Source: Dehalococcoidia bacterium (GTDB lineage Bacteria > Chloroflexota > Dehalococcoidia > UBA2979). Taken from it: a stretch of 64,000 bases of DNA. Where the stretch lies: NCBI GenBank assembly GCA_964291495.2, contig OZ219872.1, positions 128,001 through 192,000 of the forward strand, in the 5' to 3' direction. Shown piece after piece: positions 1 to 64,000 of the stretch. Position 1 is the stretch's first letter, and each line of letters opens with the position of its first letter. The notes beneath the pieces are model-generated. The model did not search any database, was not told the origin of the DNA, and saw nothing but the letters and a program-made list of their open reading frames with translations. Position numbers and translations under genes: made by a program.

Positions 1-66
1 CCGGCCGTAGGCCCTTCCCCCCACGCCCCCGCTGCTGCTCTCCCCGGAAGGTCATCGCCGATCCGG

Positions 67-100
67 CCCCCTCTCCTGGGGGAGAGGGTGGGGGTGAGGG
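67..100 (-). repeat. REP-like palindromic element, single copy
   Basis: ccctctcctgggggagagggtgggggtgaggg is the reverse orientation of the CCCTCACCC..CCCTCTCCC..GGGAGAGGG unit repeated at 41131-41326; lies downstream of fabV. Confidence 0.7.
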
Positions 101-257
101 GGCTCGCCAGCGCTACTCCCGGCTCGATGGGTTGTTGCGCCCTCGAGGGTACGTGCCCAGCGGCCGTCGGAATGAGCGGGCGCTGCGCGCCGCTCTGGCC
201 GACCCACCCGCCCTCGGAGCTCTTTCCGTGCGCGCTGCGGTGACGCGACAACCGGCC

Positions 258-1451
258 TCACACCAGCAGGCGGTGCACCTCGGTCGGCGCGTCGTAGTCG
301 ATGCCCTCGAGGCCGAAGCCGAAGAGCTGCTGGAAGTAGCGCTGCCAACCGGCGTAGTCGCTCAACTCGCCGAGCGTGTCCGTGTCGATGGCGGCCATGC
401 GCCTCGCGACCTCGGACTGCACGTCGGGCGTCATCTCCAGGTCGTCGAGCCGGATGCGGCCCTCCTCGTCGGTGCCGGGCGTGACGCCGGGACCGAGGTG
501 GTCGCGCATCATGCGCGCGATCTGCTCGATCGGGCCCTCGTGCGTGCCCTGCTCCTTCATCACGGCGAAGAGCACGCTCATATAGAGCGCGACGCCGGGG
601 ATCGCCGCCGAGGCCTGCGTGACGATGCCCTTGTTGATGCTGACCCAGACCCCGCCGCCGCCTGGCTCAAGCTGCGCGTGCAGCCCGCGCGCGGTCGCCT
701 CGAGGTCTTCCTTGGCGCGCCCGATCGTGCCCGCGCGGTAGATCGCGTGGGTCGCCTCGGGGCCGACGTAGCTGTAGGCGACGCTGCGGCAGTTGTCGGC
801 GAGCAGGCCCTCGGCGCCGAGCCAGCGCAGCCACTCGGCCCAGTCCTCGCCGCCCATCACCTTGACCGTCGCCGCGATCTCCTCCTCGTCCGCCGCCTCG
901 ATCGTCGCCTCGGTCACGCGGTTGCGGCGCAGGTCGATGCTCTTGCCGGTCCAGTCCCGGCCGATTGGCTTGAGCGTGCTGCGCCAGACCTCGTCCGTGT
1001 CGGCGTCGCGGCGCAGCGGCGCGGCGAGGCTGTAGACCAGCAGCTCGACCTGCCCGCGCATCGCGCGCAGCTCCGCGGCGACCTGCTCCTTGGCCTCGCT
1101 GGAGAAGGCGTCGGCGTTGACGGTGCGCAGCGTGCGCCCCTCGGCGGCGGCGATGCGGTGCGCCTCGGCGAGGTTGTACCAGCCGGCGCTGCCGGGCTTG
1201 TCCTCCTCCGAGGGCCGTTCGAGGCAGACGCCGACGGAGGGTGCGCCGTAGCCGAAGCAGGCGGAGAGCAGGCTGGCGAGTCCGTAGCCGGTGCTGGAGC
1301 CGATGACGAGGGCAGGCCCGAGGCTCGGAGCGCCCTCGGCGGAGGCCTTCGCCACCTCGATCTGTCCGCGCACGTTGGCGGCGCAGCCCTCGGGATGGGC
1401 GGTCAGCGAGATGAAGCCGCGGATGCGCGGCGCGACGACCTGCTCTGACAT
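258..1451 (-). CDS. fabV: Enoyl-ACP / trans-2-enoyl-CoA reductase FabV
   Basis: PRIRGFISLTAHPEGC, LVIGSSTGYGLAS, YSLAAP, TVKVMGGEDW, YSYVGP, TQASAAIP motifs; ATG at 1451 preceded by GGAGG. Confidence 0.93.
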   Translation of the reverse strand: MSEQVVAPRIRGFISLTAHPEGCAANVRGQIEVAKASAEGAPSLGPALVIGSSTGYGLASLLSACFGYGAPSVGVCLERPSEEDKPGSAGWYNLAEAHRIAAAEGRTLRTVNADAFSSEAKEQVAAELRAMRGQVELLVYSLAAPLRRDADTDEVWRSTLKPIGRDWTGKSIDLRRNRVTEATIEAADEEEIAATVKVMGGEDWAEWLRWLGAEGLLADNCRSVAYSYVGPEATHAIYRAGTIGRAKEDLEATARGLHAQLEPGGGGVWVSINKGIVTQASAAIPGVALYMSVLFAVMKEQGTHEGPIEQIARMMRDHLGPGVTPGTDEEGRIRLDDLEMTPDVQSEVARRMAAIDTDTLGELSDYAGWQRYFQQLFGFGLEGIDYDAPTEVHRLLV

Positions 1452-1525
1452 GGCGGCGACCTCCCGGCGCGCCCGTATCGTACGTGCGCGCTCCGGGGCG
1501 GGCGAGGCGGGGGGAGGTGCCGGCA

Positions 1526-1816
1526 CTACTCGAACGCCAGCTCCGGCCCGATCCGCGAGCAGTCGCGGCGCGTGTAGTCCTTGGCGTGCGAGTGAGGAAC
1601 CGTACCGTCGAGCGTAACGATCTCGTGGAGCGTGCCGATGTGCCGGTTGTTGGCGGTCATGAGCTTGATGATCCGTGAGGTGCCGCCGGTGTAGTCCGGG
1701 TTTGTCGCCGGGGTCTCGTGTACGATGACAGAGCGCAGAAGACCGCCAGCGCGTTTGGCAGCCATGCCGTTGTCTGCCCACTCGCGCTCGAACTCGTCGT
1801 GCGGGAGCCGGAGCAT
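1526..1816 (-). CDS. Hypothetical protein (96 aa)
   Basis: ATG start, globular-like composition, no recognised motif. Confidence 0.5.
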   Translation of the reverse strand: MLRLPHDEFEREWADNGMAAKRAGGLLRSVIVHETPATNPDYTGGTSRIIKLMTANNRHIGTLHEIVTLDGTVPHSHAKDYTRRDCSRIGPELAFE

Positions 1817-1840
1817 GGGCGACGCGACTCCGATTCAAGT

Positions 1841-2093
1841 CATGTCCGAGGACAGCGTGCGCACGGCGCTGCGCGATGCGCTCGGCAGTGCCGCGCCTGT
1901 TCGCGCGGTCTGTGACTTCGTGTCCGAGGTGGACTGGTCAGGGATGGAAGATGCGTCCGCTGCCGTAGTAGGCCTCCTCGGTGAGCTCGAGCAACTGACG
2001 ACGGACGTGAACGAAGGCTCTGTTCCTCCGCGCACCTTCCTCGACCGCGTCGACCGCCTCACGCTCGCGCCCGGCGCGAGGGTCGCACCCTAG
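1841..2093 (+). CDS. Hypothetical helical protein
   Basis: MSEDSVRTALRDAL... with normal codon usage; start uncertain (1815 or 1841). Confidence 0.45.
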
Positions 2094-2129
2094 CACCTCG
2101 TTCCGGGTGACCACTGCCCGCGACGGGCA

Positions 2130-2342
2130 TCAACCGCTCGCAGAGTCGGCTGTGCCGCCGGAGGCCAGCGGGCCACGAGTGCGCACGCTCTGCATCAGGG
2201 ATTCGTTCGACGACTCCGAGGCGATGCGCTCCAGGTGGCCGAGCAGGTACTCCTCAAGAGACTGACCGCGGGCCCGGGCGCGGGACTCCAGTTTCTCATG
2301 TAGTTCGTCGGAGACATCGTCTATGGTGATTGTGACCAGCAT
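2130..2342 (-). CDS. FitA-like ribbon-helix-helix antitoxin, no adjacent toxin
   Basis: TITIDDVSDELHEKLESRARARGQSLEEYL pattern. Confidence 0.7.
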   Translation of the reverse strand: MLVTITIDDVSDELHEKLESRARARGQSLEEYLLGHLERIASESSNESLMQSVRTRGPLASGGTADSASG

Positions 2343-2400
2343 GGCAGCATCATGCTAGCGCCGCATCTTGTCCTCAAGGCAGGGTTCGTCAGAGCTGCGC

Positions 2401-4212
<1,812 letters not shown>

Positions 4213-4334
4213 GCGATCATCGTAGCCGCGTGACGCCCGCAGGCGCACGCGACCCCGGATCCACGGCGGGCGCCGGACGTGAACGAGGGCGGGTCTCCCC
4301 GCCCTCGTTGACTGCGATTTCGCGCCTGCTTGGG

Positions 4335-5351
4335 CTAGACGCGGTGGCAGGCCACCCAGTGGTCCCGCTCGATCTCGCGCCACTCGGGAATCCGCTCGCG
4401 GCACTCGTCGACCACGATCGGGCAGCGCGTGTTGAACACGCAACCGGGCGGCGGCCGCACCGGCGATGGCACATCGCCGACGAGGATGATCCGCTCGCGC
4501 GAGCGCTCGATCTCCGGGTCGGTGATCGGCACGGCGGAGAGCAGCGCCTTCGTGTACGGGTGCAGCGGGTTCTCGTAGAGCTCGTTCGAGTCCGCGAGTT
4601 CCATGATGCGCCCGAGGTACATCACCGCGACGCGGTCGGAAATGTGCCGCACCACCGCGAGGTCGTGCGCGATGAACAGGTAGGTGAGGTTGAACTCGTT
4701 CTGCAGGTCTTCAAGCAGATTGATGATCTGCGCCTGAATCGAGACGTCGAGGGCGGAGACCGGCTCGTCGAGGACGATGAACTCCGGCTCGACTGCGAGC
4801 GCGCGGGCGACGCCGATGCGCTGGCGCTGGCCTCCGGAGAACTCGTGCGGGTAGCGCTTCGCGAAGTAGGGGTTGAGGCCCACCTCTTCCAGCAGGTACT
4901 CGACGCGGTCCTGGCGCTCCTTCCCCTTGTAGAGGCCGTGGATGACCATCGGCTCGGAGATGATGCTGGCCACGCTCATGCGCGGGTTCAGCGACGAGTA
5001 GGGATCCTGGAAGATCATCTGCATGCGACGGCGGAAGGCGCGCAGCGAGCGGCCCTTCACGTCGTTGAGGACGGTGCCGTCGAAGGTGATCGTCCCCTCG
5101 GTCGGGCGGTAGAGCTGGAGGATCGCCCGCCCGGTCGTCGACTTCCCGCAGCCGGACTCGCCGACGAGTCCGAGCGTCTCGCCCTCGCGGACGAAGAACG
5201 AGATGCCGTCGACGGCCTTGACGTCGGCGATCTTGCGCTGGAAGAGGATCCCGGAGGTCACCGGGAAGTACATCTTCAGTGCGTCTACCTCGACGAGGGC
5301 CTTGGCGTGGCCGTTCCCCGTTTCCGCCATCGTGGCGGCGTCTGTGGTCAT
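4335..5351 (-). CDS. oppF: Oligopeptide/dipeptide ABC transporter ATP-binding protein (OppF-like)
   Basis: [38 protein letters not shown]-terminal ACH. Confidence 0.9.
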
Positions 5352-5378
5352 GAGCGTCTTCCCGTCCGGCCTGCGGGC

Positions 5379-6392
5379 CTAGCTGATGTCCGCGGTCGCG
5401 GTGCTGCGCGTGCGTTCGTCGGTCTGCGGGTCACGCCAACAAGCCGACCAGTGTCGCTCCTGCTTGAGTTCGAGCGGCGGGTGATCCGTCACGCACTTGT
5501 CGATCGCCCAGTCGCAGCGCGGCTCGAAGGGGCAACCCGGAATCGGGTCGATCAGCAGCGGCGGCTGGCCCTCGATCGCGTCGAGGCGGATGTGCTCGGT
5601 CTCGTCGAGGCGAGGCACCGAGTTCATCAGGCCCACGGTGTAGGGGTGGCGCGGGTCCTTGAAGATATCCATCGTCGAGCCGGACTCGACGATCTTCCCC
5701 GCGTACATCACGTTCACCCGGTCGGCGTAGCGCGAGACGACGCCGAGGTTGTGCGTGATGATCACCACGGCCGTGCCGAGGTCCTTCGAGAGCTGCGCCA
5801 TCAGCTCCAGGATCTGCGCCTGGATGGTGACGTCGAGCGCCGTGGTCGGCTCGTCCGCCAGCAGCAGCTTTGGGTTGCAGGACAGCGCCATCGCGATCAT
5901 CACGCGTTGGCGCATGCCACCCGAGAACTGGTGCGGGTAGTCGTCGAGGCGGTTCGATGCCTCCGGGATGCCGACCAGCTCGAGCAACTCGACGGCGCGG
6001 GCCCGCGAGTCGGACTTCTCCAGTCCGAGGTGCAGCGTGATCGCCTCGGTCAGCTGGTTGCCGATCGTGAGGACCGGATTCAGCGAGGTCATCGGCTCCT
6101 GGAAGATCATGGCGATGCGGTTGCCGCGGATATGGCGCATCTCCGCGTCCGTGACCTCGAGGAGGTCCTCGCCCTCGAACAGGATCTCGCCGTCGACGAT
6201 GCGCCCCGGCGGGCGCGGGATCAGCCTCAGGATGGAGAGCGCGGAGACGGACTTGCCGCAGCCGGACTCACCGACGAGCCCGAGCGTCTCGCCCTCCTCG
6301 AGGTCCCATGAGACCCCGTCGACCGCGCGAACGACGCCTTCTTCGGTATAGAAGTACGTCCGCAGATTGTTGATCTCGAGCAGCTTCGCCAA
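5379..6392 (-). CDS. oppD: Oligopeptide/dipeptide ABC transporter ATP-binding protein (OppD-like)
   Basis: [35 protein letters not shown]; TTG start with SD. Confidence 0.9.
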
Positions 6393-6438
6393 AGTTCCCC
6401 TCCGTTCGGAGAAGTGGAACCCGCCCGGCGGGCTCCGT

Positions 6439-6523
6439 TGGTGGGGAAGAGGAGACTCGAACTCCTACGCCTCGCGGCACATGATCCTAAATCATGCTCG
6501 TCTACCAGTTCCGACACTTCCCC
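6439..6523 (-). tRNA. tRNA-Leu(TAG)
   Basis: Acceptor GGGGAAG/CTTCCCC, anticodon arm CATGA-TTTAGGA-TCATG, long variable arm, GTTCGAG, encoded CCA. Confidence 0.96.
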
Positions 6524-6694
6524 GTAGACGCTGTCCCCTGAGCTCGTCTCCCCACCGCCTGACGGCGCGCGATTATAGACCATCCGCGCCGCCGCTGTCG
6601 GCTTACGCGCCGCGGCCCCGAGGACGCGACGCCTCACTATAGCCCTTAAACGCTCCTCTTGGCGTTGCGCATTGTGGCAAAGCCGTGGGAAGTC

Positions 6695-6769
6695 TGGTGA
6701 GCCCCCAGGGATTCGAACCCTGAACCGGCTGATTAAGAGTCAGCTGCTCTGCCATTGAGCTAGAGGCCC
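6695..6769 (-). tRNA. tRNA-Lys(CTT)
   Basis: GGGCCTCTAGCTCAATGGCAGAGC...CTGA-CTCTTAA-TCAG...GGTTCGAATCC...CCA. Confidence 0.96.
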
Positions 6770-6822
6770 ACTCCAGAATACAGGAACTCGCGCCAGCCGC
6801 ATCCGGGTGTGGCGGCGCGGCG

Positions 6823-6852
6823 TTGACGCCTCGCGAGCGCCGGGGCTAGGCT
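6823..6852 (+). promoter_or_regulatory. Sigma70-type promoter of tRNA-Val
   Basis: TTGACG-N18-TAGGCT ending 24 bp upstream of the tRNA. Confidence 0.6.
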
Positions 6853-6876
6853 CGATTTCCGGCTTCCGGCCGGCGT

Positions 6877-6953
6877 GGGCGGTTAGCTCAGATGGCTAGA
6901 GCGCAGCGTTGACATCGCTGAGGTCACTGGTTCGAATCCAGTATCGCCCACCA
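6877..6953 (+). tRNA. tRNA-Val(GAC)
   Basis: GGGCGGTTAGCTCAG...CAGCG-TTGACAT-CGCTG...GGTTCGAATCC...CGCCCACCA. Confidence 0.96.
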
Positions 6954-6964
6954 GACTTGACGGT

Positions 6965-7294
6965 AAGATCGTCGCGGGCGAGGAGGACGCAGGCTCGGTC
7001 GAGTCGGTCTTCGAGCAGGCGCGGCAGGTCGCGGCGGAGGCCGAGGCGCTGCTGGTCGACGAGGGCTGGCGCACGCCCGAGCCCGAGCCGGTCGCCGCCG
7101 GGGCGGCAGCGGAGCCGGTGGCGGACCCCGTGGACTCGGAGCCGCAGCGGACGCTGTTCTCGTGGGCGGAGTTCATGGCCGGGGAGCCGGACGATCCGCC
7201 GCGCAAGCGCCGGGACGAGGCTCCGACGCTCTCCCTCTTCGAGTGGGCGCTCGAACGGGAGCAGGAAGGGGTGCTGGCCGAAGCCGCCGGATAG
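6965..7294 (+). pseudogene. Headless 3' fragment of a mobile-element gene
   Basis: Open frame KIVAGEEDAGSVESVFEQARQ...QRTLFSWAEFM...SLFEWALEREQE* begins at the attL arm with no start codon or SD; followed by a hairpin. Confidence 0.6.
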
Positions 7295-7307
7295 GGATCG
7301 GGAGGGA

Positions 7308-7333
7308 GGGGCCGTCGCCTGTGCGGCGGCCCC
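7308..7333 (+). terminator. GC-rich hairpin
   Basis: ggggccgtcgc-ctgt-gcggcggcccc just after the stop at 7294. Confidence 0.55.
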
Positions 7334-7685
7334 CTCTCGTCCCCCAGTGTGCGGCCTTTCGTGCGTTAGAGGCCGGTCAGCCCCTCGCCCGCTTCCCCGC
7401 CTGCTGCGCGCTCCCCCGCCTCCTGCGCGCTCCCCCGGCGCGCAGGCAGCTCCCGCACTTGACCAGCCCGCTCAGCAGGTAGCAGCGGGGGTGGGTGAGC
7501 GCTCGGCTCCTCGAGTGTCGCCACACGGTTCCGTTACCGAGATCCGTACTACCGTTCCCGATGCGTTATCATCCGGGTGTTCTTCATTACCAGAACGTCA
7601 CTGATGACTTCCTTCGGGTGTGGAATCAACGCCCGCGTGGGAATACCGCCGGGCATGGTCGCGACCGAAGTCGCAGGAGGTGGAC

Positions 7686-8762
7686 GTGAGCAAGACCGAG
7701 AGGCTCGGTTTCCCGACACTGCTGGCGCTATCGGTCATCGCCCTGGCCCTTGTTGCCTGTGGGGGCAGCGAGGAGGCCCCCGTCGACACGGGTACCGAGG
7801 ACACACCCACGCCGACGGTCCCAAGCGCTACATCAAGCGCCGCTTCGCCCACACCGACGGCCTCCGGCACAGCGAGCGCCGCCTCGCCCACGCCGACGGC
7901 CTCCGGCGCATCGAGCGCCGCCTCGCCCACGCCGACGGTCTCCAGCACAGCGAGCGCCGCCTCGCCCACACCGACGCCGCCGGATGCAGGCGCGGTTGCG
8001 GACCTGGAGCTGACGATCGATGGCGATACCTCCTGGCAGGAGGTGTTCGACACACTCACGGCGACCGAGCAGTCGTGCATCCGCGCCGAGCTCGGTGACG
8101 AGACGGAGAGGCTATTGGCGCGATCCATCTTCAGTGGCGGCCCCATTACCGATGAGGAAGCGGCGCTGTTCACGTGCCTCGCGCCCCAAACGGCGCGGGC
8201 TCTCTTTCTCGGCATCACGATCGGGGGCATGGAAGAGGGAGGCGTCGAGGTTGGTGAAGAGGAATGGGCTTGCCTGCAGGGGTGGGTGGGCGGCCTCGAC
8301 GTTGTCGCCCTCTTCGTTTCCGAGTCCATGGACCGTGAGTTCGAGGCCGTCCTCCCCGACTACGTGCACTGCCTGCCGGCATTGTTCCTCGAGTTCGCCA
8401 TCCAGGGGGTCGGCGGTGTGGACTCCGGGGACGTCCGCGAGGACGAACTCGCCTGCCTGCGGGAGTGGGCCCTGGGAGTGGACAGGCGCGCGCTCGTCGC
8501 CGGTCTGCTCGCCGAGGACCCTGACGTGGTGAGCCTGTTCCTTGTCCAGACCTCCAGGGGCCTCCTCGACTGCGCGCCCCGACTCCTGGTCTCGCGCATC
8601 GCCGAGGACCTGGGGGAGGAGGTGGAGTCCGATGCGGTGGTGGTCGACTGCCTCCGTGAGCTGTTGGCCGACCCCGACGTGTTCGAGTGGATCGAGGACG
8701 ACTCCCTGGATGAACGGCTGTCCGCCTGCGTGCTCGGGCCTCCTCCGTCGCCTACCGAGTAG
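7686..8762 (+). CDS. Lipoprotein with Ser/Thr/Pro linker and Cys-containing helical repeats
   Basis: AGGAGG + GTG; lipobox ALVA-C-GG; ASAASPTPT repeats; periodic SCIR/TCL/ACL/HCL/DCA/DCL. Confidence 0.8.
   Translation: MSKTERLGFPTLLALSVIALALVACGGSEEAPVDTGTEDTPTPTVPSATSSAASPTPTASGTASAASPTPTASGASSAASPTPTVSSTASAASPTPTPPDAGAVADLELTIDGDTSWQEVFDTLTATEQSCIRAELGDETERLLARSIFSGGPITDEEAALFTCLAPQTARALFLGITIGGMEEGGVEVGEEEWACLQGWVGGLDVVALFVSESMDREFEAVLPDYVHCLPALFLEFAIQGVGGVDSGDVREDELACLREWALGVDRRALVAGLLAEDPDVVSLFLVQTSRGLLDCAPRLLVSRIAEDLGEEVESDAVVVDCLRELLADPDVFEWIEDDSLDERLSACVLGPPPSPTE
7806..7976 (+). repeat. 39-bp intragenic tandem repeat (~4.4 copies)
   Basis: agcgccgc(c/t)tcgcccac(a/g)ccgacg units at 7836, 7875, 7914, 7953. 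Confidence 0.9.
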
Positions 8763-8910
8763 TTGCGCGCAACGTGAACCGGTGCTCGGAGGTCCGGATG
8801 GGGGCCGCGACGGCTGGAAGAGGTTTGATGCAGCCGCGCAGCGTTGCCAGTTGAGATTCAGTTGCGTCGCTCCGTCGCTCACGTCAACCCGAACCTCGGG
8901 GACCGCTGCC

Positions 8911-11900
8911 TCAGTTGCCGTCGCCGCCCGCGGCGACGAGGGGCGTTCCGGGCGGGAGGCCGTGCGGGAAGAGCTTGCTGAAGGGCTCGTTGACGAAGTC
9001 CGGCGCCCCAGGGAAGTACGAGACGTACGCGCCGTCCACGAGCGCGTACAGCGCGGCGATGCCGAGGCTGCGCGCGCAGGCATCCAGTGCCTCGACGCTC
9101 CCGCCCTCGTGGACGACCAGGCTGAAGCGGGGGCCGACCTCCCCGCGCAGGCACTCCGGCGCGGGCTCGGCGTCCTCCGCCCCGGCGCCGGCGAACCACA
9201 CGCGGTAGACCGCCGTGCGCGTGCCGTCGTCCGAGGTCACCGTGACGGTCACCGGTGCGTTCGGCCGGAGCATCGCCTGGTGGCCGTTCGCGGGGTCGCC
9301 GTCGGCATCGGCGGGCGCGATCACGACGGTGGCGCTGGCCTGCGAGGGCACGGCCTCGACCGTCGCCTGCGTGAGGCCCGCGGCCGCCACACCCGCGTAC
9401 TCGGTGCGGCCGGGCGAGAAGGCCCCGAAGGAGACGCCGTCCAGCGCCAGGGAGGAGAGGCCCGTGGCGAGGGCCTCCGGCTCGCCGCCCTTCACTACCA
9501 GTGGCGTGCTTGCGGGCAGACCCTCGGCAAACAGCTCGCGGAAGGGGCGGTTCACGAACTCGGGCGCGCCGACGTGGTAGGACACCCACTCGCCCTCATG
9601 CAGCGCGTAGAGCGCCGTCACGCCGCGTTCCGCACTGCAGGTTGCCAGGTCGTCGACGCTGCCCCCTCGCGCGAGCACGAGGCTGAAGCCACCGGCCACG
9701 ACGGGGCCGCGCAAGCACTCCGCCGGCCGCCCGTCGAGGCCCGCGTGCGGTGGGACGGGCTCTTCGGGGCCCGCGAGCGCCACGCGATAGACGCGCGTGC
9801 GGCTGCCGTCGGGCGAGGTGACGGTGACGGTGATCTCCCGGACCCCCGCCAGTGTGACCTGGTAGCCCTCGCTGCTGTCGCCGTCGGCGTCGGGGGGCTC
9901 GATGACGACGGTGGCTTCGGCCTGCGCGGGCACGGCTTCGACCGTCGTCTCCTCCACGCCCGTCCCGGCGCCGCCCTCGTACCCCAGGCGCCGCGGCGAG
10001 AACTCGCCGAACTCGATGCCGGCGAGCGTGAGCGAGGACAGGCGCGCGTCGATGGCGTCGGGCATGTTGTAGCTGTAGACGCGGCCGTCGTTGGCGTCGG
10101 CGACGTACATCACCTCGCCGTCCGACCAGAGGCCGCGCGGACTGAGGTTGCTCGCGCCGGTGAGCTCCGTGAATTCCTCGTCGCGCACGCGCTGGAGCGG
10201 CTGTGCCTCCTCGGCGGCGCTCGCCGCGTCCGGGGCGGGCAGCCGGTAGGCGAAGAGCCGCTTGGCGCTGTGGTCCGAGACCCAGGCGGTGAAGCCGTCC
10301 GACCAGATCCCGCGAGGGTCGCTGTTGGCCGGGTCGAGGGCATGGACGCCGAGCAGCTGGCCGCTCACCGGGTGGTAGGCGTAGAGGGAGGGGTTGCGGT
10401 TGAGCACGAACATCGTCGCGCCGTCTGTCCAGATGCCGCGCGGGTCGCGGTTGCCCCGGTCAAGCTGGATGTCGCGGTCCTCGAGGCGCTCGCCGCTCTC
10501 CCGGTCGTAGGCGAAGAGCCGGTCGCGGCCACTGTCGGCGACCCAGAGGACGCCGCCGGCGCCGGCAACGCCTCTGGGCGCGCCGTTGCGCGCGTCGAGC
10601 TCGAACTCGCGCTCCGCGAGGCGCTCGCCGCTCGCCAGGTCGTAGGCGTAGACGGCGTCGCCCGACCCGTCCGGGTTGTTCGCGAGCCAGAGCGTCGTCC
10701 CGTCGGACCAGGCGCCGGTGGGCAGGTTGTGCTCCGCGTCCAGCTCCTCGATGTCACGCTTCACGTTCCACTCGAAGTCAGCCTTGCTGGGCGTGGGGCC
10801 GGACGGCCCGCCGCCGCCACCACCCCCGAATCCGCCCGGCACGAACACAACCGGCGGGGGCGCGGCGCCATCGACGAGAGTGACGGACACGGATCCGATG
10901 AAGCCTTCGTCGTGATAAGCGTCGATGTCGATGCGCTCGTCGCCGTCGTCCACGCCGTCGTAGCGGGTCCGGAAGGTCGCCCGCGCCGCCTGCGCGCCCC
11001 GCCGCAGCGTGAGGAAGCAGGATGAGCCCGCGCACCCGCCCGGGCGCAGGTAGTCGTCCCCTGTCGTGGCCGTGCCGCCGAGCCTCAGCTCGATCTCCTG
11101 GGCGTCGGGGAATGTCACGCCGCCGGTGTCGACGGTCACCACGAGGGTCTGCCCCTCCGTCAGCTGCTCGGCGGACGCGGTCACGGTGAAGTTGGCGGCG
11201 TCGTCATCGGCGACGGCGACCGTGGCGTGGTTCGTCGGGGTCGTCAGGTAGGTGGGCGGGTTGGCCGAGCTGCCGATCAGGTACACCGCCACCTGGCCGC
11301 CCGCCGCCCGCACGACCGTGTCGTCGCGCGTCGGCAGGCTCAGTGACGCCGTCGCGCTGCCGGCGGCGAACGACGCGGTGGAGGGCGCGCTGGCGCTGAG
11401 ACTCGCCCCCGTGGCGACCACCCGCACGGAGACCGTCAGCGCGGCGGTGGTGGCGTCGGTGCGTTGCAGCGTGAACGACGCCGCCTCGCCTTCGGTGACG
11501 CCGCTGCCCGCGCTGATGGTCACGTCCGGCAGGTTCGCGACGTCGCTCGGCGGAATCGTGACCGTGCGGCTGCCGAAGGGCGCGTTCGCGACCGTGCGGC
11601 CACCGACGAACGTGTTCGCGAGGGCGAGCGTGGCCCTGATCGTGACGGTCTCGTCGGTAGGCTCGGCGGCGCTGTCGTCCGTCGCCCGGATCGTGAAGCT
11701 CGTCGATGATCCTCCGGCGGCGAGGGTCACGGAGTAGGGCGAGGACAGCGTCGAACCGCCCGCTTCCAGCGTGAAGTCGGTCCCGGCCGTGGCGCTGCCG
11801 CTGACCGCGAGGTTGATGGTCGCGGCCTCGGCGAAGGTGACGCCGTTGGTGATCTCGAGGGTGAAGGTGGCGCTCCCTCCCTCCGCCAGCTCGCCCTCGA

Positions 11901-14900
11901 CGCGGCTGAAGGCAATGGCGAGGCGGGTAGCGTCCGTGAGCGTGACGGTGGTCGAGGAGGTCGATCCCGTACCGATGGCGGCGGGCAGCGTCCCGAAGCC
12001 GAGGACGACGGTTTCATCTCCTTCGACCAGCGCGTCGGTGGCGGCCTGGATGCTGAGTGTCTTGCTGGTCTCGCCGCGCTCGAACGTCACGCTCTGCGCG
12101 GTTGCGAAGTCCGGCGTGAAGTCGGCCTGCGAAGCGCTCGACGCGTCCGAATCGAGGACGATGGGGATGGTCACGCCGCCGGCGGCCTGGTGCGCCCGGC
12201 TCAGCCGCACGACGACCGAGCCCGACGCACCCTCCCTGGCGCTGTACGTAGCCCGCTGGAACGAGACGAGCGGCGCCGGAGTGACCACGGCTGTGAGCGC
12301 CTGCTTCAGCGTGGTCCCGTCGGCCGCGCAGATGCCGCCATCGGCGCAGGCCTTGTTGGCGAGCAGCCGGAGCGTGACCGCGCCTTCGCCGGCGGGGTCG
12401 AGCGTGAACAGGTAGGCGTTGGCAGGCTCGCCGTCCGCGACCAGGGCGCTGACGGCGGTGATCGTGCCGCCCGAGACGCTCAACGAGGGCGACGTGGTCG
12501 CGAAATCGACGACGGGCCGGTTGAACGTCACCAGCACCTGGGGCGTGTCGTCGTCGCCCCGGTGGAACGCGGAGGTCCGATCGCTGGCGGGCGCGGCGGC
12601 GCTGAGCGCGACCGGCTGGGGCGCGAGCGCGTAGGCGGGCACGGCGGTCGCCCGGACGTTGGCCTGGAACTCGGATTCGGCGGCCGCGGGAATCGTGAAC
12701 GACAGCTTCTCCGTCCCGGTGCGCGGATCAACCTGGGTGATGGCTTCGTCGGGGCTGAGCTTCGCCGATTGCAACTCCACCTGGCGCTCGCGGCCCCAGC
12801 CGATGAGCCAGTCGCCATTGTCGAGCACGTCCACATGGCCGCCGCGGGTGCCGGCCCGGTCATCGGTGCCGTGCAGCGAGTGGTCATACAGGAACACCGC
12901 CTCGCCGTTGGTGAGGTCCAGTGCGTACGCCACTGCCCGGGCGTACTCGTAGGATGTCCGCGTACTCTCGCCGGTCGCCGGATCGACGAAGCAGTGCTCG
13001 CCGTTGTCGAATAGCGTCAGGCGACCGTCCTGGCCGTCGGGCCGCATCTCGGCGCCGTGCTGGCCGCAGAACTCGCCCTCGGGATCGCCGACGATCCGAA
13101 GCGGCGCAGGCCCGATGTTACGCGCTGTCCACTCCTCCGCCGTGAGGCCGCTGCGGCCGAGACGCCACTCGACCTTGCCCGTGGACGCATTGATGCTCAG
13201 CACCTTCGAGCAGCCGCGGAACGAGCCGATGACGCTGCCCTCGAAGTACTGGACCAGATTCACGTGCGCGTATTCATCCCACCAGTGCGCCAGGCAGTCC
13301 TCGTACGCCATGGTTCGCTCTGACGTCCAGGTTCGAGAGACGCCCTGCGAAGGGGTGAGTATCTGAATGGCCGAATCGCTGAGGGCTTCCGACGTTGTGA
13401 ACTGCGTCGTACGCCAGTCCTCGGTAAAGCGGCCCCAGAGCCTGCCGCTGTCATTGCTGCCCTCGGGGTCGTCTGCCAGGAGGCTCTCGTGGAGGGCAAC
13501 GTGACTGATGTCCCGGTTGACCGCCAGCTCGTAGGACATCAGCAGGTAGCCGCCGTTGTCGAGGACGCGGAAGTCGTGGACTCCCGTGCACCCCAGCGGT
13601 GACTTGGAGGAGACCGTTGTCAGCTGCGCGAAGTCCTCGTCCAGCACATGATGCGTGGCGACGCATCCCCTTGCCGGGCGAGTGGTGTAGTGCCAGCGGA
13701 ATTCGCGGCTCGACCCGACCCGGTAGTGGCGGAAGAACATCCGCGGCCTCGTCTCGGGCCGATCGTGGTAGCGAGGCACGCCCTGGTTGTCGACGACGGC
13801 CAGGTAGTTGCCGTACGCAAACGAGATCAGTGACTGGGTGATCTCGCCCATGCCCCGGTCGATCGCCTCCATCGTGGCGAGGAAGTCCTGCACGCAGTGC
13901 ACGACGTAGTCCGTGTACCCGCCGTTGGCGGCGCTCGCCCGCACCACGACATCGCTGTCCCCGGTCACGGCGACCTCGATGGCCGTGCCGCTCGGGGTCT
14001 GCGTGCCGTTGACCGCCAGGCGGACGCCGGCGGCGGCCGTCGGGGTGACGGTCATCGTGTCCGTGTTCCCGCAGCTGACCTTGTAGTGCAGGACGTCGTC
14101 GGCGAAGCCCGGCGTGAGGGCAATCGTGGTGTCCGTCGTGGTCGCCGTCAGGCCGGTGAGGACGCTCGCGATCACGACGTGGTGCGTGGTCGCCTCGGCG
14201 GTCGCTTTGGTGGCCACTGCGGGACTCTCGCCCGCGCGGTGCCGATCGGTGTAGGTCGCCCTGACGCGCAGGTACTGGCCCGAGTCGCCAGCGACCGGCG
14301 TGTAGCTGGCGCTGGTCGCCCCGGAGATGGTGGTCCAGCTGTTGCGCCCGCTGGAGCGCTGCCAGACCCAGGTGGTCGTGCCGCTCACGGTGTCGGGGTC
14401 GCTCAGCGTGGCGGTGAGCGCCGTCCCGACCTTGGGCCGCACGGGTGACAGGGAGCTCGCGCCCGGTTCGTCGACGTCCGTGACCGTCACGGTCACGGCC
14501 AGCGTGGCGGCAACGCCGCCGACGGTCGCGCTCAGGGTGATCGAGTAGGACCTGTCGGTGTCGTCGTCGTCGGGCGACTCGAAGTCGGGCAGCTTGGGAC
14601 GGGGCGGGGTGTTCGTCGTGTCCGAGGTGTCGATCAGCCGCAGCGCGCCCTTCGGCGTGGAAATGTCGAAGTGGCTCGCGTCCGTGCCGGAGATCGCCCA
14701 GGTGACCTCGTCCACCTCCGCGTCCGCCCCCGACACGCTGAACGTGCCCACGCGAGTGGCGGAGTTCTCGGCGTACGAGAGCGCGGCCGTGCCGCTGATC
14801 GCCGGGGTCCCCGTCGTGGCCGCCTGTGTCGCCGACCAGGCGCCGTCGCCGTCCGCGTTGACGGCGCGCACCTGGAAGTCGTAGCCGGTCGAGGGCGTCA

Positions 14901-15717
14901 GCCCCGTCTGCACGTACGACAGCGCGCCTCCGCCCGTCTCCCAGATGTCGTCCTGCCCGGTCCACTGGCCGTCGGACTTGTCCGTCGCGTCGCTCTTGAT
15001 GTAGCGCAGGTCGTAGGCGGTGATGGCCGCGCCGCCGTCGCTCGAGGGCGCGGTCCACACGACCGTCACCGAGGTCAGCGCCGCCGTCGCCGAGGAGATG
15101 GTGGGGGCAACCGCCACTGCCGCCGGGCCGGGGCCCGATCGCCGCTGGACGGTGGAAGCCCCCTGCCAGTTCACCCGGTGGTTCGGGTCGTGATCCCGCC
15201 CCGCGTGCCCCAGCGTCGCATCGGCCGCCGTCGACGCCGAGCGGATCGAGCCGCCGTTGAGCTCGAGGGTGTTCGCGAGCACGGCGATGCCGCGGGTGGA
15301 GTAGTTCGGCTCCACCACGGTGTGGGCGAAGGTCAGGCTGGCCGTGCCGGTCCCGCCCTCGTAGCTCGCCCACTTCTCGCCCCAGTCTGCCGGGTCCATG
15401 TCGATCTTGAGGCGTGGCGCGCCGCCGACGTGCACCGCCTCGCTGAAGGTCAGCGTCACCCGGATGGTCTCGCCGGGCCCGTAGGTCAGCGCCCGCTGGG
15501 GCGCCGACGTCACGGTCACGCCGGTCACCGTCGGGCCGCTCTGGCCCGCCGCCGTCCCGGGTCCGAGCATCGGGCCGAGGAGCACCACGAGCAGCGCCGC
15601 GACGCGCACGGCGGCGCGGAACGAGCGGAGGCGCTCGATCACTGGCGATTTCCAGCAGGACGTTACTGCGGAAGCGCCCGCTGGCAGCAGGACGACCGGT
15701 GCGACCCGATCAGGCAT
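8911..15717 (-). CDS. Giant secreted surface protein: Ig-like, FN3, cadherin, arylsulfotransferase, Calx-beta, beta-propeller, and a duplicated C-terminal module
   Basis: Signal peptide (start may be GTG 15642); FN3 WTAPSSDGG..YDFQVRAVN; cadherin PDFESP..TVTDVDE; ASST HD/HxN/SxR/QH; Calx-beta DALVEGDET; PRGIWSDG propeller repeats. Confidence 0.88.
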   Translation of the reverse strand: MPDRVAPVVLLPAGASAVTSCWKSPVIERLRSFRAAVRVAALLVVLLGPMLGPGTAAGQSGPTVTGVTVTSAPQRALTYGPGETIRVTLTFSEAVHVGGAPRLKIDMDPADWGEKWASYEGGTGTASLTFAHTVVEPNYSTRGIAVLANTLELNGGSIRSASTAADATLGHAGRDHDPNHRVNWQGASTVQRRSGPGPAAVAVAPTISSATAALTSVTVVWTAPSSDGGAAITAYDLRYIKSDATDKSDGQWTGQDDIWETGGGALSYVQTGLTPSTGYDFQVRAVNADGDGAWSATQAATTGTPAISGTAALSYAENSATRVGTFSVSGADAEVDEVTWAISGTDASHFDISTPKGALRLIDTSDTTNTPPRPKLPDFESPDDDDTDRSYSITLSATVGGVAATLAVTVTVTDVDEPGASSLSPVRPKVGTALTATLSDPDTVSGTTTWVWQRSSGRNSWTTISGATSASYTPVAGDSGQYLRVRATYTDRHRAGESPAVATKATAEATTHHVVIASVLTGLTATTTDTTIALTPGFADDVLHYKVSCGNTDTMTVTPTAAAGVRLAVNGTQTPSGTAIEVAVTGDSDVVVRASAANGGYTDYVVHCVQDFLATMEAIDRGMGEITQSLISFAYGNYLAVVDNQGVPRYHDRPETRPRMFFRHYRVGSSREFRWHYTTRPARGCVATHHVLDEDFAQLTTVSSKSPLGCTGVHDFRVLDNGGYLLMSYELAVNRDISHVALHESLLADDPEGSNDSGRLWGRFTEDWRTTQFTTSEALSDSAIQILTPSQGVSRTWTSERTMAYEDCLAHWWDEYAHVNLVQYFEGSVIGSFRGCSKVLSINASTGKVEWRLGRSGLTAEEWTARNIGPAPLRIVGDPEGEFCGQHGAEMRPDGQDGRLTLFDNGEHCFVDPATGESTRTSYEYARAVAYALDLTNGEAVFLYDHSLHGTDDRAGTRGGHVDVLDNGDWLIGWGRERQVELQSAKLSPDEAITQVDPRTGTEKLSFTIPAAAESEFQANVRATAVPAYALAPQPVALSAAAPASDRTSAFHRGDDDTPQVLVTFNRPVVDFATTSPSLSVSGGTITAVSALVADGEPANAYLFTLDPAGEGAVTLRLLANKACADGGICAADGTTLKQALTAVVTPAPLVSFQRATYSAREGASGSVVVRLSRAHQAAGGVTIPIVLDSDASSASQADFTPDFATAQSVTFERGETSKTLSIQAATDALVEGDETVVLGFGTLPAAIGTGSTSSTTVTLTDATRLAIAFSRVEGELAEGGSATFTLEITNGVTFAEAATINLAVSGSATAGTDFTLEAGGSTLSSPYSVTLAAGGSSTSFTIRATDDSAAEPTDETVTIRATLALANTFVGGRTVANAPFGSRTVTIPPSDVANLPDVTISAGSGVTEGEAASFTLQRTDATTAALTVSVRVVATGASLSASAPSTASFAAGSATASLSLPTRDDTVVRAAGGQVAVYLIGSSANPPTYLTTPTNHATVAVADDDAANFTVTASAEQLTEGQTLVVTVDTGGVTFPDAQEIELRLGGTATTGDDYLRPGGCAGSSCFLTLRRGAQAARATFRTRYDGVDDGDERIDIDAYHDEGFIGSVSVTLVDGAAPPPVVFVPGGFGGGGGGGPSGPTPSKADFEWNVKRDIEELDAEHNLPTGAWSDGTTLWLANNPDGSGDAVYAYDLASGERLAEREFELDARNGAPRGVAGAGGVLWVADSGRDRLFAYDRESGERLEDRDIQLDRGNRDPRGIWTDGATMFVLNRNPSLYAYHPVSGQLLGVHALDPANSDPRGIWSDGFTAWVSDHSAKRLFAYRLPAPDAASAAEEAQPLQRVRDEEFTELTGASNLSPRGLWSDGEVMYVADANDGRVYSYNMPDAIDARLSSLTLAGIEFGEFSPRRLGYEGGAGTGVEETTVEAVPAQAEATVVIEPPDADGDSSEGYQVTLAGVREITVTVTSPDGSRTRVYRVALAGPEEPVPPHAGLDGRPAECLRGPVVAGGFSLVLARGGSVDDLATCSAERGVTALYALHEGEWVSYHVGAPEFVNRPFRELFAEGLPASTPLVVKGGEPEALATGLSSLALDGVSFGAFSPGRTEYAGVAAAGLTQATVEAVPSQASATVVIAPADADGDPANGHQAMLRPNAPVTVTVTSDDGTRTAVYRVWFAGAGAEDAEPAPECLRGEVGPRFSLVVHEGGSVEALDACARSLGIAALYALVDGAYVSYFPGAPDFVNEPFSKLFPHGLPPGTPLVAAGGDGN

Positions 15718-15970
15718 GGCTCGCGCATGGGGGCGACGGCCAGCCGGACGGGAACGTTCCGCCGACCGGGTTGATCAGCGGCTGCCCCTGCGACCGGTCG
15801 TTGGCGTTCCATCGCGCCTTGCGGCACGCCTCCGGCTCGGCGCCGTACGAGCCCGAGCAGCGCCACTGACCGTTAGTACGCTGCTCCGGTAGCAGTGGTT
15901 GTGGGTGCCCCGTACGCGCGGTTGTCGTCGTTGTCGGCCGGCGCCAAACCTGCCCCGCGGGGGTAACCAA
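15710..15970 (-). pseudogene. Frameshifted remnant paralogous to the middle of the 18772-19905 gene
   Basis: QWRCSGSYGAEPEACRKARWNA..PLINP matches QWRRSGSYGADAAACRRASWNA..PLLNP; two 1-bp deletions in the NRAV..CYREQR region. Confidence 0.75.
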
Positions 15971-16009
15971 CGGAATCCCTCCCGGTCCCTGTGCAACGGC
16001 CCGACCGGG

Positions 16010-16073
16010 ACTTTACCTGACGAGATGTAACTACTACGTAACCCTTGCCCTCTATGAGCATGATTTTTTGTGA
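16010..16073 (-). promoter_or_regulatory. Four-box promoter P3
   Basis: TCACA-N5-TCATG-N17-TTACG-N6-TTACA-N10-TAAAGT. Confidence 0.65.
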
Positions 16074-16167
16074 TGTTTCAACCGGAACACCCTGCAAGCC
16101 GGCACGTTCAAGCTGGTAGCGCAGAAGCTCCACAGCTCGCTGGCCCGGCGTGCAGCCGGTCGAGCGA

Positions 16168-16398
16168 TCAGGTGAGGAACCGCAGCTCGGGCAGGCAGGT
16201 TCCACAGCCCTTCACATCCCTCTTGCCGGTGCTCAGCGCCTTATCGATCGCTTCGTCTCGAGTGGGGAAGGGGCCGTGCCAGCGGTTGTCGGGCAGGCGC
16301 GACCCGTACCGGCCCCGGCCATCGTTGCAGTGCGGGCAGCTCGCCCGGTGAACCCGCGCCCAGCTCGTGGCATCGTCCTCGTACACCCACCAGTTCAT
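16168..16398 (-). CDS. Small Cys/His-rich putative metal-binding protein
   Basis: MNWWVYED..RVHRASCPHCNDGRG..WHGPF..GCGTC. Confidence 0.65.
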   Translation of the reverse strand: MNWWVYEDDATSWARVHRASCPHCNDGRGRYGSRLPDNRWHGPFPTRDEAIDKALSTGKRDVKGCGTCLPELRFLT

Positions 16399-16514
16399 CG
16401 CTGTAGCGGCATCCGCGATCGCCGAGCCGGCTGCCAACTCGTCGACTCCTCCGGATAGGTCAGGGAGTCGTGTCGCCGGGGAGCGGCAGGTTGATGGACA
16501 CGGTGCTGACAGGA

Positions 16515-16547
16515 GGGAGGCCATCGCCGTCAATGCGATGGCCTCCC
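16515..16547 (-). terminator. Hairpin downstream of the 576-aa gene
   Basis: Perfect 13-bp stem gggaggccatcgc/gcgatggcctccc. Confidence 0.6.
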
Positions 16548-16616
16548 CCGGCCGCCCCTGTGTACGGCGTTCCTTGCATTGGCAGGCCTCGCCGCCTACC
16601 GGAGCCCCGGCGGCAA

Positions 16617-18347
16617 CTACCTCTTGTACCCGGAGTCCGGGCAGGGCCCGGTGCCGCCCCAGATCCACTCCACTGGTGTGCCCCAGCGGTCGTAGATGAC
16701 GCAGTGGCGCATCAGCCACGAACCGTCGCTGCCAACGGTGCGCGTCTCGCCGTTGAACTGGTACTGCTCTCCAGGCGTGCGGCGGCCAAACTTCACCTCC
16801 GGGGCGGAGATGGTGTCTTCGGGGGGAGTGAGCGTCGGGTCGGTCTCCGAATCCGGCGCGCTGCTTTCCGGCGGGGTCTTCTCGACGCCCCTGATGTCCA
16901 CCTTGAACACGTGGCCATCCGACTGGCTCGCCCATCCGCCAGGCCCCGCAATGTACCTACTGGCGTCTGGTCCTCTAAGGGGGGCGCCGCTCAGGAGCAC
17001 CTGGTTCCCGATGGACCAGCCGTCCGCGCCGCCGCTGTCTTCGTTGTCGGAGAGCGTGGTGACGAACCTGGTTCCCCGGTTGCCTCTCCAGGTGACCTGG
17101 AGGACCAGGAAATAGAGCGTACCGGGCTCCAGGTCGATGCCCCCGGAAGTGCTCAACAAGCTGTTGATGCCGTTCCCGAGCGTCGGGTTGGTCAACGATC
17201 CGACCTTCGCGCCGACCGTCGAGCCGCTGGCCGCGGAGATGTAGGCCGTATAGGCCACCGCGGGGGATAGCTGCGACGAAGCGATCATCGCTGCAATCTG
17301 GACCGAAGTCAGCGTGTAGCCGAGGGTGTTGGCGCCGGTCATGAAGGGAACAGCGAAATGATCGAAATGGAAGTAGACCGTCTGGGCGTCGCTCTGCCCG
17401 GTGTTCGCGATCAGCGTGGTGCCGGTCGGCAGAGGCGTGTTGTTGCTCACCGCCTGGTTGCTGAAGGGCGCCACGTTGACGTTGCCCGTCGCGAGTCGCA
17501 GCGGGTTCTGCGTCGGTTCGCTGTAGCTCACGGTGACCGTCTCGTGCCAGGCGACCGCGCTTGCCAGGGTCACCGTCACGGTCGCGTCGGAGACGGCGAC
17601 CGTGCCCTTGCCGGCGATGGTGCGGGCAGTACCGCCCGAAGGCGTCGCACTCACGGTGAACTGTTGGCCCGACGGCTCCGAGTCGGGGTCCAGGGCCCGG
17701 TCGAAGGTCACGGTGAGCGTCTCCCTGTTCACCGCTGCCGAGGAAATGCGGGGCTGGATCGTGTAGCCCTCGATGGTCATCTTCGGGACGCGGTTCGGTA
17801 TTGACGACGACCACGTGGTGCCGCTCCGAAAATAGAACGCGTTGCCGATCGTCCAGCCCGGCGCCCCGCCGCTGTCTTCGTCCTGCGAGGAGGTCAACCA
17901 CAACCTGGGGTTCTTGTTGCCGGGGGAGGTGATATCGAGGACCACGGAGTAGGTCGTGTCGGCTAGCAGGTCGATGCCGTCGGCAGAGCTGAATGTGTTG
18001 GTCCCGGTGCTGAGGGACGAACTGGAGAGCGTACCCACGCTTGCGCCGACCGACGTGCCGCTGCCCGTGTGGATGCTGACTGTGAAGGTGTGGGATACGG
18101 TAAGACTGGGATTAGCGAATCCTGACACCTGGACCGCGACTGAGGTCAGCTTGTAGCCGTTACTGCTGGAGCCGGTCTCAAAGGGAATGGCCAGATCATT
18201 ACCGAAGACGACGTTATTCGAGGTTGCCTGGCCGTTATTGCTGACCAGCGTGGTGCTGGTCGGCGTCTGGGCGTCAACGGTGGCGGCGCCGAACAGGAAG
18301 ACGGCGAGGACCAGCAGCGAGCCGAGGGCGGTGAGTGGCCGGAACAT
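16617..18347 (-). CDS. Secreted protein with two copies of a beta-rich 'EDSGG..GW.IG' domain flanking a SwmB-like domain
   Basis: Signal peptide ..AATVDA/Q; repeated TL(V/I).N.GQ..F.TG..GY.LTSV..EDSGGA.GW.IGN; SwmB-like TLTVTFDRALD..VTVSY..P. Confidence 0.8.
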   Translation of the reverse strand: MFRPLTALGSLLVLAVFLFGAATVDAQTPTSTTLVSNNGQATSNNVVFGNDLAIPFETGSSSNGYKLTSVAVQVSGFANPSLTVSHTFTVSIHTGSGTSVGASVGTLSSSSLSTGTNTFSSADGIDLLADTTYSVVLDITSPGNKNPRLWLTSSQDEDSGGAPGWTIGNAFYFRSGTTWSSSIPNRVPKMTIEGYTIQPRISSAAVNRETLTVTFDRALDPDSEPSGQQFTVSATPSGGTARTIAGKGTVAVSDATVTVTLASAVAWHETVTVSYSEPTQNPLRLATGNVNVAPFSNQAVSNNTPLPTGTTLIANTGQSDAQTVYFHFDHFAVPFMTGANTLGYTLTSVQIAAMIASSQLSPAVAYTAYISAASGSTVGAKVGSLTNPTLGNGINSLLSTSGGIDLEPGTLYFLVLQVTWRGNRGTRFVTTLSDNEDSGGADGWSIGNQVLLSGAPLRGPDASRYIAGPGGWASQSDGHVFKVDIRGVEKTPPESSAPDSETDPTLTPPEDTISAPEVKFGRRTPGEQYQFNGETRTVGSDGSWLMRHCVIYDRWGTPVEWIWGGTGPCPDSGYKR

Positions 18348-18352
18348 GGCTA

Positions 18353-18367
18353 CCCCCCCCCCCCCCC
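18353..18367 (-). repeat. G15 homopolymer just upstream of the ATG at 18347
   Basis: 15 consecutive C on the + strand. Confidence 0.9.
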
Positions 18368-18468
18368 GTTATGTCGCAAGGCGCGCGGAGAGCGGTTCGC
18401 GAATCCGACCCCAACCGGGCTGCGCATTGGATCCATGCCAGTCACCTCCACTGATAGACTCACGGAGT

Positions 18469-18532
18469 AGTATGCCAGCATGCGCATTACTGATTCGTGA
18501 TCTAGAGCGTCAATATACGTAATGTTTTGTAA
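18469..18532 (-). promoter_or_regulatory. Four-box promoter P2
   Basis: TTACA-N5-TTACG-N17-TCACG-N6-TAATG-N10-CATACT, with extended -10 TG. Confidence 0.7.
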
Positions 18533-18771
18533 CTTCCTGCCATGTGCGGCAGGTCCGGTGGTCACCACCACCTGCGCGTGAGGCTCGACCTGGGGAGGAC
18601 CGCTACGGCTCTCCCGCCTACCGGCCCCGCGCTCGCCCCCGCCCACCACCAGCGGCGTGATGATCCCGATGGCCACCCGGCCGCGAGAGGCATCGAGCAC
18701 TGCCCGTACGCCGCGGGCGCGGTGAGCAGCCCCGCGCCGAGCGACCTCACGAAGCTGGCGAGGAGCACCGT

Positions 18772-19905
18772 TTAACGCGCATAGCCGGTCACGGCGATCT
18801 TGTAGGCGCGGGTCGTGCTGTGCACCCAGTTGCCGCTGCTATTCGTGTACGAGTACGCGTCATGGATGCTCCAGCCCGGGCTGGCGCCGCTGTCCTCATC
18901 ATCAGAGGGCGTGGCCCACTGGCCGATCCCGCTGGCCTCCGTCGTGACCTCGACCAATATGAAGTAGTTCGTGTTGGCGCTCAGCCTGATGCCATCGCCG
19001 GCCGTGAGCGTGCGCACGCCGCCCCCGAACTCGTCCGGCGGGTCCAGCGTTCCCAGAACGGTACTGCCCGGGACGCCGCTGGATACATCGCGGATGGACA
19101 CGGTGAAGGTCGGGGTGCTTGTGTCGCTGGCACTCTGATCCCTGACCCAGAACTCGACGGCAGTCAGGATCCACTCCCGGTTCCCCTGGGGGAGACTGCC
19201 CGTCCTGAACTGCTGCGCATAGCGCCGCCCGCTTCTCCACGTTGCCCACCCCGAGGTGCTCTGGTTGAGGTTGCTGACGAGCCTCGTGGGCGTCACGACG
19301 CGCCCACGCGAGTCGCGCGGAGGCGGCTGACCACCCTGGAACGTTCCGCTGGCCGGGTTGAGCAGGGGTTCGCCCTCGGCGCGGTAGTGCGCGTTCCAGC
19401 TCGCCCTGCGGCAGGCAGCGGCGTCGGCGCCGTACGAGCCCGAGCGGCGCCACTGACCCCCGATGCGCTGCTCCCGGTAGCAATTGCCGTCGGAACCGCG
19501 CACGGCGCGGTTGTTCGGGCCGGCCTGGAAGGTGAAGGCCGCGTGGTTCGTGCCGTCTGCGAGTGGCTGGTTCACGGGCGGTCGCGTGTTGCCCTGCTCC
19601 GCGACCGGGCGGACGGTCGAGCGGATCACCCCACCTCGTTCGTACGGCGTAACCACGCGATCGCCGTCGTAGAGGAACTGAATCTCACCGTTGGAGCCCC
19701 ACTTGAATGCCCAGCCGGGCTTCGCTTCGTCGCACGGGATGTCGGATACCGAGCCGGGGTTGTAGGAGCCCGCGACATACCAGGTCCCGGTCCTCGAGTT
19801 GCACTGCACGGAGAAGGACTCGGCGCCGGCGCGGTCTCCGGTCGCGAACGCGAACGTCGCCACTATGGCGAACGCCGCAAGCAGCCCGATGAACCTCCCT
19901 CGGAT
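18772..19905 (-). CDS. Secreted protein: Cys-containing N-terminal modules plus one 'EDSG..GW.I' domain; apparent ATC start
   Basis: Signal peptide IRGRFIGLLAAFAIVATFAFATGDRAGA follows GGAGGAG; first canonical start is GTG 19863; C-terminal domain homologous to the repeats of the 16617 gene. Confidence 0.72.
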   Translation of the reverse strand: MRGRFIGLLAAFAIVATFAFATGDRAGAESFSVQCNSRTGTWYVAGSYNPGSVSDIPCDEAKPGWAFKWGSNGEIQFLYDGDRVVTPYERGGVIRSTVRPVAEQGNTRPPVNQPLADGTNHAAFTFQAGPNNRAVRGSDGNCYREQRIGGQWRRSGSYGADAAACRRASWNAHYRAEGEPLLNPASGTFQGGQPPPRDSRGRVVTPTRLVSNLNQSTSGWATWRSGRRYAQQFRTGSLPQGNREWILTAVEFWVRDQSASDTSTPTFTVSIRDVSSGVPGSTVLGTLDPPDEFGGGVRTLTAGDGIRLSANTNYFILVEVTTEASGIGQWATPSDDEDSGASPGWSIHDAYSYTNSSGNWVHSTTRAYKIAVTGYAR

Positions 19906-19997
19906 GATTCCCTCCTCCGCTTCCGTTCACCCGCAGTCCCGGGCGGTCCCGTCAGGCCTGCCGGGGCGTCCGGCAGGCCTGGTCCGGGAAGGCGTCA
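19892..19997. repeat. Intergenic module (hairpin + RBS), copy A; copy B at 20952-21059
   Basis: Shared gtcaggcctgccgg.gcgtccggcag..ggaaggcgt and tcctccgcttcc; hairpin 19954-19980. Confidence 0.8.
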
Positions 19998-20111
19998 GGG
20001 TGTCGTGCTTCCGGAGAGCGGCAGGTTGATGGACACCGTGCTGAGGGTCGGAACGTTGGGGATCCCCAGATGGTCACGGCCGACACGGTCAACAACACCT
20101 GCCAGCTCTCG

Positions 20112-20846
20112 TCAGTCGCATATCGAGACGCTGGTGTTGAACTCCGCTGCAAGCCTGGCCTGCAGCTTTCGGCACGCTTCGTCGACCTGCTCCCTGGAGC
20201 CAATGTCGACGTCAAGCGTAGAACTCGCGACAGGCTCCACCATCAAGATGGTCGTGCTCGCTGGCCTGACCTTGTCGCGAATGATCCCGGTCACGGTCAC
20301 GGGCTCAGCGGGCTCCACGAAGGACTCTGCGGCTTCTTCCCGGGTGGTGTACGTGGCGGTCACGTCGAAGGACCCGACGTCGCTACCGGTTTCATATCGC
20401 AGCGGCTCGACGCCGCCGTCCGTCGGCTGGGTGTAGGAGACGCGGACGGCGCTGTCCCGTAGCGTCTGCAGCTCCGCCTCGGTGACGGCGCCATCCCGTC
20501 GCTCCACAAGGGTGACTGTCAGACGCCGGTGATGGAACGTGAGGGAGCGGGAGCTGTACTCGGGCGCGACGCCACCCACCGTGACGGTGACGGCGGACGG
20601 ATCGGGCCCGGTCGTGCGCAGCGCGTCGCTGAAGTCGAGGTTCACGACAGTCGTGATGGTGGTGGTGACAGTGGGAGGAGTGGTGCGCTCATCGGTGGTG
20701 ACGTCGGCGATGACCTGGAACGTCGCGCTCGGCGCGACGTCGGCGTGTGCGACGCCCATCGAGGCCCAGACCAGGGCCAGGGCGGCGGCGAGCGCGAAGG
20801 TCGCCCCGCCAACGCGCGACTTCACAGTGCGGTCCATTGCAACCAT
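20112..20846 (-). CDS. Secreted SwmB-like domain protein
   Basis: Signal peptide ..GVAHA/DVA; LDFSDAL..VTVTVGG..VRVSYTQP..LRY; paralog of 21057-21608. Confidence 0.72.
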   Translation of the reverse strand: MVAMDRTVKSRVGGATFALAAALALVWASMGVAHADVAPSATFQVIADVTTDERTTPPTVTTTITTVVNLDFSDALRTTGPDPSAVTVTVGGVAPEYSSRSLTFHHRRLTVTLVERRDGAVTEAELQTLRDSAVRVSYTQPTDGGVEPLRYETGSDVGSFDVTATYTTREEAAESFVEPAEPVTVTGIIRDKVRPASTTILMVEPVASSTLDVDIGSREQVDEACRKLQARLAAEFNTSVSICD

Positions 20847-20906
20847 CCTTCCCACAGGGCGGCCTTCCTCGGGCCGCCCCAATGGCTCGTCGATCGAGGC
20901 ATCCTT
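20735..20906. repeat. ~170-bp direct repeat (5' UTR + signal peptide), paired with 21496-21667
   Basis: Near-identical gaggcccagaccagggccagggcggcggcgagcgcgaaggtcgcccc...gcaaccatcc...cggccttcctcgggcc...gatcgaggcatcct. Confidence 0.9.
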
Positions 20907-21056
20907 AACGCGCGGCCGTTGTTCGACTGCCGCTGTGCCCGCCCGATGGACGTCCCTCCGGTGATTCCCATCCTCCGCTTCCATTCGCTCGCCGGTGCCG
21001 GTCCCCGTCAGGCCTGCCGGAGCGTCCGGCAGCCCCGGTCCCGGAAGGCGTGAGCG

Positions 21057-21608
21057 TCATTCGCTCCCGACGCCCGGGAACTTGATGGTGACGCTGGAGA
21101 GGGTCGGCGAATTGGGGAAGATGATGGTCAGCGGCCGATCGGGCTCCGGGCGGCGATCAACGCGGACGTACGCGTGGTACGGGCCGTGGCCGTGAACGAC
21201 AGTCAGGTCGAAGTTCACGAGATCGGCGCCGGATGCGTATTGCAGGCGCGAGAGGCCGGCGTCCTCGGGCGGCGTGTAGGAGATCCCGATGGAGCCCGTC
21301 AACTGCCCGTCCAGGGTGATGAGCAGATTGCTGCCATCGAACGTGAGGGAGCTGTACTCGTGCGCGACGCCATCCACGGTGACGGCGATGGCGGATGATT
21401 CGGGCAGGGTCGTGCCCAGCGTCTCGTCGAACTCGACGGTCACGATAGTCCTGGTGCCCGAGCCATCGGTGTGGTGGCGGACATCCGCGCCTCGCGCGAC
21501 GTCGGCATGTGCGACGCCCGTCGAGGCCCAGACCAGGGCCAGGGCGGCGGCGAGCGCGAAGGTCGCCCCACTCAGACGCGATTTCACGATGCGGCGCATT
21601 GCAACCAT
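21057..21608 (-). CDS. Secreted SwmB-like domain protein
   Basis: Signal peptide ATFALAAALALVWASTGVAHA; VEFDETL..VTVDG..ISYTPP..LQY. Confidence 0.75.
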   Translation of the reverse strand: MVAMRRIVKSRLSGATFALAAALALVWASTGVAHADVARGADVRHHTDGSGTRTIVTVEFDETLGTTLPESSAIAVTVDGVAHEYSSLTFDGSNLLITLDGQLTGSIGISYTPPEDAGLSRLQYASGADLVNFDLTVVHGHGPYHAYVRVDRRPEPDRPLTIIFPNSPTLSSVTIKFPGVGSE

Positions 21609-21696
21609 CCCTCCCGCGGGCCGGCCTTCCTCGGGCCACCCCACTGGCTCTTCGATCGAGGCATCCTCGATGCCCTCCACCGAGAGAGTCACGGGG

Positions 21697-21760
21697 ATTA
21701 TGCCATCACGTGCATTACCGGTGCGTGACTTATCGAGCCATTGCCCGTAATGATTTGTAA
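21697..21760 (-). promoter_or_regulatory. Four-box promoter P1, divergent from the hybrid kinase
   Basis: TTACA-N5-TTACG-N17-TCACG-N6-TAATG-N10-CATAAT, with extended -10 TG. Confidence 0.72.
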
Positions 21761-21859
21761 CTAGCGGCGATCTGCGGCATGATTGCCCCGTCGACGCTGA
21801 ATCCCGCGAGCCGTGCGCGCGGCGGCGCCGCACTTCCCCCTCGAAGGCGAGGTGACGAG

Positions 21860-24274
21860 TTGAACCGAACCGACGAACAAGACCGACGGATCCGGGAGCT
21901 GGAAGAGCGCCTCTCCCGCCTGAGCGAGGCCAGTCTTCGCATCACCGAAGACCTCGACTTCAACACCGTGCTGCAGGGCGTGCTCGACGCGGCCCGCTCC
22001 CTCACCGGCGCGCGCTACGGCGTCATCGCCCTGCACGGCGACGACGCGACGGCGGAGGACTTCCTCTCCTCGGGGATGACCGTGGAGGAGACCGCCAGGC
22101 TGTGGACGTCGCCGGGCTGGCCCAGCCACTTCGAGTACCTGAGCAGGCTTCCGGGTCCGCTGCGAGTACCCGATCTGCCCGGCCACATCAGGTCGCTGGG
22201 CCTCCCGGAGCTGATTCCCCCGGTGGCGGTGAGCGAGCAGGTGCCCTTCATGGCGACTCCCGTGCTGCACCGCGGAGAGCGCGTCGGCAGCATCTACCTC
22301 GCCGAGAAGGAACGCGCGGAGGAGTTCACCCGGGAGGACGAGGAGACGCTCGTGCTGTTCGCCTCCCAGGCGGCGATGGCCATCGCCAACGCACGCCGGC
22401 ACCGCGAGGAGCGGAGGGCCAGGGCCGACCTCGAGACGCTGATCGATACCTCACCCGTGGGCGTGGTGGTGCTCGACGCCGCGACGGGGGCGCCCAGCTC
22501 GTTGAACCGGGAGGCCCGGAGAATCGTCGACAGCCTGCGTGATCCCGACCAGACCCGCGAAAGCCTCCTCGAGACGGTGACCTTCCGCCGCGCCGACGGG
22601 CGCGAGGCCTCGCTGCAGGAGGTCCCGATGGTTGAGCTCCTGGGCGCCGGTGAGACGGTGCGGGCCGAGGAGATTGTCCTGTGTGTCCCCGACGGACGCA
22701 GCGTCACCGTGCTGCTCAACGCCACGCCCGTACGCTCCGACGATCGGGTGGTCGAGTCGGTGGTCGTCACCCTGCAGGACATGGCCGAGGTCGAGGAGCT
22801 GGAGCGGCTGCGGGCGGAGTTCCTGGCGATGGTCAGCCACGAGCTCAGGGGTCCCCTGACCTCGATCAAGGGCTCGGCCGCCACGGTGCTGGACTCTCCC
22901 TCCGAGTTCGACCCCGTCGTGGTGCGCCAGTACTTCCGCATCATCGGGGACCAGGCCGACCACATGAACGCCCTGGTCTCCGATCTGCTGGACGTGGCCC
23001 GCATCGAGACGGGCGAGCTGGCGGTCAGTCCCGAGCCGGCGGAGGTGGCCGTGCTCGTGGACCGGGCGCGGACCGCCTTCCCGAGTCTGGGAGGCGGGAA
23101 CAGCCTCTCCATCGACATCGCGCCGGACCTGCCCCTGGTGGCGGCGGACCGGCGGCGCATCGTGCAGGTGCTGGGCAACCTGCTGTCAAACGCGGTCCGG
23201 CACTCCCCGGAGTCGTCCGTCATCACGGTGACGGCGGAGCGGCAGGGCGTGCACGTGGCCGTCTCGGTGGTGGACGAGGGGCGGGGCATCCCGGCGGAGA
23301 GCCTGCCGCACCTGTTCCGCAAGTTCTCCAGGACGCAGCCCGAGGAGCAGGAGGGCGACACGGGCCTCGGCCTCGCCATCTGCAAGGGGATCGTGGAGGC
23401 TCACGGCGGCCGCATCTGGGCGGAGAGCGACGGGCCGGGACTGGGGGCGCGCTTCACCTTCACCCTGCCCTCGGTGGAAGAGACCGGCAGCAGCGCTTCA
23501 AGCGGGCTCGCGACCGTTCCTCGGCGGTCCTCCCCGACACGCAGGCGGCGGGACGCCGGGGAACGGGTGCGCGTCCTCGCCGTGGACGACGACCCAAACG
23601 ACCTCCGCTACGTCCGCGACGCCCTCGTCCAGGCGGGCTACGCGCCGCTGATGGCCGGCGACGCGCGGGAGGCGCTCAGCCTGATGGAGGCCGAGGCGCC
23701 GGACCTGGCGCTGCTCGACCTGATGCTGCCCGGCACGAACGGCATCGAGCTGATGAAGGAAATCCTGAACGTGGCGGACGTGCCGGTTATCTTCCTGTCC
23801 GCCTACGGCGGAGACGAGCTCGTCGCCCAGGCCTTCGAGATGGGGGCTGTCGACTACGTCGTCAAGCCCTTCTCGCCAACGGAGCTCGCGGCGAGGATCA
23901 AGGCCGCCCTCCGACGCCGGGAGGTATCCGAACCAACGGAGCCATACGTGCTCGGCGAGCTGACCATCGACTACCCCGAACGCAGGGTGACGGTCGACGG
24001 GCGCCCGGTCCATCTGACCGCGACGGAGTACGGGCTGCTCGCCGAGCTCTCGACCCACGCCGGGCGGGTGTTGACCCATCAGCATCTGCTGGAGCGCGTC
24101 TGGGGGGAGAAGGGCGAGGGCGATGTGCGCCCCATGCGCACCATCGTGAGCAAGCTCCGCCGCAAGCTGGGCGAGGACGCCGACCACCCCCGCTACATCT
24201 TCACCGAGCCCCGCGTCGGCTTCCGCATGCCCAGGGGGACGGCGCTGGACGGGGAGGCGGGCGAGGATTCCTGA
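21860..24274 (+). CDS. Soluble hybrid sensor-regulator: GAF-PAS-HisKA-HATPase-REC-OmpR/PhoB wHTH
   Basis: SHELRGPL, NLLSNA, DEGRGI, GLGLAIC, VLAVDDD..LLDLMLP..KPFS, LTATEY..LRRKL..TEPRVGFR; GAGGTG + TTG at 21860 (ORF open from 21779). Confidence 0.92.
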   Translation: MNRTDEQDRRIRELEERLSRLSEASLRITEDLDFNTVLQGVLDAARSLTGARYGVIALHGDDATAEDFLSSGMTVEETARLWTSPGWPSHFEYLSRLPGPLRVPDLPGHIRSLGLPELIPPVAVSEQVPFMATPVLHRGERVGSIYLAEKERAEEFTREDEETLVLFASQAAMAIANARRHREERRARADLETLIDTSPVGVVVLDAATGAPSSLNREARRIVDSLRDPDQTRESLLETVTFRRADGREASLQEVPMVELLGAGETVRAEEIVLCVPDGRSVTVLLNATPVRSDDRVVESVVVTLQDMAEVEELERLRAEFLAMVSHELRGPLTSIKGSAATVLDSPSEFDPVVVRQYFRIIGDQADHMNALVSDLLDVARIETGELAVSPEPAEVAVLVDRARTAFPSLGGGNSLSIDIAPDLPLVAADRRRIVQVLGNLLSNAVRHSPESSVITVTAERQGVHVAVSVVDEGRGIPAESLPHLFRKFSRTQPEEQEGDTGLGLAICKGIVEAHGGRIWAESDGPGLGARFTFTLPSVEETGSSASSGLATVPRRSSPTRRRRDAGERVRVLAVDDDPNDLRYVRDALVQAGYAPLMAGDAREALSLMEAEAPDLALLDLMLPGTNGIELMKEILNVADVPVIFLSAYGGDELVAQAFEMGAVDYVVKPFSPTELAARIKAALRRREVSEPTEPYVLGELTIDYPERRVTVDGRPVHLTATEYGLLAELSTHAGRVLTHQHLLERVWGEKGEGDVRPMRTIVSKLRRKLGEDADHPRYIFTEPRVGFRMPRGTALDGEAGEDS

Positions 24275-24286
24275 GCGCGGGGGAGC

Positions 24287-25657
24287 ATGCCAGCTCACGC
24301 GGAGGGGGAGCCGATCGTGTCTGCTGACTGGGTAGACAGGCTGTCGCAGTGCCTGCAGGACCTGGTCGACTACGAGCGATGGCTGGAAAGCGAGCTCGTC
24401 GATCTGAGGCGACGAGCCGAGCGCACGTTGGGCGTGCCTGATTCTCGCGACGACCGGGACGATCGGGTTCGCGAGCGGGTTTCGGGATACTGGCGCGTCC
24501 GCGGTAGCCGGCCGCTCGCGGACTACGAGTATGGACGGAGTGTCGCGGGGAAGCTCGACAGGTTGGTGGACGTGCTGCTCGAACACCCGGTGCTGGCCAA
24601 GGCGGTCTACCGCGACGGCGAAGGCTCGCTGGCCGTGGGCCTGAACCTGGGAGTATCCCTGGCAGCCCGCCACCAGTTCACTTCCGTGCTGACGGGGCTC
24701 GTCGACCACGCGGTCGAGCAGGCGCCGAAGGCCACGGCGGACGCCTTCGCCCGGATGATCCAGAAGGGCGAGGACTACGACCTGCGCTGCTACTCGATCG
24801 CCCTTGTCCGCGGTCTGCATGCCGGGCGCCGGTACGACTTCCCCGACGACCTGTCGGTCGTCCCCCTCGAGGAGGCGCGGCGGTATCTGCGCGACACGGA
24901 CATCCGCTCCATGCTCGGAGCGGCCGACACTCACATCAACCGGCGTCCGGTCGCGGCGGTGGTGTTCGAGCGGAAGTGGGGACCGGTGTTCGTCCCCGCG
25001 GGGTTCGACATGGACGAACTGGTCTGGCACGGGAGGCCCCCGACGTTCCGTGACGATGGACGTCTGCTCGTGGATGTCCTCTCGGTAGTCCACCGGGAGC
25101 CCATGGCGTCTTCCGAAACACACACAGCCGTGGTCGAGCGTCAGCTCCACCACATCGTCGGCTCGAACGGGAGCTACTCACCCAGGTTCGTCCGCGACAT
25201 GCTGGGAGCCAACACGATGAAGATCGAGCCGGTGACAACCCCGGCCTTCTCGGCGGAGAGCCTTCCGGAGTGCGAGCGATTGTTCGTCGCGTGCAGGAGC
25301 GACGAACAGCTGCGTCTGGCCCTGTCCCGGCTCGCGTCGTCGCTGCGGCGAACGGGTGCGCATGGAACCTTCGACCGGGTTGTCGACATAGCCATCGCGC
25401 TGGAGGTCATGTACCAGCTCGACGTTTCGCGCGGGAAGGGCGACCAGCTCTCGCGCCGAGCCCGCGAGCTGATTGGCGGAGACCGGGCGGACCTGAACTG
25501 GATTCGCGGGACCGCCGAGTCCACATATCGGGCGCGGAGGGACATTGTGCATGACGGGACGTTGCCGGAAAACGCCGAGCAGGTCTGCGAGAACGGCTTC
25601 GATCTCGCCCGCCGGACGTTGCTGCACATCGTCAGCACGGGGTGGCCCGAGTGGTAG
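24287..25657 (+). CDS. HEPN-domain protein (ApeA/MAE_28990-like architecture)
   Basis: C-terminal DIAIALEVMY ... YRARRDIVHDG (RxxxxH). Confidence 0.7.
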   Translation: MPAHAEGEPIVSADWVDRLSQCLQDLVDYERWLESELVDLRRRAERTLGVPDSRDDRDDRVRERVSGYWRVRGSRPLADYEYGRSVAGKLDRLVDVLLEHPVLAKAVYRDGEGSLAVGLNLGVSLAARHQFTSVLTGLVDHAVEQAPKATADAFARMIQKGEDYDLRCYSIALVRGLHAGRRYDFPDDLSVVPLEEARRYLRDTDIRSMLGAADTHINRRPVAAVVFERKWGPVFVPAGFDMDELVWHGRPPTFRDDGRLLVDVLSVVHREPMASSETHTAVVERQLHHIVGSNGSYSPRFVRDMLGANTMKIEPVTTPAFSAESLPECERLFVACRSDEQLRLALSRLASSLRRTGAHGTFDRVVDIAIALEVMYQLDVSRGKGDQLSRRARELIGGDRADLNWIRGTAESTYRARRDIVHDGTLPENAEQVCENGFDLARRTLLHIVSTGWPEW

Positions 25658-25821
25658 GGGCAGCGGAGGCGCCGTACGCAGCGATCTTGTTATGACGGGT
25701 GTAGAGCCCGCGTCGGAGTCTGCCGAGGCGAGCAGACGTTTCAAGCGGCTTGCGACCACTCCGGCTGGCCACTGCGCCCTGCTGCCGTGACGTAGGCTAG
25801 ATTTGGAGGCGGAGTTCCCAC

Positions 25822-26667
25822 ATGGAGTTCAGCGTCCCCGACTTCATCGAAGGTCTTGGCGCGGAGCTCATCGCCGCATACGAGCGCGGCGGCATGGCAA
25901 CGTCGCCAGGCGCCATTGGGGCAGCTCGCGAAGGCCCTGTGCGGCGGAAGCTGGCCCAGGTCTTTGCGGGTGGGGTCGGGATCGGCACAGGATTCGTCAT
26001 CGACGCTGAGGGGAACGTGTCCAAGCAGCAGGACGTCATTCTTTACGAAAAGGACTTCTGTCCTGTCTACCGCATCAACGAGATAGACGAGGTTGCTTAC
26101 TACCCTTGCGAGGGAGTCTTCGCTGTCGGCGAGGTCAAGAGCACCATCGGTTCGGTAGAGTTCGACGACATTCTTGAGAAGATAGCAAGCGTGCGCCGGC
26201 TCCGCCGTCACATTGACAAGGAACAAGCTGTAATCGGGCCGCCGCGGGAGTACGTGGCGTTTCGCCACTATGGCGTCGGCACTTCGTTCGAAGGCACTGC
26301 GGAAGAGGACTACGTGCAGGACAAGTCTGAGCGCCACCAAATATACGGATTCGCCATTGGGAGGACGATCCAAGCACTGGAGCAGCGCCTCGCGACTCTC
26401 CGAGAAAGACTCGACGATGGAGATGCTGTGTACCTTCCTAATCTGATTGTGAGCCTTGAACAGAATATTGGGCTGGTTCCCTACAGCAGCGCCGACAGCC
26501 CTCAAGGCACCGCTCTTAATGCGAGCTACTATCGCGCGCATCGCCCTAGCACACAGCAAGCCTTCCTACCGCTCGTTCAACAACTTAGATCGTCGTTCAA
26601 TTCGGGCGTGACTACAGCCCTAGATGCCTATCGAGCCTACTACGTGAGACAGCCAGAGAAGTCGTGA
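25822..26667 (+). CDS. DUF6602-like PD-(D/E)xK protein
   Basis: GAARE, GFVID..SKQQDVILYE, P.EGV.AVGEVKS; lower GC than flanks. Confidence 0.72.
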   Translation: MEFSVPDFIEGLGAELIAAYERGGMATSPGAIGAAREGPVRRKLAQVFAGGVGIGTGFVIDAEGNVSKQQDVILYEKDFCPVYRINEIDEVAYYPCEGVFAVGEVKSTIGSVEFDDILEKIASVRRLRRHIDKEQAVIGPPREYVAFRHYGVGTSFEGTAEEDYVQDKSERHQIYGFAIGRTIQALEQRLATLRERLDDGDAVYLPNLIVSLEQNIGLVPYSSADSPQGTALNASYYRAHRPSTQQAFLPLVQQLRSSFNSGVTTALDAYRAYYVRQPEKS

Positions 26668-26985
26668 TACGCTCGGCTCCGGCCAGTGTTCCCTCGCCCC
26701 AAATGCGCTAGCGCGCCGGCCGCTTTGAACAGGACAAGGGCGCCGACCGCCACCGGTACATCCTTACCGTGCCCCGCGTGGGGCCCGATGCCCAGGAGCT
26801 GAGGCGCTGGACTCGAAGCTGGCCGCAGCTCCTTGGGCGGGAGGGGACTCGGCCGTCGAAGTCGGAATCATGCCCTACCGGAAGACCCCCAGGCGGACCG
26901 CTCTCAGCGCTGCCATCGGTCCTGAGTACACGACCTGCGCGGGTGCTATCTTCTAAGGGTGGCACACCACACGGAGGAGACCGAG

Positions 26986-27372
26986 ATGGTGCCGCGCCGG
27001 CCTTCTGAGGAGATCGCTCGCCTCGGTGACGAGATCTACGAGCGCGACATCCGGCACCAAGTCGAGGCCGAGCATCACGGAGAGGTCGTCGCCGTCGACG
27101 TGGAAAGCGAGACCTGGGCCGTCGGCGACACCGTGATCGTTGCGCGGGATCGCCTGCGTACGAAGCGCCCGGACGCGATCGACGTGTGGCTGCTCCGGGT
27201 GGGGCATCGGGCACTGGATCACTTCGGTGGTCGCCCACTGAGTAACCCAAGTGATGGAAGGCGCGGTGAATGCCGCCCACGAGGCGGTGCTCAGCCCCGC
27301 TTTCGGAGGAGCCAGCCGGGAGACACGCAACATCGCCAGCCGTGGTCGACACCGGCTTCACGGGACTCCTGA
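26986..27372 (+). CDS. DUF5678-like small protein; native stop near 27255 probably lost
   Basis: GGAGGAG + ATG; EEIARLGDEIYERDIR..GEVVAVDVES..RVGHRA..FGG, the usual partner of the downstream protease. Confidence 0.6.
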   Translation: MVPRRPSEEIARLGDEIYERDIRHQVEAEHHGEVVAVDVESETWAVGDTVIVARDRLRTKRPDAIDVWLLRVGHRALDHFGGRPLSNPSDGRRGECRPRGGAQPRFRRSQPGDTQHRQPWSTPASRDS

Positions 27373-27616
27373 CGGTGACCCCAGCGTTGGCAGTGGAGCC
27401 GGGACTACCGCTTGCGGGTACTGCCGCGCGACGCGTGCCGATGGCAGTGAGACGACACTCCCTTACTATGGCGTGACTCCCCTTCGGGATGGCCGGACTA
27501 GGTACGTGGAGGCGGATGCCGCTGACACGACGCCGCTCGTCGGCATGCGGCTGCTCGACGGACACAGCCTGTCCGTCGACGTCGAGGCCGCTTGGGCGCG
27601 TCGTCATCGAGCCTAG
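27251..27616 (+). pseudogene. Clan AA aspartic protease, frameshifted
   Basis: M.EG.VN..EA N-terminus; VVDTGFTGLL in a different frame (27348); ADGS and PLVGMRLL back in the first frame. Confidence 0.8.
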
Positions 27617-27732
27617 GCCTCCAGGCTGAACAGCACCTCAAAGGTGGTACTGACTACCGTCAAGTTGGGCCCACCACATCCCATGTTCGTCGCGGCGACC
27701 GGGGTGCGGGCGAGGGCCCGCACCCTGCGCGC

Positions 27733-28449
27733 TTAGCCGCCCTCGTCGGCCCAGGCCTCGCCGTCGCCGCGGAAGAGCGAGACGCCGAGCAGCACGAACC
27801 AGAGGTCGATCAGCACGACCACCGCGATCTGGATGGCGCTGACATCCACGTCGTGCACGTGTCCGCGGATGATGGCGATCGCCGCCGCCACCAGCCCGAC
27901 GGCCGCCGCGACGTACGCCGTCGTCCTCGCGCCGCCCGCGGGAAGCCTCGGCGCAAGTCCGAGGGCGAGCAAGAGTGCGCCCAGCCCGAAGGTCGTGCTC
28001 GAGATCAGGCGAATGCCGACTTTCGCGCCCTCGATCGGCGCGGCGACGAAGTTGGCCTGCTGCTGCGGAACGCCCGCGTCGCTGGCGTGCACCACGGTGT
28101 GCGTCGCGATGTGCGCGAGGCCGTACGCGACTGTAGCGGCCACGCCCGTGACCAGCAGAAAGACCAGGCCCCAGCGCGCGACGGCGTCCGTGCCACGGTT
28201 CCCGAGCAGCGGCCAGATCTGGAGCAGCCCGCAGACCATGAGAATGAATACGATGAAGCCGATCGTCGACGTGTAGTGCGTCAGCTCGGCGTTCTGCGAC
28301 ATTGCCCGCAGTCCGTCGGCAAACCTGTTGGAGCCACCCCCGCTGTCGATCAGCACGCCCGGCCGGAGCAGGTAGGTGACGAGCATCCCCAGCGCGCCGA
28401 CTATGAGCGCCGCGCCGCTCGCCTTCGTTGCGGTCCAACCCGATTGCAT
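27733..28449 (-). CDS. Integral membrane protein (DUF4386-like)
   Basis: Six to seven hydrophobic segments; SD + ATG. Confidence 0.65.
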   Translation of the reverse strand: MQSGWTATKASGAALIVGALGMLVTYLLRPGVLIDSGGGSNRFADGLRAMSQNAELTHYTSTIGFIVFILMVCGLLQIWPLLGNRGTDAVARWGLVFLLVTGVAATVAYGLAHIATHTVVHASDAGVPQQQANFVAAPIEGAKVGIRLISSTTFGLGALLLALGLAPRLPAGGARTTAYVAAAVGLVAAAIAIIRGHVHDVDVSAIQIAVVVLIDLWFVLLGVSLFRGDGEAWADEGG

Positions 28450-28644
28450 CCTGGCCCCCTCCCGTCTCGACTCCGTTGCCGCCCGAACCTACCAGCGCAC
28501 CGTGCGGAGTAGCATCCGCGTGAGCTGAACATTCGTGGGGCCGCAATCAAGTCGAGGAACCGAAGGACCGCCGCCCCTTCCCTCAGCACCGCCGGTTGCT
28601 ACCATGGATCGTGGTCCGGCGTCCTGGGACGCCGCCAGACCGAG

Positions 28645-28874
28645 CGTCGATGGGGACGCACGCCCGCGCGAGGCGCGGCGCACAGGGAGCGGGGCCACGG
28701 CTGGAAGCCCCGCCGCCGCACGCGAGGGCGCACCACCCCGGAGTCCGCGGGCGAACCCGCGGCGGCTGGCCCCGTTAGCGGCCTCAATGAGCCCCGACCG
28801 CCGTGGCGGTCGGGGGAAACAGGGTGGAACCACGTGAGGCGCGCTTCCCGTCCCTGAGCGGACGGCGGCGCGCC
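28645..28874 (+). promoter_or_regulatory. T-box riboswitch (Thr)
   Basis: Stem I AGGGAG/GGCTGGAAG loops, ACC specifier at 28732, CCGTTAGC stem IIA/B, T-box AGGGTGGAACCACG at 28821-28834 pairing with CGTCCCT; upstream of thrS. Confidence 0.88.
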
Positions 28875-28945
28875 GTCTTGCGTCCATCGCACCTCGCACG
28901 CGCCGCCACTTCGCAACGACCCGCTGCCAGCGTCAGGAGCGAGCG

Positions 28946-30784
<1,839 letters not shown>

Positions 30785-30863
30785 CGTGCCGCGCGGTTGC
30801 TGGCGGCAGCCTGCCGTGACAATCTGACGCGCGGCCTCGATGAGCCGAGCGACGGGATAAGCG

Positions 30864-32420
30864 ATGCCGAAGCGCGTGCTGCTGGCGAACCGCGGGGAGA
30901 TCGCGCTGCGCGTCCAGCGCAGCTGCCGCGAGCTGGGCATCGAGACCGTCGCCGTCTACTCCGAGGCGGACCGCGACGCGCTGCACGTCCGCAACGCCGA
31001 CGCCGCCGTGCTGATCGGGCCCGGCCCGGCCACCCAGTCCTACCTTGTCATCGACAACATCATCGAGGCGGCCCGGCAGACGGGCGCGGACGCGGTGCAC
31101 CCCGGCTACGGCTTCCTCTCCGAGAACCCCGCCTTCGCCGAGGCCTGCGACGCGGCCGGCATCACCTTCATCGGGCCGCCCGCCTCGGCGATGCAGGCGA
31201 TGGGCGACAAGGTGCAGGCGCGGCGGCTGATGGAGGCCGCAGACGTCCCGGTCGTCCCAGGCGCCGAGGACATCGACCCGCAGAACGTCGAGCACGCGCG
31301 CGCCGAGGCCGAGCGGATTGGCTTCCCGCTGCTCGTCAAGGCCGCCTCCGGCGGCGGCGGGCGCGGCATCCGCATCGTCGAGAGCAGCGACGAGCTTGAG
31401 GACGCGATGCGCGTCTCCGGCACCGAGGCGGCCGCCGCCTTCGGCGACGCGACGATCTTCCTCGAGAAGTACGTCTCGCCGGCCCGCCACGTCGAGGTGC
31501 AGGTGATGGCCGACGCGCACGGCAACGTGCGCGCCTTCGGCGAGCGCGAGTGCTCGATCCAGCGCCGCCGCCAGAAGCTGATCGAGGAGGCGCCCTCGGT
31601 CGCGGTCGACCCCGACCTGCGCGCGCGGCTCTGCGACGTCGCGGTGACGGCCGCGCGCAGCTGCGGCTACCGCAACGCCGGCACCGTCGAGTTCCTGCTC
31701 GGCGAGGACGGCGAGTTCTACTTCCTCGAGATGAACGCGCGGCTCCAGGTCGAGCACCCCGTGACCGAGTTCGTCTACGGCGTCGACCTCGTGGCGCTGC
31801 AGCTCGCGGTCGCCGACGGCGAGCCGCTGCCGGACGACGCCGGACTGGCGCAGCCGCACGGCTGGGCGATCGAGGCGCGGATCAACGCCGAGAACGCCTA
31901 CGCCAACTTCGCGCCCTCGTTCGGACTCGTGCGGCGTGTCGAGCCGCCGCTCGGTCCAGGCGTGCGCTTCGACTCGATGCTCTACGACGGGCTGGACGTA
32001 CCGGTCTTCTACGACTCGCTGCTGGGCAAGCTGATCGTCTGGGCGGAGGACCGCCCGGCCGCGATCGAGCGGCTGCGGCGCGCGCTGCAGGATCTCCTGG
32101 TCGCCGGCATCGACACCAACGCGCCGTTCCACCTCGCGCTGCTCGACCACCCGGACTACGTCTCGGGCGCGGTCGACACCGGCTGGCTGGAGCGCGAGTT
32201 CGAGATGCCCCCACCGCCCGAGGACGACCCGAGCGAGGTCACGGCGCTGATCGCCGCCGCGCTCGCGTCGGGCATGAGCAGCGCTCGCGGATCGGGCGCG
32301 AACGGAGCAGCGGGCGCGCCGGGGCGCGGCTGGGCGCTGGCCGGGCGCAGCGACGCGCTGGGCGCGCGCGTGCGCCACGCGGAGGGACGAGGATGGCGAA
32401 GCGGCATCGGCTCCTCGTAG
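30864..32420 (+). CDS. accC: Biotin carboxylase (acyl-CoA carboxylase subunit)
   Basis: LANRGEIA, HPGYGFLSEN, GGGGRG, RECSIQRR, EMNARLQVEH. Confidence 0.92.
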   Translation: MPKRVLLANRGEIALRVQRSCRELGIETVAVYSEADRDALHVRNADAAVLIGPGPATQSYLVIDNIIEAARQTGADAVHPGYGFLSENPAFAEACDAAGITFIGPPASAMQAMGDKVQARRLMEAADVPVVPGAEDIDPQNVEHARAEAERIGFPLLVKAASGGGGRGIRIVESSDELEDAMRVSGTEAAAAFGDATIFLEKYVSPARHVEVQVMADAHGNVRAFGERECSIQRRRQKLIEEAPSVAVDPDLRARLCDVAVTAARSCGYRNAGTVEFLLGEDGEFYFLEMNARLQVEHPVTEFVYGVDLVALQLAVADGEPLPDDAGLAQPHGWAIEARINAENAYANFAPSFGLVRRVEPPLGPGVRFDSMLYDGLDVPVFYDSLLGKLIVWAEDRPAAIERLRRALQDLLVAGIDTNAPFHLALLDHPDYVSGAVDTGWLEREFEMPPPPEDDPSEVTALIAAALASGMSSARGSGANGAAGAPGRGWALAGRSDALGARVRHAEGRGWRSGIGSS

Positions 32421-32926
32421 GCGGCGAGGAGCGCACGGTCGTGCTCGACAGCGCCCCCGGCGAGGGCGGCGAGACGCTCGTCACGATCGACGAGGCGGAG
32501 CCGATCGCGATCGCCGTGGACGCGGCGGAGCTGCCCGGCTTCGTCTCGTTCCGCATCGGAGGCGTCACGCGGCGCGCCTACGTCGCGCGCGACGGCGCCT
32601 CGTTCGACGTGACCGTGGGCTCGCGGCGTTTCGTGGTCCAGCAGGTCACGGGCAGCGGACGCGGGCGCGGCGTGGTCGGCGGCGCCGAGGATGCGCCCGG
32701 CGAGATCACCTCCCCCCTCGCGGGCGTCGTCGTCGAGGTGCGCGTCGCGCCGGGCGACGTGCTGGAGGCCGGCACGACGGTGCTCGTCCTCGAGGCGATG
32801 AAGATGCAGAACGAGGTGCTGATCCCGCTCGACGGCACGGTGACGGCCGTGCGCGTGAACGCCCGCGACAGCGTGGAGCAGGGCCAGTTGCTCGTCGAGT
32901 ACGACCCCGACGGAGCGGACGAATAA
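32393..32926 (+). CDS. Biotin carboxyl carrier protein
   Basis: EAMKM biotinylation motif; ATG 32393 overlaps the end of accC. Confidence 0.88.
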   Translation: MAKRHRLLVGGEERTVVLDSAPGEGGETLVTIDEAEPIAIAVDAAELPGFVSFRIGGVTRRAYVARDGASFDVTVGSRRFVVQQVTGSGRGRGVVGGAEDAPGEITSPLAGVVVEVRVAPGDVLEAGTTVLVLEAMKMQNEVLIPLDGTVTAVRVNARDSVEQGQLLVEYDPDGADE

Positions 32927-33030
32927 GCACGAATCCGCCGCCGCCGCGACCACAGGCATTGCCGGTAGTGCTAGAATCTGCGCCCGCGCGCCCCGGTCGG
33001 GCGCCCGGATGTAGCTGAGAGGCGCCTCCG

Positions 33031-33585
33031 ATCGCGAAAGAGCTGCGGGTCAACGATCAGATTCAGGTTCCGCAGGTCCGCGTGATCCGTGACACCGAGC
33101 AACTCGGCATCCTCGATATCGACGAGGCGCAGCGCATTGCCGACGAGGCGAACCTCGACCTCGTCGAGGTTGCGCCGACGGCGACCCCGCCCGTCGTCCG
33201 GATCATGGACTACGGCAAGTTCAAGTATCAGCAGGCCAAGCGCGAGCGCGAGTCGCGCAAGTCCTCGCGCCACTCCTCGCTGCGGGAGGTGCGGATGCGC
33301 GTCAAGATCGACGAGCACGACATCGCCTTCAAGGCGCGCACCGCGCGCAAGCTGCTGGGCGAGGGCGACAAGGTGAAGATCTCGGTGATGTTCCGCGCGC
33401 GCGAGATCACCCACCCGGAGGTCGGCCGCGACCTGCTCGATCGCTTCTACTCGCGCATCGAGGACGTCGCGACGATCGAGCGGCCGCCGCAGATGGAGGG
33501 CCGCATGCTCTCGATGGTCGTCATGCGCGACCCCAAGGCGGCCGCCGGTGAGGCGCCGGACGCCGCGGCGGCGTCCTCCGGGTAG
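33031..33585 (+). CDS. infC: Translation initiation factor IF-3 (ATC start)
   Basis: IAKELRVNDQI..LDLVEVAP..MDYGKFKY; in-frame TGA at 33016 and no canonical start before the conserved N-terminus. Confidence 0.95.
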   Translation: MAKELRVNDQIQVPQVRVIRDTEQLGILDIDEAQRIADEANLDLVEVAPTATPPVVRIMDYGKFKYQQAKRERESRKSSRHSSLREVRMRVKIDEHDIAFKARTARKLLGEGDKVKISVMFRAREITHPEVGRDLLDRFYSRIEDVATIERPPQMEGRMLSMVVMRDPKAAAGEAPDAAAASSG

Positions 33586-33634
33586 CTGCGGGCGCTGCTG
33601 GCCCGTAGCGCGTCCGCCTCGGTAGACTCGAACC

Positions 33635-33829
33635 ATGCCGAAGATGAAGACCCACCGGGGCACGGCGAAGCGCGTGAAGGTCACGGGCAGCGGGAAGCTG
33701 CTGGTGCGCGCCCACCACCTCAACAACAAGCGCATGAAGAAGCGCCGCGAGAAGCTGGAAGCGCTGGGCCGCATGCACGAGGTGGACAAGACGCAGCGCA
33801 AGCGCATTCGCCGGCTGCTCGGCCGCTAG
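33635..33829 (+). CDS. rpmI: 50S ribosomal protein L35
   Basis: MPKMKTHRGTAKRVKVTGSGK. Confidence 0.96.
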   Translation: MPKMKTHRGTAKRVKVTGSGKLLVRAHHLNNKRMKKRREKLEALGRMHEVDKTQRKRIRRLLGR

Positions 33830-33851
33830 CGCTCACAAGGGGTAGAGGACC

Positions 33852-34208
33852 ATGCCGCGTACGCGAAACCGCGTCGCCACGCGCGCCCGCCACAAGAAGA
33901 TCATTCGCCGCGCGCGCGGCCACCGCGGCAAGCGCCATCGCAACTTCAAGGTCGCCAACGAGTCGGTACTGCACGCCTTGCGCTACGCGACCGACCACCG
34001 GCGCGAGCGCAAGGGCGACTTCCGCCGCCTCTGGATCGTGCGCATCAACGCGGCGGCCCGCCTGCACGGCCTCAGCTACAGCCGCCTGATCCAGGGCCTC
34101 AAGCGCGCCGGCATCGAGATCGACCGCAAGATGCTCGCCGACCTCGCGGTGCGCGAGCCCGAGACCTTTGGCCGGCTCGCCGCCCGCGCCGAGGCCGCCC
34201 TGGCCTGA
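33852..34208 (+). CDS. rplT: 50S ribosomal protein L20
   Basis: FRRLWIVRINAAAR, IDRKMLADLA. Confidence 0.97.
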   Translation: MPRTRNRVATRARHKKIIRRARGHRGKRHRNFKVANESVLHALRYATDHRRERKGDFRRLWIVRINAAARLHGLSYSRLIQGLKRAGIEIDRKMLADLAVREPETFGRLAARAEAALA

Positions 34209-34232
34209 CGCCGGAACTTCCGGGGGCAAGCA

Positions 34233-34257
34233 AACGGGGCGGCTGAGCCGCCCCGTT
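34233..34257. terminator. Hairpin between convergent rplT and the DUF169 gene
   Basis: aacggggcggc-tga-gccgccccgtt. Confidence 0.7.
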
Positions 34258-34286
34258 CGGTATTCGCTGCTACCGCGTCCCTGGCG

Positions 34287-35093
34287 TCAGTTCACCGGCG
34301 GGAAGCGCTTCATATCCTCGGCGGCGTAGCCCGCCACGGCAAGGTCGGCGCCCCCGGCCGCCTCGATCTTCGAGACGACGTCGGCCAGCTGGCTTGCCGG
34401 AATCGCGCAGGTCATTTCGGAGTTGGACATCCCGGTCCGTACACGACTGAGCTGTCAGCCAACGCTCGCGGCTGCGACTCCATGTTCCTTCGCCATCGCG
34501 ACGATGTGGCACTGCGGCTTGCCCTGCAGGCTCAGGTCCGGCAGCGCGTCGGACAGCACCATCAGCTGCCGGCCGGTGACGCGCAGCATCACCACGTCCG
34601 GGTCGATCGGCGTATCGGATAGCGGGCCGTAGGTGATCGCACCGGGCTTCTCGCTGATCGTCGGGATCAGCGGCACCACGTCCATCGTCACCCAGCCGCA
34701 CTCGAGGACCGCGGCCACGTCGGAGTTGCCCGCGACCTCATCGAGGGTCTTGAGGCCGTGCGTCAGGCTGCCGACGCTGCAGTTGCCGTGGTCCTCGGCC
34801 ACGGTCGAGAACGTGCGGTCCGTGGACTTCATCCAGAACACGCAGCCGGCCGAGACGCGGCCGGTGCGGCCGTCCTCGAGCGGCGGCGGCATCGGGTCGT
34901 CGAAAGCGTCCACGCCGTCGGGAGGCGCGTCCGAGAAGGTGATCGCGATCGGCGGTACGTCGGTCCCGACGCTCGACATCAGCCGCTGGCTGAGGCCCGC
35001 CCAGTCCTCTGTCGTGGCCATCGCCACCTCCCCATTCGCGCCGCCTCCGAAGACGCGGCGCACAAGATTCCCGAACCAGTTTCCGGTACTCAT
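34287..35093 (-). CDS. DUF169 (COG2043) protein with in-frame TGA at 34455-34457; candidate selenoprotein
   Basis: PIAITF, AGCVFW, HGNCSVG, YGPL..PDVV, PQC, then SVG-TGA-QLSR continuing 55 codons in frame to a stop at 34287; alternative start 35021. Confidence 0.8.
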
Positions 35094-35172
35094 GGCTGGA
35101 GTATGCTCCAACCTTCCCAAAATGACAAAGGCCGGAGTCCGAGGGCCGCGAGGCGCGCGCGGGAGCCGGTTC

Positions 35173-37608
35173 CTACGCGCGCTGCTCCGCGCCGTGCTCG
35201 CGCGCGAGGCGCTGGAGAATGCGCGCCTGCTCGCGGTTGGCGTCCTCGCCCGTGAGCGTGCGGTCGGGCGCCTGGTAGCGGATCGCGAAGGCGATCGACT
35301 TCTTGCCCGCGGGCAGCTGCTCGCCTCGGTAGACATCGAAGACGCGCGCCTCGGCGACCAGCCGCGACTGCTCGATCAGCGCCTGCAGCGCGCCCGCCGG
35401 GACGCCCTCGTCGACGACGAGCGCGACGTCCTGCTCCACCGCCGGGAAGCGCGGCACCGGCTCGGCGCTGCGCCGCCTGGGCGACGCCACGAGCAGCGCC
35501 GCGAGGTCCAGCTCGAAGAGCGCGACCGGCTGCTCGACGCCGAACGCCTCGAGGGTGTCCGGGTGCACCTCGCCGAGCGTGCCGACGGGCGTACCGCCGA
35601 TGCCGACGCGCGCACAGCGGCCAGCGAGCAGGCCGTGCTCCTCGGACGGCTCGTACTCGAAGGCGACGCCGAGGCGCTCGCCCAGCTCGTCGAGCACGCC
35701 CTTCGCGTCGAAGAAGCCGAGGGCGCGCTCGAGCGGGCTGCCCCAGCGGTCGCGATCTGCGCCGCAGAGCGCGCCAACGACGACCTCGCGCTCGTCGGGC
35801 AGCGGGCCGTCCGCGCCGCGGCGCGGCGCGTAGATGCGCCCGGCCTCGAAGATCGCGATCTCGTCCGCGCCCGCGCGCAGGTTGCGGTCGACCGTTTCAA
35901 TCAGCGAGTGGCGCAGCGAGGTGCGCAGCACCTCGTGTTCCGAGGAGAGCGTGTTGCGCAACTGCAGCGGCGCGTTCGCCTCCAGCTCGACGGGCGGCCG
36001 GACGCGGGCCAGCGCCTCGCCGGTGGTCAACGAGTAGTTGATCACCTCCTGCAACCCCGCGGCGGCGAGTGCGCGGTTCACGCGGTCGCGCAGCGCCGGC
36101 AGCGGGGCCGGCTCGTACGAGGGCACGCGCCCGCGCACCGTCGTTGCCGGCAGCCGGTCGTAGCCGGCGATGCGCACGACCTCCTCGGCGAGGTCGTCGG
36201 GGATCGTCACGTCGGTGCGCCACCACGGCGCGTCGACGAGGAAGCGCTCGGCCATGCCCTCCTCGCCGCCCTCGCGGGCGACCGCGAAACCGAGCGCGCC
36301 GAGGGCGGATGCGACCTCGGCGTCGGGGACGTGGAAGCCGAGCACGGTGTCGAGGCGCGAGCGCTCAAGGGCGACGCTCGCGGTGGGCTGCGGCCGCGGG
36401 TAGACATCGACCGCGCCGCGCCGCGCCGTGCCGCCGCAGACCTCGACGAGCAGCTGCGTCGCGCGCCGCGAGGCGTGGGCGGAAAGCTCCGGCGCGAGGC
36501 CGCGCTCGAAGCGCGAGGAGGCCTCGCTGCGCAGCCGCAGCCGCGTCGAGGTGCGGCGGATGCTCGCCGGGTCGAACTGCGCGGCTTCCAGCAGCACCCG
36601 CGTGGTGCCCTCGTGGACCTCGCTCTCGAGGCCGCCCATCACGCCGGCGAGCGCGATCGGCCCGCTGTCGTCGGTGATCAGCAGCGTGTCGTCGCTCAGC
36701 TCGCGGTCCTCGCCGTCGAGCGTGGTCAGGCGCTCGCCCTCGCGCGCGAGGCGCACGACGACCGTGCCCCGCAGCCGGTCGGCGTCGAAGGCGTGCAGCG
36801 GGTTGCCGAGCTCGAGCATCACGTAGTTCGTGACATCGACGACGTTGTTGATCGGGCGCTGCCCGGCGGCCTGCAGCCGCTCCTGCAGCCAGCGCGGCGA
36901 GGGCCCGACGGTGATGCCCTCGATCACCGTGGCGATGTAGCGCGCGCAGAGGTCAGGGTCGTCGATCGCGACGGCGGCGGCGTCCTCGACGGGCTCGTTG
37001 CCCTCGGAGTACTCGTCGTCCTGAAGGAGCAGCGCGGCGCCGAGGATGGCAGCGGCCTCGCGGGCGATGCCGGCCATGCTCATCATGTCGGCGCGGTTCG
37101 GCCAGGTATGCACGTCCAGCACCACGTCGCCGAGGTAGTCGGCGAGCGGCGCGCCCACGGGCGCGTCCCCGGGCAGCTCGAGGATGCCCTCGTGCTCCTC
37201 CGAGAGCCCCAGCTCGCGCTCGGACAGCACCATCCCCGAGGAATCGACGCCGCGGATGCGCGCCGCCTTGAGCGTCGCGGTCTCGCCGCTGCGCGGGTCG
37301 ACCAGCGTCGCGCCCTCGCGCGCGAAGGCGACGCGCTGGCCGGCGGCGACGTTCGGCGCGCCGCAGACCACGGTGTGCGGCTCGCCCGCGCCGTACTCGA
37401 CCGTCGCGAGCACGAGGCGGTCCGCGTTGGGGTGCGGGTCGACCGAAAGCACCTCGGCGACCGTCACCAGATCGCGGTCCCAGCCGCCTACGCGCTCGAT
37501 CCCCTCGACCTCCGCAGAGGCCATCGTCAGCCGCTCCGCGAACGCCTCGACGTCGAGGTCGTCCGGGAGGTCGACGTAGTCGCGCAGCCACTTGAGGGAG
37601 ACGAGCAT
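35173..37608 (-). CDS. pheT: Phenylalanyl-tRNA synthetase beta subunit
   Basis: MLVSLKWL, HPNADRL, VCGAPN, RPINNVVD, SSRFERG, C-terminal FDX-ACB domain. Confidence 0.97.
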   Translation of the reverse strand: MLVSLKWLRDYVDLPDDLDVEAFAERLTMASAEVEGIERVGGWDRDLVTVAEVLSVDPHPNADRLVLATVEYGAGEPHTVVCGAPNVAAGQRVAFAREGATLVDPRSGETATLKAARIRGVDSSGMVLSERELGLSEEHEGILELPGDAPVGAPLADYLGDVVLDVHTWPNRADMMSMAGIAREAAAILGAALLLQDDEYSEGNEPVEDAAAVAIDDPDLCARYIATVIEGITVGPSPRWLQERLQAAGQRPINNVVDVTNYVMLELGNPLHAFDADRLRGTVVVRLAREGERLTTLDGEDRELSDDTLLITDDSGPIALAGVMGGLESEVHEGTTRVLLEAAQFDPASIRRTSTRLRLRSEASSRFERGLAPELSAHASRRATQLLVEVCGGTARRGAVDVYPRPQPTASVALERSRLDTVLGFHVPDAEVASALGALGFAVAREGGEEGMAERFLVDAPWWRTDVTIPDDLAEEVVRIAGYDRLPATTVRGRVPSYEPAPLPALRDRVNRALAAAGLQEVINYSLTTGEALARVRPPVELEANAPLQLRNTLSSEHEVLRTSLRHSLIETVDRNLRAGADEIAIFEAGRIYAPRRGADGPLPDEREVVVGALCGADRDRWGSPLERALGFFDAKGVLDELGERLGVAFEYEPSEEHGLLAGRCARVGIGGTPVGTLGEVHPDTLEAFGVEQPVALFELDLAALLVASPRRRSAEPVPRFPAVEQDVALVVDEGVPAGALQALIEQSRLVAEARVFDVYRGEQLPAGKKSIAFAIRYQAPDRTLTGEDANREQARILQRLAREHGAEQRA

Positions 37609-37621
37609 GCGGCGGGCCTCG

Positions 37622-38050
37622 CTAGAACTGGTCGAGCAGGATGGCGTTGCCATCCGGGTCTTCGATCACGATGTGCGCAGGGCCCTCGTCCTCGGTGGCC
37701 GGGAGCGCTACCGAGGGGTCCTGGCCGTCCGGCATCTCGTGCAGCAGCTCGGTCTCGAGGCCGCGCTCGGCGAGGCGGCTCTGGACGGCGCGCACGTCGG
37801 GCGGATTGAAGGTCAGGATGTTGCCCTCGAACATCCCCTCGAAGAGGCCGATCATCGCGCCGCCCTGGCGCATCATCAGCCAGCCCTCGCCGCCGCCGAG
37901 CGGCTCGAAGCCGAGCTGCTCATAGAACGCCTGCGAGACCGCGAGGTCGCTCACCGACAGGCTCACCGAGAAGTAGCCGAGGTTCGGGTCGCCCGCCGGT
38001 GGCGGCTCGGGCGCCTCGATGTCGCCGGCTGTCGGGTCGGCTTCGGACAT
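37622..38050 (-). CDS. VOC/glyoxalase family protein
   Basis: SLSVSDLAVSQAFYEQLGF...EDPDGNAILLDQ. Confidence 0.85.
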   Translation of the reverse strand: MSEADPTAGDIEAPEPPPAGDPNLGYFSVSLSVSDLAVSQAFYEQLGFEPLGGGEGWLMMRQGGAMIGLFEGMFEGNILTFNPPDVRAVQSRLAERGLETELLHEMPDGQDPSVALPATEDEGPAHIVIEDPDGNAILLDQF

Positions 38051-38052
38051 CG

Positions 38053-39126
38053 TCAGACCCCCTGGAACTGGCGCAGGAAGCGCAGGTCGTTGGCGTAGAA
38101 GTTGCGGATGTCCTCGATGCCGTGGCGCAGCATCGCGATCCGCTCGACGCCCATGCCGGCGGCGAAGCCGGTGTAGCGCTCCGGGTCGTAGCCGGAGGCA
38201 GCGAGCACCTCGGGGTGCACCATCCCCGCACCGAGGATCTCGAGCCAGCCGCTGCCGCGGCAGACCGCGCAGCCCGGCTCGTCGCCGGGGCAGGAGAAGC
38301 AGTCGACGGCGACCTCGACGCCGGGCTCGACGAAGGGGAAGTAGGAGTGGCGCAGCAGCACGCGGCGCTCGACGCCGAAGAGCTGGCGCGCGAACTCCAG
38401 CAGCGTGCCCTTGAGATCGGCGAGCGAGACGCCCTCGTCGACGGCGAGCAGCTCGACCTGCGTCATCATCCACTCGTGCGTCGCGTCGGTCGCCTCGTAG
38501 CGGTAGCAGCGGCCGGGCACGGCGATGCGCACGGGCGGTTCGTGGGCGTCGAGGTAGCGAATCTGCATCGGCGAGGTATGCGTGCGCAGCAGCAGCGGCT
38601 GCTCGCCGTCGACGTCCTCGTCGAGCCAGAAGGTGTCCCACATATCGCGCGCGGGGTGGTCCTCGGGGATGCGCAGGCGGGTGAAGTTGTAGTCGTCGAG
38701 CTCGACCTCGGGGCCCTCGACGGTGGCGAAGCCCATGCGCGTGAAGGCGTCGAGGATCTCCTGCAGGGTCTGGGTCACGGGGTGCAGGCCGCCGCGGCGG
38801 CGGCGCCGGCCGGGCAGCGTCACATCGACGGCGCCCCCGGCGAGCTGCGAGGCGAGGGCGGCGGCGCGCAGTTCCTCGTGGCGCGCCTCGAGCGCCGCCT
38901 CGAGGTCGCGCTTGAGCGCGTTGGCGGCCTGCCCGGTGGCGCGCCGCTCCTCGGCCGGCAGCGCGGAGAGCCCGCGCAGCACGCCGGTGAGCGCCCCCGA
39001 GCGCCCGAGCACGGAGCGCCGCCACTCCTCGACGGCCTCCTCGTCGCCCGCTGCGGCGAGCGCCTCGCGCCACTCGCGCGCGAGGCTATCGAGGTCGGTG
39101 GGGCTATCGGAGGCGTCGGCGGTCAT
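38053..39126 (-). CDS. pheS: Phenylalanyl-tRNA synthetase alpha subunit
   Basis: HPARDMWDTF, LLRTHTSPMQ, YFPFVEP, GMGVERIAM. Confidence 0.97.
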   Translation of the reverse strand: MTADASDSPTDLDSLAREWREALAAAGDEEAVEEWRRSVLGRSGALTGVLRGLSALPAEERRATGQAANALKRDLEAALEARHEELRAAALASQLAGGAVDVTLPGRRRRRGGLHPVTQTLQEILDAFTRMGFATVEGPEVELDDYNFTRLRIPEDHPARDMWDTFWLDEDVDGEQPLLLRTHTSPMQIRYLDAHEPPVRIAVPGRCYRYEATDATHEWMMTQVELLAVDEGVSLADLKGTLLEFARQLFGVERRVLLRHSYFPFVEPGVEVAVDCFSCPGDEPGCAVCRGSGWLEILGAGMVHPEVLAASGYDPERYTGFAAGMGVERIAMLRHGIEDIRNFYANDLRFLRQFQGV

Positions 39127-39185
39127 GTTTGGAGTGTCGCGCGCGCGGCGGGTGAGGGCAACGCGGCGCGGCGGCGGCGGCCTCG

Positions 39186-39650
39186 CTACAGCGTCCGCCG
39201 CCGTGGCGGAGGCTTGATCGCGTAGACCACGGCGGAGATCAGCGCCACGACCCCGCCCAGCCCCCACGCCGGAAGCCAGCCGAGGAAGGACAGGCCCCAG
39301 GCGCCCTCGGTACCGCCGGAGCCGAGCACCACCTCCACGACCAGCGCGGCCACCAGCATCGCGACCACGACCGGCACCGGCCCGAGGAAGGCGTAGATGA
39401 ACGCCGTCGCCACCACCGCGGCGGCCACGGCCCCGACGCGCGACGTGATCGCCTGCGAGGCAACCTTCCCCACGTTGACCCCGATCGCCGCGCCCCCGAG
39501 GACGCCGGCGACCACGGCGGCAACGAGCACGATCGCGGAACCCAAGGCTCCTGTCCTCCCCTGTCGCGCACCGGCGTCGGCGGTCGCCGGCGACGATACG
39601 CCCTGTGTCGTGGGTGGTGTCGGAAGCGGAGGCCGACAGGACGCCGTCAT
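39186..39650 (-). CDS. Hypothetical membrane protein
   Basis: About four hydrophobic helices. Confidence 0.55.
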   Translation of the reverse strand: MTASCRPPLPTPPTTQGVSSPATADAGARQGRTGALGSAIVLVAAVVAGVLGGAAIGVNVGKVASQAITSRVGAVAAAVVATAFIYAFLGPVPVVVAMLVAALVVEVVLGSGGTEGAWGLSFLGWLPAWGLGGVVALISAVVYAIKPPPRRRTL

Positions 39651-39654
39651 CCGC

Positions 39655-40752
39655 CTATGTACGCTGTTCTACTACCTCGATCACGTCAACGACTGCCTCG
39701 GTCGCAATGAGACAGGCTGCCGCTTCGGTCTCCGTGGCATTCCGATCGTGTTGCAAAGAAGCCGCAAAACCCACAATCGCTCGGACCGACTTCCGAGCTT
39801 CCTTACGGCTTGATCCAGCGAGTTCTACCGCGATGTACGCCTCGAGGCGCCGCTTGGCATCGGTAGCGGATGGCTCGACTCCGTCGACTGGCGGATGCCG
39901 CTCCCTCACGTACACGGCTTCCGCGAGCGAAATCAGAATCTCGCGACAAAGATGGCCGACGGACTGGAAGTCCTCCTCCGCGCTCGCATCGGCAAGCCGC
40001 TCCCGCGCCCTCTCCACTTGTCGCTGCACCTTGGACCACGCTTCGCTCGTGGAGTCCTTGGACTCACGTGCGACGGTCCGCTCTGCACTGTCTGTAGATG
40101 GTTGAACGACTCCTGGCTGCATGACGTCGCGCAGAGGCCAAGAGTAAGTGGGAATACTAGGGATCTCGTAGGTCGGTACTTTGAATGACCCTTCGACGAT
40201 ACCTAAGTGCGTGTCTGGAAAGCGGTGGCCCACAATGGAGCCACTCAGCGCTCCTAGCGTGCCTCGAAACCGCTCCGCCAATGGCCTGAGAGCGTCCGCG
40301 AACTCTTGCGCTTGATTCCGAATGTACGAAGTGATTGCAGACCGGAAAGACTCATACACTCTCGACGGCTTGGCGGAGGCATACCTTGGATAGACGGATC
40401 GCAAATAGACTCTGGCTATTCGGCGGAGAACCCAGTCAGTGAGGCTCCCAAGGTCTTCTTCGCGAAGATCTGGGGCAATCAAGAGCCTATGGAGAGCTAG
40501 CACCGTATAGTGGCGATCATCGACGGGTCGGCCCTCTTGCTCCAGTTCTTGGAGGAATATCGCGTCCCCGATCGTCATGCTGCGCTTGAGTTCGAGCTTC
40601 CCGAATCGCTTCGTACGTACGACGACGGGCGTAGTCTCTATCAAAAGCGCCAATCGTCGAGGGTGCCGCTCCCCGCTGTTGTCTGTCTCAGCACGTACCG
40701 AATCCTGCAATCGTGCCCCCATTGCCCGAACCGTCACCCCACTTCCGGGCAC
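39655..40752 (-). CDS. Hypothetical protein with an Abi/HEPN-like helical C-terminal domain
   Basis: EEDFQSVGHLCREILISLA..TDAKRRLEAYI..LQHDR; low-GC N-terminal half; start uncertain. Confidence 0.6.
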   Translation of the reverse strand: MPGSGVTVRAMGARLQDSVRAETDNSGERHPRRLALLIETTPVVVRTKRFGKLELKRSMTIGDAIFLQELEQEGRPVDDRHYTVLALHRLLIAPDLREEDLGSLTDWVLRRIARVYLRSVYPRYASAKPSRVYESFRSAITSYIRNQAQEFADALRPLAERFRGTLGALSGSIVGHRFPDTHLGIVEGSFKVPTYEIPSIPTYSWPLRDVMQPGVVQPSTDSAERTVARESKDSTSEAWSKVQRQVERARERLADASAEEDFQSVGHLCREILISLAEAVYVRERHPPVDGVEPSATDAKRRLEAYIAVELAGSSRKEARKSVRAIVGFAASLQHDRNATETEAAACLIATEAVVDVIEVVEQRT

Positions 40753-40854
40753 GATACCTCAGCCTGCATCAGAACGCCCGTTTTCTTCGGCGCGCACCCC
40801 TTACGCCCGTCCCCTACAATCCCCACCACACCGCACTCCCGAAAGGAGCACCCC

Positions 40855-41106
40855 GTGAGCGTTCGCGGCTACATCCTCGTCGAGACCGAGGTGGGGAGGA
40901 CACAGGCAGTCGGGCGCGCCATGCGCGACCTCGTCTCCGAGCTCGCCACCGTTACCGCCGTCGATACCGTCACCGGCCCCTACGACGTCATCGTCCAGCT
41001 CGACGCCGAGGACCTCGACCAGCTCGGCAAGTGCATCACCGAGGAGCTCCAGGCCGTCGCCGGCGTGCAACGGACTACTACCTGCCTCGCAGTCTCGCTG
41101 GGCTGA
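40855..41106 (+). CDS. Lrp/AsnC ligand-binding domain protein
   Basis: GYILVETEVG..VTGPYDVI..GVQRTTTCL; AAGGAG + GTG. Confidence 0.88.
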   Translation: MSVRGYILVETEVGRTQAVGRAMRDLVSELATVTAVDTVTGPYDVIVQLDAEDLDQLGKCITEELQAVAGVQRTTTCLAVSLG

Positions 41107-41130
41107 CCGCCGGGTAACTGCGCGCGGATC

Positions 41131-41326
41131 CCCCTCACCCTCGCCCTCTCCCGCCGGGGGAGAGGGGATCGGACCGGATCCTCCCTCACCCTCGCCCTCT
41201 CCCGCCCGGGGAGAGGGGACCGGACCGGATCCTCCCTCACCCTCGCCCTCTCCCTCGGGGAGAGGGGACCGGATGGGTGCCGCTGCCCGGGTCCCCTCAC
41301 CCTCGCCCTCTCCCCGGGGAGAGGGG
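41131..41326 (+). repeat. Cluster of four REP-like palindromes
   Basis: ccctcaccctcgccctctccc-N-gggagagggg at about 41132, 41183, 41234, 41294. Confidence 0.9.
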
Positions 41327-41401
41327 GCTGGAGGGGAGCCACTGCCCGATCCCCCTCGCGCGGCGCTGGCGCGTGAGCGCCGGCTGGCCGACGCTTGAGG
41401 C

Positions 41402-42310
41402 ATGACGCAGACCATCGCGCTGCTCGGGCATCCCGTCGCCCACTCGATCTCGCCGGCCTTCCAGCAGGCCGCCCTCAACGCGCTCGGCGTCGAGGCGCGC
41501 TACGAGGCCTGGGACACGCCCCCTGAGGACGTGCCGGACGCCCTCGAGCGGCTGCGCGACCCCGCCGTGCTCGGCGCGAACGTCACCGTCCCCCACAAGC
41601 TCGAGGCGCTGCGGCTCGCCGACTCCGCCGACGCCGTCGCGCGGCGCATCGGCGCGGCTAACACGCTCATCCGCCGCGAGGACGGCGCGCTGCACGCGAC
41701 CAACACCGACGTCGCCGGGGTGCAGCGCGCCCTCGCCGACGCGGCGGTCGCCCTCGAGGGCGTCGAGGCGGTGCTGCTCGGCGCGGGCGGCGCGGCCCGC
41801 GCGGTCGTCGCGGCGCTGCGCGCGGGCGCCGCGCGCTCGCTCACCGTCGCCAACCGCACGCCGGCGCGCGCCGAGGCGCTGCACGAGGTCGCCGAGGAGG
41901 GCGAGGCGCCGCCTCTCGAGCTGCGCGTCTGCCCGCTGGACGTGGACGCGGGGCCGCTGCGCGCGGCGCTGGAACGGGCAGGGCTGGTGATACACTCGAC
42001 CTCGCTGGGGATGCGCCACGGGCCGGACGAGGCGGCGACACCCCTGCCGGCGGAGTGCTTCCAGCCGGGGCAGGCCGCCTTCGACCTGGTCTACACACCC
42101 GAGCGCACGCCGTTCCTGCACGCCGCCGGAGCCGCGGGCGCCCGGCCGATCGGCGGGTTGGGCATGCTGGTCCACCAGGGCGCAGAGTCGTTCCGCCTCT
42201 GGACCGGCCTCGAGCCCCCGCTCGAGGTGATGTTCGAGGCCGCCCGCGCCGCACTGGCGGCCCAGCAGGGCGCGCCGCAGGGCCGCCTACTTCAGGAGCA
42301 GGCGCCGTGA
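41402..42310 (+). CDS. aroE: Shikimate dehydrogenase
   Basis: GHPVAHSISP, NVTVPHK, NTD, GAGGAARA, DLVYTP, MLVHQG. Confidence 0.95.
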   Translation: MTQTIALLGHPVAHSISPAFQQAALNALGVEARYEAWDTPPEDVPDALERLRDPAVLGANVTVPHKLEALRLADSADAVARRIGAANTLIRREDGALHATNTDVAGVQRALADAAVALEGVEAVLLGAGGAARAVVAALRAGAARSLTVANRTPARAEALHEVAEEGEAPPLELRVCPLDVDAGPLRAALERAGLVIHSTSLGMRHGPDEAATPLPAECFQPGQAAFDLVYTPERTPFLHAAGAAGARPIGGLGMLVHQGAESFRLWTGLEPPLEVMFEAARAALAAQQGAPQGRLLQEQAP

Positions 42311-42963
42311 TCGAGATCGGGATCATCCTGACGGTGCTGATCGGCGGCGCGGTCGGCTGGGTGATCGTCCAGTCCTTCTTCGGCCACCGCTACTGGCGGC
42401 GCGCGATCGCCGCGGGCGACGAGACGGCGATGCGCGCCGCGCTGATCGAGGCGCTCGACACCTGGCGACGGATGCGCCCCGACCGCGACGTGATTCCCTC
42501 GGACTGGCGCGCGCTGCAATCGGCCGGGATCGTCGCCGCCGACAGCACGCGCTGCCGCGTCTCGCTGCTCGCCGACCCCGACATCCGCGTCGTCGACGGC
42601 GTGCGCGACGAGGTCGGCGGCGCGATCCACGTCGCGCGCCGCTCCGCCGTGCTGATGGCCGAGCGCCTGCTCTACGAGATCCCGCTGATCCGCTTCGACG
42701 CCGTGCAGGTCGACGTCTACACCGAGTACCGCGGCCCCGAGGGCGTCACGGAGTCCGTCTGCCTGCTCACCACGCAGCTGACGCGCGAGCAAGGCGCGGA
42801 CACCTACTGGGACGAGCTCGGCTTCGAGGAGATCCTCGCGACCTGGCAGACGCGCGAGCGCCAGACCGACGCGCCGCTCGACCCCGAGGAGGGCGCGCTG
42901 ATCGCGCCGGAGGAGGACGCCCAACCGGCAGCAGCGCCGGCGAGCGTGGAGGGCGCATCGTGA
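42307..42963 (+). CDS. Hypothetical membrane-anchored protein
   Basis: GTG overlaps the aroE stop; N-terminal TM helix; stop overlaps the aroC start. Confidence 0.7.
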   Translation: MIEIGIILTVLIGGAVGWVIVQSFFGHRYWRRAIAAGDETAMRAALIEALDTWRRMRPDRDVIPSDWRALQSAGIVAADSTRCRVSLLADPDIRVVDGVRDEVGGAIHVARRSAVLMAERLLYEIPLIRFDAVQVDVYTEYRGPEGVTESVCLLTTQLTREQGADTYWDELGFEEILATWQTRERQTDAPLDPEEGALIAPEEDAQPAAAPASVEGAS

Positions 42964-44144
42964 GCCGCTTCCGCTTCCTCACCGCGGGCGAGTCGCACGG
43001 CAAGGCGCTGACCGTGATCATCGAGGGCGTCCCCGCCGGGCTGCGCATCGACGAGGAGATGATCGCGGTCGACCTCGGGCGCAGGCAGCGCGGCTACGGC
43101 CGCGGCAAGCGCCAGCAGATCGAGACCGACCGCGCAGAGATCACCTCTGGCGTGCGCCACGGCCGCACGATCGGATCGCCGATCGCGCTCTGGCTGCGCA
43201 ACAAGGACCACGACAACGCCAACTGGCGCGTGCGCATGGCCACCGAGGAGGTCGACCAGGAGGTCGAGCGCGTCACGCTGCTGCGGCCCGGCCACGCCGA
43301 CCTCGCCGGCACGCAGAAGTACCAGCTCGACGACGTGCGTCAGATCCTCGAGCGATCGAGCGCGCGCGAGACCGCGATGCGCGTCGCCGCCGGGGCGATC
43401 GCGCGCGCGCTGCTCGCCGAGCTCGGCGTCGCGGTGCACTCGCACACGATCGCGATCGGCGACGTCGAGGCCGCCCCGCCGGAGGGCGCGATCAACTGGG
43501 AGGCCGTCGAGGCCTCGCCGGTGCGGGTCGCCGACCGCGAGGCGGAGCCGCGCATGATCGCCGCGATCGACGCCGCGAAGGAGGCGCTCGACAGCCTCGG
43601 CGGCATCTTCGAGGTGCGCGCGGGCGGACTGCCGTTCGGCCTCGGGGCGCACGTGCAGTGGGACCGGCGGCTGGACGGGCGGATCGCGCAGGCGATCCTC
43701 GCGATCAACGCCGTCAAGGGCGTCGAGATCGGGCCCGCCTTCGACAACACGCGGAAGCCCGGCTCCGAGGTCCATGACCAGCTGCTGCCCGCCTCGCAGT
43801 GGAGCGAGCGGCCCTGGGAGCGGCGCACCAACCGCGCGGGCGGCCTCGAGGCGGGCATGACCAACGGCGAGGAGTTGATCGTGCGCGGCGCGCTCAAGCC
43901 GATCGCCACCCTCGCCCGCCGCCTGCCCACCGCCGACCTGCTGACCGGCGAGGAGGCCCAGGCCTTCTTCGAGCGCGCCGACACCTGCGTGGTGCCCGCG
44001 GCGGGCGTGATCGGCGAGGCGATGGTCCTGGTGACGCTGGCCGACGCCGCCCTCGAGAAGTTCGGCGGCGACCACATCGACGAGTTCCTGCGCAACCATG
44101 AGGCCTTCCAGGCGACGGTCGGCCCGCGCGAGCCCGAAGCATGA
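42960..44144 (+). CDS. aroC: Chorismate synthase
   Basis: TAGESHG, RPGHAD, ERSSARETA, NRAGGLEAGMTNG. Confidence 0.97.
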   Translation: MSRFRFLTAGESHGKALTVIIEGVPAGLRIDEEMIAVDLGRRQRGYGRGKRQQIETDRAEITSGVRHGRTIGSPIALWLRNKDHDNANWRVRMATEEVDQEVERVTLLRPGHADLAGTQKYQLDDVRQILERSSARETAMRVAAGAIARALLAELGVAVHSHTIAIGDVEAAPPEGAINWEAVEASPVRVADREAEPRMIAAIDAAKEALDSLGGIFEVRAGGLPFGLGAHVQWDRRLDGRIAQAILAINAVKGVEIGPAFDNTRKPGSEVHDQLLPASQWSERPWERRTNRAGGLEAGMTNGEELIVRGALKPIATLARRLPTADLLTGEEAQAFFERADTCVVPAAGVIGEAMVLVTLADAALEKFGGDHIDEFLRNHEAFQATVGPREPEA

Positions 44145-45826
44145 GCGCGGACATGCCGATGCAGCAGATCGTGCTGATCGGCCTTAGCGGCGTCGGCAAA
44201 TCCTCGGTGGGCGCGATCCTCGCCGAGCGCCTCGGCTGGCCGCTGATCGACACCGACGACCTCGTGACGGAGCTGGAGGGCGAGTCGCCGGCGGAGCTGA
44301 TCACCACCCGTGGCGAGCCGGCCTTCCGCAAGATCGAGGAGCGCGTCGTGGCCGAGGCCGCGCGGCGCACGCCGGCGGTGATCTCGCTCGGCGGCGGCGC
44401 CTTCCTCAGCCCCCGCTCGCGGCGCGCCCTCGGGGAGCGCGGGCTGATCTGCTGGCTCGACGCCGCGCCCGCGGAGATTGCGCGCCGCCTGCGCGAGGCA
44501 CCCGACTCCACGGAGCGCCCGCTGCTGGGCGAGGACCTCGAGGGCCGCTTGCAGCAGCTGAGCGACGAGCGGCGCATCCACTACAGCCAGGCCGACCTCT
44601 GGACGCCCGCGCAGGGCCTCACGCCGGAGGACGTGGCGGACCGCATCCTGCAGGCCTGGTCGGGCGGGGCGGACGTGCCCGCCGGCGGACCGCGCCGCCT
44701 CGAGCGCCTCGGCAGCGCCCAGCCCGCCGCCGGCCCAGCCGCAATCGTCGACACGGGCGGCGAGCGTTACCCGATCTGGGTCGGCGCCGGCGAGCTGATG
44801 CGTCTGCCGGAGCGGCTGCGCCTGCTCGGCCTCGAGGGCTCCGTCTACGTGATCGCCGACGAGTCGGTGATGGAGGCGCACGGCGAGCTGCTCGTCGACG
44901 CGCTCGACAGCGGCGGCTTCCGCGGCGCCTCCTACGTCGTCCCGCCGGGCGAGACCTCGAAGAGCCTGCGCGCCGCCGAGGAGATCTACGGCTGGCTCGC
45001 GCAGTCGCGCGCCGAGCGTCGCGACACGGTGCTCGCCTTCGGCGGCGGAGTGGTCGGCGACCTCGCCGGCTACGTCGCGGCCACCTACCTGCGCGGGATG
45101 CCGTTCGTGCAGGTGCCGACCTCGGTGCTGGCGATGAACGACGCGGCGATCGGCGGCAAGGTCGCCGTCGACCTGACCGGCGGCAAGAACCTCGTCGGCG
45201 CCTTCCACCAGCCGCGCGCCGTGCTCTCCGACATCGACCTGCTGCGCACGCTGCCGCGCCGCGCCTTCACCGAGGGCCTGGCCGAGGTGGTGAAGCACGC
45301 GCTGATCCTCGACCCGCTGCTGCTCGGCGAGATCGAGCGGCACGCCGGCGACCTCGGCGGTCCGGCGCCGGACCAGGAGCTGCTGACGCACGTGATCGCG
45401 CGATCCTCGCGGCTCAAGGCGCTGATCGTCTCCGCCGACCCGAAGGAGCGCGGGCTGCGCGCGATCCTCAACTACGGACACACCATCGGCCACGCCATCG
45501 AGGCGGTGACCGGCTACGAGGATTACCTGCACGGCGAGGCGGTCTCCGTCGGGATGATGGGTGCGGCCCGCATCGCCGAGCGCATGGGCATCCTCGACAA
45601 CGAGGTCGTCGCCCGCCAGGCGGACGTGCTGCGCACGCTCGGCCTGCCGCTCGCCGCGCCGGGAGTGAACGCCGAGGCGGTGATGGAGACGATGCTCCTC
45701 GACAAGAAGGTCGAGGCCGGACGGCTGCGCTTCGTGCTGCTCGAGGAGATCGGGCGTCCGATCGTGCACGGCGACGTGCCGGGCGAGATCGTGCGCGACG
45801 TCGTGCGCACGCTCACCGCCGGATAG
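44141..45826 (+). CDS. aroB: Shikimate kinase / 3-dehydroquinate synthase fusion (AroK-AroB)
   Basis: GLSGVGKS, DTD, GGG, RPLL, then GGGVVGDLAG, GGK, KNLVGAF, LNYGHTIGHA, HGEAV. Confidence 0.93.
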   Translation: MSADMPMQQIVLIGLSGVGKSSVGAILAERLGWPLIDTDDLVTELEGESPAELITTRGEPAFRKIEERVVAEAARRTPAVISLGGGAFLSPRSRRALGERGLICWLDAAPAEIARRLREAPDSTERPLLGEDLEGRLQQLSDERRIHYSQADLWTPAQGLTPEDVADRILQAWSGGADVPAGGPRRLERLGSAQPAAGPAAIVDTGGERYPIWVGAGELMRLPERLRLLGLEGSVYVIADESVMEAHGELLVDALDSGGFRGASYVVPPGETSKSLRAAEEIYGWLAQSRAERRDTVLAFGGGVVGDLAGYVAATYLRGMPFVQVPTSVLAMNDAAIGGKVAVDLTGGKNLVGAFHQPRAVLSDIDLLRTLPRRAFTEGLAEVVKHALILDPLLLGEIERHAGDLGGPAPDQELLTHVIARSSRLKALIVSADPKERGLRAILNYGHTIGHAIEAVTGYEDYLHGEAVSVGMMGAARIAERMGILDNEVVARQADVLRTLGLPLAAPGVNAEAVMETMLLDKKVEAGRLRFVLLEEIGRPIVHGDVPGEIVRDVVRTLTAG

Positions 45827-45836
45827 GCCGGACCAC

Positions 45837-46166
45837 GTGGTCCTGGGCAACGGTGCGGAGGAGAGCGGCGTCCTCGCCGACCCGCGCCGTCCTCGCCGCC
45901 TCGTCGCGAAGGCCGTCGGGCGCGTCCAGGGCGTCGGCTACCGCGCCTTCTGCGCCGACGAGGCGCTGCGCCTGCACGTCGACGGCTACGCCCGCAACCT
46001 GCCCGACGGCCGCAGCGTCGAGGTCCAGGCCGAGGCGGACGAGCCGACGCTGCGCCGCTTCATCGAGCGCCTGCGCGAGGGCCCGCGCATGGCCGTCGTG
46101 CATGACGTCGAGTACCGCTGGGAAGAGGCCACCGGCGAGTTCAGCGGCTTCGAAGCGGTGATCTAG
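45837..46166 (+). CDS. acyP: Acylphosphatase
   Basis: GRVQGVGYR, GYARNLPDG. Confidence 0.9.
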   Translation: MVLGNGAEESGVLADPRRPRRLVAKAVGRVQGVGYRAFCADEALRLHVDGYARNLPDGRSVEVQAEADEPTLRRFIERLREGPRMAVVHDVEYRWEEATGEFSGFEAVI

Positions 46167-46215
46167 CGCGGACGGTACGGCGAGGGCAGTCGCCGAGGTC
46201 CGACAGGCTCGCCGG

Positions 46216-46455
46216 TTACCCCGGGCGGGCTTCGCGAACCCGGTCGCGCAGCTGGTCGAAGTACGCCGCATCGGCGGTCACCGCCGGCGGCGACGCCGCA
46301 CCCTCGAGGAGCAGGCCGCGCAGGGCCTGGCGATCCTGATCCTTGCGGATCAGCTCGCGCACGTACTCGCTCGACGAGCTGTAGCCCCGCGATCGGACCT
46401 GCTGGTCGACAAAGCCCTTGAGGCCCTCAGGCAGCGAGATGTTCATCGTGCTCAT
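46216..46455 (-). CDS. ParD-like RHH antitoxin
   Basis: MNISLPE.LK.FVD.QV..RGY..SSEYVRELIR. Confidence 0.85.
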   Translation of the reverse strand: MSTMNISLPEGLKGFVDQQVRSRGYSSSSEYVRELIRKDQDRQALRGLLLEGAASPPAVTADAAYFDQLRDRVREARPG

Positions 46456-46468
46456 GCTGCAAAGGCTA

Positions 46469-46497
46469 GCCTGCTTGGCAAGGTTTGCCAAGCAGGC
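46469..46497. promoter_or_regulatory. 13-bp inverted repeat upstream of the antitoxin (operator or terminator)
   Basis: gcctgcttggcaa-ggt-ttgccaagcaggc. Confidence 0.55.
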
Positions 46498-46514
46498 CCG
46501 CCGCCACGGCGCCG

Positions 46515-47054
46515 CTACCGCCGCAGCCGCCCTCGCAGCCTCGCGAGCAGCCCGCCGCGGTCCGGCGCACGCTCACCGCGCAGCAGCCGCGCCTCGACCA
46601 GCGCCGCGAGCTCCGCGACCGCCTCGGCGCCGCGCGCCGTGAAGTCGCGCTCGAGGCGTTCCGCCTCGACCGAGGCGAGCAGATCGTCCGGCGCGACTGC
46701 CTCCGCCGTGTTCGCTGGGGCGGCGGTCAACTCGACCGCCGCGACGCCCGGCTCCTCGTAGTCCTCGGCGATCACGAGGTCGGCGCGCGGGTCGAGCGAG
46801 GCGACGAAGGCGGCGAGCGGGGCGGCTCGATCGAGGGGCGCGCTGCCGGGTGCGGGCGTGACGCGGCCCCCGCTTGGGAGCGTCACCGTGGCGCGGCCGT
46901 CGGCGAGCAGCTCGGCCGTCGCGCTGCGCAGGCCGCGCGCGCGCAGCGCCTCGACGAGGGCGATCACGAGCAGGTTGCGCGCCGGGATCTGCGGGCCAAC
47001 GACGCGCAGCACGGGGGGCCCGCCGTCGCGCGATGGCGGAGGATCGGCCGTCAT
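46515..47054 (-). CDS. Divergent MobB-like protein
   Basis: Coupled to moeA; PVLRVVG..LI..L..L..RGLR..DLVIAE layout with a degenerate P-loop. Confidence 0.5.
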   Translation of the reverse strand: MTADPPPSRDGGPPVLRVVGPQIPARNLLVIALVEALRARGLRSATAELLADGRATVTLPSGGRVTPAPGSAPLDRAAPLAAFVASLDPRADLVIAEDYEEPGVAAVELTAAPANTAEAVAPDDLLASVEAERLERDFTARGAEAVAELAALVEARLLRGERAPDRGGLLARLRGRLRR

Positions 47055-48361
47055 CGCTCCGGGACGCGGTCGATCAGCAGCACCTCGACCTCGTCGCCCG
47101 GCTCCACCGGCGGCGCGTCCTCCGGCACGACGGCGATGCCGTTGGCGAGGGCGAACGAGGTGAGCACCCCGGAGCCTTGCGGGCCGGTCAGGCGCGCGTG
47201 GTAGCGGCCGTCGCGCCGCTCGACGATGGCGCGGGCGTAGAAGCGGCGCTCGTCCGGCCGGGCGATGCGCTCCCCAGCGATCGCGCGCACGCGAGGGCGC
47301 TCCCAGGCTTGCGGCTTGCCGAGCATGGTGAACACGGCGGGACGGCCGAACAGCTCGAAGGTCATCATCGCGGAGACGGGGTTGCCCGGCAGGCCGAGGT
47401 GCGGCACGACGCGCTCGCCCTCGCCCGCGCTGAAGGTTCCGAAGGCGAGCGGCTTGCCGGGCCGCATCCGCACCGTCCAGAAGCCGACCTCGCCCTCGCG
47501 GGCCAGCACCTCCTTGACCACGTCGAAGTCGCCGCGCGAGACGCCCGCCGAGGTCACCAGCAGGTCCGCGTCCGCGACGCCCTCGCGGACGCGGGCGGTC
47601 AGCGCCTCGACGCTGTCACCGGCAATGTCCAGCACCAGCGGCTCGGCCCCCATCTCGCGCACCATCGAGGCGAGCGAGAAGCCGTTGGAGTCGTAGATCG
47701 CGCCGGGCCGCAGCGGCTCCCCCGGCCGCAGCAGCTCGTCGCCGGTCGAGAGGACGGCGACGCGCGGACGGCGGATCACCGTGACGTGCTCGAGGCCGAG
47801 CGAGGCGAGCACGCCGATCTGCGCCGGGCCGAGGATCGTCCCGGCCAGCAGCACCAGCTCTCCCGCCCGCACGTCCTCGCCGGCCGGGCGCACGTTGGCG
47901 CCGGGCGCGGCGGCGACGTCGATCCGGACGTCGGCGCGGGGGTCGTCCTCCCAGCGGGTGGACTGCTCCTCCTCGTCGGTTTCCTCGAACGGGACGATCG
48001 CGTCGGCGCCGTCGGGGAGCGGCGCACCGGTCATGATCCGCACGGCCTCGCCGGGGCCGACCAGGCCCTTGTAGACCGACCCCGCCGCGAGGTAGCCGGT
48101 GACGCGCAGCCGGCGCGGGCTGGCCGGCGCGGCGCCCGTGGTGTCCGCGGAGCGGACCGCGTACCCGTCCATCGAGGTATTCGCGAGCGGCGGGATGTCG
48201 AAGCCGCCCCGCACGTCCTCAGCCAGCACCTGGCCGAGCGTCTCGAGCAGCGGCGCGGCGACCGCCTCGAGGGGCGCGAAGTGCGCGAGGATCCGCGCGC
48301 GGGCCTCCTCCACGGAGATCATGTCGGCGGGCAGGACGTGGCGGTGCTCGGGCTCGCTCAT
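47051..48361 (-). CDS. moeA: Molybdopterin molybdotransferase
   Basis: SMDGYAV, IMTGAPLP, STGDEL, GVSRGDFD, PGKP, LPGNPVS. Confidence 0.96.
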   Translation of the reverse strand: MSEPEHRHVLPADMISVEEARARILAHFAPLEAVAAPLLETLGQVLAEDVRGGFDIPPLANTSMDGYAVRSADTTGAAPASPRRLRVTGYLAAGSVYKGLVGPGEAVRIMTGAPLPDGADAIVPFEETDEEEQSTRWEDDPRADVRIDVAAAPGANVRPAGEDVRAGELVLLAGTILGPAQIGVLASLGLEHVTVIRRPRVAVLSTGDELLRPGEPLRPGAIYDSNGFSLASMVREMGAEPLVLDIAGDSVEALTARVREGVADADLLVTSAGVSRGDFDVVKEVLAREGEVGFWTVRMRPGKPLAFGTFSAGEGERVVPHLGLPGNPVSAMMTFELFGRPAVFTMLGKPQAWERPRVRAIAGERIARPDERRFYARAIVERRDGRYHARLTGPQGSGVLTSFALANGIAVVPEDAPPVEPGDEVEVLLIDRVPER

Positions 48362-48400
48362 GCCTCGATCATACGGCCTCGCCGCACATCGGCGGCGGCG

Positions 48401-49501
48401 CTATTGCCCGACGTACTCGGCCACGTTCTCGTTGTGCTCGGCGAGCGTCTCGGCGAAGGCGTGCGAGCCGTCGCCGCGCGCCACGAAGTAGAAGTAGTCC
48501 GTATCCGCGGGGCTCAGCACCGCCTCGATGGCGGCCAGGCCCGGACTGGCGATCGGCCCGGGCGGCAGACCCGCCACGAGGTACGTGTTGTACGGCGACT
48601 GGAAGGCGAGATCGTCGAGCGTCAGGCCGACCTTCCACCAGCCATCCCGCGGCTCCCCGCTGCTCTGCGTCGTGATCGCGTACTGCACGGTCGGGTCGGC
48701 GTAGAGACTGACGCCCGCCTCGAGGCGGTTGAGGTAGACGGAGGCGACGATCGGCATCTCCTCGCGCAGCAGCGTCTCGCGTTCGACGATCGAGGCGAGC
48801 GTGAGCACCTCGTGCAGCGTGAACTGGGAGAGCGCGATGCGACCGCGCAGCACCTGGTCGAGCGCCTCGTCGAGGGCCTCCAGCATCGCCGCGACGAGGC
48901 TCTCGGCCGTGGTCTCCTCGTCGATCGGGTACGTCGCCGGGAACAGGTAGCCGTTGAGCGTGGCTCCGGACGGGCGGCCTCGAAGGATCGCCTCCGTGCG
49001 CGGCCCGCCGACCGCGAGGTCCCACTCCTCCTGCGTCGCCAGCTCGAGGGCGACGACCGCCTGGCCGATCTCCTCGACGCGCATTCCCTCGTGCACCACG
49101 AAGAAGCGCTCGCGCGGGACGCCCTCGCGCAACTGGCGGATGATCTCGGCCGCCGGGGTGTTCGGGGCGAAGCTGTAGACGTCGGCTCGCAGCTCGGCGC
49201 CGACGCCGATCAACTGCACGAGCGTGCGGAAGCGTTCCTCGCTCTGGAGGACACCGCTCAGCACGAGGCGTGTCGCGATCACGTCGACGCCGTCGCCGGG
49301 CTCGACGGTCACGGTGATCGGTTCGGCCTCGTCGCTGCGGGGGCCCGGCGAGTCCGGGGGAGGCGGGACGCCCGCCGTCATCGCGTCGACCGTGCGCGAC
49401 TGCGTATCGGCCAGCGTGGCGGCGAGCACGGAGATCACGAGGGCGACCCAGACCAGCGACAACACGCCCGCGATCAGGATCGGGTCGAATCTACGGATCA
49501 C
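48401..49501 (-). CDS. mltG: Endolytic transglycosylase MltG (YceG)
   Basis: N-terminal TM; GYLFPATY, LASIVERE, DPTVQY, SPYNTY..GLPPGPI. Confidence 0.93.
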   Translation of the reverse strand: MIRRFDPILIAGVLSLVWVALVISVLAATLADTQSRTVDAMTAGVPPPPDSPGPRSDEAEPITVTVEPGDGVDVIATRLVLSGVLQSEERFRTLVQLIGVGAELRADVYSFAPNTPAAEIIRQLREGVPRERFFVVHEGMRVEEIGQAVVALELATQEEWDLAVGGPRTEAILRGRPSGATLNGYLFPATYPIDEETTAESLVAAMLEALDEALDQVLRGRIALSQFTLHEVLTLASIVERETLLREEMPIVASVYLNRLEAGVSLYADPTVQYAITTQSSGEPRDGWWKVGLTLDDLAFQSPYNTYLVAGLPPGPIASPGLAAIEAVLSPADTDYFYFVARGDGSHAFAETLAEHNENVAEYVGQ

Positions 49502-49910
49502 CGGCGTCGTCCATCCGTGCGCCCTCGCGCAGTCGCCGCCGTCGATCGATGAACTGCTGCAGCAGCAACGCGGCGGCGAGGTCGTCGCTCGCGCGTCGCG
49601 ATGGCGCCGACCGCTCGGCGGCCACCGAGGTCAGGCGTTCGTCTTCGTACTCGACGGGCAGGTCGAGGCGGCGGCGCAGGCGCTCGCCGAGGGCGCGGGC
49701 CGCGGCGGCGGCGGCGCCCTCCTCGCCGCCGAGCAGGCGGGGCAGGCCCACGACGATGCCGCCGACCTCCTCGCGCCGGGCGATGCTGCGAATCGCCGGG
49801 AAGGCGGCGGCGGCGGGCACGACCTCGATCGGCACGGCGACGCGCTCGTCGGGGTCGCACGCGGCGATGCCGATGCGCGCCTCGCCCGGGTCGATGCCCA
49901 GCCACCTCAT
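49491..49910 (-). CDS. ruvX: YqgF/RuvX RNase H-fold nuclease
   Basis: LGIDPGEARIGIA, VVGLP, DERLTS, DLAAALLLQ. Confidence 0.92.
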   Translation of the reverse strand: MRWLGIDPGEARIGIAACDPDERVAVPIEVVPAAAAFPAIRSIARREEVGGIVVGLPRLLGGEEGAAAAAARALGERLRRRLDLPVEYEDERLTSVAAERSAPSRRASDDLAAALLLQQFIDRRRRLREGARMDDAGDP

Positions 49911-49923
49911 CGCGGGCGTCCCA

Positions 49924-51690
49924 TCAGGAGCCCGCGCCGTTCTCGTCGTCGCCCTCGCCGTCCTCCGCGTCCTCCTCATCCGCCTCGTCCAACGACTGCC
50001 CGGCGATCGCAGCGGCGAGCGCCTCCGGGCTGACGAGCGTGATCGAGATGCGGTCGGAACGGCGCGGCATGCGCAGGCCCGGGATCCAGCCCGGGTGAAC
50101 GGTGATGTGCGGATCCCTCGAGAGCGCCAGCTCCTCGCGCAGCCGCTCGGCGGCGACTGCGGGCGAGACGTTCGTGAGCTGGCCGTGCAGCGCCGCCGGG
50201 TCGAAGAGTGGGCTCGCCCGGCCGGTCGCCGTGAGGTCGATCGTGAGGCGGCTGCCATCGAAGGAGTGCACGTCCGCGATCGTCGCCTCGGCCGTATCGG
50301 GCAGGAGCGCCATGCCGTCGGGCAGCCTGCCCTGGAGCAGTTCCTGTGCGATGCGCTGCGCGTCCTCGTCGGTCAGCACGAATGCGTTGGCGACGGCGGT
50401 GTACTCCATCGGGAACACGTCGCTCGGCTCCCCGACCTCGGCCAGCGGGGTCTGGCCCAGGATCACGGCGGAGATCGTCTCGGTGAAGACCGTCCCGTCC
50501 GTGACCGAGCGCAGCAACTCGCGCTCGCCCGCGAGGCGCAGCGCGCCGTCGGCCAGGCTCGCGACGGTGATCACGTCGTCGGGGCTGACGACGGCGACCT
50601 CGATGTCCGTACCGCCTCCGGCGGCGATGTTCGTCACGGTGAGCGTCTCCGGGAATCCGGTCAGCCGCGTCAGGCTGGCGGCGGGGACGTTGCCGGCGGT
50701 TCCAGGCTCGATCGCGGTCGCACCGACGACCGAGCTGGAGCCCGGAGGGATCGAGACCGCTCGATCAGTGGTGAACCGCACCCCGTCAATGGACTCGACC
50801 GGCGTGCCGATCGGCAGCACGAGATCCGCGTCGCCGCCGTTCGTGAAGGTGAGCCCGGCGCGCGCGTGCTTGTCGCCCACGGTCGCGAGCCCGGTCGAGG
50901 CGGCCGACACCACAAAGACCAGCTCGACCTGCACGGAATCGACGGCGATCACGCCGACGCCGAGGTCGGTCTCGCCGAGCGGGCTCAGCCGCATGCGGGT
51001 CGTCACCGTCAGCGTCTCCGCCGGCGGCGAGACCAGGATCGTAGCGGAGGGGATGTAGGTGCAGGCGGCGAGGCCGATCAGGAAGATCGCGCCCGCCAGC
51101 AGCGCCGCGCGCACGAACGGGCCAATCGAGGGGGCGCGGAGCACGAACTCGCGGCTGCCGAAGGGGATGCGCAGCGCGCGCCGGGGGCGCAGCCCCCGGA
51201 CCGTGCGCGCGGCGGGCAGGCCGGCGTCCGCGGCGTGCTGGCGGACGTCTCCTCGGCTCGCGAGCACGCGCACCTGGATCCCGCGCTGGCGCACGTAGGC
51301 GGCGATCCGCAGCCATTCCACCGCGTTGCGCAGCGCGTGGCTGCGACGCGGCACCACGAGCAACAGCTCGACCTCGCTCGCCGCATCGATGCGGCCGATG
51401 ATCGCGCGGGCATCGTCCTCACGCTCGGCGACGACCGTGGCCGCGCCGGGCAGGCGCGGGCCGCGACGGCGGCGGGGTGCGTCTCGTTCCCCGGCCTCGC
51501 GAGCCGCGGCGGCTTCCTCCCTGGCGGCTCGCCGCCGGGCCGCGGCGCGGCGGCGCTGCGTCCCGATGCGGCCCGCGAGCTCCTCGAGGGCCGCCGTCAG
51601 CGCATCCCAGGCGCGCAGCAGGCCGTCACGGGCGCGCAGCAGGACGTCCCGGGCCTGATCCGCGATCGAGCGCGGCTGCTCGCCGGACAC
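49924..51690 (-). CDS. Membrane-anchored baseplate J/gp47-like domain protein
   Basis: Cytoplasmic N-domain, one TM, then A.A.LTFTN..LPIGT.V..GVRFTTD..ATAIEPGTAGNVPA..VTN.AAGGG.D. Confidence 0.72.
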   Translation of the reverse strand: MSGEQPRSIADQARDVLLRARDGLLRAWDALTAALEELAGRIGTQRRRAAARRRAAREEAAAAREAGERDAPRRRRGPRLPGAATVVAEREDDARAIIGRIDAASEVELLLVVPRRSHALRNAVEWLRIAAYVRQRGIQVRVLASRGDVRQHAADAGLPAARTVRGLRPRRALRIPFGSREFVLRAPSIGPFVRAALLAGAIFLIGLAACTYIPSATILVSPPAETLTVTTRMRLSPLGETDLGVGVIAVDSVQVELVFVVSAASTGLATVGDKHARAGLTFTNGGDADLVLPIGTPVESIDGVRFTTDRAVSIPPGSSSVVGATAIEPGTAGNVPAASLTRLTGFPETLTVTNIAAGGGTDIEVAVVSPDDVITVASLADGALRLAGERELLRSVTDGTVFTETISAVILGQTPLAEVGEPSDVFPMEYTAVANAFVLTDEDAQRIAQELLQGRLPDGMALLPDTAEATIADVHSFDGSRLTIDLTATGRASPLFDPAALHGQLTNVSPAVAAERLREELALSRDPHITVHPGWIPGLRMPRRSDRISITLVSPEALAAAIAGQSLDEADEEDAEDGEGDDENGAGS

Positions 51691-51692
51691 CG

Positions 51693-54374
51693 CTACGCCT
51701 CGCCCAGGCGCTCGCGCGCCAGCAGCCGCGCGGCCTCGAGGGCCTCGCCGAGTCGGCTTGCGTCGCGCCCGCCGGCCTGCGCGAGTCCGGGCCTGCCGCC
51801 GCCGCCGCCGCCCACGACCGCGGCCGCGGCCTTCACGACCTCGTCGGCCAGCAGCCCGCGCTCGACGACGTCGTCGGTGGCGAGCGCGAGCAGCTGCGGG
51901 CGCTCGTTGATCACCGCACCCAGCGTGACGAAGGCGCTGTCCATGCGCTCGCGCAGGCGGTCGGCCATGCCGCGCAACGCGTCGGCGGAGTCGGCCTCGA
52001 CGACGGCGACGAGGATGCTCACCCCGGCGAGTTGCTCCGCCTGGTCGGCCAGCTCCTCGGCAAGCCCGGCGGCGCGGCTCGCCGACTGCGCGCGGGCGCG
52101 GCGGCGCTCCTCGGCGAGCTGCTCCTCGAGGGCGTCGATGCGGCCCGCGATCTCGGCGGGCGGCGCCTTGAAGCGCTGCGAGAGGTCGTCCACCAGGGCA
52201 AGGCGCTCCTCGATGTAGCGCTCGGCCTCGGGGCCGGTCAGCGCCTCGATGCGGCGCAGGCCCGCGCCGATCGAGGAGTCGCCGCTGATCACGAAGTTGC
52301 CGACGCCGCCCGTGGAGTGCAGGTGCGTGCCGCCGCACAGCTCGCGGCTGAAGCAGGCCGCCGTGTGCCGGTGCGCGGCGCCGCCTGCCGAGGCGCGCGC
52401 CTCGCAGTACTCGACCATGCGCACCTCGGCGGTGTAGCGGTCCTCGAAGAACGCGATCGCGCCGCGGTCGATCGCCTCCTCGTAGGGGAGGATAAACGTC
52501 TCCTGCGCGATGTCGTCGCGGATCCTCGCGTTGACCAGCCGCTGCGCCTCGCGCAGTTCCGCGGCGGACGGCGCCTGCGGGTGCGTGTAGTCGAAACGCA
52601 GGTGGTCCGGCGCGACGAGCGAGCCGGCCTGCCGCACGTGCTGCCCGAGGACCTCGCGCAGCGCCGCATGCAGCAGGTGCGTGGCGGTGTGGTTGCGGCG
52701 GCTCCCGGCGCGCCAGGCCGGATCGACCCGCGCCTCGGCCGGCTCGCCTTCGGCCAGCGCGCCCTCGACGACCTCCCCGCGGTGCACGTGCACGCCGCCG
52801 AGCGGCTGCGTGTCGTCGACGCGGAAGCGGCCCGCGGCGGTGACAATCTCGCCGCGATCGCCGACCTGCCCGCCGGCCTCCGCGTAGAACGCCGTCGCCC
52901 CCAGGACCACGTCGCCCGCAGCGCCCGCCTCGAGGCGTTCGACGCGCTCGCCGTCCGCGAACAGCGCCGCGACGGTCGACTGCGCCTCGAGCGCCTCGTA
53001 GCCGAGGAAGGCGCTGTCCAGGCCAAGGGCGGCGAAGCGCTCCGCCTCGTCGCCGCCGAAGTCGCTGAACGAGGTCTCGCCGCGGGAGCGCTCGCGCTGC
53101 GCGGCCATCTCCGCCTCGAAGCCCTCCTCGTCGACGGCGTAGCCGCGCGCGGAGGCCAGCTCGCGGGTCAGCTCGGGGGGTAGGCCGTGCGTGTCGTAGA
53201 GCGTGAACATGTCGCGGCCGGGGATCCGCCGCGCCGCGGCCTCGCGCTCGATCACGCCCTCGAGCAGCTCGATCCCGCGCGAGAGCGCCGCCTGGAAGCG
53301 GCGCTCCTCGTCCGCAGCGACGCGAACGATGAACGCGCGCTGCTCCTCAAGGCCGGGGTGTGCGTCCTTCGAGGCGCCGATCGCGGCCTCGATCACGCCC
53401 TCGATGAAGGGTTCGCGCAGGCCGATCGTGTAGCCGAAGTAGATCGCACGGCGCAGCACGCGGCGCAGCACGTAGCCGCGGCCCTCGTTGCCCGGCAGCA
53501 CGCCGTCGTGGATCAGGAAGGCGGCCGCGCGGGCGTGCTCGGTGATGGCCCGGAGTGCGCGCGCCTGCTCGGGTGCGCCGTCCGGGTCGTAGGCGATGCC
53601 GGCGGCCGCCTCGGCGCTCGCGAGGATCGCGCGCAGCTGGTCCGTCTCGTAGACCGAGCCGACCTGCTGCAGCACCCAGGCGAGCCGCTCCAGCCCCGCC
53701 CCGGTGTCGATGTTCTGCGAGGGCAGCGGGGTCAGCGAGCCGTCGGCCGCGCGGTCAAAAGCCATGAAGACCAGGTTCCAGACCTCAAGGAAGTTGGGCG
53801 ATTCGAGGTCGATCTGCCCGTCCGGCAGGCGCGGCTCGGAGGCCGGATCGTCGCCGAAGTAGTAGTGCAGCTCGGAGCAGGGGCCGCACGGCCCGGTGTC
53901 CCCGGAGTACCAGTAGTTCCCCAGCTCGGCGCTGTAGCGGAGGATCCGCTCGGGCGGCACACCCTGGCCGCGCCACAGCTCGAACGCCTCGTCGTCGTCG
54001 GTGTAGACGGTCACCCAGAGCCGCTCGAAGTCGAGCTCCAAAACGCCGACGAGGAAGCCGAGGGCGGCCTCGATCGCCTCGGCCTTGAAGTAGTCGCCGA
54101 GCGAGAAGTTGCCGAGCATCTCGAAGAAGGTGAGGTGCGAGTCGTCGCCGACGGACTCGATGTCGGTGGCGCGGAAGCACTTCTGGACGGACGTCAGACG
54201 CCTCGCGGGAGGCGTCTCGAGGCCGAGGAAGTAGGGCTTGAACTGCACCATGCCGGCGGAGGTGAAGAGCAGCGAGGGGTCGCCGTAGGGGACGAGCGAG
54301 GCGGAAGGAATGCGGCGGTGGGCGCGCGCCTCGAAGTACTCAAGGAACGCGGTGCGCAGCTCTTCGACGATCAC
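51693..54374 (-). CDS. alaS: Alanyl-tRNA synthetase
   Basis: LLFTSAGMVQFK, FFEMLGNFS, GPCGPCSE, NHTATHLL, ELCGGTH, GGGGG DHHA1; GTG start 54374. Confidence 0.98.
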   Translation of the reverse strand: MIVEELRTAFLEYFEARAHRRIPSASLVPYGDPSLLFTSAGMVQFKPYFLGLETPPARRLTSVQKCFRATDIESVGDDSHLTFFEMLGNFSLGDYFKAEAIEAALGFLVGVLELDFERLWVTVYTDDDEAFELWRGQGVPPERILRYSAELGNYWYSGDTGPCGPCSELHYYFGDDPASEPRLPDGQIDLESPNFLEVWNLVFMAFDRAADGSLTPLPSQNIDTGAGLERLAWVLQQVGSVYETDQLRAILASAEAAAGIAYDPDGAPEQARALRAITEHARAAAFLIHDGVLPGNEGRGYVLRRVLRRAIYFGYTIGLREPFIEGVIEAAIGASKDAHPGLEEQRAFIVRVAADEERRFQAALSRGIELLEGVIEREAAARRIPGRDMFTLYDTHGLPPELTRELASARGYAVDEEGFEAEMAAQRERSRGETSFSDFGGDEAERFAALGLDSAFLGYEALEAQSTVAALFADGERVERLEAGAAGDVVLGATAFYAEAGGQVGDRGEIVTAAGRFRVDDTQPLGGVHVHRGEVVEGALAEGEPAEARVDPAWRAGSRRNHTATHLLHAALREVLGQHVRQAGSLVAPDHLRFDYTHPQAPSAAELREAQRLVNARIRDDIAQETFILPYEEAIDRGAIAFFEDRYTAEVRMVEYCEARASAGGAAHRHTAACFSRELCGGTHLHSTGGVGNFVISGDSSIGAGLRRIEALTGPEAERYIEERLALVDDLSQRFKAPPAEIAGRIDALEEQLAEERRRARAQSASRAAGLAEELADQAEQLAGVSILVAVVEADSADALRGMADRLRERMDSAFVTLGAVINERPQLLALATDDVVERGLLADEVVKAAAAVVGGGGGGRPGLAQAGGRDASRLGEALEAARLLARERLGEA

Positions 54375-54603
54375 GCTGTGGTCACTGCCGAATCGCTCAC
54401 TGCCACGCCCCTGCGGCGCAGTCTCCGGGCCAGCGATCGGGCCGCTCCGGTAGAGACAGGGCCGTGTGCGAGTGTAGAATGGGCTCGAGCGACGGGTCAA
54501 TTTTCGCAGCCGCTCCCGCACCCGACGGGGCAGGCGCGTGACCGTGGAGCACCACGATCGAAACCAGCGCTGACAGCGACAAACCTCCCTCGTCCCACTC
54601 CGC

Positions 54604-55989
54604 ATGAGTTCCGGCGGATCGGCGCCGCTGCGCGGCTGGACCGCCGTCGTGCTCGCCGCCGGGCGCGGCGTTCGCATGCGCTCGCGCCGCCCCAAGGCGC
54701 TCCACGAGGTCGCCGGTCGCCCGATGCTGCTCCTGCTGCTCGACGCCCTCGCGGGCGCAGGCTGCGAGCGGAGCGTGGTGGTCACCGCCGACGCGGACGA
54801 CGAGGTCGCCCGCGCGGCGCGCGAGGCGGGCGCGCTCGTCGCCGTCCAGCGCGAGCCGCGCGGCACGGCCGACGCCGCCCTCTCCGCCGCCGAAGTCGTG
54901 GGCGAGGCAAGCCGCGTGCTGATCGCGCACGGCGACCTGCCACTACTCACCTCTGGCAGCCTCGCCGCCCTCGCGAGCGAGCACCTTGAAACGCGGGCCA
55001 CGCTCAGCCTCCTCACCGTCGAGGTCGAGGACCCCACGGGGTATGGACGTATCGTGCGCTCCAACGGTTCCGTCGCGGCGATCGTCGAGGAGTCCGAGGC
55101 CGACGAGGAGACCCGCGCGATCCGCGAGATCAACGTCGGCGTCTACGCCGCCGAGGCCGCCTGGCTGTGGCCGGCGCTGGCCTCGATCGCGCCCTCGCGC
55201 GGCGGTGAGGTGTACCTGCCCGACGCGGTGCGAGCGGCCATCGAGGCCGGGCGCGCCGTGCTCGCCCGCCCGCTCGCCGACGCGAGCGAGGCGCAGCAGG
55301 TCAACACGCGCTCGCAGCTCGCCGCCGCCGAGGCGGCGCTGCGCGCCCGCGTGCGCGAGGCGCTGCTGGCCGGGGGCGTGACGATCGTCGACCCCTCCGC
55401 GACCTGGATAGACGCGGGCGTCGAGGTCGGCGAGGACACGACGTTGCTGCCCGGCGTGCACCTGCTGGGTGCGACGGCGGTGGGGCGCGACTGCCGGATC
55501 GGACCCAACGCCGTGCTGCGCGATGCGCGCACCGGCGAGCGCTGCATCATCGGCGGCTCCACCCTCGAGGGCGCCACGCTCGCCGACGACGTGCACGTCG
55601 GCCCGTACTGTCACATCCGCCCCGGCTCGACGATCGAGGCGGGCGCGCGGCTCGGCAACTACGCCGAGGTCAAGGCCTCGCGGATCGGCGCGGGCAGCCG
55701 CGTCGGGCATTTCTCCTACGTCGGCGACGCCGATGTGGGCGAGGACGTGAACATCGGCGCGGGGACGATCACGGCGAACTACGATGGCGCCGGGAAGCAC
55801 CGCACCGTGATCGGAGACGGCGCGTTCATCGGCAGCGATTCGATGCTGGTGGCGCCGCTCAGCATCGGCGCGGGCGCGCGCACGGGAGTCGGCTCGGTGG
55901 TCACGCGCGACGTGCCGCCGGGCGCCTCGGCGATCGGCGCGCCGGCGCGCATCCGGAAGCCCTCGGGCGAAGCGGGAGAGGAGCAGTAG
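54604..55989 (+). CDS. glmU: Bifunctional GlmU
   Basis: LAAGRGVRM.S..PKALH, GYGRIVR, EINVGVY, HFSYVGDA, NYDG hexapeptide region. Confidence 0.94.
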   Translation: MSSGGSAPLRGWTAVVLAAGRGVRMRSRRPKALHEVAGRPMLLLLLDALAGAGCERSVVVTADADDEVARAAREAGALVAVQREPRGTADAALSAAEVVGEASRVLIAHGDLPLLTSGSLAALASEHLETRATLSLLTVEVEDPTGYGRIVRSNGSVAAIVEESEADEETRAIREINVGVYAAEAAWLWPALASIAPSRGGEVYLPDAVRAAIEAGRAVLARPLADASEAQQVNTRSQLAAAEAALRARVREALLAGGVTIVDPSATWIDAGVEVGEDTTLLPGVHLLGATAVGRDCRIGPNAVLRDARTGERCIIGGSTLEGATLADDVHVGPYCHIRPGSTIEAGARLGNYAEVKASRIGAGSRVGHFSYVGDADVGEDVNIGAGTITANYDGAGKHRTVIGDGAFIGSDSMLVAPLSIGAGARTGVGSVVTRDVPPGASAIGAPARIRKPSGEAGEEQ

Positions 55990-56015
55990 CGGGCCGCCGT
56001 ACGGCCCGTGCAGGT

Positions 56016-57293
56016 TTGGATACCCTCACAGTCCTGGCCCTGGTGGTGATGATCGCGGCGGGCGTGCTGCTCGTGCTGATCTCGGCCGCCGAGGCGGGGG
56101 TGGCCGCGATCACGCGCCGCCGTACCCGCATCCGCGCCGAAAACGGCGTGGCGGGCCTCTTCGACAGCTACATCAAGCAACGCCAGCAGATCCTGAGCGC
56201 GCTCGGCGCCGGCGTGACGCTGGCGACCGTCACGCTCAGCCTCGGGATCGCCCTGGTGCTGATCGGCGAGGAACTGAGCGTGCTGGAGGCGGCGGCCGCC
56301 GGCCTGATCGCGCTCGTCGTGATCGCCGCGCTGCGCCAGAACGCGCGCGCGATCGCCCTCGCCAGCCCCGAGGGCGTGGGCTACCGCCTTGCGCGCGTGA
56401 TCGCCTTCCTCGCGTCCCTGCTCGCGCCGTTCGCCTGGCTGATGAGCACGCCCGCCCGCGGGCTGCTCCGCCTCGCCGGCCGCCGCACCGAACTCCCCGA
56501 CGACCCCGCGGGCGAGCTGCTCGCCGTCCTCGAGGCGCCGGCCGACGGCGACGGGGCCGAGGCGCTCACCGAGGAGCGGCGCATGATGCGCGGCATCCTC
56601 GCGATGTCACGCCAGACCGCGCGTGAGATTATGTCGCCACGCATCGACATCGTGGCCGTCTCCACGGAGGCCTCGATCGGCGACGTGATGAAGGTGGTGA
56701 ACTCGTCCGGGTTCACCCGAATCCCGCTCTACGAGGAGAACATCGACCGCATCATCGGGGTGCTCTACGCCAAGGATCTGCTCGCCCGCCTGCAGAGCGG
56801 GGTCTCCTCGCCCAACCTGCGCCTGATCGCGCGGCCGCCCTACTTCGTGCCGGAGACGAAGCGCGCCGACGAGCTCCTCGCGGACCTGCGCCGCGACCAG
56901 ACGCACGTCGCGATCGTCGTTGACGAGTACGGCGGCACGGCCGGCCTCGTGACCGTCGAGGATGTGCTCGAGGAGATCGTCGGCGAGATCGCCGACGAGT
57001 ACGACACGGACGAGATCGAGATCGAGGTGATCTCCGAGGACGAGGCGATCGTCGACGCACGCTTCGCCATCGACGACCTCAATGAGCTGTTCGGCGCCGA
57101 GATCCACAACGAGGACTTCGACACGGTCGGAGGCTTCGTGTTCTCGCTGCTCGGACGCCTCGCGGCGCCGGGAGACCACGTGAGCAGCGTGGAGCACGGC
57201 CTGGACCTCGAGGTGCTGACCGTGCACGGCCGCCGCATCCGCCGCGTGCGCGTCACCCACCACCCGCCAATGGACGAGGCGGCGGCCGGGTAG
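56016..57293 (+). CDS. Hemolysin/CNNM family protein (DUF21-CBS-CorC)
   Basis: TM region, MSPRIDI, VDEYGGTAGLVTVEDVLEEIVGEI. Confidence 0.9.
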   Translation: MDTLTVLALVVMIAAGVLLVLISAAEAGVAAITRRRTRIRAENGVAGLFDSYIKQRQQILSALGAGVTLATVTLSLGIALVLIGEELSVLEAAAAGLIALVVIAALRQNARAIALASPEGVGYRLARVIAFLASLLAPFAWLMSTPARGLLRLAGRRTELPDDPAGELLAVLEAPADGDGAEALTEERRMMRGILAMSRQTAREIMSPRIDIVAVSTEASIGDVMKVVNSSGFTRIPLYEENIDRIIGVLYAKDLLARLQSGVSSPNLRLIARPPYFVPETKRADELLADLRRDQTHVAIVVDEYGGTAGLVTVEDVLEEIVGEIADEYDTDEIEIEVISEDEAIVDARFAIDDLNELFGAEIHNEDFDTVGGFVFSLLGRLAAPGDHVSSVEHGLDLEVLTVHGRRIRRVRVTHHPPMDEAAAG

Positions 57294-57370
57294 ACAGGGC
57301 GCGCCTTCACACGCGCAGGCAGTCCGGTAGACTGGTTGCGCGGAGCAACTTGCAGCGGGAGGCTTGGCCG

Positions 57371-57574
57371 GTGAGCAGCAGTCGCAACGTGCAGGTGCTG
57401 GAGACTGAGACGGCGATCCCGGACGACTCCTTCTGGCGTCCGCTGGCGCCGGACGACTTCATCCTGGCGTCGGGCGTGGCACCCTACACGTTCCCGGATC
57501 CATCCGACATCGAAGATCCAGAGGATGTCGAGGCGCTTCTCGATGCGATCTTCGGTGACAGGAGCCTCCCGTAG
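57371..57574 (+). CDS. Putative antitoxin (acidic, 67 aa)
   Basis: GGGAGG + GTG; directly precedes a PIN-domain frame. Confidence 0.55.
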   Translation: MSSSRNVQVLETETAIPDDSFWRPLAPDDFILASGVAPYTFPDPSDIEDPEDVEALLDAIFGDRSLP

Positions 57575-57984
57575 TACAGCCAGCGCCCACGCCGGTCCTC
57601 GTCGACACCGACGTCTTCTCATACATCTTCAATGCGCACCCGCTCGCCGACCGCTACCGCGCGCATGTCGAAGGGCACGTGGCGGTGCTCTCGTTTCAGA
57701 CTGTCGCCGAATTGCTCCAGGGCGCCTATCAGCGTGGCTGGGGCGAGCCGCGTCTGGAGCAACTCCGTCGCGAGATGCGGCGTTATGCCGTGACTCCGTT
57801 CCACCTTCAGATGGCAGAGCAATTCGGTCAGCTGCGCTCACACCGACGAAGCGTAGGCCGTGAGATCGATACCGCCGATGCGTGGATCGCGGCGACGGCG
57901 CTGTGGCTCCAGTGCCCCGTCGTGACGCACAACCGCCGGGACTTCAGTGACATCCCCGACCTCGCGGTGATCAGCGAGGCATAG
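57571..57984 (+). CDS. PIN-domain (VapC-like) toxin lacking a canonical start codon
   Basis: VLVDTDVFSY..TVAEL..DAWIAATA..VTHNRRDF; GTA at the expected start, in-frame TGA at 57556. Confidence 0.78.
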   Translation, partial: VVQPAPTPVLVDTDVFSYIFNAHPLADRYRAHVEGHVAVLSFQTVAELLQGAYQRGWGEPRLEQLRREMRRYAVTPFHLQMAEQFGQLRSHRRSVGREIDTADAWIAATALWLQCPVVTHNRRDFSDIPDLAVISEA

Positions 57985-58053
57985 CGCGGTCGCGGCCTCC
58001 ACCCGCCAACACCCCGCACTTGCCTTCTTGCCAACGGCTGGTAGGCTGTGCTC

Positions 58054-59211
58054 ATGGACGATGTAAGAACAAATGGTCTGGAGTGGTGGGTCGCCTTCCA
58101 CCGCATCTCCCGCCTCGGCTCCGTGCGCTTCGGGCTGCTCGAGCGGGCCTTCCCGGCGCTCGAGGATGCGTGGAAGGCCGATGCATCCGCGCTCCGCGCC
58201 GCCGGGCTGGACTCCGCCACGGTGGACCTCGTGGTGTCTCAGCGGCAGGAGATTGACCCGCAGCGGGAGCTGGAACGCCTGCACGAGGCCGGAGTGCGCG
58301 CGATCCCGCGCTTCCACTCCGCCTACCCCGCCCGGCTGCGCGAGATCGCCGACCCGCCGCCGGTCATCTACGTGCGCGGAACGCTGTCCCCGCAGGACGA
58401 GTGGGCGCTCGCCCTCGTCGGCACGAGGCGCGCGACGGCCTACGGGCGGCAGGCCGCCGGCGAGCTGGCGCGCGACCTCGCGACGAACGGCGTGACGGTC
58501 GTCTCCGGACTCGCGCGCGGCATCGACACGATCGCGCACCGCGCGGCGCTCGACGCCGGCGGGCGCACGATCGCCGTGCTCGCGAACGGCCTCGATACCG
58601 TCTACCCGCCCGAGAACCGCGGCCTGGCGAGCGAGATCGCCGAGGCGGGCGCGCTGATCAGCGACTACCCGCTCGGCACCAAGCCGCGCGCCGAGTTCTT
58701 TCCGAGGCGCAACCGCATCATGTCCGGCGTCTCCCTCGGCACGCTCGTCGTCGAGGGCGACGTGAAGAGCGGCGCGATGATCACCGCGCGCTTCGCCGCC
58801 GAGCAGAACCGCGAGGTCTTCGCCGTACCAGGCTCGATCTTCGCCCCGCAGTCGCGTGGGCCGCTCTCGCTGATCCGCGACGGGGCGACGCCGGTCGCGA
58901 GCGTCGAGCACGTCCTCGAGGCGCTCAATCTGACGATGATCGGCGCGCAGATGGACTTCGGCCGCGCGGCGCCCCCGGCGAGCGAGGACGAGCAGGCGCT
59001 GATGGAGGTGCTCACGCGCGAACCGAGGCACGTCGACGAGGTCGTGCGCGACAGCGGTTTGGCCGCAGCCCGGGTCTCGGCTACGCTCGCATTGCTCGAA
59101 CTCAAGGGGCAGGTGCGCGATCTGGGCGGCATGCAGTACGTCCGGGTGCGTGAACCGGCCCCCGCATACGAAGCTGCATCGACTCCCCCGAAGCAGGAGA
59201 CATCCCCTTGA
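58054..59211 (+). CDS. dprA: DNA processing protein DprA
   Basis: VGTRRATAYG, VSGLARGID, FPRRNRI, SGAMITA, VFAVPG. Confidence 0.96.
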   Translation: MDDVRTNGLEWWVAFHRISRLGSVRFGLLERAFPALEDAWKADASALRAAGLDSATVDLVVSQRQEIDPQRELERLHEAGVRAIPRFHSAYPARLREIADPPPVIYVRGTLSPQDEWALALVGTRRATAYGRQAAGELARDLATNGVTVVSGLARGIDTIAHRAALDAGGRTIAVLANGLDTVYPPENRGLASEIAEAGALISDYPLGTKPRAEFFPRRNRIMSGVSLGTLVVEGDVKSGAMITARFAAEQNREVFAVPGSIFAPQSRGPLSLIRDGATPVASVEHVLEALNLTMIGAQMDFGRAAPPASEDEQALMEVLTREPRHVDEVVRDSGLAAARVSATLALLELKGQVRDLGGMQYVRVREPAPAYEAASTPPKQETSP

Positions 59212-61931
59212 GCAGCAGCACGACGCGCGGACGCAGGCGCAAGGCAGCCGACGCCCCCGGCAACGGCGGCACGCGCCTCGTGATCGTCGAGTCGCCGGCC
59301 AAGGCGCGCACGATCGCGGGCTTCCTCGGTCCCGAGTACGTCGTCGAGTCCTCGATCGGGCACATCCGCGACCTGCCGCAGGGCAACGACGCCGTCGACA
59401 TCGAGGCCGGTTTCAAGCCGCGCTACGAGATCCCGACCGACAAGAAGCAGCAGGTCAGCAAGCTGCGCAAGCTCACCCGCGAGGCGAGCGAGCTCTACCT
59501 CGCCACAGACGAGGACCGCGAGGGCGAGGCGATCGCCTGGCACCTCGCCGAGGTGCTCAAGCCGAAGGCGCCGGTGCGCCGCATGGTCTTCCACGAGATC
59601 ACCGAGCGGGCGATCGCCGAGGCGCTGGCCAACCCTCGCGCGATCGACGAGCACCTCGTCTCCGCCCAGGAGGCGCGCCGCGTCCTCGACCGGCTCTACG
59701 GCTACGAGGTTTCGCCGGTGCTCTGGCGCAAGATCCAGCCGCGGCTCTCCGCCGGGCGCGTCCAGTCGGCGGCGATCCGCCTGATCGTCGCGCGCGAGCG
59801 GGAGCGCATGCGCTTCGTCAACGCCTCGTTCTGGGACGTCCGCTCGGTGGTCCGGGACGAGCAGACCATCGACCGGTCGGAGCCCTTCGGCGCGCGCCTC
59901 GCCGAGCTCGGCGGGCAGCGGCTCGCGAGGGGCAACGACTTCGAGCCGGAGACCGGGCAACTCCGCGAGGGCGCCCGGGTGCTGCAACTCGACGAGGAGC
60001 GCGCGAGCGCCGTCGCCGCGGCTGTCGCGGAGGCCGAATACACCGTCGTCGAGGTCAACGAGCGGCCCTACACGCAGCGGCCGCCGGCCCCGTTCATCAC
60101 CTCGAGCCTGCAGCAGGAGGCCGGACGGAAGCTGGGCTTCACGGCGCAGCGCACGATGCGCACCGCGCAGAACCTCTACGAGAACGGCTACATCACCTAC
60201 ATGCGCACGGACTCGGTGAACCTCTCGGAGCAGGCGATCAACGCCGCCCGTAGGCAGGCGCGCGACCTCTACGGCGACGCCTACGTGCCGGCGCAGCCGC
60301 GCCGCTACCGCACGCGCTCGCGCGGCGCGCAGGAGGCGCACGAGGCGATTCGCCCCGCCGGCGACATCTTCCGCACGCCGGACAGCCTGCGCGCGGCGCT
60401 GCGCCCCGACGAGCTGCGCCTCTACGACCTGATCTGGAAGCGCACGGTCGCCTCTCAGATGGAGAACGCCCGAGGCCGGCGCACGAACGCCCGCCTCAGC
60501 GCCGACGCCGGTGAGCCCGGCGAGGCGCTGTTCGCCGTCTCCGGCAAGGTGATCGACTTCCCCGGCTTCCTGCGCGCCTACGTCGAGGGCTCCGACGACC
60601 CCGACGCCGCCCTCGACGACCAGGAGCGCATCCTGCCGCCGCTCACCGAGGGACAGACGCTGCGCGGCGTCTCAGCCGAGGCGCGCGGTCACGAGACCCG
60701 TCCACGCGCCCGCTACACCGAGGCCAGCCTCGTGCGCGAGCTGGAGGAGCTGGGCATCGGGCGGCCCTCCACGTACGCCTCGATCATCCAGACCGTGCAG
60801 GACCGCGGCTACGTCTGGAAGCAGGGCGCCGCGCTGACGCCGACGCTGACCGCGTTCGCCGTCGTCGCGTTGCTGGAGCAGCACTTCGGCGACCTCGTGG
60901 ACTACAGCTTCACCGCTCGCATGGAGGAGGATCTCGACCGCATCGCCGGGGGCGAGGTCGAGCGGGAGCCGTGGCTGCAGCGCTTCTACTTCGGTGACGA
61001 GAGCGAGGCCGGTTCGGGGCTCGCCGCCGAGGGCCTCAAGCAGCGCATCGACTCCAGCTGGGAGGCGATCGACGCGCGGGCGATCTCCACGATCCCGCTC
61101 GGCGAGGACGCCGACGGCCGCTCGATCGCCGCGCGCGTCGGGCGCTACGGCCCTTACCTCGAGGCTGGCGAGGGCGAGCAGCGCGCCACGATTCCGGACG
61201 ACCAGCCGCCCGACGAGCTGACGGTCGAGCGCGCCAGCGAGCTGCTCGCCGAGGCCGCGCGCGGCGGGCGCGTCGTGGCGACCGAGCAGGAGAGCGGCAA
61301 GCCGATCTACGTCAAGACGGGGCCCAACGGCCCCTACGTGCAGATCGGCGAAAACGACGACAACAAGGGCAAGCCGAAGCGCGCCAGCCTCTGGCCCGAG
61401 ATGAGCATCGAGACGCTGACCGCCGACCAGGCGTTCGAGCTGCTGTCCTATCCGCGCATCCTCGGCGCACACCCCGAAAGCGGCGAGGAGATCGCGGTGC
61501 TGGACGGGCGCTACGGGCCGTTCGTCCGCGCCGGCAAGGAGACGCGCAGCCTGCGCGACCACGAGCACTTGCGCACGATCGAGTTCGACGAGGCCGTGCG
61601 GCTGCTGAGCGAGCCGAAGCGCCGCGGGCGCGGCGCCGCGGCGGGGCCGCTCGCGGTGCTCGGCCAGCACCCGGACAGCGGCGCGAGCATCGAGCTGCGC
61701 AACGGGCGCTACGGTCCGTACGTCACCGACGGCCAGGTCAACGCCTCGCTGCGGCGCGGGCAGGAGCCCTCGAGCGTCACGCTCGACGAGGCCCTTGCCC
61801 TGATCGCGGCGCGCGAGGAGCGGATGCGCGAGCAGGGCCAGGATCCGCGCGCCCCGAAGCCGCAGCGCCGGGGCCGGCGCGGCGGCGCTGCGCGCCGCAC
61901 GAGCCGCTCGCCGAAGCGGCGCTCCGCCTGA
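59208..61931 (+). CDS. topA: DNA topoisomerase I
   Basis: IVESPAKA, ATDEDREGE, SAGRVQS, ITYMRTD, AHEAIRP, GRYGPY C-terminal repeats. Confidence 0.97.
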   Translation: MSSSTTRGRRRKAADAPGNGGTRLVIVESPAKARTIAGFLGPEYVVESSIGHIRDLPQGNDAVDIEAGFKPRYEIPTDKKQQVSKLRKLTREASELYLATDEDREGEAIAWHLAEVLKPKAPVRRMVFHEITERAIAEALANPRAIDEHLVSAQEARRVLDRLYGYEVSPVLWRKIQPRLSAGRVQSAAIRLIVARERERMRFVNASFWDVRSVVRDEQTIDRSEPFGARLAELGGQRLARGNDFEPETGQLREGARVLQLDEERASAVAAAVAEAEYTVVEVNERPYTQRPPAPFITSSLQQEAGRKLGFTAQRTMRTAQNLYENGYITYMRTDSVNLSEQAINAARRQARDLYGDAYVPAQPRRYRTRSRGAQEAHEAIRPAGDIFRTPDSLRAALRPDELRLYDLIWKRTVASQMENARGRRTNARLSADAGEPGEALFAVSGKVIDFPGFLRAYVEGSDDPDAALDDQERILPPLTEGQTLRGVSAEARGHETRPRARYTEASLVRELEELGIGRPSTYASIIQTVQDRGYVWKQGAALTPTLTAFAVVALLEQHFGDLVDYSFTARMEEDLDRIAGGEVEREPWLQRFYFGDESEAGSGLAAEGLKQRIDSSWEAIDARAISTIPLGEDADGRSIAARVGRYGPYLEAGEGEQRATIPDDQPPDELTVERASELLAEAARGGRVVATEQESGKPIYVKTGPNGPYVQIGENDDNKGKPKRASLWPEMSIETLTADQAFELLSYPRILGAHPESGEEIAVLDGRYGPFVRAGKETRSLRDHEHLRTIEFDEAVRLLSEPKRRGRGAAAGPLAVLGQHPDSGASIELRNGRYGPYVTDGQVNASLRRGQEPSSVTLDEALALIAAREERMREQGQDPRAPKPQRRGRRGGAARRTSRSPKRRSA

Positions 61932-61995
61932 CACGTCCCCCAACCTGCGTGCTACGCTCGATCCGCGGGGTTACGGAGCACACCGGAGACTAACG

Positions 61996-62988
61996 GTGTC
62001 CGACCCGCGTACCATCGAACCACCGCCTCCCGCCGCGCGCGCCCTCGAGGCGCTCGAACGTTATCTCGGCGAGCTCGCCCTCGTGCGGCAGCGATCCGAC
62101 CGCACGATCCGCAACTACCGCGACGACCTGGGCGGCTTCTTCTCGCACCTCGCCGGGGCGGGGGTCGAGTTCGACGAGGCCGGACGCGAGCAGGCGCGCG
62201 CCTACCTCGGGTTGCTGCTGCAGGGCGAGCAGCGTGCGCCCGCCTCGGTGAAGCGCATCGCCTCGACGATCCGCGCCTTCTATGGCTGGCTGGATCGCGA
62301 GGGCAAGCTGCGGCCGGGCCGGCCCGGCGACTCGATCCTGCGGTTGCGCTCGCCGAAGGCCCCGAACCGCCTTCCGCAGATCCTCTCCGGCGAGGAGGCC
62401 GGCGACCTGATGAGCGCGCCCGAGGACGACACGCCCGCCGGGCTGCGCGACCGCGCCCTGCTGGAGCTGCTCTACGGCGCCGGCCTGCGCGTCAGCGAGG
62501 CGGCCGCCATGGACAGCGCCGACCTCGATCTTGCGAACCGGCAGGTGCGCGTCACCGGCAAGGGCAAGAAGCAGCGCGTCGCCCTCTTCGGCCGACCGGC
62601 GCGGGACGCGCTGCGCGACTACCTGGATCGAGGCCGCCCGCAGCTCGCGCGCGGGGCGGAGGCGGCGCTCTTCCTCAACCGCTCCGGCGGGCGGCTCTCG
62701 GCGCGCTCGATCCAGTCGATCGTTCGCGCGGCGGGGACATCGGCGGCGGTGCGCCAGCGGGTGCATCCGCACCTGCTGCGCCACAGTTTCGCGACGCATA
62801 TGCTGGACGAGGGCGCCGATCTCCGGATCGTGCAGCAGCTGCTGGGCCACGCTTCGGCGGACACGACCCAGATCTACACCGCGGTGACCGGCTCGCGGAA
62901 ACAGGCGATCGTCTCCCGGGCGCTCGCCCGCGCCCGCGACATCGAGGGCGACGGCGAGCGCGAAACGAACGAGGCGAGGACCGGCTGA
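61996..62988 (+). CDS. xerC: Tyrosine recombinase XerC
   Basis: LYGAGLRVSE, GKGKKQR, HPHLLRHSFATH, LLGH..TTQIYT; in dprA-topA-xerC synteny. Confidence 0.88.
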   Translation: MSDPRTIEPPPPAARALEALERYLGELALVRQRSDRTIRNYRDDLGGFFSHLAGAGVEFDEAGREQARAYLGLLLQGEQRAPASVKRIASTIRAFYGWLDREGKLRPGRPGDSILRLRSPKAPNRLPQILSGEEAGDLMSAPEDDTPAGLRDRALLELLYGAGLRVSEAAAMDSADLDLANRQVRVTGKGKKQRVALFGRPARDALRDYLDRGRPQLARGAEAALFLNRSGGRLSARSIQSIVRAAGTSAAVRQRVHPHLLRHSFATHMLDEGADLRIVQQLLGHASADTTQIYTAVTGSRKQAIVSRALARARDIEGDGERETNEARTG

Positions 62989-63014
62989 AGGACCGACTGA
63001 AGGAAACTAACGCG

Positions 63015-63458
63015 ATGCGCGTGCTGATACTCAACGGCCCCAACCTCAACCTCCTCGGCGAGCGCGAGCCGGAGATTTACGGCAGCGACACCCTCGACAC
63101 CCTCGAGCAGCAGTGCCGCGAGCGCGCCGCCGAGTTGGGCATCGAGATCGAGTTCGCCCAGTCCAACTCCGAGGGCGAGATGGTCGACCTGCTCCAGCAG
63201 CGCCGCGACCGCGACGGCGTCATCCTCAACGCTGCTGCGTACACGCACACCTCGCTCGCCCTCGCCGACACACTGGCGGCCTTCGAGCCGCCCGTCGTCG
63301 AGGTGCACTTGAGCAACATCCACGCGCGCGAGGAGATCCGCCGCCAGTCGCTGACCGCGCCCCACGCCTGGGGCCTGATCAGCGGCTTCGGCTTCCGCGG
63401 CTACCTCGCCGCGCTCGACCTGCTGCACGCGCGGCTGAGCGAGGGCGCGGGCGAGTGA
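63015..63458 (+). CDS. aroQ: Type II 3-dehydroquinate dehydratase
   Basis: LNGPNLNLLGEREPEIYG, QSNSEG, EVHLSNIHARE. Confidence 0.97.
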   Translation: MRVLILNGPNLNLLGEREPEIYGSDTLDTLEQQCRERAAELGIEIEFAQSNSEGEMVDLLQQRRDRDGVILNAAAYTHTSLALADTLAAFEPPVVEVHLSNIHAREEIRRQSLTAPHAWGLISGFGFRGYLAALDLLHARLSEGAGE

Positions 63459-64000
63459 GCGCTGCCCCCTCGCGCCTCGCGCGCCTGCGCGAGCGGCTCG
63501 ACGCCCTCGAGGTCGACGCGCTGCTGGTGACCGCCCCGGCGAACCGCCGCTGGCTCTCCGGCTTCACCGGCTCCGCCGGCATGCTGCTCGTCGGCGCCGA
63601 GGCCGCACGCATCGCGACCGACGGCCGCTACCACGAGCAGGCGCGCCTGCAGGCGCCCGCCTTCGAGCTCGTCGCGGCCCCGCTGCGGCGCATCGACTCG
63701 TTCGCCGCCGACCTGCTCGCCGGCCTCGGCGGCAACGCCGTCGGCATCGAGGCGGCGCATGTCACAGTCGCGGAGCACGCGGAGTGGACCGAGGCGATCG
63801 GGCTGCTGCCGCCGGAGGACCGCCCGCGGCTCACGCCGCTGCGCAACGCGATCGAGCCGCTGCGCGCGATCAAGGACGCCGGGGAGCTCGAGGCGATCTC
63901 GCGCGCGGTGCGACTCGGCGACGAGGCGTTCGCGCACGCCGCCGCGCAGCTGCGGCCCGGCGTCAGCGAGCGCGAGCTGGCCTGGGAGGTGCAGCGCCAT
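63455..64000 (+). CDS. Xaa-Pro aminopeptidase (M24), truncated by the window end
   Basis: GTG overlaps the aroQ stop; NRRWLSGFTGSAG, TDGRY.EQA, LRAIKDAGEL. Confidence 0.88.
   Translation, partial: MSAAPSRLARLRERLDALEVDALLVTAPANRRWLSGFTGSAGMLLVGAEAARIATDGRYHEQARLQAPAFELVAAPLRRIDSFAADLLAGLGGNAVGIEAAHVTVAEHAEWTEAIGLLPPEDRPRLTPLRNAIEPLRAIKDAGELEAISRAVRLGDEAFAHAAAQLRPGVSERELAWEVQRH

Follow-up and report, generated by a model that had tools for sequence, protein, structure and literature searches.

Three minus-strand promoters (P1, P2 and P3) carrying four boxes in a fixed spacing stand beside a gene for a fused sensor-regulator in the window, i.e. the whole stretch of 64,000 nucleotides of the Dehalococcoidia bacterium contig OZ219872.1 (positions 128,001 to 192,000 of the forward strand) that was analysed here. 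To judge from the sequence, the four boxes are probably the operator of this adjacent protein, which would act as a PhoB-like activator of all three promoters. The direct grounds are the architecture of the sites, their uniqueness in the genome, their conservation and their co-occurrence with one clade of kinases. The system is best described as OmpR-type two-component control in a new form, in which the regulator would bind the boxes and activate transcription.

The layout proposed in the first-pass annotation, box-N5-box-N17-box-N6-box-N10-(-10) on the minus strand, was verified at P1 (21697-21760), P2 (18469-18532) and P3 (16010-16073). The boxes of P1 (21713..21760) read TTACA-N5-TTACG-N17-TCACG-N6-TAATG and are followed, N10 after box 4, by the -10 hexamer CATAAT (21697..21702), with TGg before it as in an extended -10. 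The boxes of P2 (18485..18532) have the same letters, with the hexamer CATACT (18469..18474) again preceded by TGg, and those of P3 (16026..16073) read TCACA-N5-TCATG-N17-TTACG-N6-TTACA, with TAAAGT (16010..16015) at N10. Within the unit, a predicted operator of 48 bp, the boxes start at 0, 10, 32 and 43. By hand count, P1 and P2 are identical in 20/20 box positions and 5/6 positions of the -10 hexamer as against 21/38 spacer positions, and their likeness continues into the leader; on this comparison they are paralogous copies. A sigma-70 -35/-10 pair was not found in 8500-24500.

The boxes set these three promoters apart from the rest of the genome. A scan with the spaced motif, as suggested by the first-pass annotation, found only P1, P2 and P3 in the 3.08 Mb genome, these being the three matches of THAYR-N5-THAYR-N17-THAYR-N6-THAYR in 3,079,595 bases on both strands. 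With up to one mismatch allowed in the degenerate four-box layout there were still three window matches, and 0 in 100 shuffles. A weight matrix built from 27 foreign sites placed P1 (35.3 bits), P3 (33.2 bits) and P2 (24.5 bits) as the top three among ~6.2 million positions of the own genome, the next best scoring 11.1 bits. The description of the regulon as self-contained thus holds for its own genome, where all three sites lie at most 6 kb from the kinase, but not for the relatives, in which the regulon is dispersed.

The fused sensor-regulator is encoded on the plus strand (21860..24274) with the Pfam order GAF-PAS-HisKA-HATPase_c-REC-Trans_reg_C (wHTH), which upholds the domain order of the earlier GAF-PAS-HK-REC-wHTH assignment; the accompanying claim that transmembrane segments are absent agrees with the lack of any hydropathy window of transmembrane grade. 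The best 19-residue Kyte-Doolittle window is only 1.27 and falls inside the receiver domain, and a membrane helix is therefore not expected. HisKA (PF00512, 345-412) and HATPase_c (PF02518, 457-565) are followed by REC (PF00072, 599-708, E 3.1e-25) and the Trans_reg_C winged helix (PF00486, 741-817, E 9.5e-20), in the REC-then-wHTH order of the OmpR/PhoB type; Pfam gave neither an HTH_18 (AraC/XylS-type output) nor an HPt match in the protein. The H-box SHELRGPL is visible in the translation, and VDDD, LLDLMLPG, FLSAYG and VKPF were read from it by eye as candidates for the conserved receiver residues (acidic pair, phospho-acceptor Asp, Thr/Ser and Lys). Kinase and regulator form a single ORF, as opposed to a stand-alone regulator, and this is full-length in four own-genome paralogues; matches to the fused kinase at E<=1e-120 occur in 56/301 genomes of the class. 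Its reading frame in the window extends from ATG 21779, though TTG 21860 is more likely to be the true start: it stands behind a GGCGAGGTGAC ribosome site, ribosome site and start are both kept in relatives, and relatives align to the protein from residue ~24-28. A putative -10 of the kinase promoter, CATGAT (21778..21783, plus strand), lies 16 nt beyond box 1 on the opposite strand, its position being occupied by TATAAT or CATAAT in L018, L004 and L020 (by eye), and the P1 region therefore appears to be bidirectional.

The geometry is uniform well beyond the window. Among 30 distinct sites, a [TC]A...T hexamer occurs N9 or N10 after box 4 in 28, and at any other offset (0-21 scanned) in at most five; TGn precedes the -10 hexamer in 21/30. 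Each box is preceded by G in 20-27 of the 30 sites, at positions that lie outside the search pattern. The half-site consensus over the sites is GTnACA/GTCATR, and within a pair the second box starts 10 or 11 bp after the first. The OmpR/PhoB-type direct-repeat geometry suggested at first reading is borne out, with boxes that end 9-10 bp before the -10 and no -35; boxes that replace the -35 at this distance are likewise the arrangement of PhoB-type (class II) activated promoters.

All the domains required for control of this kind are predicted in the fused kinase; what we infer is binding to the boxes, transfer of phosphate, an activating and not a repressing role, and the kind of signal sensed. 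The regulator would be soluble and dimeric through HisKA, with its GAF and PAS domains sensing a cytoplasmic cue; the kinase would autophosphorylate and pass the phosphate to its own receiver, and two winged-helix domains would be freed. One dimer may then occupy each head-to-tail pair of half-sites, so that two dimers fill both pairs, which should lie on the same face of the DNA because their starts are 32 bp, or three helical turns, apart. The promoter-proximal pair, 9-10 bp before the extended -10, would stand in for the -35, and in that place the regulator would recruit RNA polymerase, like PhoB bound to pho boxes. Transcription of B1-B2-C from P1, of D from P2 and of the giant protein E from P3 would be switched on in this manner. 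In P1 the distal pair falls where the divergent kinase promoter would have its -35, which suggests autoregulation.

The same boxes might instead serve a repressor, the regulator blocking constitutive extended -10 promoters across -35 to -12 until the signal releases it; this is improbable, albeit the most credible of the alternatives. Extended -10 promoters are able to work without a -35, and repression would thus be compatible with this geometry too: the TGn element is frequent among the sites, box 4 ends just 6-7 nt before it, and a canonical -35 is absent in either case. However, the operators of repressors commonly overlap the -10 or the start of transcription, whereas the boxes end 9-10 bp upstream of the -10 hexamer, as is the geometry for an activator of PhoB type, and arrays of four phased boxes ahead of a core promoter are typical of activators.

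Enrichment of the motif beside homologous kinases, on which the first-pass annotation had staked its reading, was examined in relatives and was strongly positive. The strict pattern, searches with which are partly circular because it was derived from the window's own sites, gave seven matches in 6/23 close-relative loci, where kinase and boxes were always on opposite strands, and 0 in 31 control loci of unrelated kinases. The matrix scan found sites in 14/23 close-relative loci against three weak control matches (<=15.4 bits). In a kinase tree of 22 rows, 12 of the 13 rows in the window's clade carry an opposite-strand four-box site just upstream (by matrix), the thirteenth (L013) having a diverged copy recognised by eye; the other clade of nine rows, which includes three own-genome paralogues, has 0 four-box sites. 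In the 56/301 kinase-positive genomes of the class there were 43 strict matches against 0 for a reversed-pattern control, and in the 245/301 kinase-negative genomes 8 against 10, these being counts over related genomes and not independent samples. The reversed-pattern control and the foreign-trained matrix lessen the circularity of the strict pattern but do not abolish it. Across the class, the pattern is present in 26/301 genomes, 20 of them kinase-positive; many of the 36/56 kinase-positive genomes without a strict match probably carry only paralogues of the other clade or diverged boxes. Among the matches listed, the strict site lies 57-127 nt upstream of the kinase, in divergent orientation, in 11 genomes (G000 included).

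The pairing of kinase and boxes occurs in many related uncultured marine bacteria, and the four-box layout is kept among kinases that share only 59-77% identity, where neither the spacers nor the cargo are related. The genes behind the relatives' sites encode mainly exported LRR, fn3, cadherin or SWM-repeat proteins, which are of adhesion type; methyltransferases, a solute-binding protein and a sterol-like operon make up further cargo. The recognition helix reads RPMRTIVSKLRRKL in the four-box clade versus R(A/V)LRTH(V/L)RRLR in the other clade, upstream of whose kinases the half-sites GTCACC and GTTCAC were seen by eye in the same four-repeat frame. The own-genome paralogues C2:97716, C6:261550 and C2:94584 have no site fitting the matrix; by eye they show other direct repeats, such as GTCATC-N5-GTCATC and four GTATGA-like boxes, and on this reading by eye each paralogue would have an operator of its own.

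These observations bear on the identity of the protein that binds the boxes. Another factor, for example a separate OmpR-family regulator, could do so, with the fused kinase travelling with the cargo or feeding that factor phosphate. Separate REC-wHTH proteins are present in the own genome (e.g. C6:876409-877107, C6:34035-34721 and C5:1079748-1080395) and direct repeats of the GTnACA kind are frequent in sites of the OmpR family, but the boxes follow one clade of fused kinases across genomes and lie 57-127 nt from the kinase start in 11 of them, recognition helix and half-site differ together between clades, and the fused protein has a complete wHTH of its own; a separate factor is accordingly considered unlikely. 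Least probable is that the repeats are a promoter or intergenic cassette without operator function, left by recent duplication in a recombining island, a reading that the clear paralogy of P1 and P2, leader included, and the mosaic nature of the locus would favour, but against which stand the identity of the P1 and P2 boxes amid diverged spacers, the persistence of the layout across genomes with unrelated spacers and cargo, and conserved positions outside the search pattern such as the G before the boxes.

Of the genes behind the three promoters, all on the minus strand, several probably encode exported proteins, the signal peptides of B1, D and E having been assigned by eye. In the P1 leader a short upstream ORF of 26 codons (21584..21664), behind a GGAGG site, overlaps the start of B1 (21057..21608), a protein of 183 aa with a signal-like N-terminal segment and no Pfam match. 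B2 (20112..20846, 244 aa) is a tandem paralogue of B1 (43% identity) and is 48% identical to the protein after a four-box site in the same-genus genome G163. C (18772..19863, 363 aa) has a C-terminal domain of ~170 aa that is present twice in D; no signal peptide was seen in the ORF of C as called. The P2 leader contains a 28-codon upstream ORF (18350..18436), whose TAG stop lies 2 nt before the ATG of D, and a G15 run (18353..18367) 5 nt before the same ATG. This run is the longest homopolymer of the genome, and the tract is shorter by one and by two in two other assemblies (13/14/15). D (16617..18347, 576 aa) has a signal-like N-terminus and contains one SWM_repeat as well as the C-terminal domain of C in duplicate; in a search of the protein atlas this shared domain matched unnamed clusters (0.92-0.93) and nothing else except, below threshold, DUF4082 (0.87). 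Between D and P3 lies a small Cys-rich ORF of 80 aa (16168..16410) with only a weak DUF7120 match, whose place in the four-box system is uncertain. An 86-codon ORF in the P3 leader (15710..15970) is likely to be a duplicated fragment of C, since a 52-aa stretch of it is 62% identical to residues 131-182 of that protein. E (8911..15717, 2268 aa) is a multidomain protein of exported type in which Pfam recognised fn3, an arylsulfotransferase-like propeller, Calx-beta and Cadherin-like domains.

Short upstream ORFs, each with a strong ribosome site, are a recurrent feature downstream of the promoter; a conserved leader peptide was considered and rejected, the encoded peptides differing between distant loci. 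No known leader RNA or riboswitch was found in 8000-27000 (Rfam, E<=1), where a match to P4 sRNA was set aside as a sub-threshold chance match (17.9 bits versus a gathering score of 37), and a scan for minus-strand terminators gave nothing useful. A search for RNA runs covering the locus found none, and the raw Hi-C run X4 gave 0 reads there.

The locus is an island of variable content between a tRNA cluster and thrS, missing from one same-genus genome, and is a mosaic of duplications comprising the B1/B2 units, the C fragment before E and a 51-nt intergenic repeat. A 98-nt skip (19612-19711) was observed in small contigs of X1 and X2, its shorter side being only 30 letters; the main contigs are collinear. 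Of the original interpretation, the link between regulator and operator, the geometry and the exported adhesion-type cargo are retained, but not the terms mobile and surface display: no integrase or transposase had a Pfam match among the ORFs scanned from 7.6 to 28.5 kb, so that a variable island is all that is seen, and no anchoring or display device was found.

Direct repeats are well known among sites of the OmpR/PhoB family, as in the pho boxes of PhoB, TT(A/T/C)ACA of B. subtilis PhoP and GTCACA of MtrA, and the GTnACA-type half-site resembles those of PhoP and MtrA. The present system shares with these regulators the REC and Trans_reg_C domains and half-sites repeated 10-11 bp apart before a -10 without a -35, but differs in that a soluble GAF-PAS kinase here carries its own regulator as its C-terminus, and in that the site is a fixed four-box operator that is also the core of a divergent promoter pair. 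Classical hybrid histidine kinases have the same HisKA-HATPase_c-REC order in one protein; in phosphorelays their receiver hands the phosphate to an HPt protein and a terminal regulator, a relay partner that is not needed here because the output domain directly follows the receiver. The hybrid two-component systems (HTCS) of Bacteroides, as described in PMC11253607, sit in the membrane, have a sugar sensor in the periplasm and DNA-binding domains of AraC type, and control polysaccharide utilisation loci. They resemble the present family in uniting kinase, receiver and DNA-binding output in one polypeptide, a design in which the kinase dimer tethers two DNA-binding domains and control must therefore work within the molecule, and in having several paralogues per genome, each beside its target genes. 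The family described here differs in several respects: it has no membrane segment, its sensor domains are GAF and PAS, its winged helix is of OmpR type, and it apparently controls mostly exported adhesion-type proteins.

Of the genomic signatures of sponge symbionts, eukaryotic-like repeat proteins are the best known. The first-pass annotation knew of no description of the system, and a full-text search of the literature likewise found none, nor a regulator of eukaryotic-like repeat-protein genes. According to the abstract of PMC13747020, free-living cyanobacteria that express single genes for eukaryotic-like proteins are enabled to escape phagocytosis by sponges. It is tentatively suggested, as a possibility still on the doubtful side, that soluble fused kinase-regulators are devoted to switching host-interaction genes in sponge-associated Dehalococcoidia of the SAR202 type, namely the genes for exported 'eukaryotic-like' proteins with LRR, fn3, cadherin and SWM repeats. 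Paralogue-specific variants of a fixed four-box operator, carried on portable promoter cassettes, might place new adhesins under one cytoplasmic cue, and leader homopolymers such as the G15 before D might add a stochastic on/off layer. The locus offers a concrete and testable regulatory module for uncultured Dehalococcoidia, with a defined protein, a 48-bp operator, predicted transcription starts and, in dozens of genomes, a regulon readable from sequence. The locus also illustrates how a promoter cassette is copied ahead of new cargo, and provides a soluble, OmpR-type counterpart to the fused two-component design of Bacteroides.

The spaced layout proposed in the first-pass annotation, box-N5-box-N17-box-N6-box-N10-hexamer (box 1 distal, box 4 nearest the -10), is present exactly as written, in minus-strand reading, in the three promoter sites P1 (21697-21760; TTACA/TTACG/TCACG/TAATG/CATAAT), P2 (18469-18532; the same boxes, followed by CATACT) and P3 (16010-16073; TCACA/TCATG/TTACG/TTACA/TAAAGT). 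The strict pattern THAYR-N5-THAYR-N17-THAYR-N6-THAYR has these three matches in the whole genome (3,079,595 bases, both strands); with one mismatch permitted, the window still yields just P1, P2 and P3, and 100 shuffles yield none. When a weight matrix derived from 27 sites outside this genome was run over it, P1 (35.3 bits), P3 (33.2) and P2 (24.5) came out as the top three positions, the next best scoring 11.1. By hand count, P1 and P2 agree at 20/20 box, 5/6 -10 and 21/38 spacer positions, the likeness extends into the leader, and they are paralogous copies; P2 keeps a decayed remnant of the side beyond box 1 that faces the kinase at P1 (gtgcggcaggtc versus ctgcggcatgat), which indicates that the P1 region was copied in full. 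P3 has diverged further.

The plus-strand ORF divergent from P1 (21779-24274) encodes a fused sensor kinase and regulator with the domain order GAF-PAS-HisKA-HATPase_c-REC-Trans_reg_C. Its most hydrophobic 19-residue window scores just 1.27 and lies in the receiver domain, and the kinase is therefore considered soluble. The start was taken as 21860, because alignments of relatives begin at residue 24-28 and because the ribosome site GGCGAGGTGAC followed by TTG at 21860 has a counterpart in the relative loci L006, L013, L023 and others. CATGAT at 21778-21783 (plus strand) lies 16 nt past box 1 of P1, so that the P1 boxes are flanked by two divergent -10 elements, the kinase-side one putative; the same position reads, by eye, TATAAT or CATAAT in L018, L004 and L020. 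Two of the genome's three further full-length kinase paralogues are convergent on one contig (C2:94584-96965, plus; C2:97716-100112, minus), with 3' ends about 750 bp apart, and in L020 a single four-box site stands between two fused kinases arranged back to back.

Thirty distinct strict sites with flanking sequence were used to examine promoter geometry. In 28 of them a [TC]A...T hexamer occurs 9 or 10 nt past box 4, any other offset (0-21 scanned) accounting for at most 5 sites, and TGn precedes the hexamer in 21. Positions left free by the pattern are also conserved, namely a G ahead of each box, seen in 20-27 of the 30 sites, and spacers rich in A; the 30-site consensus is GTnACAAnAAGTCATnGAnAA...AAnAGTnAC......GTTACA. 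As the boxes start at 0, 10, 32 and 43, all four half-sites fall on one face of the helix. PhoB binds pho boxes in which a direct-repeat pair ends about 10 bp before the -10, without a -35; the four-box sites have the same arrangement, and their half-site is similar to those of PhoP and MtrA. A strong GGAGG-type ribosome site follows box 4 by 32-40 nt, and the -10 by about 20 nt, in the window leaders at 21584-21664 and 18350-18436 and in those of L005, L011, L015, L018 and L019. It opens a 23-59-codon ORF ending at or over the main-gene start, its position being kept and its peptide not.

The adjoining fused regulator most likely uses the four boxes as its operator. Two regulator dimers would occupy the two repeat pairs, and the bound dimers would activate promoters lacking a -35; at P1 their action would extend to the divergent promoter of the regulator gene itself. 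A promoter-pair scan of 8500-24500 detected no -35/-10 pair. The comparisons establish the site architecture, its uniqueness in this genome, its conservation and its co-occurrence with one kinase clade; we infer binding, phosphotransfer, the signal and the sign of control, and on this last point the main rival explanation is that the same fused protein represses rather than activates.

The assignment of the boxes to the regulator was examined in 54 kinase loci from a scan of the genome collection, of which 23 (L001-L023) are close relatives, mostly full-length, with 59-86% identity, and the remaining 31, with unrelated kinases, served as controls. The source MAGs of the relatives are titled Dehalococcoidia, SAR202 or Chloroflexota, with two exceptions (Acidimicrobiia and Acidobacteriota). 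The strict pattern gave seven matches in 6/23 relative loci, every one on the strand opposing the kinase, and none in the controls. The comparison suggested by the first-pass annotation, a search for the motif beside homologous kinases, was thus borne out, the matrix finding sites in 14/23 relative loci against three weak matches (at most 15.4 bits) in the controls. The nine matrix-negative relatives comprise L002 and L021, which have no upstream sequence, six members of another clade, and L013, which by eye carries a diverged copy. A 22-row kinase tree splits into a clade of 13, made up of all 12 matrix-positive rows and L013, and a clade of 9 that has no matrix match and contains the genome's three further full-length paralogues.

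Across the class, the kinase (E<=1e-120) is present in 56 of 301 genomes and, within the family, in 4/4 genomes of the own genus and 0/12 of other genera. The strict pattern occurs in 26 of the 301, and 20 of these 26 are kinase-positive. Kinase-positive genomes hold 43 strict matches versus 0 for a reversed-pattern control, while the 245 kinase-negative genomes hold 8 versus 10, which is chance level; these counts come from related, non-independent genomes and from a pattern derived from the window's own sites. Eleven genomes, the present one among them, have a strict site 57-127 nt upstream of, and divergent from, a listed kinase match. Given the controls and the margin, chance or circularity is an unlikely cause of the co-occurrence.

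The recognition helix differs between the clades, being RPMRTIVSKLRRKL where the four boxes occur and R(A/V)LRTH(V/L)RRLR in the other clade. Upstream of the latter's kinases, four direct repeats in the same frame were noted by eye, with different half-sites (GTCACC, GTTCAC) and a -10 after N10. In two four-box members, L003 and L013, a helix change (H for R) goes together with changes in boxes 3-4. Helix and half-site thus look like a case of specificity co-variation.

Behind P1 lie B1 and B2, 43% identical tandem paralogues whose N-termini look signal-like by eye, and then C, whose C-terminal domain is found twice in D, the SWM_repeat protein behind P2. P3 is followed by an 86-codon ORF that contains a piece of C (62% identity over 52 residues); beyond it lies E (2268 aa; fn3, arylsulfotransferase-like propeller, Calx-beta and Cadherin-like domains). 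Nineteen kinase-adjoining cargo proteins at 11 relative loci include tandem LRR lipoproteins (L003), Big_12 and fn3 proteins (L009), giant SWM/RTX/fn3 proteins (L018, L019), a methyltransferase (L006), fn3/cadherin giants after a methyltransferase (L011) or a second fused kinase (L020), and a squalene-epoxidase/cyclase/MMPL operon (L023). The last, in a Dehalococcoidia MAG (L023:1615-7491, minus, divergent from the kinase), is a sterol-like operon behind a four-box promoter; it encodes squalene epoxidase, a squalene-hopene/oxidosqualene-type cyclase and an MMPL transporter that includes a sterol-sensing domain. Twenty further sites lie mostly far from a kinase, 19 with usable downstream sequence (24 of 54 downstream ORFs Pfam-scanned). 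An LRR, fn3, cadherin, SWM_repeat or He_PIG protein occurs within the first three ORFs at eight; others are followed by a solute-binding protein, a methyltransferase, a Cache lipoprotein or small proteins that match no Pfam family, and seven gave no clear cargo. In G163, of the same genus, the cargo behind a four-box site consists of a B2 homologue (48% identity) together with an fn3/Cadherin-like protein. The earlier description of the cargo as a surface-display system is unsupported, since no anchoring device was found.

One flank of the locus is formed by a tRNA cluster (6439-6953) together with lepA and ABC genes, the opposite flank by thrS, biotin carboxylase, infC and pheST. As these flanks are about 0.3 kb apart in G264, 10.9 kb apart in G092 and unlinked in G238, all of the same genus, the approximately 22 kb between them is considered accessory; no integrase or transposase was found among the island ORFs scanned with Pfam. 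The interior is a mosaic of duplications. A 51-nt intergenic element occurs as 88% identical copies just past the stop codons of D (16459-16509) and B2 (19994-20044), and could be a terminator or processing site. At 16178-16397, around a small Cys-rich ORF between D and P3, run X2 has a second contig of higher depth (37x versus about 12x). It shows 14 differences, and its two matching parts are separated by 1287 other letters, so a related element exists elsewhere in that community. Directly downstream of the kinase are a 456-aa protein without a Pfam match (24287-25657) and a DUF6602 protein (25822-26667). Proteins resembling, from N-termini by eye, a ThiF-like enzyme, a serine recombinase and a tyrosine integrase lie near the kinases of L018, L019, L011 and L013, which suggests variable, possibly defence- or mobile-type, neighbourhoods.

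A G15 run (18353-18367, minus), the genome's longest homopolymer among four runs of at least 9, lies 5 nt ahead of the ATG of D, within the final stretch of a 28-codon upstream ORF. Two other assemblies of near-identical sequence have lengths of 14 and 13 here; the difference could stem from phase variation, or else from homopolymer error. In G264 (L073), the leader of an fn3 giant driven from a four-box site includes a C15 run, and a terminal C run of 14 stands at the contig edge downstream of the four-box site of L001.

A full-text literature search found no description of the four-box/fused-kinase system. The closest known design is that of the Bacteroides hybrid two-component systems, described in the available text of PMC11253607 as membrane-bound with AraC-type output domains. 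HK-RR fusions are counted irrespective of output domains in the accessible part of PMC4558063. The portion of PMC6306507 at hand treats sponge Chloroflexi and eukaryotic-like proteins and does not cover how these are regulated, and excerpts of PMC13747020 report that single eukaryotic-like proteins alter bacteria-sponge interactions. The theme of the cargo behind the four-box sites is one of exported adhesion-type ('eukaryotic-like') proteins, though non-exclusively.

Follow-up and report, generated by a model that had tools for sequence, protein, structure and literature searches.

A DUF169 reading frame interrupted by one TGA

We analysed a window of 64,000 nucleotides from contig OZ219872.1 of a Dehalococcoidia bacterium. 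On its minus strand, a gene of the DUF169 family (PF02596) follows pheT (35173-37653) and is convergent with rplT (33852-34208). Read with translation table 11, the open reading frame of this gene ends in ...AASVG, followed by TGA at 34457-34455. A preliminary description of this DNA had proposed that the frame continues past this codon to 34287, and the open reading frames and translations agree. With the TGA translated as selenocysteine (Sec, U), the frame runs on as QLSRVRTGMSNSEMTCAIP...KRFPPVN to a stop TGA at 34289-34287, and only a single internal TGA is present between ATG 35093 and that stop. The whole coding frame (34287-35093, minus strand) gives 268 residues from ATG 35093 or 244 residues from ATG 35021, and the proposed Sec codon (34455-34457, minus strand) corresponds to residue 213 in the long form and to residue 189 in the short form. 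The long-form numbering is used below.

The choice between these two start codons is ambiguous. A promoter-like site, TTGTCA-17 nt-CATACT (35100-35128, minus strand), ends 7 nt before ATG 35093, and a box at this distance would fit a leaderless mRNA. One such site was found, against a mean of 0.0 in shuffled sequences, and it is kept in 11/11 TGA-form genomes, where the sequence farther upstream is divergent. The alternative start, ATG 35021-35019, has a Shine-Dalgarno-like GGAGG 5 nt upstream (35027-35031, minus strand), and the orthologues that carry cysteine at the TGA position (Cys forms) start at the Met equivalent to this codon.

At the other end of the gene, a G+C-rich hairpin followed by GTTTG (34233-34257, minus strand) lies 3' of the stop and is terminator-like with a short T run. 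The terminator noted here in the preliminary description is only partly borne out, since the short T run leaves a terminator scan with 0 terminator-like sites at the gene end. In public databases the gene is called only as far as the TGA (P0003, 212 residues; P0014, 188 residues; P0122, 237 residues), and an ATG-started open reading frame of 47 residues is present beyond it at 34430-34287. The opposite-strand open reading frames listed over the region are unsupported.

Family assignment, conserved residues and predicted structure

DUF169 is widespread across bacteria and archaea, and we know of no function for it. The Pfam DUF169 profile spans residues 38-241 of the read-through protein (E 1.1e-17; 65.1 bits against a cut-off of 27), crossing the TGA residue 213 and covering profile positions 2-208 of 209. 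A search of the genome gave the same result and showed the window gene to be the sole DUF169 match there; no NCBIfam model matches the protein. Pfam-profile searches found DUF169 in 115 of 401 genomes sampled from the phylum, a tally in which an unpublished genome (G077) counts like any other match and which is the sole result to draw on it, and in 177 of 401 genomes sampled from the class.

The residue-213 column is at least 90% Cys in family alignments of 26 and 40 members, with an invariant Gly immediately before it and an invariant Arg four residues later. In the 40-sequence alignment P193, G212 and R217 are invariant, while C84, W87, H102, C105, H112, C195 and C213 are conserved in at least 90% of the sequences. 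The S-x-G-C-x-x-x-R motif, which the preliminary description had given for DUF169 proteins, is thus recovered, with G212 and R217 invariant and C213 nearly so.

We used AlphaFold2 with the 40-sequence alignment to predict the structure of the protein, which gave a model with a mean pLDDT of 93.3 and a pTM of 0.87, residues 1-24 being of low confidence (pLDDT 56-58). In this model, each of four residues precedes a helix: C84 the helix 85-89, C105 the helix 106-111, C195 the helix 196-204 and U213 the helix 214-220. Searches of the PDB returned no resembling solved structure, either by sequence (no real match, best E 0.58) or by Foldseek with the model (best E 0.05), and a wide VIA-align comparison reached Z 4.5 at best, its weak thiolase and ketosynthase-like rows (Z 3-3.8) being too low for use. 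The ESM Atlas, searched with the Cys homologue P0005, returned DUF169 clusters only. When DUF169 was skipped, GGGtGRT (PF14057) appeared at 0.90, which we record as a lead only.

TGA and Cys codons alternate at one locus

We searched 41 related genomes with the read-through protein and obtained matches in 23, including 19/19 genomes of the genus, that of the window counted. The codon at residue 213 was read in 20 loci, giving TGA in 11 and TGC/TGT in nine (eight from the same genus and one from another genus), all at one alignment column. Within the genus, TGA occurs in 11/19 species genomes (G000, G001, G002, G004, G005, G009, G010, G011, G012, G014 and G017) and a Cys codon in the other eight. 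The TGA is therefore not peculiar to this assembly, and it recurs in a divergent metagenome contig described below. The context at all 20 loci is ASVG[U/C]QLSRVRT and the orthologues are colinear. Both codon forms are flanked by pheT and rplT within the genus, so that the same locus carries either codon. In another genus the DUF169 gene has a CheR-type methyltransferase and a MaoC-like hydratase as neighbours, and in neither genus does the gene neighbourhood offer a clue to function.

The Cys-form proteins (for example L025-L033, with the database entries P0004, P0005 and P0021, each named 'DUF169 domain-containing protein') resemble the window protein in their PF02596 match, their length, an identity of 72-80% and the sequence ASVG-C-QLSRVRTGM. 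They differ in having TGC or TGT at the site, followed by codons that end in G or C and are variable.

Contigs from one DNA run and from two RNA-library runs, which belong to different studies, bridge the TGA with 0 differences over 34354-34472. The RNA-library contigs cover 34410-34606 and 35004-35118 and may stem from contaminating DNA. Among the runs listed for this stretch, 11 of 24 are labelled as sponge metagenomes.

To describe the reach of the TGA form, we scanned one genome per species from 185,579 species with a degenerate DNA pattern for S-x-G-TGA-x-L-S-R-x-R-T-G-M. The 20 matches comprised 11 true DUF169 TGA forms and nine chance occurrences. The true matches are labelled as Dehalococcoidia or Chloroflexi MAGs, with one 'uncultured bacterium', and they largely repeat the species set of the related-genome search, from which they are not independent. 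A scan of metagenome contigs gave one match, L087, which has the TGA and shares 196/241 identical residues with the window gene. In the taxonomic family, 42 of the 99 genomes searched have an orthologue, and none but the 11 of genus g1 carry TGA at this column, a count for which the codon was read in 20 loci and the rest was taken from a table of internal stops. The phylum sample of 401 genomes holds TGA in DUF169 only in G000, and the class sample of 401 genomes holds one further TGA, in G586, among the 150 matches listed. We rejected this last TGA as a Sec codon, since the aligned residue is Arg in 8/17 relatives covering the column and never Cys; it looks like damage. As far as searched, the Sec form of DUF169 appears confined to one Dehalococcoidia lineage, by profile surveys within its own phylum and by pattern scans that reach only forms with x-L-S-R-x-R-T-G-M after the UGA; independent Sec forms may exist in other DUF169 subfamilies or in other phyla, such as the selenoprotein-rich Desulfobacterota and Bacillota.

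Selenocysteine machinery and other TGA-containing genes

The genome contains selA (424.9 bits), selB (301.7 bits against a cut-off of 242) and selD (368.3 bits), all of whose protein matches are above the curated cut-offs, together with a tRNA-SeC of anticodon tca. The selD gene itself has one in-frame TGA, in CGG-U-AGKLG. A further TGA is found in an fdhA-like gene, in NRT-U-HAPSVAG, and five matches to the UGSC family (NF041046), one of them over the cut-off, have one TGA each. These genes, together with the full machinery, indicate that the organism already decodes UGA as Sec. TGA is also used as a stop in this genome, including at the end of the DUF169 gene. SelA is also encoded by each of the 18 other genomes in the genus, among them the Cys-form species, and loss of the machinery thus does not account for the Cys forms.

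A genome-wide GC3 screen for TGA-joined frames produced 356 candidates, mostly noise; it pointed to the UGSC genes, which were later confirmed.

A conserved RNA element follows the UGA

The prototype bacterial selenoprotein gene, fdhF of E. coli, contains an in-frame SECIS that is read by SelB. A SECIS-like hairpin had been noted 16 nt after the UGA of the window gene, and it is found there as GGAC[CGGGAU]GUCC (34425-34438, minus strand), occupying positions +17 to +30 after the UGA with the loop from +21. This candidate apical hairpin is identical in 12/12 TGA forms, and no other helix is predicted for both lineages. Its two inner pairs depend on G at +18 and U at +28; the Cys forms have C at both positions and therefore cannot form the hairpin.

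The hairpin and its 5' flank CGUGUAC belong to a 23-nt block (34423-34445, minus strand; +10 to +32) that is invariant in all 12 TGA forms. In the gene as a whole the 12 forms share no longer invariant run, a length that 37/5000 codon-column shuffles reach, and synonymous sites between the window gene (L014) and L087 are saturated (136.5/178.2 differ). Among the 11 same-genus TGA forms, in which 138/807 positions vary, the longest invariant run is a 56-nt block (34408-34463, minus strand) extending from 6 nt before the TGA to +47, a length reached in 51/5000 codon-column shuffles. Both longest runs sit at or just after the TGA. The 56-nt block holds A/T-ending codons that are unusual for the genome, and GC3 over codons +1 to +13 runs counter to the genome trend in both lineages: it is 0.69 here, where the gene as a whole has 0.91, and 0.62 in L087, compared with 0.49. 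The corresponding values in the Cys form L026 are 1.0 and 0.96.

We compared the hairpin with the bSECIS model as given in the text of a 2026 review of the prokaryotic selenoproteome (PMC13188914), which specifies a loop of 3-9 nt, an upper stem of at least 4 bp, a G in the first two loop positions, a UGA-loop spacing of 16-37 nt and a minimum free energy of at most -7.5 kcal/mol, and which notes that a subset of real elements fails the model. The DUF169 hairpin fits the geometry, with its 6-nt loop CGGGAU, G at loop position 2 followed by another G, a 4-bp stem and a 20-nt spacing. Its energy, -4.8 kcal/mol or -6.0 kcal/mol with the lower stem, misses the -7.5 limit. The resemblance to a SECIS thus holds for geometry and position, but the hairpin is energetically marginal.

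The other TGA genes of the genome provide a closer comparison. The fdhA-like, selD and UGSC-family genes likewise have an in-frame UGA at a Cys position, followed by a hairpin. Their loops, GUG, GGUCU or CGUGAU, begin from +18 to +20 (+34 in selD), compared with +21 in DUF169, and have in common with the DUF169 loop a G near the start that precedes G or U. The CGUGAU loop of a UGSC-family gene is one letter from the CGGGAU of DUF169. The stems differ, the 4 bp of DUF169 (-3.3 to -4.8 kcal/mol) being shorter and weaker than the 6-10 bp (-6.3 to -15.2 kcal/mol) of the other genes.

A longer stem, GUCGU/AUGAC (+8 to +12 with +40 to +44), had also been suggested. It can form in the window sequence, where the preferred fold combines GUCGU/AUGAC with CGGA/UCCG (-11.4 kcal/mol, pair probability 0.66-1.0) and ends in a 4-nt apical loop, AUGU, on an inner GG/CC stem, with no G in the first two loop positions. 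However, this fold is restricted to the same-genus clade; both helices are disrupted in L087, at +9 (C) and at +36, and we rejected them as a shared element. The 71-nt fold is no better than shuffled sequences (z -0.49) in this G+C-rich background, and over +8 to +46 the folding stability of Cys and Sec forms is about equal. An Rfam scan of 34300-34560 with E up to 10 returned no SECIS family, the rows for Chloroflexi-1 (11.9 bits) and radC (11.0 bits) being at chance level. Common descent of the element in the 12 TGA forms leaves no covariation to draw on. We conclude that a conserved RNA element is present and rightly placed, with the small hairpin as its candidate structure.

Coding past the TGA and the decoding of the UGA

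The segment downstream of the TGA shows a dN of 0.146 and a dS of 1.21 in comparison with L087, and a dN of 0.053 and a dS of 0.205 in comparison with L021. The resulting dN/dS of about 0.12-0.26 indicates purifying selection, with no relaxation after the TGA in either comparison. The 12 TGA forms are all free of further stops and of frameshifts. Between the TGA and the next ATG, the eight codons for QLSRVRTG show five synonymous changes relative to the Cys forms and 0 amino-acid changes relative to Gly-bearing Cys forms such as L026, Ala replacing the Gly in 4/9 Cys forms. Conservation of this peptide through synonymous changes argues against a product restarted at ATG 34430.

Taken with the machinery and the conserved element, these data make it very probable that TGA 34457-34455 is decoded as Sec and that one full-length DUF169 protein is made. 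The earlier reading of this gene as one that encodes Sec is thereby supported, in a genome with the Sec machinery, by a TGA shared among species and a downstream segment under selection. Selenium would replace sulfur at the nearly invariant cysteine of the S-x-G-C-x-x-x-R motif. Recoding is predicted to follow the ordinary bacterial route, in which Sec-tRNA(Sec), the product of SelD and SelA, would be delivered by SelB, itself presumably held at the short in-frame RNA element 10-32 nt past the UGA with the core GGAC[CGGGAU]GUCC.

We considered whether the TGA is instead a true stop, leaving a truncated protein of 212 or 188 residues, with the downstream part either untranslated or made as a separate 47-residue peptide from ATG 34430 in a split gene. 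The public gene calls (P0003, P0014 and P0122), the ATG-started frame at 34430-34287 and the weakness of the SECIS-like hairpin all lean this way. Yet a split would lose the invariant R217 and QLSRVRTG, a segment that has been kept through five synonymous changes, and 0 of the Cys-form relatives are split. A true stop would also require, in a genome fully equipped for Sec, that the break coincide with a nearly invariant Cys, and plain termination leaves the nucleotide invariance over 23-56 nt after the TGA unexplained. We therefore regard termination at this codon as improbable.

It is more improbable still that the UGA is read through without Sec, by insertion of Cys or Trp through a near-cognate tRNA, or of Cys carried on tRNA(Sec) when selenium is scarce. 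In favour of this reading, the computed evidence is neutral as to the residue inserted, and close relatives tolerate Cys at this position. However, the same gene and others end in TGA, so there is no general reassignment of UGA; the genome encodes a dedicated tRNA-Sec as well as SelA, SelB and SelD; and the conserved element occupies the place where hairpins lie in the other TGA genes.

The least credible reading is a pseudogene, in which a TGC-to-TGA nonsense mutation was fixed in one clade and the gene is now decaying: the change needs only one base, and the class paralogue G586 does show a damage-like TGA at an Arg-aligned site, but 11 species retain the TGA here, as does a lineage with saturated synonymous sites, the 12 forms hold no second stop or frameshift, the downstream dN/dS is 0.12-0.26 and the promoter-like site ahead of the gene is conserved.

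Origin of the Sec form

A maximum-likelihood tree of 26 proteins contains an unresolved three-way split of L087, the eight same-genus Cys forms and the 11 Sec forms. The tree as drawn needs two changes between Cys and Sec, whereas its well-supported branches allow one. The identical 23 nt in the TGA forms and the presence of Cys in the wider family argue for one origin from a Cys ancestor, which the tree allows. The Sec form would then have arisen from a Cys form inside one Dehalococcoidia lineage, with the chromosomal locus unchanged.

Comparison with known selenoprotein families

DUF169 is not known to be among the standard selenoprotein families, as the preliminary description had noted, and the searchable texts agree. 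PF02596, DUF169 and COG2043 are absent from the text of the selenoproteome review, including its family table with accessions (PMC13188914). Full-text searches of main article texts gave no article for PF02596 and none pairing COG2043 with selenocysteine, and the passages of two articles that name both DUF169 and selenoprotein (PMC5322559, PMC8762117) do not call DUF169 a selenoprotein. The Sec form of DUF169 is thus probably not yet catalogued as a selenoprotein, a statement that applies to the article texts searched and to NCBIfam. DUF166, DUF523, DUF1573, DUF1858 and DUF3179 are listed as selenoprotein families in the text of the review (PMC13188914); as described there, they resemble DUF169 in being uncharacterised, with the Sec/Cys pair as the main functional clue, and differ in having other Pfam or NCBIfam accessions.

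If Sec is indeed encoded here, this form would add DUF169 to the selenoprotein families and would mark residue 213 as the likely reactive centre of the family. Since public gene calls truncate the protein at the TGA, counts of the Dehalococcoidia selenoproteome would be low by at least this gene. The RNA element, being short, weak and strictly conserved, offers a test case for the minimum size of a bacterial SECIS.

Possible function of residue 213

Where Sec and Cys naturally replace each other, the residue is usually a catalytic redox, nucleophilic or metal-ligand one, and residue 213 is therefore nominated as a site to mutate and assay. Judged from residue conservation and predicted secondary structure, residue 213 may be a reactive nucleophilic, redox or metal-ligand centre, an assignment that we make with low confidence. 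The redox or metal-binding role suggested in the preliminary description is likewise tentative. We tentatively propose, as one possibility, that DUF169 is an unrecognised enzyme or carrier family in which the reactive residue of S-x-G-[C/U]-x-x-x-R acts with C84, C105, C195 and the two conserved histidines, either to handle sulfur or selenium or to carry out a metal-dependent redox step. On this reading, the Sec form would be the first selenoprotein of its family and would give the first direct pointer to a DUF169 active site.

Genomic contexts given in parts of the literature provide leads. A DUF169 gene adjoins a TauE/SafE-type exporter in Desulfovibrio alaskensis G20 (PMC4001038), DUF169 is among the YedE-linked genes in Slackia (PMC5322559), and in archaea it occasionally occurs beside SepRS (PMC8762117). 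As leads, the contexts described in these sources hint at sulfur or selenium handling.

Other in-frame TGA codons in the genome

Five genes of the window's own genome, all outside the window, match the UGSC selenoprotein family (NF041046); only one of the five exceeds the curated cut-off for the family. They lie at C2:42611-43042, C2:105602-106030, C5:177816-178247, C5:543754-544203 and C6:241503-241934, and each carries a single in-frame TGA within a D/C-U-GSCT motif. In all five the TGA is followed by a hairpin with a GUG or CGUGAU loop, which starts at +18 to +20 after the UGA. Also outside the window, selD (C5:1608812-1609747) has an in-frame TGA of its own in the context CGG-U-AGKLG, and an fdhA-like molybdopterin enzyme gene (C6:619418-620689) has one in the context NRT-U-HAPSVAG, together with a hairpin with a GGUCU loop.

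Relatives of the DUF169 gene

The divergent orthologue L087, from a metagenome contig, encodes a protein 81% identical to the DUF169 protein of the window (196/241 residues). The composition of these close relatives has shifted considerably, with a GC3 of 0.49 in L087 compared to 0.91 in the window gene. Another DUF169 paralogue of the class, L088 (G586:C7), contains an in-frame TGA at locus position 1042. This column is occupied by Arg in 8 of the 17 relatives that cover it and by Cys in none, and the L088 codon probably arose through a nonsense mutation from CGA to TGA or through a mistake in the assembly.

5' end, neighbourhood and habitat

A promoter-like site, TTGTCA-17-CATACT (35100-35128, minus strand), ends 7 nt before ATG 35093 of the DUF169 gene and is kept in 11/11 related genomes. 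This suggests that the transcript is either leaderless or has a 72-nt leader. An MS.....LVRR pattern is retained in the N-terminal extension of 24 codons (35021-35093, minus strand), and the Cys-form database protein P0002 shows it as well. The infC-rpmI-rplT cluster (33082-34208, plus strand) is convergent with the DUF169 gene, and its listed infC ORF begins with GTG.

Among the 24 public runs listed for positions 34250-35120 of the window, 11 are labelled sponge metagenomes and two coral reef metagenomes; the runs come from several studies, and their labels suggest that the genus lives in the sea in association with hosts.
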